From: a virus
Taxonomy: Duplodnaviria > Caudoviricetes
Virus record (IMG/VR): IMGVR_UViG_3300028571_002227
Span: 1-57,879 of that record
Length of the DNA stretch: 57,879 nt
Reading direction: 5' to 3' (one strand)
Under the pieces are notes generated by a model. The model made no database searches. It was not told where the DNA came from and was given only the letters and a program-made list of their open reading frames with translations. The translations under genes and the position numbers were made by a program. The stretch's first letter is position 1, and each line of letters starts with the position of its first letter. Positions 1 to 57,879 of this stretch are shown piece by piece.

Positions 1-69
1 ATGGTAGACGCAGTGGACTCAAAATCCACCGAGCTCAAACTCGTGCCGGTTCGAGTCCGGCCTTCGGTA
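1..69 (+). tRNA. tRNA-Leu(CAA), 5' end truncated by window edge
   Basis: D-loop TGGTAGACG; anticodon arm GTGGA-CTCAAAA-TCCAC (CAA at 20-22); long variable arm; T arm GCCGG-TTCGAGT-CCGGC; 3' acceptor strand CTTCGGT-A. Confidence 0.95.
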
Positions 70-70
70 A

Positions 71-104
71 ATAAAAAAGCTCTCAGAAATGGGAGCTTTT
101 TTAT
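71..104 (+). terminator. Rho-independent terminator of the tRNA
   Basis: ATAAAAAAGCTCTC-agaaat-GGGAGCTTTTTTAT hairpin with T-run. Confidence 0.85.
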
Positions 105-110
105 TATATT

Positions 111-372
111 TGTATTTTATCATGTAAAATGATTTGGACAGATAGTTTAATCTCAAACGGACGTTCAAGCTATAAGCGAGTTTGAGGCTTGCTTTTTTGC
201 TATTTTTAGTCGGAAGCTAGTTTGATTTGTTTTCATTCTTTTGCATCCATTTGCAGGTTTATTGCATGGTTTGATTTGGATTTGTATTGCCAAAATCAGG
301 CTTCCGACTTAGGCACATAAGGGTTTTAAGCCAATGCAAGAATTGTGCAAGTGGTTTGATTTGAAACGGACG
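111..372 (+). repeat. Left end (attL-like) with repeated transposase-binding motifs
   Basis: 20-bp motif at 144-163 (AGTTTAATCTCAAACGGACG) and 353-372 (GGTTTGATTTGAAACGGACG); partial GTTTGATTTG copies at 219-229 and 265-278. Confidence 0.7.
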
Positions 373-408
373 TGAATTGTTACAATTGCTCTAAAAAACA
401 CTAAAAAT

Positions 409-427
409 CCTGTCAACAAATTGACAA
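409..427. promoter_or_regulatory. 19-bp dyad motif (TGTCAA-N4-TTGACA) upstream of transposase module 1
   Basis: CCTGTCAACAAATTGACAA; exact reverse complement at 4038-4056. Confidence 0.55.
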
Positions 428-565
428 CTTTTATTTCTATAACATTTTATCCCTAGAACTTTATATATACGGCTCCTCCGACTGCCATTTTTATTTTGAT
501 TCAGAACAGACACAAAACTCGGAAGTGGAGTTCCAATTTCCCACCCCAAGAGTTATCGTGTTGGT

Positions 566-2524
566 ATGGAAGAATATATAGATATAAAAAAAGTGGCGGA
601 AGTCAAACATATTAGCTCTCGGGCGGTTCGATTGGCTATTCAAAGTGATAAATATATCGCTCGTGAGGTTAAAACTCGAGGGGGCATAACCTATGAAATC
701 CTTATTTCATCACTTGAACCTGATATTCAAGGCTTTTTTAAACTCAAGCCGGAAGTCTTTTATTACCCAACACTTCCGTCTTCTGTATTCATTCCTGATA
801 CGGCGAAGACGGTTGCCCTTGCGAGAATTGATTTAATAAAGCAATGGCTTAAATTTAGAGTCCAACATTCACCAAGATATCAAGGTGATAAATTATTTAT
901 TGAAATGTACAACAGCGGAGCATTTTTAAAAAGACTATTTAAAATTGTAGGAACAACATCTCGAGGTTCGCTTCAAAGATGGAAGCAGATTTATGATGAA
1001 GTCGGAACGTGGGAATCTTTAACTCCACAGTATAGATATTCCTGCATGAATAGTTATAAGACAATATTGACAGATGAAATGTTGAAAATATTTTTAAAAA
1101 TACTTCTGCACCCGAATCAATTTAATATAGGAAAATCAATTAATTTGACAATTCAAATACTAAAGACCAACGGGATTGATGATATTCCATCAATCCCGAC
1201 ATTTAGAAGGTATGCTGAGAATTTTAAAAAGTATAATTATGACAAATGGGTTCTGATGCGAGAAGGTGAAAAAGCTCTGAAAGATAAAGTGGAGCCATAT
1301 ATTGAAAGAGACATTTCAAAACTGGAAGTGGGCGACGTACTAATTGCCGATGGTCATAAGCTAAACTTCCAAGTAATTAATCCATTTACAGGCAAGCCGA
1401 CTAGAGCAACTCTAGTCGGCTTTTTAGATTGGAAATCAGGAGCGTTAGTTGGCTATGAAATTATGCTTGAGGAAAATACTCAATGCATTGCATCTGCTCT
1501 TCGAATGGCTATTTTGAACTTAGGCTTAATTCCTAAAATTGTTTATCAAGATAACGGCAGGGCGTTCAGAGCAAAATATTTTCAGAGTTGCAGTTTTGAG
1601 GAGTCAGGCTTTAATGGGGTTTATCAAAACTTTGGCATAAAATCAGTTTTTGCAAAGCCCTACAACGCTCGGGCGAAAGTAATCGAGCGTTTCTTTTTAG
1701 AATTCCAAGAAGAGTTTGAAAAACTTCTGCCGAGTTATACAGGGACTTCAATTCAGATGAAACCTGCAAGGTTAAAGCGAAACGAAAAACTGCATAAACA
1801 AATGCATAATGATTTTATTCCCACAATAGAACAGGCAATAGGGTTCATTGATTATTGGCTTGGGTATAAACATTCAAAAGGTTGTCCTAACGATAAAAGC
1901 AAATCTATACAGGAAGTCTTGGATAGTGCTCAAAAACAAAACATAGATAAAAATAAACTTGACGACTTAATGCTGAACACCGATTTGAAAACCATTCAAA
2001 GGAATGGTATCAGGTTCTTGCAGACAAATTACAATCACGATAAATTATATGGATTGAAGGAGCGAGTGATTATCAGGTACAGCCTGTTTGACTTAACCAA
2101 AGTAAAAGTTTACTCTGATAAAGGTGAATTTATCTGTGAGGCAAAACGGGTTGAAAAGACGCACCCGATGGCATATCACATGGGGACAATTAAGGATATG
2201 GAAGACTTCAAACAGAAAATTCAAAAGCAGCAAAAAATAAGGAATAGAACGTTGAAAGCGGTTAGGAAATATTTACCTGCTGATGATATTAAATTTCTAA
2301 AAATACAGATGGAAGAAGAAATTATTGAAACAAGTGCAAAAATTATTGAGTTAAAGCCTAAAAAAGAAACGCCGAGAGAGGAACAAATAAATAAACTTTT
2401 TTTTACTTCAGACTATGAAAAATATGAATGGCTGATTGAAAAAGGGTGTACCAATAGTGAGGATAGAGCTTGGCTTACAAACTATATCAGAAGTGATGAA
2501 TACAACAATTTATACGGAGATTAA
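566..2524 (+). CDS. Mu-type DDE transposase (MuA/TnsB-like), copy 1
   Basis: N-terminal HTH; catalytic motifs IADGH, YQDNG, KVIERFF; Mu-transposase C-terminal region (RNGIRF...IRY). Confidence 0.92.
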   Translation: MEEYIDIKKVAEVKHISSRAVRLAIQSDKYIAREVKTRGGITYEILISSLEPDIQGFFKLKPEVFYYPTLPSSVFIPDTAKTVALARIDLIKQWLKFRVQHSPRYQGDKLFIEMYNSGAFLKRLFKIVGTTSRGSLQRWKQIYDEVGTWESLTPQYRYSCMNSYKTILTDEMLKIFLKILLHPNQFNIGKSINLTIQILKTNGIDDIPSIPTFRRYAENFKKYNYDKWVLMREGEKALKDKVEPYIERDISKLEVGDVLIADGHKLNFQVINPFTGKPTRATLVGFLDWKSGALVGYEIMLEENTQCIASALRMAILNLGLIPKIVYQDNGRAFRAKYFQSCSFEESGFNGVYQNFGIKSVFAKPYNARAKVIERFFLEFQEEFEKLLPSYTGTSIQMKPARLKRNEKLHKQMHNDFIPTIEQAIGFIDYWLGYKHSKGCPNDKSKSIQEVLDSAQKQNIDKNKLDDLMLNTDLKTIQRNGIRFLQTNYNHDKLYGLKERVIIRYSLFDLTKVKVYSDKGEFICEAKRVEKTHPMAYHMGTIKDMEDFKQKIQKQQKIRNRTLKAVRKYLPADDIKFLKIQMEEEIIETSAKIIELKPKKETPREEQINKLFFTSDYEKYEWLIEKGCTNSEDRAWLTNYIRSDEYNNLYGD

Positions 2525-2527
2525 ATT

Positions 2528-3259
2528 ATGAAAAAAGCATTTATTAAAACAAGAAACGTCAAAAACTTCGTTGCCCTTATGGAAAACTTAAAAAAATGCC
2601 CCAGCAATATTCCCAAAATGGCACTTGTGTATGGAGGACATGGACTCGGAAAATCGCAAACTATTTTATGGTGGGCAACAAATAACGATGCTGTGTATGT
2701 AAGAGCAAATCAGGGAATGACAAGCCGATGGCTTTTATCTGAAATAGCTGAAGAGCTTGGAGAAGTACCGTTTTGGCATACGCAGGAAACCTTTAATTTA
2801 ATAGAAAAAAATCTAAACTTAAATCAAAAGATTATTATCGTTGATGAAATTGATTATTTAATTTCAAATCAAAACACAATAGAAACCCTGAGAGATTTGC
2901 ATGATAGAACAGGAGTTCCAATAGTTCTGGTCGGAATGGGAATGGCGGACAAGAAAATTGCAAGATACAAACACCTTGAAGATAGATTTTTTGAGAAGTT
3001 AAAGTTTGAACATTTTAATCAACAGGATATTTCTGAAATAATTTCTCAGTTATCAGATATTAAATTTACAGATAATGCTATTGAATATTTGTCCATTCAA
3101 TCAAATCAATTCAGGCAAATAATTAAATTAATTAATAAGATTGAAAAAATGGCGAATACTAATAATATCAAAGAGATTGATGAATACACTTTAAAGGAGA
3201 TATTAAATGGACAACAAAATACAAAGGCTATGCAAAAGATTAAACAAATTTACGCTTGA
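2528..3259 (+). CDS. AAA+ transposition ATPase (MuB/TnsC-like) without N-terminal HTH
   Basis: Walker A GGHGLGKS, Walker B IIVDE, LRDLHD...PIVLVG motif; directly follows transposase. Confidence 0.9.
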   Translation: MKKAFIKTRNVKNFVALMENLKKCPSNIPKMALVYGGHGLGKSQTILWWATNNDAVYVRANQGMTSRWLLSEIAEELGEVPFWHTQETFNLIEKNLNLNQKIIIVDEIDYLISNQNTIETLRDLHDRTGVPIVLVGMGMADKKIARYKHLEDRFFEKLKFEHFNQQDISEIISQLSDIKFTDNAIEYLSIQSNQFRQIIKLINKIEKMANTNNIKEIDEYTLKEILNGQQNTKAMQKIKQIYA

Positions 3260-3884
3260 AGAGATTTCTTTGATAGCAGAACTTGATAAATCTGAAACAA
3301 AAAAAATTCTTAACGATTTAATCAAAACAAATTTTCTTAAAAAGAAAGATGACATATATATTTATATCGGGGGAATAAAAAAGACAAAACAAGAAAACCA
3401 ATTGCCTTTGATGTTTCAGTTTCATTCACCTGAAACTATTGAATTAATTATTAAATGTTTTTGTGCGGAAATCGAGGTTGATAAAATTGTTAAAATACTT
3501 TCACCACAAAAACATTGTATAAATAAATTCTTTGCTTATTTTAGAGATAAAATTTATGAACAGCAGTTTACGGCATTAAATAAGCATATAGAGGAAAATC
3601 CTTATATTCCTCGTGAGCGAGATTATATGGGCAAAAAAGTTCATTTATACCTTTATGAATATAAATTATTTGTTTCTACTAAATGTTTAAATGGCCCCGT
3701 TTCAAAGAATTATAACAATGATGAAAGATTGGAAATAAAAAATGTATATTTAAGATCTTACAGAAAAGTTCAAAATATTGCTTACAAAAAATATTTTCAT
3801 CTGCACCTGACCGAACAAATTTGGAGATATGGAAAAGAATTTAAACAATTGAACGAAGAATTATTCGATTTGCTATTTTTATAA
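3207..3884 (+). CDS. Winged-HTH protein fused to a degenerate IS1595/IS1016-like transposase scaffold; candidate target selector
   Basis: N-terminal wHTH-like FTLEEISLIAELDKSETKKILNDL; IS1016-like IIKCFCAEI...INKFFAYFRDKIY and FHLHLTEQIWRY; no DESYFGG catalytic segment; overlaps ATPase gene. Confidence 0.55.
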   Translation: MDNKIQRLCKRLNKFTLEEISLIAELDKSETKKILNDLIKTNFLKKKDDIYIYIGGIKKTKQENQLPLMFQFHSPETIELIIKCFCAEIEVDKIVKILSPQKHCINKFFAYFRDKIYEQQFTALNKHIEENPYIPRERDYMGKKVHLYLYEYKLFVSTKCLNGPVSKNYNNDERLEIKNVYLRSYRKVQNIAYKKYFHLHLTEQIWRYGKEFKQLNEELFDLLFL

Positions 3885-4037
3885 TTCAAACATTAAGAAA
3901 TATTAAGAATTAGTTGACAGTTCCATGGACGAGGGAAAATACATTATGTAGATTTGCTTTGGCGTAATATTTTAATTTTGCGAGGTAAAGTCCGAACCCT
4001 GAAAATGGAATAATAGTGGGAAATGTTTTTTTAAATT

Positions 4038-4056
4038 TTGTCAATTTGTTGACAGG
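4038..4056. promoter_or_regulatory. Second copy (inverted) of the 19-bp dyad motif, upstream of module 2
   Basis: TTGTCAATTTGTTGACAGG is the reverse complement of 409-427. Confidence 0.55.
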
Positions 4057-4199
4057 CTGAAATCCACTTACTGACTAAATAGTAGCGTATTGGAATATAA
4101 TAGCTTTATTGGTATTTGCACCTAATTGATTTGACATAGTGATAATTATTTTGCACTTACGACAAACAGTGACGGCGTAGTCAATTTAGGAATGAAAAA

Positions 4200-4391
4200 A
4201 TGAGCGATGGTATTACAAGTAAAAGTCAGCTTTGGAGAAAAATGACAATATTGTTATTAGACATTAGAAATTCAGAAATAGCAGATGAGTTGCATATTTC
4301 CAAAAGTTTTGTTAGTAAAATCATATGCGGCTCAAGAAAACATCCAGAATTTGACTCGTGGTTGATTAGTAAAGTCCTTAATTTAGACTAG
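4200..4391 (+). CDS. Ner/Cro-like small HTH regulator
   Basis: NSEIADELHISKSFVSKIICGSR HTH; position directly before MuA as for Mu ner. Confidence 0.75.
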   Translation: MSDGITSKSQLWRKMTILLLDIRNSEIADELHISKSFVSKIICGSRKHPEFDSWLISKVLNLD

Positions 4392-4405
4392 CGAGGATTG
4401 ATTTA

Positions 4406-6394
4406 GTGAAACAAGGACATTTATCCCAAAACAATAATACCGAAAATATTTGGCTTTCACAGAATGAAGCCAGTACACTTTTGGGTATAAAAGTTAAAAC
4501 ATTACGACAAAATTGTAGAGATGGAGTATTCCGCTTTAAAATTAGACAAATAGATAATAAATCAATTTATTATGTCTCGTTGAGTTCATTGCCTGAAAAA
4601 TATCAAGAAATATATTTTAAGATTGATACAACTATTCCTGAAAAAGATATCGATAACGCTTATTCCAATGCTCCTGAATGGGCAAAATCCAAAGCAGAAA
4701 AATATATTTCGATAATAAATGCCTGCAAAGGCTTGTCAGGGAATCCATTGGAGGAGTTTGTTATTCAGTGGAATAAAACAAACCCAGATTTAAAAACCTC
4801 ATATCCTAGCGTAAATAGAATGAGAAGAAGATTTGAAGAGCTTGGAATATCAGGACTTCTAGCCCAATATGGCTGCAGATATGGTGAAACTGTTATTGGC
4901 GAAGCAAGTTTTGAATATTTTAAAAACCTCTGCCTAGTTGAAGGTGCTCCCTCGCTGTATTCATGTTGGGAAATCACAAGAGGCTCTGCAATAAGGCAGG
5001 ATAATATAGATAAAGACAATTTCCCAAGCTATCAAACATTTAGAAGAAGATTAGAGCGAGAAGTTCCAAAACAAGCAATTTATCTCGCCAGGTATGGACA
5101 TTCAAAATGGAACAAAAAATACGGTAGTTATATCGAACGAGATTATTCAACAATTACTTGTGGCAAAGTTTGGGTGGCCGATCATGCACAAATTGATGTC
5201 GGATGTATAACCAGTGATGGAAAAGTCGTTTTCCCTTGGGTTACAGCGTGGCGTGATTTTAAATCTGGCAAATGGCTTGGCTGGATTTTACAAACCGGCT
5301 CACCAAATTCAGACCATATTTTTCAAAGTTTTTATTACTCGGCTGATGAATATGGTTTGCCAACAGATGTCATTATTGATAACGGAAAAGATTTTCGATG
5401 CAAGGATTTTGCAGGTGGCAGGAAAGTCGTAAGAGTTGATACTAATACTGCAAAAACAACCTCTATGCTTCAAGAATTGAATGTGCAAGTCCATTTTGCC
5501 TTACCTTACAACGCTCAAACGAAACCAATCGAAAGAGATTTTTTGAAAATAAAAGAATTATTATCAAAACATTGTGTCGGCTACAGAGGCGGAAATGTTG
5601 TCGAACGTCCTGAAAAACTCGTTACCGAAATAAAGCAGGGCAAATTAATGCCGTTTGATAAATTCAAAGAAATTTTCGATGATTTTATTATTAATATTTT
5701 GAATAAACGTCCATCCCAAGGGAAAAATTTAAAAAGTTTATCGCCGAATGAATTATTTAATCAAGAGTTCAAAGAAAAGATTACTGTATCAAAAGATGCT
5801 TTAAAATTATTCTGCATGAGAACTTCAAGAACTTATACCATCGGCAGAAATGGGATTAAAGACGGAGAGCTTGATATTAATTATTGGGCTGATTGGATGA
5901 TTTCTCACTATGGGGTGAAAGTATATTTGAGACGGGATATTCAAAATTATAAAGAGGCTTGGGCATTTAAAGAAGAAAATCAAGAATTTGTAGGCAAGAT
6001 TTTTGCAACAAAAGCGGTAGTTGCACTTAATGCCGACAAGATTTCCAAGGAAGAATTTAAAGAAGCTATCGGAAATAAAAAACGTGTTCAAAAGATTGTT
6101 CAAGCTTATGCGAAACAAACTCAAGAAATTGGGATTGAAGAACAATGCCAAAACTACAAGGCTGCATACTTGAATTCAAATGCTGAAGTATCCCCAAAAG
6201 TTTCTAAAATAGCCAACACCAATATGGATAAAGCTGTTAGAAAAAACAAAAAGCAAGAATCAAAAGGCAAGCAAAATTTATCTATTTTAACTGATGATTC
6301 AACTACTACTGAGAAATTTTCCGAAAAGTTTTATTTATTTGAAACAGATTTATTGTTAGAGCAAGAATCAAAAGGAGTTAAATATGGATATTAG
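4406..6394 (+). CDS. Mu-type DDE transposase (MuA), copy 2
   Basis: N-terminal Mu-type HTH (WLSQNEASTLLG...YYVSLSSLP); VADHA, IIDNG, KPIERDF catalytic motifs. Confidence 0.92.
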   Translation: MKQGHLSQNNNTENIWLSQNEASTLLGIKVKTLRQNCRDGVFRFKIRQIDNKSIYYVSLSSLPEKYQEIYFKIDTTIPEKDIDNAYSNAPEWAKSKAEKYISIINACKGLSGNPLEEFVIQWNKTNPDLKTSYPSVNRMRRRFEELGISGLLAQYGCRYGETVIGEASFEYFKNLCLVEGAPSLYSCWEITRGSAIRQDNIDKDNFPSYQTFRRRLEREVPKQAIYLARYGHSKWNKKYGSYIERDYSTITCGKVWVADHAQIDVGCITSDGKVVFPWVTAWRDFKSGKWLGWILQTGSPNSDHIFQSFYYSADEYGLPTDVIIDNGKDFRCKDFAGGRKVVRVDTNTAKTTSMLQELNVQVHFALPYNAQTKPIERDFLKIKELLSKHCVGYRGGNVVERPEKLVTEIKQGKLMPFDKFKEIFDDFIINILNKRPSQGKNLKSLSPNELFNQEFKEKITVSKDALKLFCMRTSRTYTIGRNGIKDGELDINYWADWMISHYGVKVYLRRDIQNYKEAWAFKEENQEFVGKIFATKAVVALNADKISKEEFKEAIGNKKRVQKIVQAYAKQTQEIGIEEQCQNYKAAYLNSNAEVSPKVSKIANTNMDKAVRKNKKQESKGKQNLSILTDDSTTTEKFSEKFYLFETDLLLEQESKGVKYGY

Positions 6395-7262
6395 AGATGA
6401 ATTACGGAGCATAATGCTTAATAAAAAATACAGTTTTTCTGCGGTTGCAAAAGCAACCGGAATATCACAAACGGTGATTAATCTATGGTTAAACAATAAT
6501 TACACGGGCAAAAATGATAAGGTTGCAGATACTATTAACAATTTTGTACAAAGAGAAAAAGAACGTAATTTCAAAAATATAATTCCATACGTTGAAACAT
6601 CAGTTGTTAAATATATTCATGAGGTGGCAAGATTATGCCATACGAACGGCGAGATTGGCGTTTGCTACGGTGAATCAGGACTTGGTAAGACTATTGCAGT
6701 AAAGGAATATTCAAAGCTGTATTCCGACTCCATCTTGATAGAAACTGACCCCGGTTACACAACAAAATCTTTATTGTGCGAAATGCACAAACGGCTTGGG
6801 CTTTCTTCTAAAGGATGTTCGTATGATTTGATGGATGAAGTTGTAAGAAAATTAAGCAACTCAGGAAGATTATTGATAATTGATGAAGCTGAAAACCTAC
6901 CATATAAAGGCTTAGAGGTTTTAAGAAGAATCCACGACAAAACCGGTGTAGGAATGCTTTTAATCGGAATGCCGGCACTGGTTGAAAATTTGAGGGGCAG
7001 CCAAAATCAATACAGGCAGCTTTATTCAAGAGTTGGATTTTCAAAATCATTGGATAGACTTTTGCCTGTTGATGTTTCTAATATTTTAAAATCAGTTGAC
7101 GAAGATTTAAAACTTTGCCCAAGCTTTTTGACTTACTCAAACGGTAATACTAGAACTCTGGCGAAGCTTATATTAAGAGCGCCGAGTGTTGCTAAATACA
7201 ACAAAAAAGAAAAATTGGACACTCTGATAATAAAGCAAACTTCGCAGTTGATTATGGTCTAG
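6384..7262 (+). CDS. MuB-like ATPase with N-terminal HTH
   Basis: HTH SAVAKATGISQTVINLWL; Walker A GESGLGKT; Walker B LIIDEAE; QLYSRVG. Confidence 0.92.
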   Translation: MDIRDELRSIMLNKKYSFSAVAKATGISQTVINLWLNNNYTGKNDKVADTINNFVQREKERNFKNIIPYVETSVVKYIHEVARLCHTNGEIGVCYGESGLGKTIAVKEYSKLYSDSILIETDPGYTTKSLLCEMHKRLGLSSKGCSYDLMDEVVRKLSNSGRLLIIDEAENLPYKGLEVLRRIHDKTGVGMLLIGMPALVENLRGSQNQYRQLYSRVGFSKSLDRLLPVDVSNILKSVDEDLKLCPSFLTYSNGNTRTLAKLILRAPSVAKYNKKEKLDTLIIKQTSQLIMV

Positions 7263-7272
7263 GAACAGGAAA

Positions 7273-7416
7273 ATGACAAAAAACGACAAACTATTTTATA
7301 TTTTTATAATCGTCTTAATTCTAATTATACTTGGAGTTCAGATTGGGATTGCCCATGGTCGAAAATTACAAATTGAAGATATAAGGAACGATAATGATTA
7401 CATCTGCTCAAATTAA
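7273..7416 (+). CDS. 47-aa single-pass membrane protein (not in ORF track)
   Basis: MTKNDKLFYIFIIVLILIILGVQIGIAHG...; RBS CAGGA; fills the gap in the early operon. Confidence 0.6.
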   Translation: MTKNDKLFYIFIIVLILIILGVQIGIAHGRKLQIEDIRNDNDYICSN

Positions 7417-7861
7417 AAAAATTCATACACTCAAAAATATATTACATCTTGATGATGAACTTTATGTTGAACTGTTAATGAGTTTTGGCGTGCATAGCTC
7501 TAAAAAATTGACATCTACGGAAGCAAATATTTTTGTTGAGATTTTAGAAGAAAAAGCAATTTTGACTAATAAATGGGTGATAAGAAATAAAAAATTCGAA
7601 GATTTAAGTTCTAGGGTTAATTCAAATGAAGTGGCTATGGCAACGCCGCCTCAGCTAAGAATGATTGAATCAATATGGCGAGAAATTTGTTATGTCGATA
7701 CCGATGAATTTGCAAAGCAATCACTCAGAAAATTTCTACAAAATAAATTTAAAATTAGTGACTTAAAATTTCTAACTAAAAACACTGCAGTTAGAGTTAT
7801 ACGTGCAATTTTGCAAATAAAACAGAACGTAAAAGGGTCAAAGTTGCCCTTTGTAAAGTAG
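7394..7861 (+). CDS. gemA: GemA/gp16 family protein
   Basis: QIKKIHTLKNILHLDDELY...SSKKLT and ATPPQLRMIESIW motifs; Mu early operon position. Confidence 0.8.
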   Translation: MITSAQIKKIHTLKNILHLDDELYVELLMSFGVHSSKKLTSTEANIFVEILEEKAILTNKWVIRNKKFEDLSSRVNSNEVAMATPPQLRMIESIWREICYVDTDEFAKQSLRKFLQNKFKISDLKFLTKNTAVRVIRAILQIKQNVKGSKLPFVK

Positions 7862-7881
7862 AAAATAAAGGAGAAACAAAA

Positions 7882-8115
7882 ATGGACGAACAGTCAAAAA
7901 TTGTAGGACTTATTAAAACTCAAATTAAGGAGTTGGAGGATCAATTAACTCAGGCAAAGATTGAGTATGCCGACAGCTCTTTAGCCGAAAATGATTGGCA
8001 GTGTAAAAATGACAGAAGAATGAAATGCAAAGTAATTGAATCTCAAATTTTCATTCTTCAAAAGGTGAAAAAAGAAATTTTGACGATGTTTACAAGACAA
8101 TTTGTAAACGCCTAA
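7882..8115 (+). CDS. Hypothetical coiled-coil phage protein
   Basis: Strong RBS AAGGAG; in early operon. Confidence 0.7.
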   Translation: MDEQSKIVGLIKTQIKELEDQLTQAKIEYADSSLAENDWQCKNDRRMKCKVIESQIFILQKVKKEILTMFTRQFVNA

Positions 8116-8179
8116 GTCGAAACACAGGGCTAACAGTGCAAGCCCCGTGTATTGAAGTGTTGCTTCAACTGACGAGACT
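8115..8179 (+). ncRNA. Type II hammerhead ribozyme
   Basis: AGTC-GAAA-CACAGGGCT[loop]AGCCCCGTG-TA-TTGAAG[loop]CTTCAA-CTGACGA-GACT: full core GAAA/GUA/CUGAnGA with stems II, III and I. Confidence 0.88.
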
Positions 8180-8193
8180 AAAAGAGGACTTTT

Positions 8194-8493
8194 ATGGATT
8201 TTGAAATTAAACCTTGGATAGAAAATATAACGGCAGAAGATATGCCAAATGATGATTTAAGATTTATCGCTGAAAAAGCAGGTCTAAAATCAGCACTTGC
8301 TCTTATTTTCTTTACCCCAGGACTTAATGTTTCCATCCCCAAAACAGCATTCAAGCAACTAAAAGACAAATATATTTTGAATAATTATAGTGGCGATAAA
8401 TACTCGATGAATGATTTATCCGTAAAATGTTCGGTTTCCCAAAGATATATTTACCGATTGATAAAAAACAAAATCAAACCCCAAAACCCTTAA
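8194..8493 (+). CDS. mor: Mor/C family transcription activator
   Basis: IAEKAGLKSALAL...GLNVSIPK; C-terminal HTH DLSVKCSVSQRYIYRLI; last gene of early operon. Confidence 0.8.
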   Translation: MDFEIKPWIENITAEDMPNDDLRFIAEKAGLKSALALIFFTPGLNVSIPKTAFKQLKDKYILNNYSGDKYSMNDLSVKCSVSQRYIYRLIKNKIKPQNP

Positions 8494-8519
8494 TTCCTAA
8501 CCACTCCAGACCATTAGTC

Positions 8520-8544
8520 GCCCTCTTATATGAGGGCTTTTTTT
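8520..8544 (+). terminator. Rho-independent terminator of early operon
   Basis: GCCCTC-ttatat-GAGGGC-TTTTTTT. Confidence 0.85.
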
Positions 8545-8607
8545 ACTCAATAAAATGCAATTTTTATGATAAGATAAAAGAAATTAATAAGGAGATAAAT
8601 ATTACAA

Positions 8608-8871
8608 ATGAAAGATTTATTAGAAAAATATATGGAACGAATTAGTTCATGGCAGTCTCAGGTTAAATCAGGTGAAATAAACAAATCAGCAGATTTCCCT
8701 GAAGATGAATTGAAGGAAATGATGAGTTTCTTTTCTGACCGTGAGAGTCCTTTAAATAGAATACATGCAAATTTAGACTCAATGCTTGATAACAGAGATA
8801 TTACAGAAATTGAGGCACACTTAGAAGATTGCTGGGTAATCCTGAATAACGCCTTAAAGCAGTATAAATAA
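8608..8871 (+). CDS. Small acidic hypothetical protein (moron)
   Basis: RBS AAGGAG; stand-alone gene followed by GAGCTC...GAGCTC hairpin at 8875-8896. Confidence 0.65.
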   Translation: MKDLLEKYMERISSWQSQVKSGEINKSADFPEDELKEMMSFFSDRESPLNRIHANLDSMLDNRDITEIEAHLEDCWVILNNALKQYK

Positions 8872-8969
8872 ATAGAGCTCCTCTGAGGAAGAGCTCGGTA
8901 GTTGTAAGATAAATCATGATTCATTTTAACCATGTTTTTTGGTTATAGCAAATTTGTTACAATTAAAAT

Positions 8970-9353
8970 CTATTTTGAAGTATTTTTAACTTCAATCTCG
9001 ATTAAGTGAGTTTCAAAATCATTGCCTAATGATTTACCCAACCATTCAAAAGCTCGTTTTAAATCGATGTCAGGGGCATTAGCAAGCCAAATAACTCCCT
9101 GGGCTTCTTGCAATGCACATTCAACTACAATGCAACCCAAGTCGTACTCATCGCTTTTTTCTTTGTCACATTTTACAAAAAATGTTTGCTCCAAGATTTC
9201 ATTCTTAACCGTAAATCCATCGTGAACCATTTGGACAGACTCATTAATCAAAGTAAGCCCAGTTTGTTTTAACACTTCAAGGTTATCTCTGACCCATTCT
9301 TCAAGCCCGTAATGCTCATCAAAGTTTGCCATAATAGTAATTTTTTGCTTCAT
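8970..9353 (-). CDS. Degenerate PD-(D/E)xK-like domain of the type found N-terminal to DUF4268
   Basis: EEWVRDNLEVL...KSDEYDLG...AQGVIWLA...AFEWL...HLIEIEV pattern; expected IENQ motif replaced by VKCD. Confidence 0.5.
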   Translation of the reverse strand: MKQKITIMANFDEHYGLEEWVRDNLEVLKQTGLTLINESVQMVHDGFTVKNEILEQTFFVKCDKEKSDEYDLGCIVVECALQEAQGVIWLANAPDIDLKRAFEWLGKSLGNDFETHLIEIEVKNTSK

Positions 9354-9526
9354 CTAAAACACCTTTCGTTAGTTCGTTTGGAGTTTAGCTTGTAAGTGCT
9401 TAAAAAAGTTTAAATATGTTGCTTTTATTAAGTTAAATATTAATTTTAATTTATTTATTTGTGTTTCTTGCATATTAAACTTACAATCATAGAATATTAT
9501 TTACTAAAATTATTTAAGGAGCTTTT

Positions 9527-10429
9527 TTGAATCAACGCAAAGAAAAAGGTGGCTTGCATTTATTTAATAGAAAATCGGGTACTCACATCTTGTTAGACGA
9601 ATTGAACTTTTCAGAAAATGAAATATCAAAGTCTCCTAGAACAATAAGTATAGCGGTTACAAATGTTTGCAATCTGAATTGCCCATTCTGTTATGCCCCC
9701 AAAAATCATAATTCACTACCACTCGATTTTTTAAAAAATGCAGTTAAAGAATTTGATAAATTAAAAGTTTTTGAAATAACGATAGGTGGCGGAGAGCCCT
9801 TCGCCTATCCTAATTTAGTCGAATTCTGCAAGTGGACATGGGAAAATACAAAATTAGGTATTAATATTACAACCAATGGTCAATTGTTAAATGAAAATAT
9901 TATTTCAGATTTAGAAGGTTATATTTCATCTATTCGTATATCTATAGAAGCGATAGGTGCGAAATATTCAAAAGTAAGAGGGGCGTCTTTTTCTAAAATC
10001 CAAGCAAGTATAAATTCATTAAAAGGAAAAATTCCAATGTCTATTAATTGCGTTGTCTTAAAAAATAATGTTGACAATTTGATTGAAGTAATAGAATTTG
10101 CAATGAAAAACTCTATTTATGATGTTTTAATTATTGCAGAACACAATAAAGGATTATCCGTATTGGATGAAAAAGAATTACACAAAATTGAAAATATTAT
10201 TCTTGAATATAAAGATAAGATCCAATTAACCTTAACTGATGAACTTGCAAAATTATTAGATATAAATATACTTTCCGATGGTGATACTGAAGAATATGGA
10301 TTTGCCCATCTTTCCTCGGATAAAAAAATAAAACAAAATTCATTTGCAATAGATGGAATAAAAATAAATGATATAAGTGATATAAAAGACGCATTCATTA
10401 AGTTATATAAAAATAAGGAGGTTGTATGA
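9527..10429 (+). CDS. Radical SAM protein
   Basis: CNLNCPFC (CX3CX2C), GGGEPF, ITTNG; no SPASM cysteines; TTG start with AAGGAG. Confidence 0.88.
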   Translation: MNQRKEKGGLHLFNRKSGTHILLDELNFSENEISKSPRTISIAVTNVCNLNCPFCYAPKNHNSLPLDFLKNAVKEFDKLKVFEITIGGGEPFAYPNLVEFCKWTWENTKLGINITTNGQLLNENIISDLEGYISSIRISIEAIGAKYSKVRGASFSKIQASINSLKGKIPMSINCVVLKNNVDNLIEVIEFAMKNSIYDVLIIAEHNKGLSVLDEKELHKIENIILEYKDKIQLTLTDELAKLLDINILSDGDTEEYGFAHLSSDKKIKQNSFAIDGIKINDISDIKDAFIKLYKNKEVV

Positions 10430-10791
10430 AAATTTGGAAAACATTTGCAGCTGAACATTCAGCTAAATTAAAAATTGTTGGTTCTTTTAAAACAGAAGAA
10501 GATTTAGAAAAAGTTAAGGAAATTATTGAAGCTTTTTTAGAAATTGATACGCATGAACAACCAACTAAAGAAGACTATTATACTGACAAAGTTATGGATA
10601 TTTTTAAAAAATATAATTTTTCAGTAGCTCCAGAAGATGTTAAGCATTTTAATCATTTACATAGTATAAATTACGATGATAATCAAATTGAAATATTTAC
10701 AGATGAACTAGAAATTCAAGGATTAATTAGCCTGATGATTCAAAAGGGAGCTAAAATTGAAATGTATAGTCAGCATAATTATCCAGGTTAA
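10426..10791 (+). CDS. DUF6375-like protein coupled to the radical SAM gene
   Basis: MKIW...EHS..L.IVGSFK N-terminus and GAKIEMYSQHNYP C-terminus recalled from this family; ATGA overlap. Confidence 0.55.
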   Translation: MKIWKTFAAEHSAKLKIVGSFKTEEDLEKVKEIIEAFLEIDTHEQPTKEDYYTDKVMDIFKKYNFSVAPEDVKHFNHLHSINYDDNQIEIFTDELEIQGLISLMIQKGAKIEMYSQHNYPG

Positions 10792-10810
10792 TCATTGCGT
10801 TTAACGAATT

Positions 10811-11143
10811 TCAATAAAATAAAATTTCTTCAGTATATTTTTTTAATCTTTGAACATCTGACTTGAATTCATTCTCTGCGGCGGATGCGTTATGCCTGTA
10901 AGTGACATGGTGGCTGAGTCCGTTTGGTGTTTTCATTTCAGAATAAGGGATTGAATAAATTAGCTCCCATTTTTCATCTTTCAAAATATAAGCCCTTGCG
11001 TAGCATTGCATATCAAAGGAATCTGATTTGATTTCAAGTTTTATTTTTTTATTTTCCAATCCATAAATTTCTCTAAAATTTACGGACTGAGACCCTTTAT
11101 AAGTGATTTTTTCGATTGTTATTTCTTTTATTTTTTTTGACAT
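10811..11143 (-). CDS. Hypothetical accessory protein (start MSKKIK)
   Basis: RBS TAAGGAG within repeat A1 ahead of ATG at 11143. Confidence 0.65.
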   Translation of the reverse strand: MSKKIKEITIEKITYKGSQSVNFREIYGLENKKIKLEIKSDSFDMQCYARAYILKDEKWELIYSIPYSEMKTPNGLSHHVTYRHNASAAENEFKSDVQRLKKYTEEILFY

Positions 11144-11147
11144 GGCG

Positions 11148-11211
11148 TTCTCCTTAATCTCTCTATTCATGCGGGTTTAGGATTGGGGCAAATTGTGCCA
11201 CTAACCTCTTT
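11148..11211 (-). repeat. Intergenic repeat A, copy 1 (dyad + RBS)
   Basis: 55/64 identical to 11622-11685. Confidence 0.85.
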
Positions 11212-11213
11212 TT

Positions 11214-11420
11214 TTATTCTTCGACTGGGGCTATATTATCCATCGCTGTGTTATATTTTTTACCATTTTCATCAACGCAGGTGGCGAATGGAATATCAAC
11301 AGGACCATCGGAGTTCCAAAAGGTGTTATCCCAAGTATAAATAAGTAAACCTAATGATTTTTTTTCGTGATTATAAATCTTAGTACCATAAAGTAAATTG
11401 TTTTGATTTTTAAGTGTCAT
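11214..11420 (-). CDS. Small hypothetical accessory protein (start MTLKNQ)
   Basis: RBS AAAGGAG; lies downstream of repeat B1. Confidence 0.65.
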   Translation of the reverse strand: MTLKNQNNLLYGTKIYNHEKKSLGLLIYTWDNTFWNSDGPVDIPFATCVDENGKKYNTAMDNIAPVEE

Positions 11421-11445
11421 AATTTTGTCTCCTTTGTTGTTCATC

Positions 11446-11517
11446 TACAATGACATTAATCCCTCTTCCCAATTGGAATTGGAAGTCATTGTGGCTATTC
11501 CGAATCATTCCTACACA
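11446..11517 (-). promoter_or_regulatory. Intergenic repeat B, copy 1 (promoter-like)
   Basis: 54/72 identical and ungapped to 12523-12594; conserved blocks GAATGATnCGGAATAG, TTCCAAT, GAGGGATTAATGT on minus strand. Confidence 0.7.
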
Positions 11518-11621
11518 TTAGTTTTACTTGGTATCTTCAATTTTGTAATAGCATTTGTTTTACACTTCTGCCTTTATGCTTTTTAAAACTCAATTTTTAT
11601 TACATATTATTTAACATAGTA

Positions 11622-11685
11622 TTCTCCTTAAGCTCTTTATCCATGAAGGTTTAGGATGGGGGCAAATTGTGCCCACAACCTCTTT
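11622..11685 (-). repeat. Intergenic repeat A, copy 2
   Basis: Matches 11148-11211; its RBS leads to an ATG at 11617 that stops after 5 codons (decayed gene). Confidence 0.85.
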
Positions 11686-11686
11686 C

Positions 11687-12502
11687 TTATAAATACTTTG
11701 TAAATGTACTTTTAAAATCTTCCGCCGTTCTGATTTGGTCTTTTATTGCGGATCCCCAATTTTCCTCATTGGTAATATCAATAGAATAAACTTTTCTTAT
11801 TCTGCTTGATTTTTTACCTTTGAGTTCCTGCCAATCAAGCTCTCCAAGTTGTTTCTCGATTTTTTCTTTTGATTTTTCTAATGAGTAAAATATTTCTTTA
11901 TTGTTGTTAATCAATAATTCGCAGCCGACGCAGTTTTGTTGAGTATTAATTGTTAATTGGATTGAAACTCCTGCCTTGCCTATCGGAATATATTGCCAAT
12001 GTTGGGAAGCAGGTTTTACCTGCAAATCACTTTCTAATTTGTCGCAAATTTCAAAATATTTTGTCCAATAATTTAATTGAAGTTGTTTTGTATCGGTTTC
12101 GGAATTCCGTTTCGCAGTCTTGTGAGGTTGGGCAAGCGTTTCAAATGCCATTTTATTGCCATTTAAATAGGCTTTGAATAAGAAAATGCCACAACCTTTT
12201 ACTAAAAATAAATTTAAACTTTTAATACTTTGAACCAAGTTTTCTTTTTCGTTTGCAACAATCCAAACAATAAACGGCGGTTGCTTGTATTTTTGAATTT
12301 CAGCTAACGTATTGACAAACGTATCTGCACTTTGAGTTAATTCTGCCACTGTAGCAATAACTTTGCCGTCTGCTTGAGGATAATCAGCTAATGTTCTAAT
12401 AATGTCACCTTTGTTACAGTCTCTAACAAAATCTTCAAAGTTTTTTCGACTTTTGAATGCCTGCTCTGCGGTGAGGGATAATGTTTCTGTGCTTTTGTCC
12501 AT
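11687..12502 (-). CDS. DUF4268 domain protein with degenerate N-terminal nuclease-like domain
   Basis: C-terminal LQLNYW...QHWQYIPIG...KIEKQLGELDWQELKGKKSSRI. Confidence 0.75.
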   Translation of the reverse strand: MDKSTETLSLTAEQAFKSRKNFEDFVRDCNKGDIIRTLADYPQADGKVIATVAELTQSADTFVNTLAEIQKYKQPPFIVWIVANEKENLVQSIKSLNLFLVKGCGIFLFKAYLNGNKMAFETLAQPHKTAKRNSETDTKQLQLNYWTKYFEICDKLESDLQVKPASQHWQYIPIGKAGVSIQLTINTQQNCVGCELLINNNKEIFYSLEKSKEKIEKQLGELDWQELKGKKSSRIRKVYSIDITNEENWGSAIKDQIRTAEDFKSTFTKYL

Positions 12503-12522
12503 AATTATTCTCCTATTATTTG

Positions 12523-12594
12523 TACAATCACATTAATCCCTCGTAGCATTGCAGATTGGAACTTGTTTTAACTATTCCGTATCATTCAGACACA
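12523..12594 (-). promoter_or_regulatory. Intergenic repeat B, copy 2 (promoter-like)
   Basis: Matches 11446-11517; directly upstream of the DUF4268 gene RBS. Confidence 0.7.
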
Positions 12595-12630
12595 ATAATT
12601 TGCTCTAATTCACCTGTTTTAGGCTGTTTT

Positions 12631-12664
12631 GGTTAGTGGTACAATTTACCACTAACCTCTTTTT
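12631..12664. terminator. Hairpin at end of late operon, related to the repeat A dyad
   Basis: GGTTAGTGGTA-caatt-TACCACTAACC-TCTTTTT perfect 11-bp stem; shares CCACTAACCTCTTT with repeat A1. Confidence 0.65.
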
Positions 12665-12665
12665 A

Positions 12666-12911
12666 TTAATCCGTTTTATTAAATTGTTTAATCAATGAAT
12701 TTAATTTGTGTATGTCAAATTTAGACATCAAACTTTGATACTTGAGGGCAATTTGAATAATTTGTTCTGCAATATCTGCAGCTTTTTTTAAATCTCTTTT
12801 GTCATCAATAATCTCAGTTTCATCCTGATTTTCAGTTTTTACTCTTTTATAACTGAAAAATTGAGCTAAACAATTTAATAACGCCTGAACGCTTGCTTGA
12901 ATTCCGAACAT
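12666..12911 (-). CDS. Hypothetical protein of lysis module
   Basis: RBS GGAGG; downstream of endolysin. Confidence 0.65.
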   Translation of the reverse strand: MFGIQASVQALLNCLAQFFSYKRVKTENQDETEIIDDKRDLKKAADIAEQIIQIALKYQSLMSKFDIHKLNSLIKQFNKTD

Positions 12912-12919
12912 TTTTCCTC

Positions 12920-13201
12920 CTATGCTCTAAGTTTTTCGACAAAACCAAGCAAAGAATTCGCAAAAGTTTCGAGTGCTGAAACTCCTTGATTAAAACAATA
13001 ATTATCAAGCTCATTCGGTGTTTCTTTAATTTTAGCTTTGAGCTTAAATAAACTGTCTATTGTAGGTTGAGTGTACTTTGCAAGATTTTCATAAAGCAGC
13101 GTAATTGTTTTTGGCACTTGTTGTTTGACTAAGTTTTCAACAAAAGGCTTAATTGCGGCCCATAACTCGTTAAGATTTTTCCATTTTGAAAATAATGTCA
13201 T
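12920..13201 (-). CDS. Hypothetical protein of lysis module
   Basis: RBS AAGGA; co-oriented with endolysin. Confidence 0.65.
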   Translation of the reverse strand: MTLFSKWKNLNELWAAIKPFVENLVKQQVPKTITLLYENLAKYTQPTIDSLFKLKAKIKETPNELDNYCFNQGVSALETFANSLLGFVEKLRA

Positions 13202-13216
13202 AAGTTTTTCCTTTCT

Positions 13217-13732
13217 TTAAACTGTAACTTTTCCATTTTTGATTTGTATAATGTACCAATCAATTTTATTCCTGAGGTAATCACCCCCTTTTTCAACTGC
13301 TATATTCGGTAAGAACTGAAAGTAAGTAAAATCAATCTTTCCATAGCTTGTAGTTTTTGGATGTTTTTGTCCAAACTCATGATGCGTAAACACAGTCTCA
13401 GGTGAAACCTTAATTCCGTATTTAATGCAAAGTTCTGCCGCCAACTTGCAGAAAGCTTCAATCTGAACTTTTGTAAGAGGGTAAGCAGTCTTTTTATCTT
13501 TTAAATTAAATCCCGCCATTCCGAGTGCAGACAAACCTATACAACCTGTATTACCGCCTCCGCAATGCATTGCATATTGATTAGGCTTGCAGATTATGTT
13601 GCATTCAGGCTTAAAATGCCCCGGATAGACTTTCCCATCCTTATCAACCAAAAAGTGGTAGGCTTTAAAATCGACCTCGCAAGGGTAAGATGCTCCGGCG
13701 CTCCAGTGTAAACAAATTTTAGTTAATGACAT
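13217..13732 (-). CDS. Endolysin, N-acetylmuramoyl-L-alanine amidase (Amidase_2)
   Basis: ICLHWSAG, YHFLVD, HCGGGN, VFTHHE motifs; start MSLTKI with GAGGTG RBS. Confidence 0.85.
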   Translation of the reverse strand: MSLTKICLHWSAGASYPCEVDFKAYHFLVDKDGKVYPGHFKPECNIICKPNQYAMHCGGGNTGCIGLSALGMAGFNLKDKKTAYPLTKVQIEAFCKLAAELCIKYGIKVSPETVFTHHEFGQKHPKTTSYGKIDFTYFQFLPNIAVEKGGDYLRNKIDWYIIQIKNGKVTV

Positions 13733-14036
13733 AATTTCCCACCTCATTTCTGGCATTTTGCCGTTGTTGTAGTAGTTCCAAATATTCATCTTTAGAGAGC
13801 GTTGTTGCAATGCTTAGAGCAAGTTGGTCTTGATGTCTAAGCACTTTCCAATCTGTTGATTTTAGAAGCTCCAAACCTTCTGATGAACTTGTTTTCCCTA
13901 AAAGTTCATCAATGTTTAAAACCCATTCACCATTTGTATAAATCGCATTTTCATGTGGGCGAACAGGAACAATGATGTCATTTAGCAACACCGTTTCCGT
14001 AAAAATATATTCACCGTTTCTAATAACTGATTCCAT
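13719..14036 (-). CDS. Tail fibre assembly/chaperone protein
   Basis: LKSTDWKVLR...RQNARN motif; follows tail fibre. Confidence 0.7.
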   Translation of the reverse strand: MESVIRNGEYIFTETVLLNDIIVPVRPHENAIYTNGEWVLNIDELLGKTSSSEGLELLKSTDWKVLRHQDQLALSIATTLSKDEYLELLQQRQNARNEVGNYVIN

Positions 14037-16216
14037 TAAAAGCTCCTTTCAATTTGCAACACTAGTGAGGCATTGCTTGTTATTGTTCGATTTACGCCGT
14101 TATAATCTTTGTATTGCATCAAGTTTCCGGGCGTTCTGACGTAAAACAAGCAGTCATCGACATAAAAGCCATAGTTACTGACCTCAAAGCTATAATCTAT
14201 AACTGAATGAACGCACCACGGCATAATGAAGCCGTTTGCAATATCTTTTATCCAGGCGTTTATTTTTACATTTTTGTAATCGTGTCCGAGGTTGTGAGAA
14301 AAAGCGTAGGTTGAATTTATTCCCAAGAATATTTCTTCACTGATATATTTACTTTCTGGTGCATAGCATTGAACCTCTTTTACAAAGTTATGCTCTGTTT
14401 TAATTCTTCCGATGAAATTAATTTCTTTTTCTTCATATTGTTTGCTTACGGAATTGTATAAATAGAACTTGTTTTCAGGTATAACAAAACAGTAGGCAAG
14501 TTCAAACATCTCAAATCTTGCAACTTGAGCATTAAGTCCCGGATTTTCTAACTCAGTTATTTCAAGCTGAAACTTTGAACAATTTTCTATTGCTTCAGCA
14601 TCAAAATATCGAACTTGATTTGCAGTCCATCCGGTTTGATTTGTGATTTTTGCAAGGATTATCCATTCAGTACCGTTAAAGCCTTTGATATATCCGTTTT
14701 TAACACATCCGGTAGGTCCATCAATAGAAGCCGTAATCCCAAAGCGTGCCATCTTTCTAAAAGTTGGGAAATCGAACTGCAACCATTGATTATTTCCAAC
14801 TACTAGTGCCAACCACTTTGAAGTCAAGTTGCTGTCATAAGCAGAACAAGCGGGGTATCCGCCATAGCAAGTGCTTGCAGAGCATAAATAATTATGTTTA
14901 AATTCAGTGCTCGTAGTATTTGAAATCATTGACGGTACAGAATTTCTTGCAGAATGTTTTTGTCGCTTTGTCGTATAAACAGGTTGGGCGGTTGTTACAA
15001 CAGGCTTAACCTCTCCATTTTCCTGTTTTTCAATACCTATGTACATCATCGAATTGTTTAACAAATTTTCGAGCATAAACGAGTCGGCAATGGCACGCAT
15101 TTCGTTTGTTTTACCTTTTAGGCTCATACCTTTTCCATTATTCAATAGTAAAGGTTTTGCCACGGATAACTCTATTTTTGCAGTCATTGGGGCATAGTCA
15201 TTTTGGGCTTCATAAAATTGGAGCATCCCAATTGCAACATACGTACCGCCACTAATTGCCGTAATGTTTATTCTGTAATACTTGAATTTTGCAGAGTAAT
15301 TGAGGGCGAAGTACCTCATTTCATTTTGACACCAGTCGCAAACATTGACATAATCTCCTAGCAATTCCCAGTTTGTGTCATCATTACTGCCTTCTATTTT
15401 AAAGTCACGAGGCGAAGATGCTGGTGCATCCGTCCCATTTCTTGCAGTTATAGAAAACCCTACAACCTTTGGAGTTCTGGCTAAAAATTGAGCTTTCAAC
15501 CATCCTGTCGGGACTCCGCTTGTGGTTAGCCAGCCGAGAGCATCAACATTTGTACCCCTAAACGCACTTTGAGGAAGATAGGATGCACTGTATGAAGAAC
15601 TTCCAGTTATAAAACAAACGTCGGATGGATTAACTGTCATTGCAGGGATTATTCCGCCTGTAAATTCTATTTTTTTAATAAAATCTGCTCTACCGTTATC
15701 ATTCTTCGGGCAATCTAAAATACATTGGGATAAAAATGAATTTGTATGTTCTTCTTTTTTAGTAAAATAATTTATTTCTTTGACATTATCGCCATTAAAA
15801 TAATAAATTCCGATATCGCCTGCAAAACAGAGCTTATCGACATTATTTTGTAAAATTAGATTGACACTATTTCTCAACATTCGTGATTGAGAAAATTCAA
15901 GAATTACAATTCCACTTTGAAGCCCCACAATTTGTGATATTGAGGATGTTCCGTTAATTATAAAATAGTTTGTTTCATTTGTTAGAGTTAATATTTCTGT
16001 TCCACAGTTTATTTCAACGGGCTTGTTTAATTGCAAGGCACCTGTCAAAACCCCGCCTGATTTATCAAGATGGGTTCCAATTGTGTTTTGAATAGTTGAA
16101 ATTTTTTCTTCGTGTTCGTTATTTGATATTCTCAAGTTCTCAAAATTCTGATTAACTTGTGCGGACCTCGCTTTTTCGCCAGAGTTAAATTGTATTAATT
16201 CGTTAATAGTTGTCAT
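14036..16216 (-). CDS. Tail fibre/receptor-binding protein with two discoidin (F5/8 type C)-like domains
   Basis: SAQVNQNF N-terminus; PRDFKIEGSNDDTNW...YYRINIT and AYDSNLTSKW...QWLQFDF repeats. Confidence 0.75.
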   Translation of the reverse strand: MTTINELIQFNSGEKARSAQVNQNFENLRISNNEHEEKISTIQNTIGTHLDKSGGVLTGALQLNKPVEINCGTEILTLTNETNYFIINGTSSISQIVGLQSGIVILEFSQSRMLRNSVNLILQNNVDKLCFAGDIGIYYFNGDNVKEINYFTKKEEHTNSFLSQCILDCPKNDNGRADFIKKIEFTGGIIPAMTVNPSDVCFITGSSSYSASYLPQSAFRGTNVDALGWLTTSGVPTGWLKAQFLARTPKVVGFSITARNGTDAPASSPRDFKIEGSNDDTNWELLGDYVNVCDWCQNEMRYFALNYSAKFKYYRINITAISGGTYVAIGMLQFYEAQNDYAPMTAKIELSVAKPLLLNNGKGMSLKGKTNEMRAIADSFMLENLLNNSMMYIGIEKQENGEVKPVVTTAQPVYTTKRQKHSARNSVPSMISNTTSTEFKHNYLCSASTCYGGYPACSAYDSNLTSKWLALVVGNNQWLQFDFPTFRKMARFGITASIDGPTGCVKNGYIKGFNGTEWIILAKITNQTGWTANQVRYFDAEAIENCSKFQLEITELENPGLNAQVARFEMFELAYCFVIPENKFYLYNSVSKQYEEKEINFIGRIKTEHNFVKEVQCYAPESKYISEEIFLGINSTYAFSHNLGHDYKNVKINAWIKDIANGFIMPWCVHSVIDYSFEVSNYGFYVDDCLFYVRTPGNLMQYKDYNGVNRTITSNASLVLQIERSF

Positions 16217-16228
16217 ATTTTAGTCTCC

Positions 16229-17245
16229 TTAAATTCCTGTCGGTATATTTTTTCTCCAAATGGCAAGCCAATTAGCTGTTGGAGTATAGCGTTGTTCGCT
16301 GTTATAGCAAGTAATTGTCACTTTCGTTTCATCTTTGGTCCAATAGCAATAAAGAGAATCGTCCCCGTTGACCGTTCCTGAAAAATAAATAGTTCTTATC
16401 GATGGAATGAATGCTAATAAATCGCTCATAGTAAAGCCCATCGGAGGATAGATGTAGGTTGTTGTCCCCTCGTTAAATCCCGACTCAATGTGCATATTCT
16501 CAAAACTATGGATTTTTTCACTCGTTAGAATCTGAGTTAAATCGTGGGTATGCTCTTTATTTGCATATGGTTTTAAGTTTTCCTCGGGAACAATCCCTGC
16601 TTCATCAAGTACAAGAACATTATTCGCCTGATTTCCTGCATGGTGACCGTCTAACAAATCTGCGTTTAATGAATTACAAACTTGACCATTTGCCACCGCA
16701 AGATTGTTTTCATCGTTTCCTGCATGGTGGCCGTCTGTTTTGTCAGCATCAATCAATCTATAATGAGCGTTTGTATCTTTATTATGCAAATTCTCAAGAT
16801 AATCTTTTGATACGATTGAGATATTTGAATCTATTATCAGGTTTACATTTTCTACATTATCGACTTCAATAATTACTCTGATACAAAAATCACGAGTTGA
16901 ACCTTCATCTTCTGTTGGCTTGTAACTTTCTGGAACGACTCCTACGGCAATTAGCTCTCTATTGCCGTCAAAAATGCCGACTTCTCGGATATAATAACCT
17001 CCTGAAGTCGCAGGAATTAAGCATTCAATAATCAATCTGTTTGCATAATTAGAATCGATATAGATTTTTGAAATAGAGCTTCTGAAAGTTTCATTTACCA
17101 AACTTGCTTGAGTAACTTGAGGCTGGTAATATTCGCCATCCCCATCCCCGATTGCAAAATCTTTCATTTCCAAAAGTGTGTTGTTTGCATGTGCGGCAAC
17201 TAGTTTGTTTCTTCCGCTATTTGTTAGTAATGTATAATATTGCAT
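16229..17245 (-). CDS. Tail fibre protein (P2 gpH-like N-terminus)
   Basis: YYTLLTNSGR...AIGDGDG...GGYYIREVGIFD...PESYKP; ADLLDGHHA repeats. Confidence 0.85.
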   Translation of the reverse strand: MQYYTLLTNSGRNKLVAAHANNTLLEMKDFAIGDGDGEYYQPQVTQASLVNETFRSSISKIYIDSNYANRLIIECLIPATSGGYYIREVGIFDGNRELIAVGVVPESYKPTEDEGSTRDFCIRVIIEVDNVENVNLIIDSNISIVSKDYLENLHNKDTNAHYRLIDADKTDGHHAGNDENNLAVANGQVCNSLNADLLDGHHAGNQANNVLVLDEAGIVPEENLKPYANKEHTHDLTQILTSEKIHSFENMHIESGFNEGTTTYIYPPMGFTMSDLLAFIPSIRTIYFSGTVNGDDSLYCYWTKDETKVTITCYNSEQRYTPTANWLAIWRKNIPTGI

Positions 17246-17252
17246 AATTCTC

Positions 17253-17918
17253 CTATCCAAAACACCAAAGTGTTTCATCAAAATTGCACTCGTCCCAAAT
17301 AAGCTTGGGCAGGTTGACCTTTGTCTTATATTCCTTTGTCCAATAATTTTCATCCCAGTTATTTTCATCCCAAGTCAGAGATGTTAAATATGGATTAACG
17401 GTAACTGTTTCACCTGAAATTGATGCAGATTTGCATTTTGTAGAATCGGAGACAGAAGACAAAGAAATTTTCAAACTGAAAAGATGCGAACGGACATTTT
17501 TGTACTCGTTAATCAAATCTTCCAACTTATCAATCAATTCCATATCCAAACTTTTTGACATAAAATCAAGGTCGATTTTGAATGTAAAAGGCTCGCCGCC
17601 AAATTCAAACCATTCTTGGATATTACCCTCAACAGCGAACATATCAAAAATTTTATACAAAGCGTATTTTGTGCCTTTGTATCTGTGGATTTCTATCGCA
17701 CGTTTAATTAAATCTCTTTTTTCTGCCTCGTTTCGGGTCTGAAGCCAACCTTCATTCCCCATTATGTGGAATTGTTCTGCAAGATGAACAAGGGCCGATT
17801 CATTGACACTGTCTATCAAATAAACAAGCAGCACGTCAGTGTCCAGGTCCTGAAACCTTGTAAAAAGTTCATCAAAAACTTTTGAAGACATATCGTTTAA
17901 AGGGGTAATATCATTCAT
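17253..17918 (-). CDS. Tail protein I (P2 gpI-like baseplate wedge)
   Basis: LVHLAEQF...AIEIHRYKGT...EWFEFGGEPFTF...KNVRSHL. Confidence 0.88.
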   Translation of the reverse strand: MNDITPLNDMSSKVFDELFTRFQDLDTDVLLVYLIDSVNESALVHLAEQFHIMGNEGWLQTRNEAEKRDLIKRAIEIHRYKGTKYALYKIFDMFAVEGNIQEWFEFGGEPFTFKIDLDFMSKSLDMELIDKLEDLINEYKNVRSHLFSLKISLSSVSDSTKCKSASISGETVTVNPYLTSLTWDENNWDENYWTKEYKTKVNLPKLIWDECNFDETLWCFG

Positions 17919-19023
17919 TAATTTCCCCCTTATAAATTATTTCGATATCTTCTAAATTTGCCCACTGGCTTGCACTAATGTCTTGAAATACAGGACTGAT
18001 GAGTTCTACGTCATAAACTCCATATATAGAATTTAGAATGGTAATAATTTGGTTGGGTACAATGTCTTTATTTAAAGATGATTTAAGTGTCGTTTTATAC
18101 TTGTTTAAACCGTCGTTAACTGCCGTTTTAACGCTAGTTAAATCAGCATATGAATACAAAGTGAGTGTAGATTTCATAACAAAGTCTACGGCTTCAGGCT
18201 TTTTGACAATAACATTATCTGTTAGTGGTCGAATTTTATCTGCACACAAATAATTTTGAACAGTAGCTATTAAATCTTCGCTTGGAGTTCCAGTATCGAC
18301 AAGCGGATAAATTTCGACAACGCCTGCTGATGGTGAAATTACAGCGACATCAATTATGCTCTGATCTGCCGATAATGTATGAAATTTGTACGCACCTTTA
18401 CTTCCGGCATTTGAAAAACTTTCCGGTGCTTGACGAATTCTTTCTCGGAAATTATCCGCGTTTTCTTCATCTTGACCACCCGAGGTTATGGTCGTATTTT
18501 TAACTGTAATGACATAACCTAAAGGATTTATAAGAGTTGTAATTGAGTTTATTTCATATCCATTTGCCGAAATACCGGCAGTGGTACTAATCCCATCAAC
18601 TAAAATCGATAATGTGTTTTTTTTGATTATCGCACTTGAATTTGTCTGAAAAACAAATTGCCCATCGTTGGATTCAACTTGAGTGCCGGCAGGGATTGTG
18701 ATATCGAAATCTTGAGCTTCTTCAAGTTTGAATTCAAAGATGGCCTTTGAATATTTGGCTTCTAAAATTGTTACCCCAACGAGTTCTCCAAGATGTTTTA
18801 AAACATCCAGGGTCGCGTAATTCAAGAGATTTGATTTTGCTATTTCTTGAATTTTTATACGAATCAAAGTTTCACGATAGGAACCGACATCAATTAAAAT
18901 TCTTTCAATTTGTGCATCTTGAAGAGTTTTGCCTGTCTTTTGCTCGTAGAGTGCAATCCATTCGTTTGTGATTATATTTGGATCTCTGCCAATAAAATTC
19001 GGTTCAGGTAATTGAGTTGTCAT
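17911..19023 (-). CDS. Baseplate J/gp47 protein
   Basis: GGQDEE...FRERI...SNAGSKGAY...IRPLTD. Confidence 0.9.
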   Translation of the reverse strand: MTTQLPEPNFIGRDPNIITNEWIALYEQKTGKTLQDAQIERILIDVGSYRETLIRIKIQEIAKSNLLNYATLDVLKHLGELVGVTILEAKYSKAIFEFKLEEAQDFDITIPAGTQVESNDGQFVFQTNSSAIIKKNTLSILVDGISTTAGISANGYEINSITTLINPLGYVITVKNTTITSGGQDEENADNFRERIRQAPESFSNAGSKGAYKFHTLSADQSIIDVAVISPSAGVVEIYPLVDTGTPSEDLIATVQNYLCADKIRPLTDNVIVKKPEAVDFVMKSTLTLYSYADLTSVKTAVNDGLNKYKTTLKSSLNKDIVPNQIITILNSIYGVYDVELISPVFQDISASQWANLEDIEIIYKGEINE

Positions 19024-19379
19024 ACCATCACCTCAGTAACAGAAGTAATTTCAGAATCAATCAGGTTCCATTCGATTTTAATTTTTACGTTCGCTACATC
19101 AATTTCAGCACTAACATTTTTAATTTCAATTCTAGTTTCCCACTCAGAAATTGCATCAATAACTTCTCTGATAATATTTGGAACAGCTTCTTGGACGGGA
19201 TAGTCGATGTATTTAAAAATATCAGAACCAAAAGTCGGACGATGAGGCACAGAGCCTTTTTGTGTAGTCAAAATAATATAAATGCATTGATTTATATCAT
19301 CAATTCCTTGTGCGACTTCGCCAATTTCATTCAACTTCGGCTGCCAATCGACATATTTAATTTCGTTTAAATTAGTCAT
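19020..19379 (-). CDS. Baseplate gpW/gp25 family protein
   Basis: ILTTQKGSVPHRPTFGS...WETRI. Confidence 0.9.
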   Translation of the reverse strand: MTNLNEIKYVDWQPKLNEIGEVAQGIDDINQCIYIILTTQKGSVPHRPTFGSDIFKYIDYPVQEAVPNIIREVIDAISEWETRIEIKNVSAEIDVANVKIKIEWNLIDSEITSVTEVMV

Positions 19380-19891
19380 TATGCCATCTCCTTATTCGGA
19401 GCAGAAGTTGGATTACCCATATTTCCTGTGTGATTGTGAGGATTATATGTGTCTCTCATAGCCTGCATTGAGCTTGTTTTGTCTGAAATATCAGCGACGG
19501 AAGTTATACCGGCAGAGTTTTGAAATTTACCGGTTTGATTAATATCTGAAAGAATATCTATTCCTTTGGCTTTTAGAGCTAAAATCCCTGTCGTTTTGTC
19601 AAATTGAATAAATGATTCATCTTCGAATTTAATCATAAGTTGAGTTTTAGAGGTTGCAGGCGGAGTATCGGCAGAAGAATAAATCGCACCTAGAATTACA
19701 CCCTCTTCAGAGTTTTCGTCCATAAGGCAAGCAACGTGTTCGCCGATGTCGGGAATGGCGTAAAATTTGTCCTTCAGCGTTTTTTGTTGCAGAATTGGAA
19801 GCCAATACGAAAGCATATCGTCTTCTGCAAACTGGACACGTGCTTGTGCCAGTGTTGGATTTATATTGGTAACAATTCCAAACTTTAACAC
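19379..19891 (-). CDS. Baseplate spike gpV
   Basis: ARVQF...SYWLP...PDIGEHV...GVILGAIY; C-terminal HNH metal motif. Confidence 0.9.
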   Translation of the reverse strand: MLKFGIVTNINPTLAQARVQFAEDDMLSYWLPILQQKTLKDKFYAIPDIGEHVACLMDENSEEGVILGAIYSSADTPPATSKTQLMIKFEDESFIQFDKTTGILALKAKGIDILSDINQTGKFQNSAGITSVADISDKTSSMQAMRDTYNPHNHTGNMGNPTSAPNKEMA

Positions 19892-20868
19892 GATTTAACC
19901 TCCAAAGCAGTCTTAAACCCGACAGATTTATCAATCGTATGTCGTACTTGAGTCACATGGTATTTGCCCGAAAAATGTCCGATGCCCTTGAGTTCAATAT
20001 TTATTCCTGCGACAAGATATTGGTTCCCTATTAATTCAATTGAGCCCTCAATCCCTGTATCGCCTTTTGTAATTGCGGCTTTTGCTTTTAAAATAGCTTG
20101 CTGTTTGTTTTCACATCTTGTACTTATTTTTAGAGTATCACCATTAACAACCCCTGCATTTTTCACAGTCGTTTTGACTGTTTTTCCAGTTTTTGGGTTG
20201 TGATAACTTACCTGAACAGCTTTGTATTTTTGGCTTGTTTTTTCGGATAAATTTATTCTTGATAAATCTTTTTTGTTGAAGATTTTAGTTGGGGTTGCTG
20301 ATTTTAATTTTTCTGTTTCATAAAAGACAAGGCTGCCTGCTGTTATTTTAAAAATGTAACCATATTCTTCAGCAAGATTTTTTAAGAACGTTAAATCTTT
20401 TTGTTGGTTTTGAGTTATACGCTGAATTTTAACCTCAGCAATACTGCCAACGAGTTTCAATCCGTGCTTTTTCGCTATTTCTGTGGCAATTTGTTTTAGA
20501 GTTTTATTTTCGTACGCAATGGAGTTTTTCTGCCGAAGTGCCTTTTTAATACTGGTTGCAAGTGCTTTTACGGTGATTGTATCGGGCGGAGATTCATATT
20601 CAAGTTCATCGATTTCAAAATTCCCGCAGTTCAAAAGTTTCTGCCCCTCATAACCGATAGACAAACCAAGAACATCGCCTTTACAAGGAATCCAAGCCGA
20701 TTGCCAAAGCAATTCTGAGTCCTCAAACGTTATATTGATTTCATCGCTTTGCCCGTGCTCAAAGTCAGTATAATCAATATTAGTAACGAAACGAGAGACA
20801 TCTTTTGTGATGTCTTTTGATCCGTATGTGAGTTTAAATATAGGTTTTAACATTAGGTTGTTCTCCAT
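19885..20868 (-). CDS. Baseplate hub gpD (late control D)
   Basis: SDEINITFED...LSIGY...GNFEIDE...DLTFLKNLAEEYG. Confidence 0.88.
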   Translation of the reverse strand: MENNLMLKPIFKLTYGSKDITKDVSRFVTNIDYTDFEHGQSDEINITFEDSELLWQSAWIPCKGDVLGLSIGYEGQKLLNCGNFEIDELEYESPPDTITVKALATSIKKALRQKNSIAYENKTLKQIATEIAKKHGLKLVGSIAEVKIQRITQNQQKDLTFLKNLAEEYGYIFKITAGSLVFYETEKLKSATPTKIFNKKDLSRINLSEKTSQKYKAVQVSYHNPKTGKTVKTTVKNAGVVNGDTLKISTRCENKQQAILKAKAAITKGDTGIEGSIELIGNQYLVAGINIELKGIGHFSGKYHVTQVRHTIDKSVGFKTALEVKSC

Positions 20869-21071
20869 GGTGGAAGGTCTGAGGTAATTTCGCCTGTGGT
20901 TTCTATGACTGGGATTTTTAATTTTATTCCGGCAGTTAATACCGGCTTAATTGCTACATTCGGGTTGGCTTTGATTATGTTTTCATACAGTGTTGCATCG
21001 TTGTAAAACTTGTACGAAATCAAGTCCCATCTGTCTTTATCCTTTGTTATGTAGGTATAAAATTCTGTCAT
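20853..21071 (-). CDS. Tail protein X (LysM-like)
   Basis: DRWDLISYKFY...ANP...LKIP...LPPW. Confidence 0.9.
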   Translation of the reverse strand: MTEFYTYITKDKDRWDLISYKFYNDATLYENIIKANPNVAIKPVLTAGIKLKIPVIETTGEITSDLPPWRTT

Positions 21072-21499
21072 TTAACTTTCAATCCTTTTGAATTGGATTT
21101 CGAATCAGTTTTGCTTGCAGTAACTTTGCCTGTGAATTCTCTGAGTTTTAAATCAATTTGAACGGCTGTTAAATAACCTTCTTTGCTTGCCTGCTCAGTG
21201 ACCGATGAAATCTCAGAAATGACAAAAACTCCAACGTATTCACCGTTACCTTTGATAAATTTGAGGGGTGTTCCTTTTTTAGCAACGTCTTTGAGGTTTT
21301 TAATTTCATCTTCAGGTGTGCAAAAACTAGTATGAAAGTTTAATTTTATATCCTGTTCTTGCAAATTTTCCCCTAAATATTGAAGCAAAGGTTTTTGACT
21401 TATACGAGGATGCTCAGCGAAATTGTAGGAATTAGTTTCACTGATTCCATTGAAATATGTTATTAAATCAAATTTTATTTCGCCTAGTTGTGCAAACAT
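21068..21499 (-). CDS. Tail protein gpU
   Basis: MFAQLGEIKF...AEHPRI..KPLLQYLG...GVFVI...LREF. Confidence 0.88.
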   Translation of the reverse strand: MFAQLGEIKFDLITYFNGISETNSYNFAEHPRISQKPLLQYLGENLQEQDIKLNFHTSFCTPEDEIKNLKDVAKKGTPLKFIKGNGEYVGVFVISEISSVTEQASKEGYLTAVQIDLKLREFTGKVTASKTDSKSNSKGLKVK

Positions 21500-21500
21500 A

Positions 21501-24035
21501 TTAGTACGCTAACCTCACTTGTCTTTGGTTTTCTGCTTTAACAATTTTTAAAATTTCGTCCTTATGTTTTTTGAGCATCTGTGCGAAATCTGCTTTTGCG
21601 GTCGGACTTGCGTTATCAATTGAGACATTAGGGCTGTAATGTATTGTTGTTGAGCTTCCGCCTGAATTGCCTCGAGCGACGTTGCCTTTTAAGCCCTTAG
21701 AACTCAGGCTCAACGCCTTGTTCATCGCAGTTAAAATCGGTAGGGGCTTTATTGTCGCTGCAATAGTCTCAGCGATTTTGACTTTGTGCAAATCTTTAAG
21801 CGGCCCCATTTTAGCCGGCGAATGTGGCAGGTGGTCGCGAATTATTTGAGTGTGTTTAGCTATTGCTTTTTGAGTCTGGTCGGTTTTAGAAAGCATCCCA
21901 AAAGACAAGAAGTCTGCGATTTTAGCACCTAATTGAAACATCTTTTTGACTAAATCTGTAACTTTTAAAATTATTTGAGCGAGAACCTTACCGAATCTCA
22001 TACCCATTTTTTCTGCCGCCCCGCCTGTGTCTTCAACAGGTTTTAAAAGCTTTTTAAACCAATCAAAAATGGCTTTTAATGGGGTGATGATTGGTGATAA
22101 TGCTTTTGCCAATGTGTCAAATGCTGGTTTTAGTGGTGCAAGTCCAGTTTTTAAACCCGTAAAGACTCCCCTGAAAAACCCTGTAATCGGCTTCCAATAT
22201 TTGTAAATAACAAAAGCTGTCGCTCCGATTGCAAGTGCAATCCAACCAATGGGAGAAGTCAAAAGAGTCAAAGAAAATGCTCTAAAAGCCATAATCGCAC
22301 CTTGTATTTTACTTGGAATACCTAAAAATCCTGACTTCATTGCACTCAATCCGTTTAAGATGTTGCTAGGAATAGCCTTAATAGATGTTATACTCCAAAT
22401 TTTTAATGCCTGAGCTGACTTTGAAATATTGGTTGGAAGTTCTTTGAAGCCTTTAATTAAACCACTTCTCAAATCATTATCAATTCTTCTAACATCGGCC
22501 ATCAGTCCATTTTTCAATGAAAAGTTAGAGAGATTTATTCCAAGTGAATTTCCTGCATTTTTAATTTTTGTGCCATATTCAAGATTATGAGCGGTAGTAT
22601 TCAAGCCCAAGAATTTAAAGAGCTGAAGAGTGTTTTCTCTTAAAATTGGATTTAAAAATTTTGCATAGGTGAGGAATTTTCCGTAGCCTGAAGTAAGGCT
22701 TGAAATCATAAGTGCTGTTCCGCCTATCGCAAGACTCAATGTGCCAAGAGTAATTAAAGTTGCACTCAATGCCACTGTTGTTAATGCAATATTCTTTGCA
22801 AATATTGGATGCTTAGTAATAAATTTGCCGATTTTATCTGATAAATCGTTCAAATGATTTGCCAAGCCTTTGAGTTCAGGAGATAAAGTTGCCCCGAATT
22901 GAGCCAGAGTGTTTGTTAATGTTCCTGTAAAAGCTTCCCAAAGATTTTTGAATGTTCCCATTACAAGATTTAATCGGGTTTGCAAATCCGCCTGTTTTGC
23001 AAGAGTTTGCTGTGCTTTTTGATATCCCCTTAAACCTTGTGTTGCCATTTCAGATATCGCAGTTGCAGCTTCATCCCCGAATAGTTTTTTTATCACATTG
23101 AGTTTGTCTTGTTGATTTAACTTGTTGAGTTTTTCGACCTGCTTAATCATATTTTCTACGCCAAGAAATTTACCGTTTTTGAAGAATTCAAGATAAATCC
23201 CCATAGATTTGAGCTGTGCATTAATTTTTTGCATTTTTTTAGTTTCAAGTTTGTCATCAAGCCCCGGAAGATCGAGCATAATACGTCTTAAAGAAGTCCC
23301 AAGCTGTTCGCCCCTGATACCAGCTTGTGCAAGAGTTCCTGATAGGGCAAGAACGGATTTACTTTGTTGATAGCCTGAAATTCCAAGTTGTTTAAATATT
23401 GGGCCTGCGTATTTTAATGTGTAAGCAAATTGTTCAGGATCTAATCCAAAGCCAAACTTAGCTCTTTGAATTTGGTCGATGAATTTTACAAAATCTTTTT
23501 CAGCAATACCTAAGCTTTTTGAAAATGTCGCTGTAATATCTGAGACTCCTTCAGGTGAAACATCACCGAGCAGAACTCTTAAATAAGCTGAGCCTTCAAG
23601 TCCGCCATTTGCGATGGTTTTGCTTGCTATTCCGAGTTCTTTTAATCTCGCAGCCATAATGGTAAAATCTCTCGTTGTCCCTGGAAGCTTCATCCCAAGT
23701 TTTTCTGATTGCTTGTTGATTTTTTCAAAGTAAGAATCAACGCCCGAACTTGTCATAAAGGCGACTTTCATTCTTGTTTGGGCATCTTCAAGGTCGGCAA
23801 ATGCTTCGATTGGTTTTTCTATTGCCATTCCAAGAGCAACTCCTGCAGCAGTCATTCCGGCACCTGCTGTTACCAAACCTTGCCCGATTTCTTTTGTAGT
23901 ATCAGATACTTGCTTGATTTTTCTCTGAAGTTTATCAAATTCTTCATTAGACTGATTTACGGCATCTTTAATCACCCTTGACATTTTGTCAAAGGCGATA
24001 AGAGTTAAAGATACTTTCATTGCTGTGTCTAACAT
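21501..24035 (-). CDS. Tape measure protein
   Basis: Long helical protein; AQAGIRGEQLGTSLR; LPHSPAKMGPL; position after chaperone. Confidence 0.9.
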   Translation of the reverse strand: MLDTAMKVSLTLIAFDKMSRVIKDAVNQSNEEFDKLQRKIKQVSDTTKEIGQGLVTAGAGMTAAGVALGMAIEKPIEAFADLEDAQTRMKVAFMTSSGVDSYFEKINKQSEKLGMKLPGTTRDFTIMAARLKELGIASKTIANGGLEGSAYLRVLLGDVSPEGVSDITATFSKSLGIAEKDFVKFIDQIQRAKFGFGLDPEQFAYTLKYAGPIFKQLGISGYQQSKSVLALSGTLAQAGIRGEQLGTSLRRIMLDLPGLDDKLETKKMQKINAQLKSMGIYLEFFKNGKFLGVENMIKQVEKLNKLNQQDKLNVIKKLFGDEAATAISEMATQGLRGYQKAQQTLAKQADLQTRLNLVMGTFKNLWEAFTGTLTNTLAQFGATLSPELKGLANHLNDLSDKIGKFITKHPIFAKNIALTTVALSATLITLGTLSLAIGGTALMISSLTSGYGKFLTYAKFLNPILRENTLQLFKFLGLNTTAHNLEYGTKIKNAGNSLGINLSNFSLKNGLMADVRRIDNDLRSGLIKGFKELPTNISKSAQALKIWSITSIKAIPSNILNGLSAMKSGFLGIPSKIQGAIMAFRAFSLTLLTSPIGWIALAIGATAFVIYKYWKPITGFFRGVFTGLKTGLAPLKPAFDTLAKALSPIITPLKAIFDWFKKLLKPVEDTGGAAEKMGMRFGKVLAQIILKVTDLVKKMFQLGAKIADFLSFGMLSKTDQTQKAIAKHTQIIRDHLPHSPAKMGPLKDLHKVKIAETIAATIKPLPILTAMNKALSLSSKGLKGNVARGNSGGSSTTIHYSPNVSIDNASPTAKADFAQMLKKHKDEILKIVKAENQRQVRLAY

Positions 24036-24196
24036 TCTTCATCCAATACTTCAGTCGTGCTCTGTTTGTATTTAATCGCCTCGTTTACCCAAAAAGAAAG
24101 CTCATCAAGAGCCATTTCTTTTATTTCGCTGTATTGCCAGCCGGTTGTTCTGGCGAGGTGGATGATGCAGTCGGCTGCAAGGACTTGAACTTCCCC
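24029..24196 (-). CDS. Tail chaperone extension gpE' in the -1 frame (probable programmed frameshift)
   Basis: -1 frame reads GEVQVLAADCIIHLARTTGWQYSEIKEMALDELSFWVNEAIKY..., P2 gpE'-like; no upstream start with RBS. Confidence 0.65.
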   Translation of the reverse strand, partial: GEVQVLAADCIIHLARTTGWQYSEIKEMALDELSFWVNEAIKYKQSTTEVLDEEC

Positions 24197-24414
24197 GAAA
24201 TTTCTGCTTGAAGTGCGAGAACATCTTCCAAGTCAAACTCAAGTAAGTCCTCATAAACTATTTTTTGTCCGTCAACTTCTGCAAGTTCTGCGATTAAAGC
24301 AAATGTAATCTCTTCAGATGTTTTTGCTTTTCTTTGTGCATTTAAGAGATGAAAACCTTTTCCCTGCTCAATTTTTACTTTTTTCCCTGATGGTAGTGTT
24401 AATTCTGTTGTCAT
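24121..24414 (-). CDS. Tail assembly chaperone gpE
   Basis: Between tube and tape measure genes; IAELAEVDG...EDLLEFDLED. Confidence 0.8.
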   Translation of the reverse strand: MTTELTLPSGKKVKIEQGKGFHLLNAQRKAKTSEEITFALIAELAEVDGQKIVYEDLLEFDLEDVLALQAEISGKFKSLQPTASSTSPEQPAGNTAK

Positions 24415-24415
24415 T

Positions 24416-24937
24416 TTATCCTCCTATATTACTTTTGTATTTTGACAAGATGTCTACGGAGCCTACTTTGTAGATGTTTTCAAGGACATCTATTTCGAAA
24501 ATTTCAGCACCGTCGACGATTAGTTTTGCGTAAGTTACAGCCATAGTTGTTTCATATTCGGCGTTGTCTCCAGGCTTGATTGTACCTAGCGGAAATTCTT
24601 TGAAAGTTCCTGAAATAAATGCAGTAGCTGGTACTTCTGAAATTCTGCCGGTTCCGTTATAAGTTTCAAGTGAGGCTCTGACTTGAATTGCAACCGCAAC
24701 AAAAGGATTTGCACAAGTTCTGAGAACATCAGGATAAAGTGCGTTCCATTTAATTTTGCATTCCAATTTGTCTATGCCTGCAAAAAACTCAGCAGAGCCA
24801 ACCATCCCAAGAGCTTTGTGTTCAGCCATCTTGTGCTTAATCTGCGGAAGCTGAATTTCTTCCGCTCGGCCCAAAAGATTATTTCCGTTCATATAAATAT
24901 TGGCGTTAATAAGTTTGTTTATTTGGATTTTAGACAT
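24416..24937 (-). CDS. Major tail tube protein (P2 FII-like)
   Basis: GRAEEIQLP...GIDKLE...EIDVLENIYKV. Confidence 0.9.
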   Translation of the reverse strand: MSKIQINKLINANIYMNGNNLLGRAEEIQLPQIKHKMAEHKALGMVGSAEFFAGIDKLECKIKWNALYPDVLRTCANPFVAVAIQVRASLETYNGTGRISEVPATAFISGTFKEFPLGTIKPGDNAEYETTMAVTYAKLIVDGAEIFEIDVLENIYKVGSVDILSKYKSNIGG

Positions 24938-24946
24938 TTTCTCTCC

Positions 24947-26179
24947 TTATTTGGTACCAAGACTTTTCAACAATTCGATGTTGATAAAGCTTTCAAATGT
25001 AATTCTTTCAGCAGGAGTCGGAGGCATAAATTCAATATCGAAAAGTAAGTGGCCGTTTGCAACTTCTGTTGTTGGGTTTTTATCGGGATTGTAAAAACAC
25101 TTGCCGTCAATCAATGCCCCACGCCCAATCAAAGTCCTAATAAATGCATTCACGCTTTCGCAAATTGCATCGATAAGCCCGTTAGTGATTGGATGGTCAA
25201 TAAATTGAAGCATCGAATACTCAACACTTTCGTGCAAAATGTCAGCAGTTCTTCTTACGTTGATAAAATTAGTTGGAAGAGTAGAACTTGGATAAGCCGC
25301 CGAACGGTTACCCCAAGTTTTCAATCCTGAGCCATAACTATTAAAGACGGTTACTATTCCAGCTTCGTTAAGTGTATTTACCTCGCTTGACGGGTCATTA
25401 ATCATTGAAGTTAACTGCTTTTCGACACCGGTGATTCCTAAGATTTCAGTGTTTGATGGCGACCACCAATAACCTTTATCGATGTCTTTTGCGGCGATTA
25501 CACCTGCAAGCCTTTGAGAATACGGTTCTAAAATTTCACTTTCAGTCGCGGAATCATACACTTTCAAATGTGGGTAACAGAGGATTAATCGCTGAGAGGC
25601 GAAGTTGAAATTAATTGTTCCTTCAGGTCCTCTTCCGACAATTGCATCTTGAACTGTAGTTCCAACAGGTGCATCAACAATTCCAATTGCTCTGATTTTA
25701 TTGCAAACTGTGTTTATGTCGGTTACTACCGCTTTATCTTCGCAGAATACGGGGGCAATAATTGTTTTAGGGTAAAAACCGAACATTGAGTAGCAATCTT
25801 CAAAGGCTTTCATTCCGGTTCTTTTTCCTGTCAAAATATCTATTTTTCCATTTATATCAGAAATAGTGACATTAGAAACTGAAGTATGAACGCTAGGGTC
25901 AAATACATTTACAACAAGGACAATGCCTGAGCCTTGGGCGAAAATTGCTTTAAGTGCTTGTGGTATTGTGTATCCTGACTTGTTTTCGCCGAAATATTTT
26001 ACGCCATCTGCTTCATTCAAAATTAAAACAGGTTTATTTATGTTTTTGTAATCGGCACCGACTGTCTCTATCGGAGCAGTTCCGACAAGTCCGATTACTG
26101 CTGTTTTTACTGTTCTTATTGTGACTGAGCCTTTTTGAACTTCGATTGTTTCGACTCCGTGTAAAAATGATGCGGGCAT
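24947..26179 (-). CDS. Contractile tail sheath protein
   Basis: FLHGVETIE...TAVIGLVGTAP...WWSPSN...WGNRS...PPTPAERITF. Confidence 0.93.
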   Translation of the reverse strand: MPASFLHGVETIEVQKGSVTIRTVKTAVIGLVGTAPIETVGADYKNINKPVLILNEADGVKYFGENKSGYTIPQALKAIFAQGSGIVLVVNVFDPSVHTSVSNVTISDINGKIDILTGKRTGMKAFEDCYSMFGFYPKTIIAPVFCEDKAVVTDINTVCNKIRAIGIVDAPVGTTVQDAIVGRGPEGTINFNFASQRLILCYPHLKVYDSATESEILEPYSQRLAGVIAAKDIDKGYWWSPSNTEILGITGVEKQLTSMINDPSSEVNTLNEAGIVTVFNSYGSGLKTWGNRSAAYPSSTLPTNFINVRRTADILHESVEYSMLQFIDHPITNGLIDAICESVNAFIRTLIGRGALIDGKCFYNPDKNPTTEVANGHLLFDIEFMPPTPAERITFESFINIELLKSLGTK

Positions 26180-26595
26180 TAATCCTCCTCCGTTTCAATG
26201 CTTGGGGTAGTTAATTCAAAATTGATTGTGTATTGCCAAATCCCATTGTTTTCAGTCAAAAACCCTTCTTTTGTTGGGCACATTTTTGTGCAGCCATCGA
26301 TTTTAAATCCTGTTAAAATTTGTTTAACTTTTTCTAAAAGCAAATAGGCCCCATCGTTTGTTTTCAAATATCTTGTGATTAGAGTTAGTGCAAATTCCAT
26401 TTTCTTTTGCTGAAAAATGACATCCAGGGACTGACTATTTCCATAACTTGCACCTTGATAATGAACAAGAATGGCACCCTTTGGATGTGTGAAAGTATAT
26501 TCTTGCGGTTTGTCAGGGAATGAATCAATATACAAACCAGTTATTTTACTTTTTAATCTTTCTACTATTTGATTTTCAATTGCTTCAATATTCAC
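26179..26595 (-). CDS. Mu gp37-like tail completion protein
   Basis: HPKGAILVHYQG...GIWQY. Confidence 0.8.
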   Translation of the reverse strand: MNIEAIENQIVERLKSKITGLYIDSFPDKPQEYTFTHPKGAILVHYQGASYGNSQSLDVIFQQKKMEFALTLITRYLKTNDGAYLLLEKVKQILTGFKIDGCTKMCPTKEGFLTENNGIWQYTINFELTTPSIETEED

Positions 26596-27016
26596 TTAGA
26601 ACCTCGTGGCTGAACATTCTATCGTTTGAATTTTTGTTTGATAAATATTCGTTGTTTTGTATGGTTTCTTGGCTGTTTTCGAGTTCAAGCGTGATAGTTC
26701 CTTTTTGGATTTTGTCCAAAGTTTTAATTGTTTCTTTGTACTGAGCCATAATAGATTCTGGCATATCGGCTTGTAACCTGCGGCTGTATAACCTGTAAAT
26801 GCTTAAATCGATTGCGATAATCCTTAAAAGGGGAAGATGAGTATCAAGAGGTAAATTATATCTACCTCTCAGATACCCATCGATTAGGGTTGAAGAGTAA
26901 AGGATAGCCTCAAATGTCACTGCTTCGTCAACTTCGGGGAGAGAGTTGTCGTTGGTTAGTTGTACAAGGGTTGCGTGGGTGATTTGCTTTTCGATATCTT
27001 CAACACTGCAATACAT
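26585..27016 (-). CDS. Mu gp36-like head-tail connector (DUF1320)
   Basis: MYCSVED...IDGYLRGRYNLPL...YRLY. Confidence 0.88.
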   Translation of the reverse strand: MYCSVEDIEKQITHATLVQLTNDNSLPEVDEAVTFEAILYSSTLIDGYLRGRYNLPLDTHLPLLRIIAIDLSIYRLYSRRLQADMPESIMAQYKETIKTLDKIQKGTITLELENSQETIQNNEYLSNKNSNDRMFSHEVLSEY

Positions 27017-27358
27017 TTATATTCCTCTAGCAATACGGATAATTTCACCTGATGCAGTTGCAGCATCAAGTGCATATCCGTTAATTTCTTCAGTTGTAGC
27101 AACAGGAATTGCTCTACCTTGAGAATCACTCGTAATTTTTGCCCCTTGAATTATAGCGGAGCCTGATTCAACAAGTAAAATCCCAAGGACGGCAATTGGG
27201 GCAAATTGGTTTTTTTCTGTTTCAACATCACAAATACCAAAAGATTTTTTACTGGCACCGCAAATGTTTCCGTCGAAGCCCACAAATCTTTGTTTAGGCA
27301 AATCAATTTGTGCTTTTATTGAATCAATTAGAAGTGGTTTATACAGTTTCTGTGCCAT
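27017..27358 (-). CDS. Capsid cement/decoration protein (DUF2190-like)
   Basis: RFVGFDG...ITSDSQGRAI...GYALDAATASGEII. Confidence 0.75.
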   Translation of the reverse strand: MAQKLYKPLLIDSIKAQIDLPKQRFVGFDGNICGASKKSFGICDVETEKNQFAPIAVLGILLVESGSAIIQGAKITSDSQGRAIPVATTEEINGYALDAATASGEIIRIARGI

Positions 27359-27665
27359 TTAGAGCCTCCTCTTTTGTTCCTTCAGGTTTTACTTCTTCTG
27401 TTGATGCTGTTGCATCTGCGGCTGTGGCCGTAGCCTCAGTTGTTGTATCCGTTGTCGTAGCTGCTTTATCAGCTTTTTTATTTGATTTTGTAGCTTTTGG
27501 AGTTGGAGTTTCACCCGAATTACTTTCAGCAACTATTTCAATAGGAGTTAAGTAATCGGCTAATTTAGCCACATTGAAGTCGTCTGGGAACTCGATGGTA
27601 TCGCCTATTCCATAGGTCTTTTTATTGTGTAAAATTGTTGTGTTTTTAACGATAAATTTAGACAT
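27339..27665 (-). CDS. Small head-module protein with Thr/Ala-rich tail
   Basis: LHNKKTYGIGDTIE motif; follows capsid gene. Confidence 0.65.
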   Translation of the reverse strand: MSKFIVKNTTILHNKKTYGIGDTIEFPDDFNVAKLADYLTPIEIVAESNSGETPTPKATKSNKKADKAATTTDTTTEATATAADATASTEEVKPEGTKEEALNGTETV

Positions 27666-27674
27666 TTTTTCTCC

Positions 27675-28586
27675 TTATGTATTTGCAATCAAATAACCGG
27701 CATCAGGTCCAACCAAAAATGGGGTGTAGATGTCTGTTGCACGAATATATTTGATTTTGTTGCCTTCTTTTGTGTACTCATCAATATTGAGAGCATCTTT
27801 TTTCTTGACTGTATAGGCAAATGAAGGGTCATATTCTGTTCTTGAAGTTAAAGGTGGAACGTATGCTAGGACAATATTATTGCCCCAAACCTTGACAAAT
27901 TCGCCTTTTTCGTTGACAAAGACGGAGCGACCTACGACGATGTTTTCAATGTCAAAAATTTCTTTCATTAAATCGAGTGTAATTATTCTAGTTTTACTTG
28001 TGCTAACTAAATCCCTCAATTGTTTATTTTTCTTCAAGTTTTTGAACGCATCATATCCTAAAACCATGGTGTTTGGTTCTTGGGCAATTTTGCCGGCGAC
28101 TGCACTTTTGGCATCATCAATTACACCTTCAGGGTCTGATGTAGCACTAGAAAATTGACTGGTTCCCGAAAGAACTATTTTATTTTCAGTTGCATAATTA
28201 TCGGCATTTTGAACCAAATCTGCACATTGTTTTTCGTGTTTTAATTTCAATCCTTCTGTTACAACATTTGTTGCGTGCAGTTGCAGTTTGACGATTTTGG
28301 ATTCTTGCTCTTCCCTGTAATCCAAAGGATAGGCAAGGTCATGTTCTGTTAACGTTGTTGTCTTTTTAGTAAAACCTTTTGGCGATATTACATTTGAATT
28401 TGCACGAATACTACGCTCTGTATCGTAAACCTGAAAGGCTTCTTTGTTAAATTCAAAGATATCGACTTTTTCAAGTTCTGAATCAATTGTTGGAAACAAG
28501 TTGCCGGCAATGAATGCTGAATTTGAATACCCTCGGGCTACTTTTGAAAGGTAGGCATTAATTCTTAAATCTTCTAAACGTCCCAT
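27675..28586 (-). CDS. Major capsid protein
   Basis: LSKVARGYSN...FP...DPEGVI...PNTMVLG...AGYLI; after protease/scaffold. Confidence 0.88.
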   Translation of the reverse strand: MGRLEDLRINAYLSKVARGYSNSAFIAGNLFPTIDSELEKVDIFEFNKEAFQVYDTERSIRANSNVISPKGFTKKTTTLTEHDLAYPLDYREEQESKIVKLQLHATNVVTEGLKLKHEKQCADLVQNADNYATENKIVLSGTSQFSSATSDPEGVIDDAKSAVAGKIAQEPNTMVLGYDAFKNLKKNKQLRDLVSTSKTRIITLDLMKEIFDIENIVVGRSVFVNEKGEFVKVWGNNIVLAYVPPLTSRTEYDPSFAYTVKKKDALNIDEYTKEGNKIKYIRATDIYTPFLVGPDAGYLIANT

Positions 28587-28587
28587 T

Positions 28588-29565
28588 TTATACTCCTTTA
28601 TTTATTTGTAGCAGTGCATCTTTGAAATCGATGTTTTCTTTTTCCGCCAGTGCAGTAGCCTCGTTGAAAATCTCAAGACTTTCTTCACTCGCGTCTTTGA
28701 ACTCATCGTGGTCTACTTTTTGAGTGGTTGCTTTTTTCTTTGTAGCAACTTCTTCCAGTACGATTTGTTTTGGAAGTGCTGCGACAAAAGTTTTAAAATC
28801 TTCAACCGAATTAGAGGTTGCATCAAATTTTTTGACATTGTCTAATTCTTTGAATATTTTCAGTACAAGCTCTTTGTTGGCAGGAATCAAAATTCCTTTT
28901 TCAAGTTGCTTTTCGATAAAATTTTCAAACTCATTATCACGAACCTTGTTTTTTATATAATCGAGTTCTTTTTGAATCTCATCCTTATCATTGGACTTTT
29001 CCTTAAATGTTTCCAATTCCTTTGTAAGGTCTTCAACTTTTGTGTTCAAAGATTTAATTGTTTCGGTAGATTTTTCTTGCTGAGAAAAAGTTTTAATCTT
29101 GTCTTCAAGATTTTTTATTTCAATTTGAAGTTTAGCTACTTCGGCATCTTCTTCAGTATCTGCTTGAAATTCAAAAGTATAGGTATCGCTTTCGCCTTCT
29201 TTAAATTGAACAGCGTCCATTCCCTTAACTTGAGGAATGCCTGCCCCTAAGAACGAAACAGCTTTGAGGTAAGGTTTTTTGCCTTCAAGTTCTCGATAAA
29301 TTTCAACTGAAACCTTTCTATATTTGCCATCATTAACAAATACTTTCAAATCTTCTGTGACATCTTTGAACGATGCTTTTAAAACGCCTTTTTCTGCTTT
29401 TAAGCTTTCAACCCAACCAAATGCCGGCCCTGATTGTTCGTGGTCGAGGGTTATTGGTGCTTCGCAAAAACTTGGGTCGTAGTTTTTTGCTATTTCTTCT
29501 ATTTGTTCTTTGGTGAATTTTCCTTGAGGATATGTTCCTGATTTAAATACTTCAAAAAATTTCAT
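28588..29565 (-). CDS. Mu gpI-like prohead protease/scaffold
   Basis: FEVFKSG...APITLDH...AFGWV...YRKVSVE...VSFLGA..PQVKGM; coiled-coil C-terminus; start MKFFEV. Confidence 0.88.
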   Translation of the reverse strand: MKFFEVFKSGTYPQGKFTKEQIEEIAKNYDPSFCEAPITLDHEQSGPAFGWVESLKAEKGVLKASFKDVTEDLKVFVNDGKYRKVSVEIYRELEGKKPYLKAVSFLGAGIPQVKGMDAVQFKEGESDTYTFEFQADTEEDAEVAKLQIEIKNLEDKIKTFSQQEKSTETIKSLNTKVEDLTKELETFKEKSNDKDEIQKELDYIKNKVRDNEFENFIEKQLEKGILIPANKELVLKIFKELDNVKKFDATSNSVEDFKTFVAALPKQIVLEEVATKKKATTQKVDHDEFKDASEESLEIFNEATALAEKENIDFKDALLQINKGV

Positions 29566-29637
29566 CTTTAACCTTTCTTTGAATTTATGCGTGGAAAAGG
29601 TACAAGATGCGTAATGCACCTTATACCTTAACTTTTT

Positions 29638-29826
29638 TTATACTTCTAATCCTTGTTTCGTGATTAGCCTTAATCCTGTGTTAACAACGGTCAAACCGAT
29701 TGCTTGTGCCGTAGGGTCAAAAATAAAACCTGTTTGAGTTTGAACAATCAATCCGACTGCGGACAATATATTTACCCAAAATGTTTTTGACGACCAAAAC
29801 TTTTTCTTAGAATTTTCATCTGACAT
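29638..29826 (-). CDS. Small holin-like membrane protein
   Basis: KKFWSSKTFWVN...NTGLRLITKQ, two hydrophobic segments. Confidence 0.7.
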   Translation of the reverse strand: MSDENSKKKFWSSKTFWVNILSAVGLIVQTQTGFIFDPTAQAIGLTVVNTGLRLITKQGLEV

Positions 29827-29901
29827 AAATTTACCTCACTTAATTTCTTACTAATTCAAAAAATAATTTACTCTGTGAGTATAAGCGTTGTTTTCAGACG
29901 T

Positions 29902-29962
29902 TTTCAAATGACAATGTCAGAACTTTTGTCAGTGCCAAATTTTCTGACATTGTCATTTGAAA
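29902..29962. promoter_or_regulatory. Perfect 21-bp inverted repeat between divergent late operons (probable activator sites)
   Basis: TTTCAAATGACAATGTCAGAA-N19-TTCTGACATTGTCATTTGAAA; each arm holds dyad TGACAnTGTCA. Confidence 0.75.
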
Positions 29963-30041
29963 TTGGTAGTTCAAGGTTGCTATCCTAAGAATACCAGTCG
30001 AGTAAATCTCGCCTTTTCTTTTTGGCGATAAAGGAGCAATT

Positions 30042-30284
30042 ATGGAACTCAACCAATTTTTACCACTAATAGAGAACATTGGCTTTCCAGCTGTAGTCTT
30101 TGCTATTTGGTACATCTACCACAATTCTCAAGCGAAACTTTTTGAAAATATGATGAACCAAAATTTCACCATTTTAAAAGATTTACTTGAAACAAATCAG
30201 TATCATGCAGCATTGCTTTCGCGTGTTGAGAGCAAAATTGATAACAATTTGTGGTGCCCAATTTTAAAAAAAGAGGTTTCATAA
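30042..30284 (+). CDS. Small membrane protein, holin-like (YvrJ/BhlA-like)
   Basis: IENIGFPAVVFAIWY TM segment; RBS AAGGAG. Confidence 0.65.
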   Translation: MELNQFLPLIENIGFPAVVFAIWYIYHNSQAKLFENMMNQNFTILKDLLETNQYHAALLSRVESKIDNNLWCPILKKEVS

Positions 30285-30530
30285 ATGAATATGGAAAGAA
30301 TGCAATTAAAAGGTCTGTTGGTAGAATCTCAAAGGAAGTATAAGACCCTTGATACAGAAGCATCGGGATTGATTATTCTTATTCGCTCAGCCCTAAGTCC
30401 TTATCAAGAAGATATGACTAAATTGGAAATTGACAAAGTCAAAACCTATATTAATAGGTTAAATTTGGTTATTTTGGATTTGAAAGAATTGAAATCAAAA
30501 ATCGAAAAACTGGAGAGAGAATTTGAGTGA
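30285..30530 (+). CDS. Hypothetical coiled-coil phage protein
   Basis: In operon before terminase. Confidence 0.65.
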   Translation: MNMERMQLKGLLVESQRKYKTLDTEASGLIILIRSALSPYQEDMTKLEIDKVKTYINRLNLVILDLKELKSKIEKLEREFE

Positions 30531-30948
30531 TAAGTCCCTATACTTTAATGAAGCCGAAAGAGTTTACGTCTATGAACATTTGTCCATAGACGAAACGGCT
30601 GCGAAAGTGAATGTTGCTCCAAGAACAATTGCTAATTGGAAAGTAAAAGGTGATTGGGATACCAAAAGAAAAAAATATTTAAAATCAAAACAAGCTTTTC
30701 ATGAAGAATTATACGAATTTGCACGCAAACTTATGCGAGATATTAAAGCAGACTTAGAAGAAGGAAAAAAAGTTGATACTGGCAGGATGTACGCTTTTAC
30801 TCGTATGCTTCCGTTGATTACTAAAATTAAAGACTATGAAGAACTATCAACGCTTAAAGAAAAAGGTTCTGAAAACAAAGGTTTAACCAAAGAATTAATT
30901 AGAACGATCGAAGAAGAAATTTTGGGAATGAAGCCAAATGAACAATAA
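30523..30948 (+). CDS. Terminase small subunit-like HTH protein (DUF1804-like)
   Basis: AERVYV...IDETAAKVNVAPRTIANWK..GDWD; precedes terL. Confidence 0.75.
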   Translation: MSDKSLYFNEAERVYVYEHLSIDETAAKVNVAPRTIANWKVKGDWDTKRKKYLKSKQAFHEELYEFARKLMRDIKADLEEGKKVDTGRMYAFTRMLPLITKIKDYEELSTLKEKGSENKGLTKELIRTIEEEILGMKPNEQ

Positions 30949-32302
30949 TCAAAAAACATTAACGACCACAGCATTCTTCTTGCCCTATCAACAACGATGG
31001 CTGAGTGACAATTCTCCGATTAAAATTTGGGAGAAATCAAGACGTATCGGTGCCACCTACGTTCAAAGTTATGAAGATGTCCGAGATTGCGTTTCAAAAG
31101 CAGTTCCTGCTGTTTGGTTTTCATCCGCTGATGAAAGTGCTGCAAAAGAATATATTTCATATTGTGAGATGTGGGTTAAGCTTTTTCATGTTGCGGCAAA
31201 ATCAATGGGCGAAGTTGTTATAGATTCTGAGAAAGATGTTAAAGCCCTTGTGATTGAATTTGCGAACGGAACTAAAATCCACGCATTAAGCTCCAACCCT
31301 AAAGGTTTTAGAAGTAAGGGTGGAAAAGTTGTTTTAGATGAATTTGCACACCACAATAATCCTTGGGAACTTTGGAAAGCGGCGAAGCCTTGCGTTACTT
31401 GGGGCTTTCCTCTTCGGATTTTATCTACTCATAACGGACAGAGCTGCCTGTTTTTCAAGTTTATACAACAAGTTTTAAAAGGAATTTTAAAATGGGCGTT
31501 GCATAAAACGCCTGTACAATTGGCGGTTTTAGAGGGACTTGTAGATAAAATTTATGGCAGAAAAACAACAGAAGAAGAACGTCAGGCTTGGCTTGATGAA
31601 CAGAGGGCAAATTGTTTTGATGAATATACTTGGTTGCAGGAATATTGTTGCGAGGCAATTGACGAGGCCTGTGCATTCCTGCCATATGACTTGATTGCTC
31701 CTTGTGAATATATTGATGTCTTAAAATCACTTGATGAAATCACGAACGATTTGTACGCAGGAATGGATATCGGTAGAAAGAAAGACTTGACTGTGATTTG
31801 GGTGTTAGAAGTTTTTGAGAAAACAAAATACACAAGAAAAGTTGAGATTTTAGAAAAAACTCCATTCCATATTCAGGAAGAAATTTTATCAAGCATATTA
31901 ATGCACCCAAAAATGAGACGTTGTTGTATCGATTCCACTGGACTTGGAATGCAACTAGCTGAATCAGCACAAAGAAAGTTCGGAAAATATCGAGTAGAAG
32001 CGATTACGTTTACAAATAAAATCAAGGAGGCACTTGCTTACAATGTAAGGACAAATTTTGAAGACAAATCTGTATACGTCCCAGCGGAGCAAGAAGTTAG
32101 AGAGGATTTGCACTCGGTAAGGAGGCAAACTACCGATGCAGGAAATATTCGATTTGATGTTGAAAAATCTGATGCCTCAGGTCACGCCGATAGGTTTTGG
32201 GCTTTAGGGCTTGCCCTGCACGCAGTCGAAACGAATAGTGGACCTATAAATATTTCAACAAGGAAAAGGCGAGAGGCATTAGAAATGACGAAAACGTTCT
32301 GA
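30938..32302 (+). CDS. Terminase large subunit (Mu gp28-like)
   Basis: LPYQ, EKSRRIGAT, VVLDEFA, ILSTHNG, GMDIGR, IDSTGLG, HADRFWA. Confidence 0.93.
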   Translation: MNNNQKTLTTTAFFLPYQQRWLSDNSPIKIWEKSRRIGATYVQSYEDVRDCVSKAVPAVWFSSADESAAKEYISYCEMWVKLFHVAAKSMGEVVIDSEKDVKALVIEFANGTKIHALSSNPKGFRSKGGKVVLDEFAHHNNPWELWKAAKPCVTWGFPLRILSTHNGQSCLFFKFIQQVLKGILKWALHKTPVQLAVLEGLVDKIYGRKTTEEERQAWLDEQRANCFDEYTWLQEYCCEAIDEACAFLPYDLIAPCEYIDVLKSLDEITNDLYAGMDIGRKKDLTVIWVLEVFEKTKYTRKVEILEKTPFHIQEEILSSILMHPKMRRCCIDSTGLGMQLAESAQRKFGKYRVEAITFTNKIKEALAYNVRTNFEDKSVYVPAEQEVREDLHSVRRQTTDAGNIRFDVEKSDASGHADRFWALGLALHAVETNSGPINISTRKRREALEMTKTF

Positions 32303-32426
32303 GCCGTTTTAATGAGCGTGTTTGAATTTTACTACCCAATGTAGCAAGCCAACCCCAAAGATTGAGTACAGGAAAATTTAAACGGTTATTAAACGGGGTT
32401 ACGAACAAACTTTAGAAAGAAAAAAT

Positions 32427-33875
32427 ATGGAAAACAATTTATTAGAAAATAAAAATACAAAACAAGGACTCGCAGATGAAATTGCGACAAGAAAACGTTC
32501 GTTAAATTTTTATTCTTTAGGATATATGTTACCCGACCCTGATCCTGTTTTGAGAAAACAGGGCAAAGATATGAAAGTTTACAGAGAATTACTTTGTGAT
32601 GCTCACGTTTTTGCCTGTACCCAATCAAGAAAAGCGGGAGTTTTATCTCTCGAATGGGATATAAATCGAGGAACGGATAAAGACCAAAATGCACAAAAAA
32701 TAGAAGATTTATTAAAAGGTTTGGATATTTATCAGCTTATTAACGATATTCTTGAAGCATCATTCTTTGGTTTTCAACCGATTGAAATTTTGTGGCAGAA
32801 GATTGATAATCTAGTTTTGCCATCGGCACTTGTTGCAAAACCGCCTGAATGGTTTTGCTATGATGATGAGAATAATTTAAAATTTAGAACCAAAGAAAAT
32901 TATTGGGGAGAAGAATTGCCGGACAAAAAATTCCTTTGCCCACAATCAAACGCAAGCTATGATAATCCTTATGGAGAAAGAGTTCTTTCAAGAGTTTTCT
33001 GGCCCGTTACATTTAAAAAAGGCGGTTTGAAATTTTGGGTTTTATTCAGCGAAAAATACGGAATTCCATATTTAATCGGCAAACATCCAAGAGGTGCATC
33101 AAAAGAAGAAACTGATACGTTGGCTGATTTGCTTGAAAGTATGATTCAGGACGCAATTGCGGTTATACCTGATGATAGCTCTGTTGAAATTATGGAAGCT
33201 GATAAATCATCCTCTGCTGAAATATTTGACAAATTAATTGATAAGATGAATGCAGAAATATCAAAAGCAATTCTTGGACAAACGCTTACAACTGAAATTG
33301 GAAGCACCGGCAGCTATGCCGCAAGTCAAACTCACATGAGTGTAAGACAGGATATTATTGATTCGGATAAAAAAATCGTTGAAAAAACTATTAATCAACT
33401 AATCAAATGGATTTATGAGCTTAATTTTCCCAATCAGGATATTCCTCAGTTCGAAATGTATGAAATTGAGGATGTTGATTTGAACCTTGCTCAAAGAGAC
33501 AAAGTTCTTGTTGATTGTGGAGTGAAATTTACAAAAAAATATTTCATCAAAAATTATGGATTTGACGAAGAAGATATAGAAATTGCGGAAGTTAGTAAAA
33601 CATCAGCCTTTAAGCAGTTTAATGAAACAAAAGACGAAGAAGCAGGACAGGATGAAATTGACGGATTGTTTGATTTGATTTCTGAAGAAGAACTTCAGGC
33701 AATTTCAAAAGATACTTTAAATCCGCTTCTTAAATTGCTTTCAAAATGCAAAACTGAAGAAGATTTTAAAAAGGTCCTAGATGACAAAAACCTAAAAACA
33801 GAAATGTTTGAAGAAGTTTTATCAAAAGCACTTTTCCTGTGCGAAGCACAAGGGAGGTACGATGGACTTGAATAA
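32427..33875 (+). CDS. Portal protein (Mu gp29/DUF935)
   Basis: NPYGE..LSRVFWP...EKYGIP...ISKAILGQTLTT...GSYAA. Confidence 0.93.
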   Translation: MENNLLENKNTKQGLADEIATRKRSLNFYSLGYMLPDPDPVLRKQGKDMKVYRELLCDAHVFACTQSRKAGVLSLEWDINRGTDKDQNAQKIEDLLKGLDIYQLINDILEASFFGFQPIEILWQKIDNLVLPSALVAKPPEWFCYDDENNLKFRTKENYWGEELPDKKFLCPQSNASYDNPYGERVLSRVFWPVTFKKGGLKFWVLFSEKYGIPYLIGKHPRGASKEETDTLADLLESMIQDAIAVIPDDSSVEIMEADKSSSAEIFDKLIDKMNAEISKAILGQTLTTEIGSTGSYAASQTHMSVRQDIIDSDKKIVEKTINQLIKWIYELNFPNQDIPQFEMYEIEDVDLNLAQRDKVLVDCGVKFTKKYFIKNYGFDEEDIEIAEVSKTSAFKQFNETKDEEAGQDEIDGLFDLISEEELQAISKDTLNPLLKLLSKCKTEEDFKKVLDDKNLKTEMFEEVLSKALFLCEAQGRYDGLE

Positions 33876-34998
33876 ACCCCAATTGAACCCAAGTCAACTA
33901 AAATTCTTTGATATGTTTTCAGGTATCGGCGGATTTAAAATCGCTTTAGAGAGAGCAGGTTTTAAATGTATCGGATACTGTGACAATGATAAATATGCAA
34001 CAAAATTGTATCGGGAATTTTTTAACACAGAAGAGGAGATGTACTTCGATGATGCAACAACAATCAGAACCGATGAATTGCCGGACTTTGATATCCTGTG
34101 TGCAGGATTTCCTTGCCAAGCTTTCTCTATTGCAGGAAAAAGACGAGGCTTTAGCGAGTCCAGAGGCACAATGTTTTTTGAAGTCGCAAGGATTTTGCGA
34201 GACAAAAAACCCAAATATTTTATACTCGAAAATGTTAAAGGGCTACTTAACCACGAGCGTGGAGGAACTTTTGCAACTATCGTTAAAATTCTCACCGACC
34301 TTGGGTATTCAACTCAATGGCAGGTTCTTAATTCTAAGTTCTTCGGCATACCTCAAAACAGGGAAAGAGTGCTCCTTGTCGGATGTCTTACAGGAGAATG
34401 TATCGGAAAAGTATTTCCTATCGCCTCAAATGATGCAAAAAATATTAGTAACTTAAATACAATTGCCATTACCAAAAGAAAATCGCAAGGCAATAGAGTT
34501 TACTCGACAGACGGAATAAGTTCCTGCCTTACGTCGAATGGTGGCGGTCAAGGCGGTAAAACAGGACTATATTTTATTAATAAACCGAGATTTGATACCT
34601 ATAAAGCCTCAGATATTGTTCAAACTTTGAAAGTCGCCGGTGACACGCCTTTAATGAGGGTAAAAAATGGTACTAAAAAAGGCTATGATGAAGCACTTGT
34701 TGGTGACGGAATAAATTTAGCCTATCCACAAAGTGCCACAAGAAGAGGTAGAGTCGGCAGAAAAGTCTCACAAACTTTGGATACCCACTGTAATATGGGG
34801 ACTATTGATAATTTCAGGATAAGAAGATTAACCCCTCTTGAATGTTTCAGACTTCAAGGATTCCCTGATGCAATGGTTAAAAAAGCATATGAGCTTAAGA
34901 TTTCTGATGCACAATTATACAAAATGGCAGGAAATGCTGTAACCGTAAACACCGTTTATGCAGTTGCTAAGAGAGTCGCGGAGGTGGAAAATGCCTGA
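33862..34998 (+). CDS. dcm: DNA (cytosine-5) methyltransferase
   Basis: FSGIGG, GFPCQ, ENVKG, QNRER, RRLTPLECFRLQGF, GNAV; start MDLNKP after GGGAGG. Confidence 0.93.
   Translation: MDLNKPQLNPSQLKFFDMFSGIGGFKIALERAGFKCIGYCDNDKYATKLYREFFNTEEEMYFDDATTIRTDELPDFDILCAGFPCQAFSIAGKRRGFSESRGTMFFEVARILRDKKPKYFILENVKGLLNHERGGTFATIVKILTDLGYSTQWQVLNSKFFGIPQNRERVLLVGCLTGECIGKVFPIASNDAKNISNLNTIAITKRKSQGNRVYSTDGISSCLTSNGGGQGGKTGLYFINKPRFDTYKASDIVQTLKVAGDTPLMRVKNGTKKGYDEALVGDGINLAYPQSATRRGRVGRKVSQTLDTHCNMGTIDNFRIRRLTPLECFRLQGFPDAMVKKAYELKISDAQLYKMAGNAVTVNTVYAVAKRVAEVENA
34049..34456 (+). CDS. Overlapping out-of-frame beta polypeptide of the C5 methyltransferase (M.EcoHK31I-beta-like)
   Basis: Nested ORF with RBS GAGGAG at 34033-34038; SKMLKG...GKECSLSDVLQENVSEKYFLS. 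Confidence 0.7.
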   Translation: MMQQQSEPMNCRTLISCVQDFLAKLSLLQEKDEALASPEAQCFLKSQGFCETKNPNILYSKMLKGYLTTSVEELLQLSLKFSPTLGIQLNGRFLILSSSAYLKTGKECSLSDVLQENVSEKYFLSPQMMQKILVT

Positions 34999-35740
34999 TT
35001 TAAAAGCAATATTCAAACTATCGCCATCAATGGCTATAAAATATTTCAAGAACAAAAACAATGAACTTTCTTGGGATTGGCACGAAGTTTGGCAGTCCGC
35101 ACATCAAAAATCTTTCACAGTTGCCAAATTAATGAATGAAAACATCCTGCAAGATATCAGAGATTCTCTTGATAAAGCACTTGCTGAAGGTCAAACTTTT
35201 CAACAGTTTCAAAAGGAACTCAAACCAACTCTTCAGAAAAAAGGTTGGTGGGGCGAGCAATTTGTCGGAGATTCAGAGGGCAACATTGAGCACGTCCAAA
35301 TGGGTTCCTTGAGTCGATTAAAAACGATTTATCAAATTAATATGCAGACTTCTTATATGACCGGCAGATATAAAACTCAGCTTGATAATGCCGACAACAG
35401 ACCATACTGGCAATATGTTGCCGTGATGGATAAAAGAACACGCCCCGAACATGCGGAACTTAACGAGCGAACCTTTAGATATGATGACCCGTTTTGGAAC
35501 AGTTTTTATCCACCTAACGGCTGGCGTTGCAGATGTAGGGTAAGAGCACTGGCTAGCGATGATTTGAATGGAATTGAAGCGGACGATTCCAAAGGGCAAC
35601 TGTCAGAGGAGATGCAATTGGTTTCTAAGAAAACAGGAGAAATGAAGCTGGTAACGATTTATACAGACCCTTTAACCAATCACAAAATTGCCCCCGATGT
35701 TGGGTGGAGTTATAACCCCGGAAAAGATAATGCCATTTAA
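34991..35740 (+). CDS. Mu gpF-like minor head protein
   Basis: FTVAK...RLKTIY..N...WQYVAVMDKRTRPEH...PPNGWRCRC. Confidence 0.92.
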   Translation: MPDLKAIFKLSPSMAIKYFKNKNNELSWDWHEVWQSAHQKSFTVAKLMNENILQDIRDSLDKALAEGQTFQQFQKELKPTLQKKGWWGEQFVGDSEGNIEHVQMGSLSRLKTIYQINMQTSYMTGRYKTQLDNADNRPYWQYVAVMDKRTRPEHAELNERTFRYDDPFWNSFYPPNGWRCRCRVRALASDDLNGIEADDSKGQLSEEMQLVSKKTGEMKLVTIYTDPLTNHKIAPDVGWSYNPGKDNAI

Positions 35741-35798
35741 TAATTTTATAAATGGCGATTAATAATAGATTAAATAGCGTTTAAACAGGAGAAAATTT

Positions 35799-36614
35799 AT
35801 GACAATTGACAAAAAACACTTATTGAATTGGGTCGGTGGAAAAAGATTATTGCGAAAAACTATCGCACCACTTATACCCAAAGACCTTATTTCTTACATT
35901 GAACCTTTCGGAGGAGGTGGTTGGATACTTTTTTATAAAGACAGATGGGCCGATTTGGAAATTTATAATGACTTAGATGGAAGACTTGTTAATCTTTTCA
36001 GAATTGTAAAATACCACCCGGAAGCACTAAAAGAAGAGTTAAAATACTTACTTGGTTCTCGTGAAATGTTTATGCAATTTTTAAATGCTGTTCCTTATAC
36101 GGATATCCAAAAAGCAGTACAATTCTTATTTTTAATTACCCGCTCTTTTGGGGGCAGAGGTGGGACATATGGCACAGTTAAAAAATCTTCAGGCGGGGCT
36201 AGCAAAAGCCAAAGAAATATTCTATCTAAGATAGATTCAATCCACGAAAGATTAGACAAGGTTTTAGTCGAAAACAGAGACTTTGAAAAACTGATTAAAC
36301 AATACGACCACGAAGGTGCATTTTTCTATTGTGATCCTCCATATACTTTCGGCTGTGGGTATGAAGTTACTTCAACAGAAGGATTCGCCCACGAAAGATT
36401 GAGAGACCTTTTGAAAAATATTCAGGGCCGATTCTTGCTTTCTTACGATGACAGCCCCAAGGTGCGTGAATTATACAAAGGCTTCGAAATGATTGCCATT
36501 GAACGATTAAACGGAATCAACAACAAAGGTGGCGACAGAAAAAATAAAATGTTCAAAGAACTTTTAATTGCAAATTATCCAATTGAGGACTTATTTAATG
36601 GACGAACCAATTGA
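35799..36614 (+). CDS. dam: DNA adenine methyltransferase (Dam/D12 class)
   Basis: WVGGK, YIEPFGGGG, YNDLD, DPPY. Confidence 0.9.
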   Translation: MTIDKKHLLNWVGGKRLLRKTIAPLIPKDLISYIEPFGGGGWILFYKDRWADLEIYNDLDGRLVNLFRIVKYHPEALKEELKYLLGSREMFMQFLNAVPYTDIQKAVQFLFLITRSFGGRGGTYGTVKKSSGGASKSQRNILSKIDSIHERLDKVLVENRDFEKLIKQYDHEGAFFYCDPPYTFGCGYEVTSTEGFAHERLRDLLKNIQGRFLLSYDDSPKVRELYKGFEMIAIERLNGINNKGGDRKNKMFKELLIANYPIEDLFNGRTN

Positions 36615-37044
36615 AATAAAAATAGATGACAAAGAGCTTAATCAAGTATTGGATAGGCTCTTTGAAAAGACTTCTGACTTAAGACCGCTAATGAAAAACA
36701 TCGCAGGTATTATGGCTGATTCTGTGGAAGAAAATTTCAAACAAGAGGGACGACCAGAGAAGTGGGCAGAATTAGCTGAATCCACGATCAAGCAAAGAAA
36801 GAAAAAAGGATACTGGCCAGGGAAGATTTTGCAAATGCGAGGCGAACTTGCAGCATCAATTACAAGCGAAGACAGCGAAAATTTAGCCATTGTCGGAACA
36901 AACAAAGCCTATGCCGCAATTCATCAATTTGGTGGGGAGGCAGGAAGAAATAAAAAAACAAAAATAGAAGCGCGACCTTATTTAAAATTAACGAAAAATG
37001 ACATAAATACGATTCTAAATATATCAACTAAACATTTAAAATGA
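36598..37044 (+). CDS. Mu gpG-like virion morphogenesis protein
   Basis: NFKQEGRP.KW...VGTNKAYAAIHQFGG...IEARPYL. Confidence 0.9.
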   Translation: MDEPIEIKIDDKELNQVLDRLFEKTSDLRPLMKNIAGIMADSVEENFKQEGRPEKWAELAESTIKQRKKKGYWPGKILQMRGELAASITSEDSENLAIVGTNKAYAAIHQFGGEAGRNKKTKIEARPYLKLTKNDINTILNISTKHLK

Positions 37045-37094
37045 ATAGTTTTCTCTCTAAACATAAAATAGGACTGTAGTATAAAGGAGAAAAA

Positions 37095-37637
37095 ATGAAT
37101 ATAGTTGAACCAATTCGTGACAAAAAAATCATTAAACAAGTAGAGAAAATTTTACAAGCAAGTAGCAATCGCAACTTGCTTATGTTTGTAATGGGTACAA
37201 ATAGTGGATTAAGGATTTCTGATATTTTAGGGCTAAATATCAAGGATGTTCGAAATAAAACACATATTGCCGTTGTAGAAAAGAAAACAGGAAAACACAA
37301 AAAATTCCCAATGAATGTTAAATTAAAAGCAATGATTGATGAGTTTATAGAAGGTAAACCTAGCGAGGAGCCACTTTTTAAAACAAGATTCAATGGAAGA
37401 CTAGATAGATTTCAAGCATACAAAATTATAAATAAGGCCTGTCGTGAAGCAGGTTTAGATTGCAAAATCGGTACTCATTCTTTGCGGAAAAGTTTTGGAT
37501 ATCATCATTATCAGCAATTTAAAGATGTTGTTATTCTTCAAAAAATATTCAATCATTCATCTCCAAGTACAACATTAAGATACATCGGAATCGAACAAGA
37601 AGAAATTGATGAAAGTTACAATAACTTTGTTCTATAA
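37095..37637 (+). CDS. Small tyrosine recombinase (catalytic domain only)
   Basis: SGLRISD (R), EKKTGK (K), HSLRK (H-x-x-R), FNHSS (H), TLRYIG (Y): all catalytic residues present. Confidence 0.93.
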   Translation: MNIVEPIRDKKIIKQVEKILQASSNRNLLMFVMGTNSGLRISDILGLNIKDVRNKTHIAVVEKKTGKHKKFPMNVKLKAMIDEFIEGKPSEEPLFKTRFNGRLDRFQAYKIINKACREAGLDCKIGTHSLRKSFGYHHYQQFKDVVILQKIFNHSSPSTTLRYIGIEQEEIDESYNNFVL

Positions 37638-37686
37638 CTCTTCATCAACAAAGGTTTTAAAAGTTTAAGACAACTTAATATTAAGT

Positions 37687-37957
37687 ACACATAATAAACC
37701 TTGTGTGGTATTAAAAATAAAACCCTTATTTCTTTACCATTTAGGGGTCTTTATTTTAATGAATTTATATCTAATACAACATAAATTATAAAAATACATT
37801 TTAAAAAATGTTAAAAAACTTGATACAAATTGTTATGGTAACTGTGTTTGTGGTATTGTTTCATTGACGGGAACGGAATTCACCACACAAGGTTTATTGT
37901 GTTTGTGTTAAAATGGCTATAAAAATAGTGGGAACGTCACATAAGGTTTATTATGTG
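37687..37957. promoter_or_regulatory. Three tyrosine-recombinase core sites defining a probable invertible switch
   Basis: CACATAA-TAAACC-TTGTGTG (37688-37707, inverted); CACACAA-GGTTTA-TTGTGT (37884-37902); CACATAA-GGTTTA-TTATGTG (37938-37957). Confidence 0.72.
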
Positions 37958-37980
37958 GTGTAAATGGAGTAATGTGAAAG

Positions 37981-39114
37981 ATGGAATCAATGCAAAAGGC
38001 TGTAGGAAATGAAAAAACTTATATTACACGGCCATTATTGCCTTCGATTGATTCTTTAATTATCCAATTAGAAGAGATTTGGGATTCTAAATGGTTGACT
38101 AATATGGGGGAAAAGCATAACCTTTTGGGTTCTCGATTAAAAGATTTTTTAAAAGTCAAAAATTTATCCCTTTTCAATAATGGCACAATTGCTCTTTTAA
38201 CGGCTTTAAAAGCACTAGAGTTGCCATATGGTAGTGAAGTAATTACGACGCCTTTTACATTTGCTGCTACACCTCACTGTATATCATGGAACGGATTAAA
38301 ACCAGTATTTTGTGATATTGAACCTAATACAATGACAATTGATGCAAATAAAATTGAATCGTTGATTACTCCTGAGACATCCGCAATATTAGCAGTTCAT
38401 GTTTATGGTTTTCCTTGTGACGTTGAAAAAATCGAAGAGATAGCCCAACGATATAATTTAAAAGTAATTTATGATGGTGCACACGTTTTTTCTACAGAAA
38501 TTAATGGAAAAGGAATTGGTGAATTTGGTGACATAACGATGTTTTCATTCCATGCAACAAAATTATTTAACACAATAGAAGGTGGATGTTTGACATATAA
38601 TGATGAGAAATTATACAAAAAAATATATAATTTGCGCAACTTTGGGATTCAATCTGAAGAATTAGTTGAGAATGTCGGTATAAATGGCAAGATGAACGAA
38701 ATTCAAGCCGCTGTTGGGCTCCTGAATTTAGAACTTGTTGCGAGTGAAAAACAAAAAAGAGCTCAAATAAACTCTTTTTACGATAAAAACATTTCAAAAA
38801 TTGATGGGATATTTATTCCCCAAATGCCTTCTAACACTACAAACTCATATCAATATTATCCAATTATCATTAATGATAATTATCCTATTTCTCGTAATGA
38901 ATTACATGATAAATTTAAGTCTAAAAATATTATGACACGTAAATATTTTTATCCATTATGTTCTGATTATGAGTGTTATAGAGACTTAAAATCATCCTCA
39001 ATAGAAAATTTACCAATTGCAAACGACATAAAAAATAGAGTTCTTTGTCTTCCTTTTTATGGGGACTTGCATAAAGAGGTTCTTGTAAAAATTTGTGAGG
39101 TGTTAAGTGAGTAA
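37981..39114 (+). CDS. vioA: DegT/DnrJ family sugar aminotransferase (VioA-like)
   Basis: YITRPLLP...IWDSKWLTN, TPFTF, DGAH, SFHATK (PLP Lys), NGKMNE. Confidence 0.85.
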   Translation: MESMQKAVGNEKTYITRPLLPSIDSLIIQLEEIWDSKWLTNMGEKHNLLGSRLKDFLKVKNLSLFNNGTIALLTALKALELPYGSEVITTPFTFAATPHCISWNGLKPVFCDIEPNTMTIDANKIESLITPETSAILAVHVYGFPCDVEKIEEIAQRYNLKVIYDGAHVFSTEINGKGIGEFGDITMFSFHATKLFNTIEGGCLTYNDEKLYKKIYNLRNFGIQSEELVENVGINGKMNEIQAAVGLLNLELVASEKQKRAQINSFYDKNISKIDGIFIPQMPSNTTNSYQYYPIIINDNYPISRNELHDKFKSKNIMTRKYFYPLCSDYECYRDLKSSSIENLPIANDIKNRVLCLPFYGDLHKEVLVKICEVLSE

Positions 39115-40285
39115 ATTTAAGAATGTTTACCAGGGAATTTTTTCTATCAAAAACAATAACGACCGAAAAGTTATAACTTTTCTAGGCATAAAATTAAAGT
39201 TGAAAAATAAAAAATATTATGCAGAAACCAAAGAAGCAATAAAAATTCAAGATGATTATAATTTGCTGAAATTAATCAATGCAGAAAAAATTATTCTATT
39301 TTTTATCCCATATAAGTTTAAAATGTGTGGCGGAATAATGTCAATTTTTTCGTTATGTGAATATTCTCGTCATATAAATAATGATAGTTTTTGTTTAATC
39401 GCAACATATCCAGGTAAATTAACATATGCAAAAAATGAAGAATTTAATAATTCAGAACAAATTTATCGTTGGGAGCAAATAGTAAAAAATGCAAAAAACG
39501 TAAAAGAATTGATGATTCACATTCCTGAATATTATGCAAAAGACTTTTATTCTGATTTAAGTAAAGATGAAATTAAATTTTTAAAGTCAATTGAGTCCTT
39601 GCATATTAACATAATGAATCAAAATATTGAATTAATGCCAAAGCCGGAGAATTTAAAAGAGTTATATAAATTGACATCTAATATAACTCAAACTATTGCC
39701 CATGATAGATATGCCACTCAAGAAATTTGTAATAAATGGCAAATGCCTACGCATTTATTTTCAGTGCATATCGATTGTTCAAAATATAAATCTTATGAAT
39801 TTGATAAAAAAGAAAAAATAATTGTTTTATCCCCTGATGAAAACGAGAATAAATCTACAATTGTTGATAAATTAAAAAGGGAACTACCTGATTTTAAATT
39901 AATAACAGTTGAAAGTATGAGATTTGGCGACTATATGGATTTAATTGCGAGAGCTTATTTTACAATAACCTTCGGTGAAGGTATGGACGGTTATTTTTCT
40001 CAACCTTGTTATGTCAATAGCTTAGGTTTTGCAGTATACAATGATAAGTTTTTCCCAGACAGCTCTTGGATGGAACTAAAAAACGTATATTCCAGCTATG
40101 AAGAGATGGTTTTCAACATCATCTCAGACATGGAATGTCTATCGAAAAATGAAATAGACTACACAAATGCAATTATTAAAACAAAAGAAAAGCACAGCAA
40201 GTTATATCAATTAGATCAATTTGAAAATAATTTAAAGAAATTTTACGAATATAATTATGACTTTTATCCACAGAAGAAGGTATAA
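39107..40285 (+). CDS. Putative glycosyltransferase-like protein
   Basis: MCGGIMSIF and ITFGEGMDGY motifs, GT-B-like layout; paralog of 43841-45031. Confidence 0.55.
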   Translation: MSKFKNVYQGIFSIKNNNDRKVITFLGIKLKLKNKKYYAETKEAIKIQDDYNLLKLINAEKIILFFIPYKFKMCGGIMSIFSLCEYSRHINNDSFCLIATYPGKLTYAKNEEFNNSEQIYRWEQIVKNAKNVKELMIHIPEYYAKDFYSDLSKDEIKFLKSIESLHINIMNQNIELMPKPENLKELYKLTSNITQTIAHDRYATQEICNKWQMPTHLFSVHIDCSKYKSYEFDKKEKIIVLSPDENENKSTIVDKLKRELPDFKLITVESMRFGDYMDLIARAYFTITFGEGMDGYFSQPCYVNSLGFAVYNDKFFPDSSWMELKNVYSSYEEMVFNIISDMECLSKNEIDYTNAIIKTKEKHSKLYQLDQFENNLKKFYEYNYDFYPQKKV

Positions 40286-40960
40286 ATGAAAACAAATAAA
40301 TCTACTATTATATATGGTAATGGCTCGATGGCCAAAGTTTTATATTCATACATGAAACATGATTATAACATTGTAGGTTTCTGCGTAGATAAATGCTGCA
40401 TAAAAGATGATAAATTTATGGGGTTACCGTTAGTTGCTTTTGAAGAGGTCGAAAAAACTTTTTTGCCGAAAGATTGTCAAATGATTAATTCTATTGGGTT
40501 TGTTCAAATGAATGAACTTCGAAAAAACCGTTCTTTGGTGGCCAAAAGCAAAGGCTATGAATTAATTAGCTATATTGATAAATCAGTTAAGTTACATGAT
40601 GATGTAGAAGTAGGGGAGAATTGTATTATTTTAGATCTTGTATCAATTCATCCGGGCACAAAAATAAATGCAGGAACATTTATTTCTTCTAACGTAAGCA
40701 TTGGACATGATTGCAATATCGGGGAGTATAATTGGATAAACTCAGGAGTTTCTATTGCCGGATATGCTGATATTGGAGAATGCGGTTTTTGGGGAGTTAA
40801 TTCATCTTGTGGTAATAATGTGAAGATTGGCTCTCATAATTATATAAGTGCCAATACTTTTATCAGTAGAAAGACTAATGATAATGAAGTATATTTAACC
40901 CCTAATGGAGAATTATTCAAGTTATCAAGCACAAATTTTTTAAAATTTATAGGAGCATAA
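40286..40960 (+). CDS. Sugar N/O-acyltransferase (NeuD/PglD/VioB-like hexapeptide repeat)
   Basis: IIYGNG Rossmann start; left-handed beta-helix repeats with IGHD. Confidence 0.85.
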   Translation: MKTNKSTIIYGNGSMAKVLYSYMKHDYNIVGFCVDKCCIKDDKFMGLPLVAFEEVEKTFLPKDCQMINSIGFVQMNELRKNRSLVAKSKGYELISYIDKSVKLHDDVEVGENCIILDLVSIHPGTKINAGTFISSNVSIGHDCNIGEYNWINSGVSIAGYADIGECGFWGVNSSCGNNVKIGSHNYISANTFISRKTNDNEVYLTPNGELFKLSSTNFLKFIGA

Positions 40961-40961
40961 A

Positions 40962-42431
40962 ATGTCTAGAATTATCGACTTATTTTATAAAAATGTAGAT
41001 AAAAGCCCAAACAAGATTGCAATTATTTGTGAGGATTCCACTTACACATATAAACAATTGGAGCTGTTAACCAATCAACTATCAAATATATTGAAAAATA
41101 ATGGAGTAAATTATGGCGATAATTTAGGCGTTTTATTGCCTAACAATATCGAATTTGTTGCGCTAATTTTAGCAGCTTCAAATTTGGGAATAGCAATTAC
41201 ACCATTAAATCCGACTCTGCCCAGTAATGCAATAAATCAAGCTTTCGAATCTGCCGATGTTAGGCATATCGTCAGTACAAAGGCAATAGTATCGGATATC
41301 AAACTCGAAATTTCGGGTTATAAATTAATTTTAGAAGAGGGAATTTTAAAAAATATTTCATCCGATAGGATTGATAATAATCAAGTAACAGGTGAAGAAG
41401 CTCTAATTTTCACAATGACATCCGGTTCCACAGGTAACCCTAAGCCGATAGTTCTTTCACAGAAAAACAAGATAGATAGAGCATTTGCAGCCATTGAACT
41501 TTATAGCGTTACCGAAAATGATAATATTCTTGCCGCAACACCTCTTTATCATTCTTTGGCTGAAAGACTAGTGATAATGCCACTCATTCTGGGGGCAACA
41601 TCCATATTAATGCCAAGATTTTCGCCATCTATTTGGCTTAAAGCAATAAAGGAAAAATCTATTACGTTCACAATCGCAGTTTCTTCTCAATTGAGACAAA
41701 TTGCAGAAGTCCTCACCAGTCCTTATGTGCCAGAAATAACAACATTAAGATGTGTAGTTTCGTCTTCAGCACTTTTAGAGCCGCATACGAAAAAGGAACT
41801 TGTAAATAAATTACATTGTGATTTTCATGAATGTTACGGAACCTCGGAAATTGCAATAGCTACAAATTTAAATATTATCGATTCAAAAGAGAAAATGAAG
41901 TCTGTTGGTCGTGCAATAAAAAATGTTGATGTAAAAATTCTGCTTGGCGATAACACTTTTGCCGGAGTTGATGAAATAGGAGAGATAATTTGTAATACCC
42001 CAATGCTCTTTATGGGGTATTATAAACAGCCGAAGATGACCGAAGATGCAATGTTTGGGGAGTATTTCAGAACTGGAGATTTAGGCAAAATTGACGAAGA
42101 TGGATTCCTTTATTTTGTAGATAGACAAAAAGATTTGATAATTTCAGGGGGGATAAATGTTTACCCAAATGATGTTGAAGAGGTTGTATCTAAATTTGAG
42201 AATGTGGTTGAATGTGCAGCATTTCCGTATCCTGATGAAAACTTAGGCGAAGTAGTTGCCCTTGCAATAGTGGTAGATAATGAATTCGATTTGAGAAAAT
42301 TCAAATTCCATTGTGCAAAAAATCTTGCTGACTTCCAATTACCCAGAAAATATTTTGTCCTAGATTGTTTACCAAGAAACAATATGGGTAAATTAGTAAA
42401 ACATAAATTAGTAGAATTACTTATAGAATAG
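40962..42431 (+). CDS. AMP-dependent acyl-CoA/acyl-ACP ligase
   Basis: TSGSTGNPK, YGTSE, FRTGD, DRQKD..ISGG.NVYP, GK. Confidence 0.92.
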   Translation: MSRIIDLFYKNVDKSPNKIAIICEDSTYTYKQLELLTNQLSNILKNNGVNYGDNLGVLLPNNIEFVALILAASNLGIAITPLNPTLPSNAINQAFESADVRHIVSTKAIVSDIKLEISGYKLILEEGILKNISSDRIDNNQVTGEEALIFTMTSGSTGNPKPIVLSQKNKIDRAFAAIELYSVTENDNILAATPLYHSLAERLVIMPLILGATSILMPRFSPSIWLKAIKEKSITFTIAVSSQLRQIAEVLTSPYVPEITTLRCVVSSSALLEPHTKKELVNKLHCDFHECYGTSEIAIATNLNIIDSKEKMKSVGRAIKNVDVKILLGDNTFAGVDEIGEIICNTPMLFMGYYKQPKMTEDAMFGEYFRTGDLGKIDEDGFLYFVDRQKDLIISGGINVYPNDVEEVVSKFENVVECAAFPYPDENLGEVVALAIVVDNEFDLRKFKFHCAKNLADFQLPRKYFVLDCLPRNNMGKLVKHKLVELLIE

Positions 42432-42439
42432 AGGAAACG

Positions 42440-43597
42440 ATGAAGTTCAAAAAATTAAAGATAGGTTTCATAGGTGGAGCAATATCCTCAGCTGTTGGGT
42501 ACGCACATTTTTCGGCGTGTAAAATGGACAATCGATTTGAGCTTGTAGCAGGTTGTTTTAGCAGAAATGAATCAATTTGCCAAGAAACAGCTGACATATA
42601 TGGAGTTTCGCAAGATAGAACTTACACCGATTGGCGGGAAATGATTAAAAATGAAAAAGGCAAAATAGATGCACTTTCCATTTTAACCCCAACGCCTTGC
42701 CATTATGAAATGGTTGTAGAATGTATAAAGGCAGGAATTCCCATTATCTGTGAAAAAACTTTAGCTATGAATAGTCAAGAAGCAATAGAAATCTCAAAAA
42801 TGGTTAAAGAAAATAATGGTTTTTTGACAGTAACATATAATTATACAGGTTATCCAATGATACGAGAGCTAAGAAAATTAATCAATGACGATAAATTGGG
42901 CAATATACTGCACTTTCAAGCAAAAATGCCGCAAGAAGGATTTATTAGAGTAAATAAAAATGGACAGAAGCCTAATCCCCAGCAGTGGCGATTAGAAGAT
43001 AAAACAATTCCTACAATCCATCTCGATTTATGTGCACATCTGCATGAAATCATATATTACTTAATAAACAAAAATCCTGAATCCGTTGTCTGTGACCAGG
43101 CAAGCGACGGTTGGTTTGAAAACATTATCGACAATGTATCTTGTTTATGTAGATATGACAAAAACATTCAGGGGCAATTCTGGTTTTCTAAATCAGCATT
43201 AGGTCATAGAAATGGTTTAGAAATAAATATATTTGGAACAAAAGGTGCTGCAAAGTGGGTTCAAATAAATCCTGAAGAACTTGAATTATCATTTGCTGAC
43301 GGAACAAGACAAATCTTAGACAGGGCTTCTGATGTTGAAGTTGCAGATCAACCAAGGTATACAAGGTTTAAAGCAGGACATCCTGTCGGTTTTATCGAGG
43401 CATTTGCCAATGTATATTGTGATATTCATAAAGCATTAATTGAGTACCAGGAAACTGGCAAATGGCAGTCAAGTGAAATTTTCAGTTCGGACTTTGCATT
43501 AGAAGGGTTATTGTTTCTTGAAGCAATGGTTGAATCTTCTAAAACAAAATCTTGGATAAATATAATGGGAAGTAATGTTAAAGCAGGAGTAATTTAA
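42440..43597 (+). CDS. Gfo/Idh/MocA family oxidoreductase
   Basis: IGFIGG, LTP...H, ICEK, YNYTGYPM, GHP.GFIEAFANVY. Confidence 0.9.
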   Translation: MKFKKLKIGFIGGAISSAVGYAHFSACKMDNRFELVAGCFSRNESICQETADIYGVSQDRTYTDWREMIKNEKGKIDALSILTPTPCHYEMVVECIKAGIPIICEKTLAMNSQEAIEISKMVKENNGFLTVTYNYTGYPMIRELRKLINDDKLGNILHFQAKMPQEGFIRVNKNGQKPNPQQWRLEDKTIPTIHLDLCAHLHEIIYYLINKNPESVVCDQASDGWFENIIDNVSCLCRYDKNIQGQFWFSKSALGHRNGLEINIFGTKGAAKWVQINPEELELSFADGTRQILDRASDVEVADQPRYTRFKAGHPVGFIEAFANVYCDIHKALIEYQETGKWQSSEIFSSDFALEGLLFLEAMVESSKTKSWINIMGSNVKAGVI

Positions 43598-43598
43598 A

Positions 43599-43841
43599 AT
43601 GTGTGAAGAAATAAAAAAATTTATCGTAAACTATATTGAAAAAAAAGGAAACTTACCAAAGAATGTTGATTTGGATAATTTTAACTACATAGAATCCGGA
43701 TATATAGATTCTATGGGGATAATTAAATTTGTTGTTGAATTAGAGAGCAAATTTAATGTTCAAATAACCGATGAAGAAATGATTTCATCAAGTTTTAAAA
43801 CAATTGGCGGCTTAGTAAGTCTAATAGAAAAGAAATTATAA
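43599..43841 (+). CDS. Acyl carrier protein
   Basis: GYIDSMG phosphopantetheine motif; 80 aa. Confidence 0.9.
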   Translation: MCEEIKKFIVNYIEKKGNLPKNVDLDNFNYIESGYIDSMGIIKFVVELESKFNVQITDEEMISSSFKTIGGLVSLIEKKL

Positions 43842-45031
43842 TGGACATAAGTAGATTTTATACGAGAATAATAAATGCTCTAACCTTCTGGATTATGCCG
43901 GCAAGGTTAAGAAGATTGATAAGAAATACTCTTTGTGGAAGAACCAATATTTCACTAAAAAAAGTGCAAAATCATCTTATCAATTATGAAGATTTAAAAG
44001 CTACACAATTGATAGTAATGTTAATTCCAGAACACAACTGTATGTCGGGAGGAATTTATTCGATGTTTTCAATTGCGAACAATTCTGAAAGGTATACACA
44101 TATTCATAATTCTAATATTGTGCTAATGACTCGCCCCAATATAAAAAAAGAAACTTATATAAGGCAAACAAATTTTAAAAATCATAATATAATATACCGT
44201 TTTGAACAGATTTTAGCTTTTGAAAATTTGGATAAATTGATTATTCACATTCCTGAAGAATCAGCTAAAACTTTTTATTCTCTATTATCAACTAAGGTAA
44301 AAGCTCATTTAGGTCAAATTAATCATGTTCAAATCAACATTATGAATCAGAATATTGATTTGATGCCTCCCAAAGAGGACTATATAGATTTATATGAAAT
44401 TACAAATAATATTACTCAGACAGTTGCCCATCATAGTTATTGTTCACAAGAACACGCTAACAAGTCTGATTTATCAACATTGTTAATCCCTCCATATACG
44501 GATCTAAGTAAATACCCTAAAAGAGAATTCAACAAAAAGAATAAAATGGTTCTATATTCGTTAGATGTTAATGAATATAAAGATAAAATTTTAAATAAAA
44601 TAAGAGAAGAACTACCAGAATATGAACTTCTTGAAATAAAAGACATTACTTTTGACAAGTATATGTCTTTGGTAACCGATTCAAAATTCATGATAACATT
44701 CGGCGAAGGCTTTGATGGATATCTTGCACAATCAATGCTCCAAGGGGGGATTGGATTTGCGGTTTATAATGAAGGTTTTTTCCCACAGGAATTTGATAAT
44801 TCAAAACCTAATATTTTTAGTAGTTACGAGGATATGTATGAAAATATCGTGAATCGAATAAAGCTTTTTGAAAAAGATTCAGCGATATATAAATCGACCA
44901 ATGATTATTTCGTCGATTTGCAAAATAAATTATACAATTTTGAAGATTATTTAAATTGTATAAAGAGGTTTTATGAACAAGATTTTGATTATTATTCACA
45001 AAATACTAAAAAAATAATGCAAGGAGTGTAA
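43841..45031 (+). CDS. Putative glycosyltransferase-like protein, paralog 2
   Basis: MSGGIYSMF, INIMNQNI.LMP, ITFGEGFDGY shared with 39107-40285. Confidence 0.55.
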   Translation: MDISRFYTRIINALTFWIMPARLRRLIRNTLCGRTNISLKKVQNHLINYEDLKATQLIVMLIPEHNCMSGGIYSMFSIANNSERYTHIHNSNIVLMTRPNIKKETYIRQTNFKNHNIIYRFEQILAFENLDKLIIHIPEESAKTFYSLLSTKVKAHLGQINHVQINIMNQNIDLMPPKEDYIDLYEITNNITQTVAHHSYCSQEHANKSDLSTLLIPPYTDLSKYPKREFNKKNKMVLYSLDVNEYKDKILNKIREELPEYELLEIKDITFDKYMSLVTDSKFMITFGEGFDGYLAQSMLQGGIGFAVYNEGFFPQEFDNSKPNIFSSYEDMYENIVNRIKLFEKDSAIYKSTNDYFVDLQNKLYNFEDYLNCIKRFYEQDFDYYSQNTKKIMQGV

Positions 45032-45766
45032 TGGGAATACAATTTATACAAAATCTGATTGATATAATAAGAAAAAAAGATAAGAGGCAGAATTACTTAA
45101 TTTATATTGATGAAAAAGGTGAAGAACATTTTAATCCTCAAGTTAAAGGCTTAAAGGTTCTATTTTTAGGTGAGCAATCATTGGTTAAGGTGTATACTAA
45201 AAAGTTTAATAACTGTAAAATCGTCTGTACATCTAATAATTATGTAGAAATAAAACAAACCAAACATTGTATTAATAATCTAATAACCCCTATACCTATG
45301 AGTAAACATTCTAAACTTTTTATTGATGAAGACTTATTCTGTGCGAGTATAAAAATATTTCTTTGTGACGAAGAGAACAAAACAATTACTATAGGGAAAG
45401 ACTGTATGTTCTCTTTTGATGTCGTATTATGGGCAAGTGACGGACATTCGATTTATGATACTAATTCATTAAAAATATTAAATAAACCCTTGTTCGGAAT
45501 AACTATAGGTAATCATTGCTGGATAAGTCGAAATGTTTCGATATTAAAAGATGTTTCAGTACCAGATAATGTAATAATTGGTTGTGGAAGCATAGTTACT
45601 AATTCAACAAAAAAGCTGGAAAACACTGTTATGGGGGGGGGTTCCAGCTAAAATAATTAAAAGAAATACAAATTGGTCTCGTAAAAATACTGATTCGTAT
45701 GCGGATATTTTTCAAAATGATATTGCAACACAGGATTTTTGTCAAGACAAAATGAGTTTATATTAG
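45031..45766 (+). pseudogene. Hexapeptide acyltransferase frameshifted at a G9 tract (possible phase variation)
   Basis: ORF stops at 45651 after G9 (45633-45641); G8 restores MGGVPAKIIKRNTNWSR... to stop at 45766. Confidence 0.75.
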
Positions 45767-45780
45767 AGGAAAGGGATATT

Positions 45781-46899
45781 ATGAATAAGAATATGAAAAA
45801 ATTATTACAAGTTTTATTTTCGGTAACAAATAAAGGACCCCATAAGGTATTCACAATATTAGGATTTAAACTAAAACTAAAACTAAAACTAAAATTGAAT
45901 CCAATAGAATCTCAAATTAAAAAATTAGAAACGGTTGACGAAAATTGTTGGGATAAGTATTTAATCGATACTCAAAAAGAACTATTATTTTATGATAGAA
46001 ATCTTGATGATGTTAAAAAAAAGGATTTATTCAAAAAATATGTTACCGCAATAAACCTCGAAACCAGTAGCTTTTGTAATAGGAAATGTAATTATTGTCC
46101 TTGTGCTCAAATTGACAGAGGCGGACAAAAATTAATGGAAGATTCTTTATTTTCTAACATAATAGATGATTTAGCCAGTATAAATTATTCAATGGTTATA
46201 AGCTTAAATTTATATAACGAACCATTGGCGGACAAAAAAATATTGGAACGTATTAAAGAAATAAGAAAAAAATGCCCCAATAGCGTAATAAAATTTAATT
46301 CCAATGGTGATTATTTAACAACGAAATATTTAGACGAGTTAGAAGCTGCAGGATTGAATGCTCTTTTTATAACAATGCAAGTTGATTCAAATCATCAATA
46401 TAATGATGATATACAAATGAACAAACTTAAAAAGTTCTTTGAAAAATTAAAGCTCGAATTCAAAATGGATGTTTTTATTCCAAACGAAAAAATTGAATCA
46501 AGCCTCTATTATAAAAGGTTACAACTCCTTATAATGTCTAACAATTGGGATGAATTTGGTAATGATAGAGGCGGTACTGTGGAGAATTTAAGTATTTCTA
46601 ACAGAACGGAGCCTTGTTTAAGAGGGATTAGGGAATTTACAATTGATTATCAAGGGAATTGTTTTTTCTGTTGTCAAATATATCCTCTTTCGCATGATGC
46701 AGAAAAATATAAACTTGGGAATCTTGTGGAAAATTCTATGTTTGAAATATATTGTACTCAATTCGCAACAAATTTAAGGCGGAATCTTTTTACTTTTTCT
46801 TCCAAAGTCGAACCTTGTTCAAGCTGTGCGGATGAAAGTTTTGCGAAAATCGAAACAAAAGAAATTCGTGAAAAAATAATTATTACTTCAAACAATTAA
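45781..46899 (+). CDS. Radical SAM/SPASM-twitch domain protein
   Basis: CNRKCNYC, YNEPL, NSNG; C-terminal C...CC...CSSC; (AAACTA)4 repeat at 45868-45891. Confidence 0.88.
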   Translation: MNKNMKKLLQVLFSVTNKGPHKVFTILGFKLKLKLKLKLNPIESQIKKLETVDENCWDKYLIDTQKELLFYDRNLDDVKKKDLFKKYVTAINLETSSFCNRKCNYCPCAQIDRGGQKLMEDSLFSNIIDDLASINYSMVISLNLYNEPLADKKILERIKEIRKKCPNSVIKFNSNGDYLTTKYLDELEAAGLNALFITMQVDSNHQYNDDIQMNKLKKFFEKLKLEFKMDVFIPNEKIESSLYYKRLQLLIMSNNWDEFGNDRGGTVENLSISNRTEPCLRGIREFTIDYQGNCFFCCQIYPLSHDAEKYKLGNLVENSMFEIYCTQFATNLRRNLFTFSSKVEPCSSCADESFAKIETKEIREKIIITSNN

Positions 46900-46919
46900 A
46901 AGAAAGGACATTTATAATT

Positions 46920-47933
46920 ATGAAAATTAAAGCCGGACAAAAAATAATAGATTTAATAAGAGGTAAAAAAACTGGGGCATCAAAAGCAGAATCTAAATTG
47001 CAGATTAAGTATAATTTACTTACGGAAAAATTGTCGAAATTCGACTTGGAAGGAATATTTCAAACATATGCGTTATTAGCTGATGATTATTCAAAAGAAA
47101 TGTTTATTAAAGTCATGCAATATCGACTTACAGAGGCTAAAAACGTACTTCCGCCACAAAAAATGTATGATCAGGAAATACTCAAAACTTTAAAAATAAG
47201 CGATGAAATGATTAAAATTTGGAATTTCAATCTTCAACTACTTGATTTAAATAACCTTGGATATGACGTAAAAGTATATAACGATCCGGGTGGCTTAAAA
47301 ATGGGGCTTGGACAATACAAATACGCAAATGATAAGATAAGTATTAAGGTCGAAGAGGGTGATTATGTTATTGATGGCGGTGCTTGTTATGGTGATACAG
47401 CATTGTATTTTGCCCATGATGTGGGAGCAAATGGCAAAGTGTTCTCTTTTGAATTTTTAAAAGACAATGTTGAAATGTTTAATAAAATGCTTGATTTAAA
47501 TCCTGAATTAAAAAATAGAATACAACTTTTTAAAAATGCTCTTTGGGAAAATTCAAATGAACATTTGTACGTAATTGGCAATGGTCCGGCAACAAACTGC
47601 TCGTTAGAAAAACCTGAAAAATATGACGCTCAAGTCCAAACAAAATCGATTGATGACATGGTAAAAGAGCAAAATATTGAAAAAATCAATTTTATAAAAC
47701 TTGATATTGAAGGTGCTGAACTTGAATGCTTGAAAGGTGCTAAAAATACTATTCAAACATTCAAACCGAAACTTACAGTTTGTTTATATCATGATCAAAC
47801 TCATTTTGTATCAATACCAAAATATTTAAAACAATTGGTTCCTGAATATGATTTTTATCTTGATCATCATACCGAAAGTTTGGGAGAAACCGTTTTGTAT
47901 GCTACGATCCAAGGAGAATCAAATAATGGATAA
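46920..47933 (+). CDS. FkbM family methyltransferase
   Basis: VIDGGACYGD, FIKLDIEGAE, CLYH. Confidence 0.92.
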   Translation: MKIKAGQKIIDLIRGKKTGASKAESKLQIKYNLLTEKLSKFDLEGIFQTYALLADDYSKEMFIKVMQYRLTEAKNVLPPQKMYDQEILKTLKISDEMIKIWNFNLQLLDLNNLGYDVKVYNDPGGLKMGLGQYKYANDKISIKVEEGDYVIDGGACYGDTALYFAHDVGANGKVFSFEFLKDNVEMFNKMLDLNPELKNRIQLFKNALWENSNEHLYVIGNGPATNCSLEKPEKYDAQVQTKSIDDMVKEQNIEKINFIKLDIEGAELECLKGAKNTIQTFKPKLTVCLYHDQTHFVSIPKYLKQLVPEYDFYLDHHTESLGETVLYATIQGESNNG

Positions 47934-48765
47934 TTTAAAATTAGTAAATAAAAAAAATTCAGAAGACAAAACGACCTTTAAAATAGGTAATATAGAAGTT
48001 GGCGAGGACTTTTTAATGATTGCAGGTCCTTGCAGTGTTGATAATGAAGAACAAATTATTCAAACCGCTATTGCTGTTAAAAAAGCCGGTGCAAATATGT
48101 TGAGGGGTGGAGCCTATAAACCTAGGACTTCTCCTTATGCTTTTCAAGGGCTAGGATTGAAGGGATTGCAATATTTGAAAAAAGCTGGTGAAATTGCTGA
48201 TTTACCTATTATTACAGAAGTTGTAGATACAAGAGATGTTTATTTAGTAGCAGAATATGCTGATGTTTTACAGATAGGTGCCAGGAATATGCAAAATTTT
48301 TCTTTACTTCAAGAAGCTGGACGTACAAACAAACCAGTGTTGTTAAAGAGGGGCTTCTATGCGACCTTGGAAGAATGGTTAAATGCAGCAGAATACATTA
48401 TGAACGAAGGTAATCAACAAGTAATACTGTGCGAAAGAGGGATTCGGACAGTTGAGACTTACACACGGAACACTTTGGATTTGAGTGCTGTTGCTTCATT
48501 AAAAAATATAACTCACCTTCCAATAATAACCGATCCGTCCCATGCCACTGGCAGACTTGAACTAATAGAACCGATGTGTTTAAGCTCTATTGTTGCAGGA
48601 TGTGATGGATTAATGCTCGAGGTGCATATCAATCCTAAAGACGCCTTATGCGATGCTAAACAGGCTTTGAATCCTATACAATTTTCAAATATAATGTCGA
48701 AAATTAATTTAACTAACAATTTCTATAATAATTTGTATCATGAAGAAATCGTCAAAATGTCCTAA
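47926..48765 (+). CDS. aroF: DAHP synthase, type I-beta, lacking N-terminal regulatory domain
   Basis: IAGPCS, RGGAYKPRTS, QIGARNMQN, LCERG, DPSH. Confidence 0.92.
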   Translation: MDNLKLVNKKNSEDKTTFKIGNIEVGEDFLMIAGPCSVDNEEQIIQTAIAVKKAGANMLRGGAYKPRTSPYAFQGLGLKGLQYLKKAGEIADLPIITEVVDTRDVYLVAEYADVLQIGARNMQNFSLLQEAGRTNKPVLLKRGFYATLEEWLNAAEYIMNEGNQQVILCERGIRTVETYTRNTLDLSAVASLKNITHLPIITDPSHATGRLELIEPMCLSSIVAGCDGLMLEVHINPKDALCDAKQALNPIQFSNIMSKINLTNNFYNNLYHEEIVKMS

Positions 48766-48999
48766 CTTTAACATTTGACCGAGGATTGGGAGGCTTGACA
48801 CCATGTCTTTTGCAAATCAAAAAGCCAGCTATATTCTTCATTTTAGCTTATTCTTCGGCTGAAACATTGCAATCAAATGCAAATACTTTTATCCAGTTTT
48901 TGCATTTTTATTCATTCCGACTAAATTTTCGACAAATATTTTAAGCTTAATAAAGAAATTTTAGGCTCAAAAAAATATCCTGCTAATTTATTCAGTGGG

Positions 49000-49311
49000 T
49001 TCAGTTTTCAAAATTTAATCCCGACATTTTCCTGTGTAATGATAGATGCCAAAACCTTAAAAGGTGCCAATTTTGATACCAGTATTCAGGCTTTTTGGGA
49101 TCATTGGATTTGGGCTCATTTAGCTTATTACAACTATTTTTATTATATAGACAAGAAATTAACACTCTGGAGAATGCACAAAAATAGCTATATCGAACAA
49201 AAACAACAGAAAAACGAAAAAGCTTTTTTGGCTAGTATTTTAAAATCTCTCGAAAAAAGTAACGCCAATAAAAATATGTTTTTTTTGGGAATAGGCACAA
49301 ATATCCTATGA
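49000..49311 (+). pseudogene. Glycosyltransferase family 2 C-terminal fragment
   Basis: NLIPTFSCVMI...WDHWIW...LTLWRMH; N-terminal domain not found. Confidence 0.55.
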
Positions 49312-49348
49312 TTGAAAAATCATCCAGAGGTTTTTTTAGGAAATTTGT

Positions 49349-51172
49349 TTAAGCCATTGCTTCAGTTTTTGCAAACTGCATTTCATAAAGGTGTTTATAT
49401 TTTCCATTCTCGATATTTATTAATTCTTCATGAGTTCCAATTTCAGCCAATTCACCTTCATTTATAACCGCAATTCTATCGGCATTTTGAATTGTTGAAA
49501 GTCTATGAGCGATTACAAAAACTGTTTTGTTTTGCATCAAGTTGTCCAAGGCTTGCTGAACAATCGCTTCTGATTTGTTATCAAGAGCTGAAGTTGCTTC
49601 ATCAAGCACAACTATCGGAGCGTTTTTAAGCATAGCACGAGCAATTGCTACACGTTGTCTTTGTCCGCCTGAAAGAGTTGATCCTCGTTCTCCTACAAAT
49701 GTATCTATGCCGTCTTCAAGAGAGCCGATAAATTCATCCAAATGTGCCATTCTTATAACTTCGTCTAATTCTTCTTCTGATGCAGATTTTCTGCTCATCA
49801 TGATATTTTCTTTAATCGTACCTGAAAATAAGAAATTATCTTGAAAAACAAAAGAAATCTGTTCTCTTAATGAAGTTAAGGTGAAACTTCTTAAATCCAC
49901 TCCATCGATTTCAATCGAGCCGGATTTTACATCGTAAAAACGAGGAATAAGATTAACTACAGTGCTTTTGCCACCGCCTGAGTTACCGACAAGTGCGATT
50001 GTTTGGTTTTTAGGGACTGTTAATGAAAAATTCTTAAGAACTGGAACACCTTCATTATATTCAAAATAAATATTCTTAAATTCGATTTGTTTGTCAAAGC
50101 TTTTTAATTCAATTGCGTTAGGTTCTGTTTTGATTTCAGGAACCAAGTCAAACAGTTCAAATACTCTACCCATTGCAACGAATGTTCCTTGCAGCCCTGC
50201 AAGCGTTTGTCCTAGACCTTTTACTGGCTTGTAAAGCAATAATAATGAAGTTACAAAGGCAGCAAAGCTACCGCTTGTAAGTTCGCCACTTATAATCAAA
50301 TGGTTTCCATATGCCATTACAATAGCAATCCCAAAAGATGCAACCAAATACATGATTGGAGATAACCAGCCAACACGCTTAGTAAGAGTCATTGACAAAT
50401 TAAACGACTCGTTGACTTGACCCTGAAAAGCCTGATTCTGTTGTTCTTGTAAGTTATATGCAGCTATAATTTTATTTCCAGAGAAGGTTTCGTTAAAATT
50501 CGTTACCATCCCCCCGCCGACAACCATTCCTTGGTTAGAAACTTTCTTAACTATTTTTCTAATAAAAGCGACCGGCAACATTGCAAGCCCCAATACGGTA
50601 ACGCCAATAATTGCAAGCTTCCACGCTGTATACATTAAAACTGCGACTAGCCCTACAATCCCAAAAGCTGTAGATATAAAGGTTTTTACATTATCGATAA
50701 TACTTCTTGAAGCAGCGTCAGGATCGCCTAAAAATCTTGTTAAAACAAGTCCTGATGAATTAATATCATAAAATTTTGGGCTTAGTGAGGTTAATTTTCT
50801 GAATAAATCAACTTTTAATGCATTTGCAACTTTCATCCCTGTCCAATCAGTCAAATATGTATTTAAATATTTTAATCCACCTTGAAAAACGGCAAAAGTT
50901 ATAATTGCTGGTGGGATTATAGTTGCCCAAAAATGTCTGCTATGGAAAGTTCTACCAAGAAATTCAAATGTCGCCAGAGAATTTCCGTTGATAACATTAT
51001 CTAAATAAGGTTTTAATGCAATCGCAGTAACACCATCTAACAGACCTAACGGAACTGCTATCAATAGCCCTAAAATAGCCCTTCCCATTACGGGTTTTAT
51101 GTACGGAAAAATTCTTTCTAGTAAATAACCATATCTAAATGCGTCTTTTGACACTGTATCATTTAATTTCAT
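49349..51172 (-). CDS. msbA: MsbA-like ABC exporter (permease + ATPase)
   Basis: 6-TM domain, GNSGGGKS, LSGGQRQR, VLDEATSALD, IAHRL. Confidence 0.85.
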   Translation of the reverse strand: MKLNDTVSKDAFRYGYLLERIFPYIKPVMGRAILGLLIAVPLGLLDGVTAIALKPYLDNVINGNSLATFEFLGRTFHSRHFWATIIPPAIITFAVFQGGLKYLNTYLTDWTGMKVANALKVDLFRKLTSLSPKFYDINSSGLVLTRFLGDPDAASRSIIDNVKTFISTAFGIVGLVAVLMYTAWKLAIIGVTVLGLAMLPVAFIRKIVKKVSNQGMVVGGGMVTNFNETFSGNKIIAAYNLQEQQNQAFQGQVNESFNLSMTLTKRVGWLSPIMYLVASFGIAIVMAYGNHLIISGELTSGSFAAFVTSLLLLYKPVKGLGQTLAGLQGTFVAMGRVFELFDLVPEIKTEPNAIELKSFDKQIEFKNIYFEYNEGVPVLKNFSLTVPKNQTIALVGNSGGGKSTVVNLIPRFYDVKSGSIEIDGVDLRSFTLTSLREQISFVFQDNFLFSGTIKENIMMSRKSASEEELDEVIRMAHLDEFIGSLEDGIDTFVGERGSTLSGGQRQRVAIARAMLKNAPIVVLDEATSALDNKSEAIVQQALDNLMQNKTVFVIAHRLSTIQNADRIAVINEGELAEIGTHEELINIENGKYKHLYEMQFAKTEAMA

Positions 51173-51427
51173 ACTTTCCTCAAATCTTTATTAGTCTTTA
51201 ACAATATAAGTATTATTGTCGCACAAAAAAAAGAAATTTCCTTTTTGGGGCTTTGAAGTATAAACAATATGTGGACAACAAAAAGCGGGGTTTTTAGCAT
51301 ATAATTGATTTTGAAGCTGAGTTAGCACTGTAAAGCAACATGTTTCCATTACAAAAGTTAATAGAATTGTCCAGAATAAGCAAAAAATAAGATTGAGGGG
51401 ATTTAATAGAAACAAATAGGAGAAACT

Positions 51428-51754
51428 ATGAACATTCGCCCAATATCTTTTACAAGCAATAGCGTAACTCGCCCAAATACACTGAATTCAAATAAAACCA
51501 ATTCAATACAAAAGAGTGTCAGTTTCGGTATGACCGAATCGGAACATTCTGAAAAAATGTTTTGGCAGTTATTTGAAGAATTAAAACAAAGATATAACAT
51601 AAGCAAAGATAATCTATTGATGGCTCATGCTCAAGATATTGATAAAACTCCCGAATTTCTAGCAAAAGTAAAAAAAATAACAGATGATACCAGTGTTAAA
51701 TTACTTTTAAAGCAAGTACTTAATAATGCGTTGAATCAAAATATCCCCAAATAA
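51428..51754 (+). CDS. Hypothetical protein
   Basis: RBS AGGAG; low-complexity N-terminus MNIRPISF...SVSFG. Confidence 0.65.
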   Translation: MNIRPISFTSNSVTRPNTLNSNKTNSIQKSVSFGMTESEHSEKMFWQLFEELKQRYNISKDNLLMAHAQDIDKTPEFLAKVKKITDDTSVKLLLKQVLNNALNQNIPK

Positions 51755-51756
51755 TA

Positions 51757-52782
51757 TTAACCAATAATTTTATTTTCTAAATTGTTAATTTTGTTTTGTA
51801 ATATGTGAGAAATTTCCATTCCGGTAATTGCACCAATTCCAATCCCTAACAAAGAACCAACGTGTCCTTTTCTTGCAAGCAGGCTCCCCATCACTCCAAC
51901 TCCAGCCGTAACCGTTGCCACATTAATCGCTGACTTAATTGTTTGAGACGTTCCCTTAACCACTTTTTCTTTTGCCGTATCGGGCTTGATAAAAGATTTA
52001 ATAATAGCTGGAATCTCAAGTGCCGATAAAACAATCAACCCCATCACTGGCGTTCTTAAAAGAATTCTTCCAGCTAATTTGGGTAAGGTTTTTCCTTCAA
52101 GCTTACAAGCCCTTACTTCTATATTCTTTATTACAGCTTGTTTATTATTATTCAATTTTACTTGTTGCACAACACGTCCAGTAGGCAACATTTCTGAGAT
52201 ATTAATATTCCATTTATCTTGTAAATATTCACCAAGCTTAGTATTGTACAAAGATTTATCAAAATCATGTAACTTTGCTCCGAATTTTCCAAATTTATTA
52301 ATCAAGGACTCTAAAAAAGTCCCTCTAATGAATGAAAACTCAGCTTGGAATTCTTTGGGGTCACATTTCTGAATGCCTGTTCCTGCAATCTCTTTAATTG
52401 CATATTTCAAATCTCTCGTGTCTTCCGGAAGGTTTACAACCGCAAGGCCCAAAAGTCCAGCTGCCTTGGTATAATTTGAGTCCTTTATGTTGTCCGATAC
52501 TCCCTCAAATCTTCTTACTGGTGCGATGGTTTCTAGTGCTGAAAATACAACATTTCTGTCAACATTTTTATCTTTTTGTGATGGCAATTTTAAGGTTCTT
52601 TTAATTAAGCCGATATCCTCAATAATTTGCGGGTTAATATTTCTGGTAGAAGAACGTCTGTCAATGACGCTTCTTCTGTCGTTTTCAATTGGGAATGATG
52701 ACTGCCTTCTGTCAGCTTGTTTAATGTTATATAATTTTAATATATCACTACTCAAATAATTCACCAAATGATTAACCTTCAC
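51757..52782 (-). CDS. Hypothetical membrane-associated protein with C-terminal glycine-zipper-like helices
   Basis: 341-aa ORF; GVGVMGSLLA...GSLLGIGIGAITG. Confidence 0.7.
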   Translation of the reverse strand: MKVNHLVNYLSSDILKLYNIKQADRRQSSFPIENDRRSVIDRRSSTRNINPQIIEDIGLIKRTLKLPSQKDKNVDRNVVFSALETIAPVRRFEGVSDNIKDSNYTKAAGLLGLAVVNLPEDTRDLKYAIKEIAGTGIQKCDPKEFQAEFSFIRGTFLESLINKFGKFGAKLHDFDKSLYNTKLGEYLQDKWNINISEMLPTGRVVQQVKLNNNKQAVIKNIEVRACKLEGKTLPKLAGRILLRTPVMGLIVLSALEIPAIIKSFIKPDTAKEKVVKGTSQTIKSAINVATVTAGVGVMGSLLARKGHVGSLLGIGIGAITGMEISHILQNKINNLENKIIG

Positions 52783-53228
52783 ATACTTATATAAAGTATT
52801 TTTGTTGTGAAAAATTGCCTAAGTCGCAAGTTTTCACAGAAAGATTCCACACGTTTGAGAATTTTCCCCTCGGATTTTTGACCTTTTTGAAGGTTACATA
52901 ATATCCAAATCAAATATAAAAATCTTTTGTATCGGGTTCAGCAGGGTCCCAGTCAGAGGCATGAATAGTTTTTTGATGTTTCTTCTCTACCTGATATTCC
53001 TTTTTCATAAATTATTCCAAAGCTGATTTTTAATCGTTGTACCTTATTTCTATCAATAATCAAGAATCTGCGATTAAAAAAAAACAAAAAGTACAAGAAA
53101 TTATTTAAATTATATATCGTACTCTTCATTGAATCATTGATTATTAATTTTATAGGTATAATTAAAACAAAACTCATTTTTTGTGTATAGAAACGCATAA
53201 TTACCCTAAATAAATTCTTGATGATTTT

Positions 53229-53362
53229 TTAGACTAAATATTGATTAGCAGTTTTAATAATTTCTTTAAACCCAGATTCAGTTAAGTCCAAATGCGGTCT
53301 TGCAGGGATTGTGACTTTTTGCCTTGGCCTGTGTTGCCACCGAGTTGGTGAATTGCGGCATG
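53229..53362 (-). pseudogene. Relic of a second gpG virion morphogenesis gene
   Basis: HAAIHQLGG...GK/VTIPARPHLDLT...* with 1-nt frameshift; 22/25 nt match to 36911-36935. Confidence 0.75.
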
Positions 53363-53488
53363 AAATGCAATTTAGAAATCAAGAGGTAAGTATTTAGAGG
53401 TTGGGGTAAAATTCAAAATCGGGATTTATATAATAATATTTTTCAGTTATTATATAAAATAAGCAATTCAAATAAAAGAGGTTGACTG

Positions 53489-54187
53489 GTGGCGAATAAA
53501 CCTAAAAATAGAATATCTCATATAACTTGGAATAAAGAAAAACGTATAATAGCAGTTGTTATTATAGGCTTATTGTTTGGAGTTTTAAAGCTAAATGACC
53601 TAAACGATTTCATTTCTATACTATTAGTGATTTCCATCGGAGTATTATTACCCAACTTATTTGACATTACTGATGTTATATTGAACAAAATCCTAGAATT
53701 GCAAGATGTAACAAATCCTAATCGTTATAAAAGAACGTTGGAAATTTATGACGATCGTTTAGAAAACTTTGCTAACCATTTTTATTTTTTTATCGCCGAA
53801 ATCCTAACAGCGCCTAAGAGGAAAATATTATTAAATAGAAAAGATTCAACTGTAAAATCAACAGCCAGAGCATTTCAAAATCTATTAAATGATGGGCAAC
53901 CTGATTTTATAAGAGTTATAAAAGATGAAAAAGAAACTTTTAGTGATGTTTCTTGGAACCATTTTAGTGCGACACAAGGTGAACTTTGTGATATATATAG
54001 AATTTTAAAATCTTTGCCAAAAGAATTAGAATTCACCTATAAACGTTATCCGGAATTTATAAATTTACAAAGTGCTTTTTATCAAATTAAAGATACGCTC
54101 ACCTATAATGCTTCTTCAAGAGCATGTGAAGCATTTGTGGAAGCTTTTTTAAAAGATTTAATTATGTATTGTAAAATTGATACATAG
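53489..54187 (+). CDS. Hypothetical protein with two N-terminal TM helices
   Basis: GTG start with GAGG RBS; hydrophobic residues ~20-58. Confidence 0.7.
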   Translation: MANKPKNRISHITWNKEKRIIAVVIIGLLFGVLKLNDLNDFISILLVISIGVLLPNLFDITDVILNKILELQDVTNPNRYKRTLEIYDDRLENFANHFYFFIAEILTAPKRKILLNRKDSTVKSTARAFQNLLNDGQPDFIRVIKDEKETFSDVSWNHFSATQGELCDIYRILKSLPKELEFTYKRYPEFINLQSAFYQIKDTLTYNASSRACEAFVEAFLKDLIMYCKIDT

Positions 54188-54236
54188 AAAAAATATTGTA
54201 CCTATTAACCCTAGGCTACAAAAGTGAGGAAGGTTT

Positions 54237-55163
54237 ATGACACTAAGTTATTCAGGACAAGTTATTGCAAACAATCAGGGGTCTGTTTCTATATTAATTA
54301 CTGACCCAATGGGCGGTTATGGTTTTTATAGAGGTGAAAATGACGATAATGGGGAGTTTAAGGCATCTTTCAAGAGGGATAGTAGAGGTTCTCTCAATCA
54401 CTGCAAAAAATATATTCAAAAACAGATGTTTTTATGTTGGTTTACTCAAACTCCTTATTATAAATTTTTTACATCTAAAAAATTTATGGGTGGTGATTTT
54501 CTTTTAGATAAAGAAGCCATTGCACAGCATTACGGCTTTGCAACAAATTATCTAGATATAACATGCAATATTGAAGTTGCTGAGTTTTTTGCATATACAT
54601 ATACTGATAAAAACGGCCATTATCTTCCAATTAGTAATTTTAGCGAAATTCAACCTTGCTTGTACTTAAGTTCTGGTTCGGAATTATTTGATCCAAGAAA
54701 TACAGACTTTAATATTATCGGATTCCAAGTTTTAACAAGACCAATGTGGCAATATGCAATGGCGATTGATTTGTCAAATCCCAAATATGATTACAATAAA
54801 TTATTTACAAAAACTCTTTTACCCAAAGACCCTGCAAGAGCAAGGAAAATATATGAGAAGTTTAATGGTGGAGAATATCTATTTCCAAAAGATTGTGCAG
54901 GAATAATAGAAAACAGTATAAAAAAACATAAAGGATTAAATATTCATTTATTTAACCAGTACTGTAAACTTTTCAATATAAATTCTAATTTAAAAACAGA
55001 ATTAAAAAATGAATTTAAGGAAAAAAAATATTTCTTTGATAAGAGTTACTTTCCCGTAGATGAAAACACTCAAAAGGCAATGCAAAAAGAAATTGAAGAA
55101 GCAATTTTACCATGGATAAATCAACATATTCAGCCAGCCAGTTTATGTTGTAAACCAATTTAA
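54237..55163 (+). CDS. FRG domain protein
   Basis: FYRGE and AIAQHYGFATNYLDIT..IEVAEFFA motifs. Confidence 0.85.
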   Translation: MTLSYSGQVIANNQGSVSILITDPMGGYGFYRGENDDNGEFKASFKRDSRGSLNHCKKYIQKQMFLCWFTQTPYYKFFTSKKFMGGDFLLDKEAIAQHYGFATNYLDITCNIEVAEFFAYTYTDKNGHYLPISNFSEIQPCLYLSSGSELFDPRNTDFNIIGFQVLTRPMWQYAMAIDLSNPKYDYNKLFTKTLLPKDPARARKIYEKFNGGEYLFPKDCAGIIENSIKKHKGLNIHLFNQYCKLFNINSNLKTELKNEFKEKKYFFDKSYFPVDENTQKAMQKEIEEAILPWINQHIQPASLCCKPI

Positions 55164-55221
55164 AATTAAATATCTAAGCACATCGCCGTACATTTCTACT
55201 TGCAAAACTTCATCAGACCAG

Positions 55222-55788
55222 CTATTTATGTAGAATAATGCTTAAGCACTTGTCGATTTCTTCAATATCAGGTTCTGCTTTGTCCCAAGTTGCACCACAC
55301 TCGCCGTACAACTTGTATGTTTCCAAAAAGCCAACAAGCTTAAACCATTGTTCTTCTTTAATTAATTGCAGAATTCCGGCGATACGATTTACCATGTATT
55401 TATTTAATGTCATCATATCTTCATCTGATAATTTACCATCTACGTGCATATCTTCAACCGGTCCGTTTCTGAATGCATAATTAGTAATAATTTTAGAAAA
55501 TTTATCAATATCAAAATTGTCGAAAAAGACTTTCTTCATTGTTTCATTGGTATTCTTCGAAACATTGTCAATCAAATTAGTTGCAGTTGTTTCCATAAAT
55601 TTTATACCGAATTTTTTTCTTTTGTAATCTATTTGAGATTTTTTTGCACCGTATAAGTGCGAGATTAAAACCGTAGGGATTTTTTCACCAGTATAAAGTT
55701 TGCGTAATTGGTCTTCAGAAATATCCGCCCAAGAAAGCTTGATGCCGGATTCTTTTTGTTTATTTAATTCATCATAAGTAAATATCAT
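55222..55788 (-). CDS. Hypothetical protein with HTH-like N-terminus
   Basis: LRKLY...ISHLYGAKKSQIDYKRKKFGI; FRNGPVEDMH. Confidence 0.7.
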   Translation of the reverse strand: MIFTYDELNKQKESGIKLSWADISEDQLRKLYTGEKIPTVLISHLYGAKKSQIDYKRKKFGIKFMETTATNLIDNVSKNTNETMKKVFFDNFDIDKFSKIITNYAFRNGPVEDMHVDGKLSDEDMMTLNKYMVNRIAGILQLIKEEQWFKLVGFLETYKLYGECGATWDKAEPDIEEIDKCLSIILHK

Positions 55789-55885
55789 TAAAATTATTCC
55801 TTAATTTTATATCAACAATATTAACAGAAATATTATTTTTACGAAACAATATCTTCTTTATTGTATAATTTACATGAGGTAATTT

Positions 55886-56167
55886 ATGACTGATATTAAT
55901 CCAATATATAAACATGATTGTAGTGAATGCAAATATTTAGGAACATATACTCCTACTGATAATACAATTCAACCAATTGCTGAATATGACCTTTATGCTC
56001 ATTTAAGAGAGAAAATGGTTGAATTGATTGCGCGATATAGTGATAATCCTCCTGATTATTTAAGCGGTTGTTATTTTATAGGATATTCTGAAGAAGAAAA
56101 TATTTCTTTACAAATGCCAATTTATAAAGAAATATTCAATAGATATAACGAAAAGACTAAAGACTAA
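55886..56167 (+). CDS. Small hypothetical protein
   Basis: RBS GAGGT; HDCSEC motif. Confidence 0.65.
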   Translation: MTDINPIYKHDCSECKYLGTYTPTDNTIQPIAEYDLYAHLREKMVELIARYSDNPPDYLSGCYFIGYSEEENISLQMPIYKEIFNRYNEKTKD

Positions 56168-56229
56168 AAAATATAAACAAAAATATTTACACGAAAAATT
56201 ATGGAATTTTAAGAACTGAAGGAAACAAA

Positions 56230-57420
56230 ATGTCATTAGAAATTTTTATTACTGAAAATGATATTCGATTGGAATATTCACCAATGAATGGGATTGATTG
56301 GATTGAAGAAAGACTAAATAATGATGAAGTCATAACAATTAAAAAAACGTTTTCTGTAACACAAGAGAATTTACAAGGAACCGATAAAGAATATGTAGAA
56401 ACGATAACGTTTCTTATTGGCAGAATTGATGGCAATTATTATAGAATTTTTAATGCTATTTTAGATACAAGTTTTGATGTATTAATCCATAAATCTTATG
56501 GCAAACTTTCTATAAAAACATTTGTTGTGAATAATAAAATTTCTATATTTAAAGAAATTGAAAAAGTTGCAGGGCAGCAAATTACTATTGGTGGAGACGA
56601 AGATGACTTAAATTTTATTCCTATTGATGTTTTTAATGATATTTTGTTTTCTTTTCCAACTCAAACTGAAAAAGACTATTATGTTAAATCTCGAGTTAGT
56701 AATGTAATATCGCAATATTTAGACAATGTTAAAGATTATGGTAAAGCCTTTGAGAAATACCTCGAAAAAAAACAAAAAATAGTTAGGATAAGCTCTATTC
56801 CCTCTATAAATGAATATGAACAAGAAAAATACTCATTTATTTTAGATAAATTAACTGAAATGCTTAATAATTCAGAGACTTACCTTGAAAAAGATTGGCA
56901 AAATGAGATATTAAAAATAATATTAATCATCTATCCCAAATATATAAAATGTTTTTCAAATGTACAAATAAAAGATTATACGAATCCTAAAAAAACTGTT
57001 GATAGATATATAGATTTAATGTTAGTTGATACAAATGGAAGTATAGATGCAATTGAAATTAAGAAGCCTTACGAGCATTGTGTTATATCATCGAGTGTTT
57101 ATCGAGACAACTATGTTCCTTTAAGAGAATTATCTGGAGCCATCATGCAGGTGGAAAAATATATTTTTCATTTAAATCAATGGGGTATAAATGGAGAAAA
57201 AACTCTCAATACTAAGTACAAAAATGATTTGCCAGAAAACTTGAATATAAAAATAATTAATCCAAAAGGTTTTGTTATTTTAGGTAGAGATTGCAATTTA
57301 TCCCCAGAACAAAAATTTGACTTAGAAATCATAAAACGAAAATATGCAAATATTATTGATATTATTACTTATGATGATTTGATAAAGAGATTAACTTTTT
57401 TACTAAAAAAAGTTATTTAA
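56230..57420 (+). CDS. sduA: Shedu (SduA/DUF4263) anti-phage nuclease
   Basis: EKDWQ, IDLMLVD, IEIKKP, ELSGAIMQVEKY, VILGR, IITYDDL. Confidence 0.85.
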   Translation: MSLEIFITENDIRLEYSPMNGIDWIEERLNNDEVITIKKTFSVTQENLQGTDKEYVETITFLIGRIDGNYYRIFNAILDTSFDVLIHKSYGKLSIKTFVVNNKISIFKEIEKVAGQQITIGGDEDDLNFIPIDVFNDILFSFPTQTEKDYYVKSRVSNVISQYLDNVKDYGKAFEKYLEKKQKIVRISSIPSINEYEQEKYSFILDKLTEMLNNSETYLEKDWQNEILKIILIIYPKYIKCFSNVQIKDYTNPKKTVDRYIDLMLVDTNGSIDAIEIKKPYEHCVISSSVYRDNYVPLRELSGAIMQVEKYIFHLNQWGINGEKTLNTKYKNDLPENLNIKIINPKGFVILGRDCNLSPEQKFDLEIIKRKYANIIDIITYDDLIKRLTFLLKKVI

Positions 57421-57421
57421 T

Positions 57422-57565
57422 CTATTTATTTTCAGGTAGGTTAATAAGTGCAAGGCTTGCCATTCCAAGTGCTGTTGCGATTTCTACGCGTTCTTTTACC
57501 TGCTGATAGTCATTTACTATCGCAGGATACTTATCAGAATTAAGATAAAATACTTTACTTACCAA
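57422..57565 (-). pseudogene. Truncated paralog of the 341-aa protein at 51757-52782
   Basis: ...TALGMASLALINLPE vs KAAGLLGLAVVNLPE; upstream regions share GTATTTT...GAAAAATTGCC. Confidence 0.55.
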
Positions 57566-57723
57566 TGCACACCTAAAAATTTATAACACTACCTATTTAT
57601 ATTATGTATTTTCGTGCGAAAAAATTGCCCTATTAACAAAAATATGCAAAAAAATAATGCGAATTTTTTTGTCAACTTGTTTCCATTAATTTGGCAAAAA
57701 AATGATTAGAAGTATTAAATCTT

Positions 57724-57780
57724 CGTCCGTTTCAGATTAGACTATCTGATATATCAAATCAAACCATGTGATAATTTACA
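57724..57780 (-). repeat. Right end (attR-like), terminating in CA
   Basis: Reverse complement matches 111-163; CAAATCAAACCATG (57755-57768) is the exact reverse complement of 265-278. Confidence 0.75.
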
Positions 57781-57825
57781 CTGATATAATCTTATTAAGG
57801 TACTTAAGTAGGAATAAAAGTATAA

Positions 57826-57879
57826 ATGGCGATTTCTTGGAGTGATGAATTAAAAACAGAAATTGTTGTTATTGATGAA
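57826..57879 (+). CDS. Probable bacteriohemerythrin, 5' end only (host flank)
   Basis: MAISWSDELKTEIVVIDE resembles the W.D.L..G...IDEQH start of hemerythrins. Confidence 0.55.
   Translation, partial: MAISWSDELKTEIVVIDE

Follow-up and report, generated by a model that had tools for sequence, protein, structure and literature searches.

Two divergent MuA/MuB-type transposition modules in tandem in a Mu-like prophage from a family located beside tRNA genes

The stretch of DNA analyzed here (57,879 nucleotides, referred to as the window) consists of a single transposable, Mu-like prophage of the myovirus type (57,670 bp, 111-57,780) and flanking DNA of its uncultured, Melainabacteria-type host. 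This prophage encodes two transposition machines in tandem: module 1, made of A1, B1, and orf3, and module 2, made of ner, A2, B2, gemA, and mor. Both modules are intact and co-inherited, the A, B, and orf3 genes (five in all) are under purifying selection, and relatives show transposition of entire elements, with duplications of 5 bp. The family is also strongly tRNA proximal, and this location is the new point of the present work. As the best explanation we propose, with a confidence that stands at about even, that A1/B1/orf3 would carry out tRNA-proximal insertion and A2/B2 Mu-type replicative transposition, the two pairs being stably inherited in one prophage lineage. The features of the window are as follows (coordinates, strand, description, and basis).

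1..68, plus strand: 3' part of a host tRNA gene with T-arm GGTTCGAGTCC, cut by the window start (sequence reading)
75..101, plus strand: terminator-like hairpin and T-run after the tRNA, AAAAAAGCTCTCAGAAATGGGAGCTTTTTT (by eye, unscored)
111..565, plus strand: left end of the element, terminus TGTATTTTATCATG (motif and repeat comparison)
409..427, no strand: operator-like palindrome TGTCAA-N4-TTGACA, lying about 157 bp ahead of A1 (repeat search)
566-2524, plus strand: A1, MuA-like DDE transposase, 652 aa, D262/D329/E374 (Pfam, PHROG, alignment)
2528-3259, plus strand: B1, AAA+ ATPase of the MuB/TnsC/TniB kind, 243 aa, without N-terminal HTH (Pfam, profile)
3207-3884, plus strand: orf3, conserved third gene, 225 aa (alignment of 25 homologs, predicted structure)
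4038..4056, no strand: repeat of that palindrome, about 160 bp ahead of ner; the window has only these two copies (repeat search)
4200-4391, plus strand: ner-like small HTH protein (phrog_1468 transcriptional repressor, 2.7e-5; HTH_23 weak)
4406-6394, plus strand: A2, MuA-like DDE transposase, 662 aa, D259/D325/E376 (Pfam, PHROG, alignment)
6384-7262, plus strand: B2, MuB-like AAA+ ATPase with N-terminal HTH, 292 aa (Pfam, PHROG, profile)
7394-7861, plus strand: gemA (GemA, 3.2e-13)
7882-8115, plus strand: small ORF between gemA and mor (ORF list)
8194-8493, plus strand: mor-like late activator (Mor 3.7e-5, 24.1 bits, slightly missing the Pfam cut-off of 24.9; phrog_836, 2.3e-10)
11687..29619, minus strand: tail and head genes (PHROG matches, 1.4e-72 to 1.7e-269)
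14036-16216, minus strand: fiber-like gene (PHROG)
17911-19023, minus strand: baseplate (PHROG)
21501-24035, minus strand: tape measure (PHROG)
24947-26179, minus strand: sheath (PHROG)
27675-28586, minus strand: major head protein (PHROG)
28588-29619, minus strand: protease (PHROG)
30523..33875, plus strand: DUF1804-like HTH protein, then terminase and portal (Pfam/PHROG)
30938-32302, plus strand: large terminase (Pfam/PHROG)
32427-33875, plus strand: portal (Pfam/PHROG)
33808-34998 and 35799-36614, plus strand: two DNA methyltransferases with one ORF in between (PHROG)
37095-37637 (region 37095..37957), plus strand: small tyrosine recombinase (domain scan)
37981..57420, no strand: accessory region (Pfam scan)
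56230-57420, no strand: Shedu SduA, preceded by an FRG-domain protein, both after the polysaccharide cluster (Pfam scan)
57724..57780, minus strand: right end of the element, an inverted copy of the left terminus (..CAAATCAAACCATGTGATAATTTACA) (motif and element comparison)

The prophage is bounded by a single pair of inverted ends of about 55 bp, at 111 and 57,780, which enclose both modules and a complete myovirus gene set recognized by PHROG profile matches, as the first-pass annotation had proposed in placing both modules in one prophage. The ends are of the TG..CA type; the left one carries repeats of the GGTTTGATTTG type at 219, 268, and 353 and AAACGGACG at 155 and 364, and the right one is homologous to the right ends of the three relatives with 5-bp duplications (G390, G296, and G240). 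The flanks of the window's element differ (ATATT versus CTGAT), with no target duplication around it. A contig in the probable source sample represents the element-free site, with the two flanks of the window joined; compared with this site, the window lacks 13 nt of the target. In G406 and G407, where an empty site was also sought, the right flank was unmatched and the left flank matched at the tRNA only. Window bases 1-67 align with the G407 place at 86%, and ARAGORN returned no whole tRNA at the window start because the gene is truncated there. In the accessory part, a polysaccharide-type cluster (DegT, hexapeptide transferases, AMP-binding, GFO, radical SAM, FkbM, KDO-8-P-synthase-like, and an ABC exporter) is preceded by inverted repeats (37689-37709, 37882-37902, and 37938-37957), and the recombinase-repeat region is present in inverted orientation in contigs from two other samples.

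Two transposases with full DDE triads and two ATPases with Walker motifs, the members of each pair being clearly different proteins, had been described from the letters of the sequence alone, and full-length ORFs, profiles, and near-invariant residues agree with this description. A1 matches Mu-transpos_C (3.9e-14) and, over its whole length, phrog_310 (1.9e-94); among solved structures its profile fits MuA best (4fcy, 5.1e-7), followed by the TnsB of ShCAST (3.4e-5). A2 matches DDE_2 (2.2e-8), HTH_Tnp_Mu_2, Mu-transpos_C, and phrog_310 (1.6e-85), again with MuA as the best structure (4fcy, 1.1e-11) and ShCAST TnsB at 2.1e-10. Among A1 homologs, D262 and D329 are each present in 53/53 and E374 in 52/53, and the three triad residues of A2 are each found in 45/45. 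A1 and A2 share 29% identity over 393 aa, and hhalign relates them along their full length, N-terminal DNA-binding parts included (probability 99.7%, 535 columns), while B1 and B2 are 24% identical. B1 matches AAA_22 and TniB in Pfam (the latter at 38.6 bits versus a cut-off of 22.4), with the HTH absent as first noted; its profile matches MuB (6e-11), VchTnsC (1.2e-9), and ShTnsC (1.7e-9), and its motifs are conserved in Walker A (K42, 47/47 homologs) and Walker B (D106, 47/47; E107, 46/47). B2 combines HTH_26 and AAA_22, matches phrog_296 (4.6e-76), the MuB structure 8xvb (5.3e-23), and the MuB N-terminal domain 2mqk (3.4e-5), and keeps the Walker residues K102, D167, and E168 in 28/28 homologs each. 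This bears out the view of ATPase 2 as an HTH-MuB protein, and the order ner-A2-B2-gemA-mor is the classical layout of the Mu early operon.

The third gene of module 1, orf3, begins inside the end of B1 with a 53-nt overlap, and its conservation in a 25-member alignment is in line with the annotation of a gene following ATPase 1. Two AlphaFold2 models (pLDDT 89.7 and 92.9) predict a winged helix at residues 1-60 followed by an HTH-containing C-terminal domain with no clear known fold. A TniQ identity found no support, with 0/25 aligned members matching the TniQ Pfam model at E≤1. Foldseek returned zero matches at E≤0.001 for the two models, and a fold search gave only winged-helix proteins (Z 9-9.7) besides a weak resemblance to the transposase-like structure 6xg8 (Z 5.2, 133 aligned residues, rmsd 3.9); the Atlas yielded weak IS1595-type leads (0.83-0.85). 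orf3 is a candidate target selector or regulator, and it may be a distant relative of TniQ/TnsD. Structure prediction weakly supports a complex of B1 with orf3, scoring 0.54 versus 0.13 for the best of three controls (contacts agreeing at ≥68% between runs, partner pLDDT ≥81), on a mark passed by 58/80 solved complexes and 2/110 mismatched pairs, of which only 7/80 solved complexes and both mismatches lie at ≤0.60.

Our survey of 401 genomes of one class gave an A2 match in 50, and 40 places, with A2-type genes 52-66% identical, were fetched. Module 1 lies directly upstream of A2 in 37 of the 40, always with the same orf3-A2 junction. A1-B1-orf3 is found in 32 of these (including L092, where the B1 match is partial and orf3 unmatched), and five show as much of it as the contig holds; of the remaining three places, two are truncated where the contig stops, and one, L106, departs from the pattern. 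A scan with A1 added five tandem loci. The A1 and A2 distances co-vary across 37 loci (Pearson r 0.85; 0/2000 permutations equally high), and median dN/dS is 0.090 for A1, 0.077 for B1, 0.135 for orf3, 0.105 for A2, and 0.078 for B2. The opposite picture considered by the first-pass annotation, prophages mostly with module 2 only and module 1 as an IS-like unit, is therefore not what the relatives show, the tandem prevailing and the two modules co-occurring with congruent divergence; in the window, no second pair of ends separates them.

Other arrangements are also present. In 12 loci A1-B1-orf3-A2 is kept with B2 and gemA missing; in the single locus inspected, the cargo is of the restriction-modification and Hachiman type, phage genes being absent. 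Because these non-phage-like loci keep A2 without B2, A2 has a role independent of B2 and of the lytic cycle. For ten A1 genes, the 2-8.6 kb downstream contain no A2; these genes are dispersed over the A1 tree, on which the A2 state must have been gained or lost at least 6-9 times. Module-2-only Mu-like phages (ner-A2-B2-gemA-mor) occur with A2 identities of 44-52%, and the same bacterial class has non-phage elements composed of A1-B1-orf3(-A2) and defense cargo. Scanning viral contigs with A2 did not retrieve relatives, and phage records with matches have a single transposase place each (246 places in 246 records for A1, 36 in 36 for A2).

These distributions bear on the main rival explanation, which we regard as rather unlikely, namely, that A1 and A2 are subunits of one machine, acting at different sub-sites or strands in the spirit of TnsA+TnsB, with B1/orf3 and B2 as alternative target adaptors. 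Such a machine fits the constant company of A1 and the 52-66% A2 clade at informative places (L106 excepted), the retention of A2 in the 12 loci lacking B2, the co-variation and full-length homology of the two transposases, and the failure of window searches to find separate A2 ends. However, the A1 genes without A2 nearby are scattered on the A1 tree, module-2-only phages exist, linkage alone predicts co-variation, and both proteins have complete DDE triads, which strand-specialized partners need not keep.

Complete mobile units were delimited in three relatives by element-to-element comparison, which located their right ends: 56,859 bp with the duplication CTATC in G390, 56,778 bp with TTAAA in G240, and about 56.7 kb with ATTAC in G296, where the insertion disrupts an ORF. 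The accessory DNA of G240 and G390 is unrelated, yet their total sizes are nearly equal, which fits a headful limit. Right ends were not recovered by inverted matches to the upstream 800 bp of each locus, and the left-end site motifs missed that of G390 because right-end sites are too diverged; for the closest relatives of the window, G406 and G407, the search yielded left ends only. Whether an element is A1-only or bears A2, its left end is similar over about 400 nt, and the end comparisons identified no A2-specific end sites. L003 was discarded as a 4-kb mini-element, its right end not being found and a poly-C run suggesting misassembly.

Inside the window, terminal-motif searches gave no second end pair between module 1 and module 2. 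A local comparison of 3860-4420 with 37,000-38,000 and with the whole window, for internal module 2 ends, returned only the operator palindrome, and an 11-mer shared with 37,924 was at chance level (E 0.12). As a feature shared before both modules throughout the family, the palindrome itself was rejected, being seen only in the window (19-mer) and in L072 (15-mer); 29/300 shuffles shared a 12-mer or longer. From the left end to ner, no leftward repressor-candidate ORF was found at a threshold of 50 aa, the only leftward ORFs that reach it (50-52 aa) being confined to the left end and the beginning of A1.

A composite structure today, in which a tRNA-targeting transposon (A1-B1-orf3 and accessory DNA) would hold a Mu-like phage mobile on internal ends by A2/B2, is unlikely. 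Both blocks are found separately in the same bacterial class and the A2 state has changed repeatedly on the A1 tree, as this explanation would have it; against it, end-like repeats are absent between orf3 and ner and after the head genes, the orf3-A2 junction is constant, the 5-bp duplications bracket entire 56.7-56.9-kb units, and a constant total size despite different accessory DNA fits a single packaged genome. The earlier alternative of a transposon that captured a phage may thus hold for the origin of the element, of which both building blocks occur separately, but not for its present structure.

Upstream sequence was sufficient for 50 A1 genes, and for 29 of these a tRNA or tmRNA gene lies no more than 1.2 kb upstream, of many tRNA species and in the same orientation as A1 in 29/29 cases. 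For a further seven, the nearest tRNA, again oriented like A1, is 1.2-3.5 kb away on the upstream side, and 14/50 are tRNA free within 3.5 kb. The remaining 596 kb of fetched DNA contain just 9 tRNA genes, so that the upstream density is about 30-fold higher. The window's left terminus recurs after five other tRNA/tmRNA genes (L001, L116, L117, L118, and L119), and elements that are nearly identical to one another occupy sites beside Ser-CGA, Ser-TGA, Asn, His, tmRNA, and Met genes. In the family, the distance from tRNA to terminus varies from about 38 to 192 nt. A1-only loci (L003, L010, L016, L018, and L025) likewise adjoin tRNA genes. Of six module-2-only phages, only one is tRNA adjacent: L128 lies 31 nt after a tRNA-Glu gene with a similar terminus, and tRNA proximity is therefore not exclusive to module 1.

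Could this proximity reflect only survivorship after random Mu-like insertion, module 1 being a second, largely redundant transposition module? The variable spacing, the A1 genes without a nearby tRNA, and the insertion inside an ORF would all be expected, but the 29 near and 7 farther tRNAs are all oriented like A1, their density far exceeds that of the surrounding DNA, other neutral intergenic sites are not similarly used, and all five genes are under purifying selection. We consider this explanation very improbable.

Our preferred division of labor between the modules would work as follows. A1, B1, and the putatively DNA-binding orf3, which form the invariant core of the family, would insert the element in one orientation downstream of tRNA/tmRNA genes, at distances between a few tens of bp and about 190 bp, founding a lysogen at a mostly harmless place. 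In this assignment of steps orf3 would be the target selector, possibly reading a feature common to all tRNA genes, e.g., the T-arm. During lytic growth, module 2 would drive untargeted replicative transposition, and both transposases would use the same ends; about 45 tRNA sites are too few for such amplification. The first-pass annotation had suggested this partition, and its two halves fared differently. The targeted half is supported at the sequence level by the oriented location downstream of tRNA genes, A1-only elements included; the lytic half rests on the MuA/MuB likeness and the ner-A-B-gemA-mor context and is complicated by the B2-less loci.

More tentatively, as a possibility short of probable, we speculate that A1-B1-orf3 is a protein-guided DDE system that recognizes tRNA/tmRNA genes as a class, probably because the non-TniQ protein orf3 reads some DNA feature that they share, e.g., the T-arm; downstream of these genes it would insert in one orientation. 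A Mu-like phage lineage would have fused this system to a MuA/MuB module. The prophage would then be the first transposable phage with separate settling and multiplying machines and a living link between Mu and Tn7-type elements.

The family unites the styles of Mu and of Tn7-type elements in one phage genome, a combination kept through long divergence, and bears on the relationship of MuA/MuB to TnsB/TnsC. If the division of labor is true, the phage lysogenizes without mutating its host's small, gene-dense genome, yet replicates by scattering copies, and a target selector reading tRNA genes in general is revealed; to our knowledge, no described bacterial transposon system does this. A compact, protein-guided, oriented insertion system would also be of interest for genome engineers. 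Our full-text literature search, supplements aside, found no account of a Mu-like phage that carries two A/B modules or inserts near tRNA genes.

Phage Mu uses one transposase/ATPase pair for both integration and replication, at near-random sites. With Mu-like phages (B3, D3112, BalMu-1, and others), the element shares the MuA-like DDE transposase, the MuB-like HTH-AAA+ ATPase, the ner-A-B-gemA-mor order, contractile-tail virion genes, and TG..CA ends with several subterminal repeats, as well as 5-bp duplications in three relatives. It differs from them by an extra complete A/B pair with orf3 at the left end, by the absence of a candidate leftward repressor ORF before ner, and by tRNA-proximal instead of near-random insertion. 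It is also larger, about 57 kb, Mu being given as about 37 kb (PMC3820752).

The first-pass analogy with Tn7 is loose, since Tn7 has one core machine with two target selectors, whereas two entire machines are present here. Tn7-type elements do insert in a tightly targeted manner, and those with tRNA genes as their homing sites (type V-K, I-B2, and I-D CASTs, with TnsB-TnsC-TniQ/TnsD) resemble our family in several ways: genes for a DDE transposase and an AAA+ adaptor stand near one end together with a third gene, insertion is oriented and lies downstream of a tRNA, the accessory DNA is defense rich, and 5-bp duplications occur, here in three relatives. However, A1 and A2 match MuA better than TnsB, B1 is as near to MuB as to TnsC, and the element is a phage. 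Pfam scans revealed no TnsA among the ten ORFs in 566-8871 and the ORFs of 37,095-57,420, no TniQ/TnsD family member among the same ten ORFs, and no Cas family among 35 window ORFs, the structural genes being scanned against PHROGs only. Targets are of many tRNA species here, not one, with a spacing of 38-192 nt, whereas TnsD- or RNA-guided insertion keeps a fixed one. CAST I-D homes to tRNA-Leu, 30-33 nt downstream (PMC10293859).

The order of transposase, TniB-type ATPase, and third gene is also reminiscent of Tn5053/Tn402, B1 scoring above the TniB cut-off. Those transposons comprise TniA-TniB-TniQ-TniR and target res sites, not tRNA-proximal ones, and neither TniQ nor a serine resolvase was matched among the window ORFs scanned against Pfam. 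Finally, the Ty3 and Dictyostelium TRE5-A retrotransposons similarly insert beside many different tRNA genes, which offer them safe havens where the genome is gene dense. The parallel is no more than an analogy: their chemistry and proteins are unrelated, and what they recognize is the RNA polymerase III machinery, absent from bacteria.

Two transposition modules are shown here to be intact, co-inherited and under selection in one transposable phage. The first-pass annotation had placed two complete MuA/MuB pairs in tandem, and the ORFs were confirmed where it had drawn them:

566-2524: A1, full-length MuA-type transposase with Mu C-terminal and I-gamma domains (phrog_310, 1.9e-94)
2528-3259: B1, AAA+ ATPase without a further domain (above the Pfam TniB cut-off)
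3207-3884: orf3, its start overlapping the end of B1
4406-6394: A2, full-length MuA-type transposase with Mu C-terminal and I-gamma domains (phrog_310, 1.6e-85)
6384-7262: B2, ATPase with an N-terminal HTH (solved MuB, 5.3e-23; isolated MuB N-terminal domain, 3.4e-5)
On either side of A2-B2: ner-like, gemA and mor-like genes

The two pairs are clearly different, as had been claimed (A1 and A2 are 29% identical, B1 and B2 24%), B1 is a bare AAA+ ATPase, and the reading of B2 as an HTH-MuB within a ner-A-B-gemA-mor order also held. A1 and A2 aligned over 535 columns with 99.7% probability in profile comparison; judged by sequence, A1/A2 and B1/B2 are old paralogues. Sequenced phages include no close relative, every match being less than 60% identical (21-31% among the 25 matches listed per query), and each matching phage record holds one transposase place (A1, 246 places in 246 records; A2, 36 in 36).

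Scanning species-representative genomes with A1 yielded 25 loci, mostly in MAGs labelled Gastranaerophilales, Melainabacteria or Cyanobacteriota, a few being labelled otherwise; five carry the tandem A1-B1-(orf3)-ner-A2-B2-gemA-mor. A2 was searched in 401 genomes from the class of one tandem-bearing genome; 50 matched at E<=1e-30, and the best 40 places were fetched with about 8 kb upstream. A1-B1-orf3 lies directly 5' of A2 in 32 of these 40, including one locus (L092) with a partial B1 match and no orf3 match; in five others B1 and/or orf3 is visible as far as the contig end, in two the contig is cut just 5' of A2, and in one (L106, A2 52%) 5.9 kb upstream is free of module 1. Relatives generally carrying module 2 only, with module 1 as an independent IS-like unit, had been named as the refuting outcome; module 1 genes are instead found upstream in 37/40 A2 places. 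Downstream of A2, these 37 carry B2-gemA (24) or a DUF1804-like HTH gene without B2 (12), one being cut.

Nine weaker A2 places were also fetched, and five are single-module ner-A2-B2-gemA-mor prophages with A2 44-49% identical and no module 1 upstream (L125 offering only 2.1 kb there), making six module-2-only phages with L106. Conversely, A2 is absent from the 2-8.6 kb downstream of 10 A1 genes. All three building states therefore exist, and no fewer than 6-9 changes of the A2 state have to be assumed along the A1 tree. The hosts are all uncultured, and these counts come from a sample of genomes, most loci being from MAGs with possible binning or assembly errors (L003 has a suspicious poly-C join).

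Both modules are maintained: beyond the co-occurrence in 37 of 40 places, A1 and A2 pairwise distances across 37 loci were correlated (r 0.85, equalled or exceeded in 0/2000 permutations), with similar mean divergence (0.32 and 0.35), and median dN/dS was 0.08-0.14 for all five genes. The DDE triads and Walker A/B motifs, described as complete in both pairs, are intact and conserved across homologues (triad in 52-53/53 for A1 and 45/45 for A2; Walker motifs in 46-47/47 for B1 and 28/28 for B2).

Several loci depart from the common layout. L002 and L005 each have module 1 twice in head-to-head arrangement (about 6.2-12.8 kb), left ends facing and no tRNA between; the second copy in L005, without A2, retains mor and tail-region genes. 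On a viral contig (L001, 1156-9770), a deletion derivative is inserted 3' of a tmRNA gene, A1 residues 1-602 being fused in frame with a DUF1804-like gene and any match to window positions 2330-30549 missing. L117 (contig C92 of G406), a rearranged or mini derivative, has a left end 3' of a tRNA that matches the window's at 89% identity over 200 nt and runs straight into inverted homologues of the accessory genes from the right-hand side of the window.

The first bases of the window are the 3' portion of a tRNA gene. The left end opens at 111 with TGTATTTTATCATG, the motifs GGTTTGATTTG and AAACGGACG recurring within, and an inverted copy of this terminus finishes at 57,780. Neither a further copy of the terminal motifs nor another inverted repeat was found to divide module 1 from module 2 or to bound the phage genes near 37-38 kb. 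The ends enclose:

Complete contractile-tail virion gene set
Two methyltransferases
Accessory genes, about 20 kb: polysaccharide-type cluster, FRG-domain protein, Shedu
37095-37980: small tyrosine recombinase and 20-21-nt inverted repeats (37689-37709, 37882-37902, 37938-37957), just 5' of the polysaccharide cluster
54237-57420, within the accessory genes: the FRG-domain protein and the Shedu SduA-type protein, adjoining the right end

The stretch 39,420-57,810 is covered unbroken by contigs of the probable source sample. One contig from that sample, probably the window's own source and hence not independent, runs from the left flank (bases 94-110) through 13 other letters into the right flank, which it enters at 57,781. 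That population thus contains an empty site, and all 57,670 bp form a single insertion, one element and not two. The window element lacks a 5-bp target duplication (ATATT versus CTGAT), 13 nt of target being missing relative to the empty-site contig; three relatives show clean duplications. Their right ends (..AATAATCAAACCATGTGTTCTTTTACA), located by comparing elements at different insertion places, are homologous to the window's:

G390: 602,702-659,560, 56,859 bp, duplication CTATC
G240: 113,429-170,206, 56,778 bp, duplication TTAAA
G296: about 56.7 kb, coordinates not to base level, duplication ATTAC

Whole-unit transposition with 5-bp duplications therefore occurs. The phage genes are common to G240 and G390, and about 14-15 kb between recombinase and right end is unrelated. 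Since total length is nearly constant despite different accessory DNA, we argue that the packaged genome is the whole unit, and not a smaller phage sitting inside a transposon. The alternative of a transposon that has captured a phage may describe the origin: a module-1 transposon and a module-2 phage are likely to have fused, though what exists now is one unit.

The variable DNA has a defence-like flavour in G390, and other kinds of defence-like genes occupy the place of FRG/Shedu in relatives. Two other lake samples have contigs in which 37,958 is followed by the reverse complement of about 37,661-37,690; the segment thus occurs flipped, which suggests that the sugar genes are controlled by an invertible promoter switch. 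In the early region, 3' of mor, 9527-10791 encodes a DUF6375 protein and a 300-aa radical SAM protein. At 11122-12664, a 39-93-nt repeat (GTTTAGGATTGGGGCAAATTGTGCCAC..) is present three times among short minus-strand ORFs, the first copy overlapping the start of ORF 10811-11170; one of those short ORFs, 11214-11444, has homologues adjoining transposition genes in many relatives. The stretch 24416-32302 (tail-tube gene to large terminase) is inverted relative to L108 (G390), and a 30-nt palindrome (90%) at 29902-29962 occupies the spacer between divergent late genes.

Unexpectedly, the A1-B1-orf3 core is accompanied by a strong bias towards tRNA-proximal positions in one orientation. Using ARAGORN on the loci and a script, we considered the 50 A1 genes preceded by 700 bp or more of sequence: a tRNA or tmRNA lies no more than 1.2 kb 5' of the ORF start in 29 (same orientation in 29/29) and at 1.2-3.5 kb in seven more (7/7), and is absent in 14. 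The remaining 596 kb holds only nine tRNA genes, those seven included. Besides tmRNA, at least 11 tRNA identities serve as sites, and elements of one near-identical clade (branch lengths of 0-0.035 for A1) are found beside Ser-CGA, Ser-TGA, Asn, His, tmRNA and Met, so that the target is tRNA genes as a group rather than a single sequence. Six different tRNA/tmRNA genes, window included, are followed by exactly the terminus TGTATTTTATCATG. Between tRNA 3' end and terminus lie 38-192 nt, the terminus usually being beyond the terminator; the G296 insertion lies inside an epimerase-like ORF. A1-only loci are likewise tRNA-adjacent, as is only one of the six module-2-only phages.

Module 1 would then perform the targeted insertion that founds the lysogen, and module 2 Mu-type replicative transposition, since a few dozen tRNA sites cannot sustain lytic amplification and random integration is costly in a 2-Mb genome. 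Two observations are difficult for a division of labour and speak for the rival in which A1 and A2 may cooperate: the B2-less elements, and the tRNA-adjacent module-2-only prophage L128 (contig C29 of G385), 31 nt 3' of tRNA-Glu with a similar terminus, TGTGTATAATTTATCA. The L128 left end consists of at least five copies of an about 30-nt repeat. One B2-less locus, L110 (G390, contig C1, about 1.037 Mb), is A1-B1-orf3-A2 in a non-phage element carrying DpnII-type restriction-modification, HamA with a helicase and other non-phage genes; a chloramphenicol-acetyltransferase-family gene lies nearby.

The orf3 product is a candidate DNA-binding partner, not established as a target selector. Its 25 aligned homologues share seven invariant residues besides the initiator Met and one N-terminal Leu. 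The model (pLDDT 89.7) predicts a winged helix at residues 1-60 resembling MecR2, IdeR and IclR-type domains (Z 9-9.7), and the C-terminal domain, modelled separately (pLDDT 92.9), an HTH, a long helix and three strands. A B1-orf3 complex is weakly supported by prediction (score 0.54 against 0.13 for the best control; agreement between runs in 68% or more of contacts; partner pLDDT 81 or higher), at a mark reached by 58/80 solved complexes and 2/110 mismatched pairs, passes of 0.60 or below being more often wrong than right.

Compared with known systems, the orf3 models gave no Foldseek match and the orf3 members no TniQ match, the top structural match of the C-terminal domain being a weak one to the ISCth4 transposase (6xg8; Z 5.2, 133 residues, rmsd 3.9). 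MuA is the top match for both A-family profiles, followed by ShCAST TnsB, and the B1 profile is equidistant from MuB (6e-11) and TnsC (about 1e-9).
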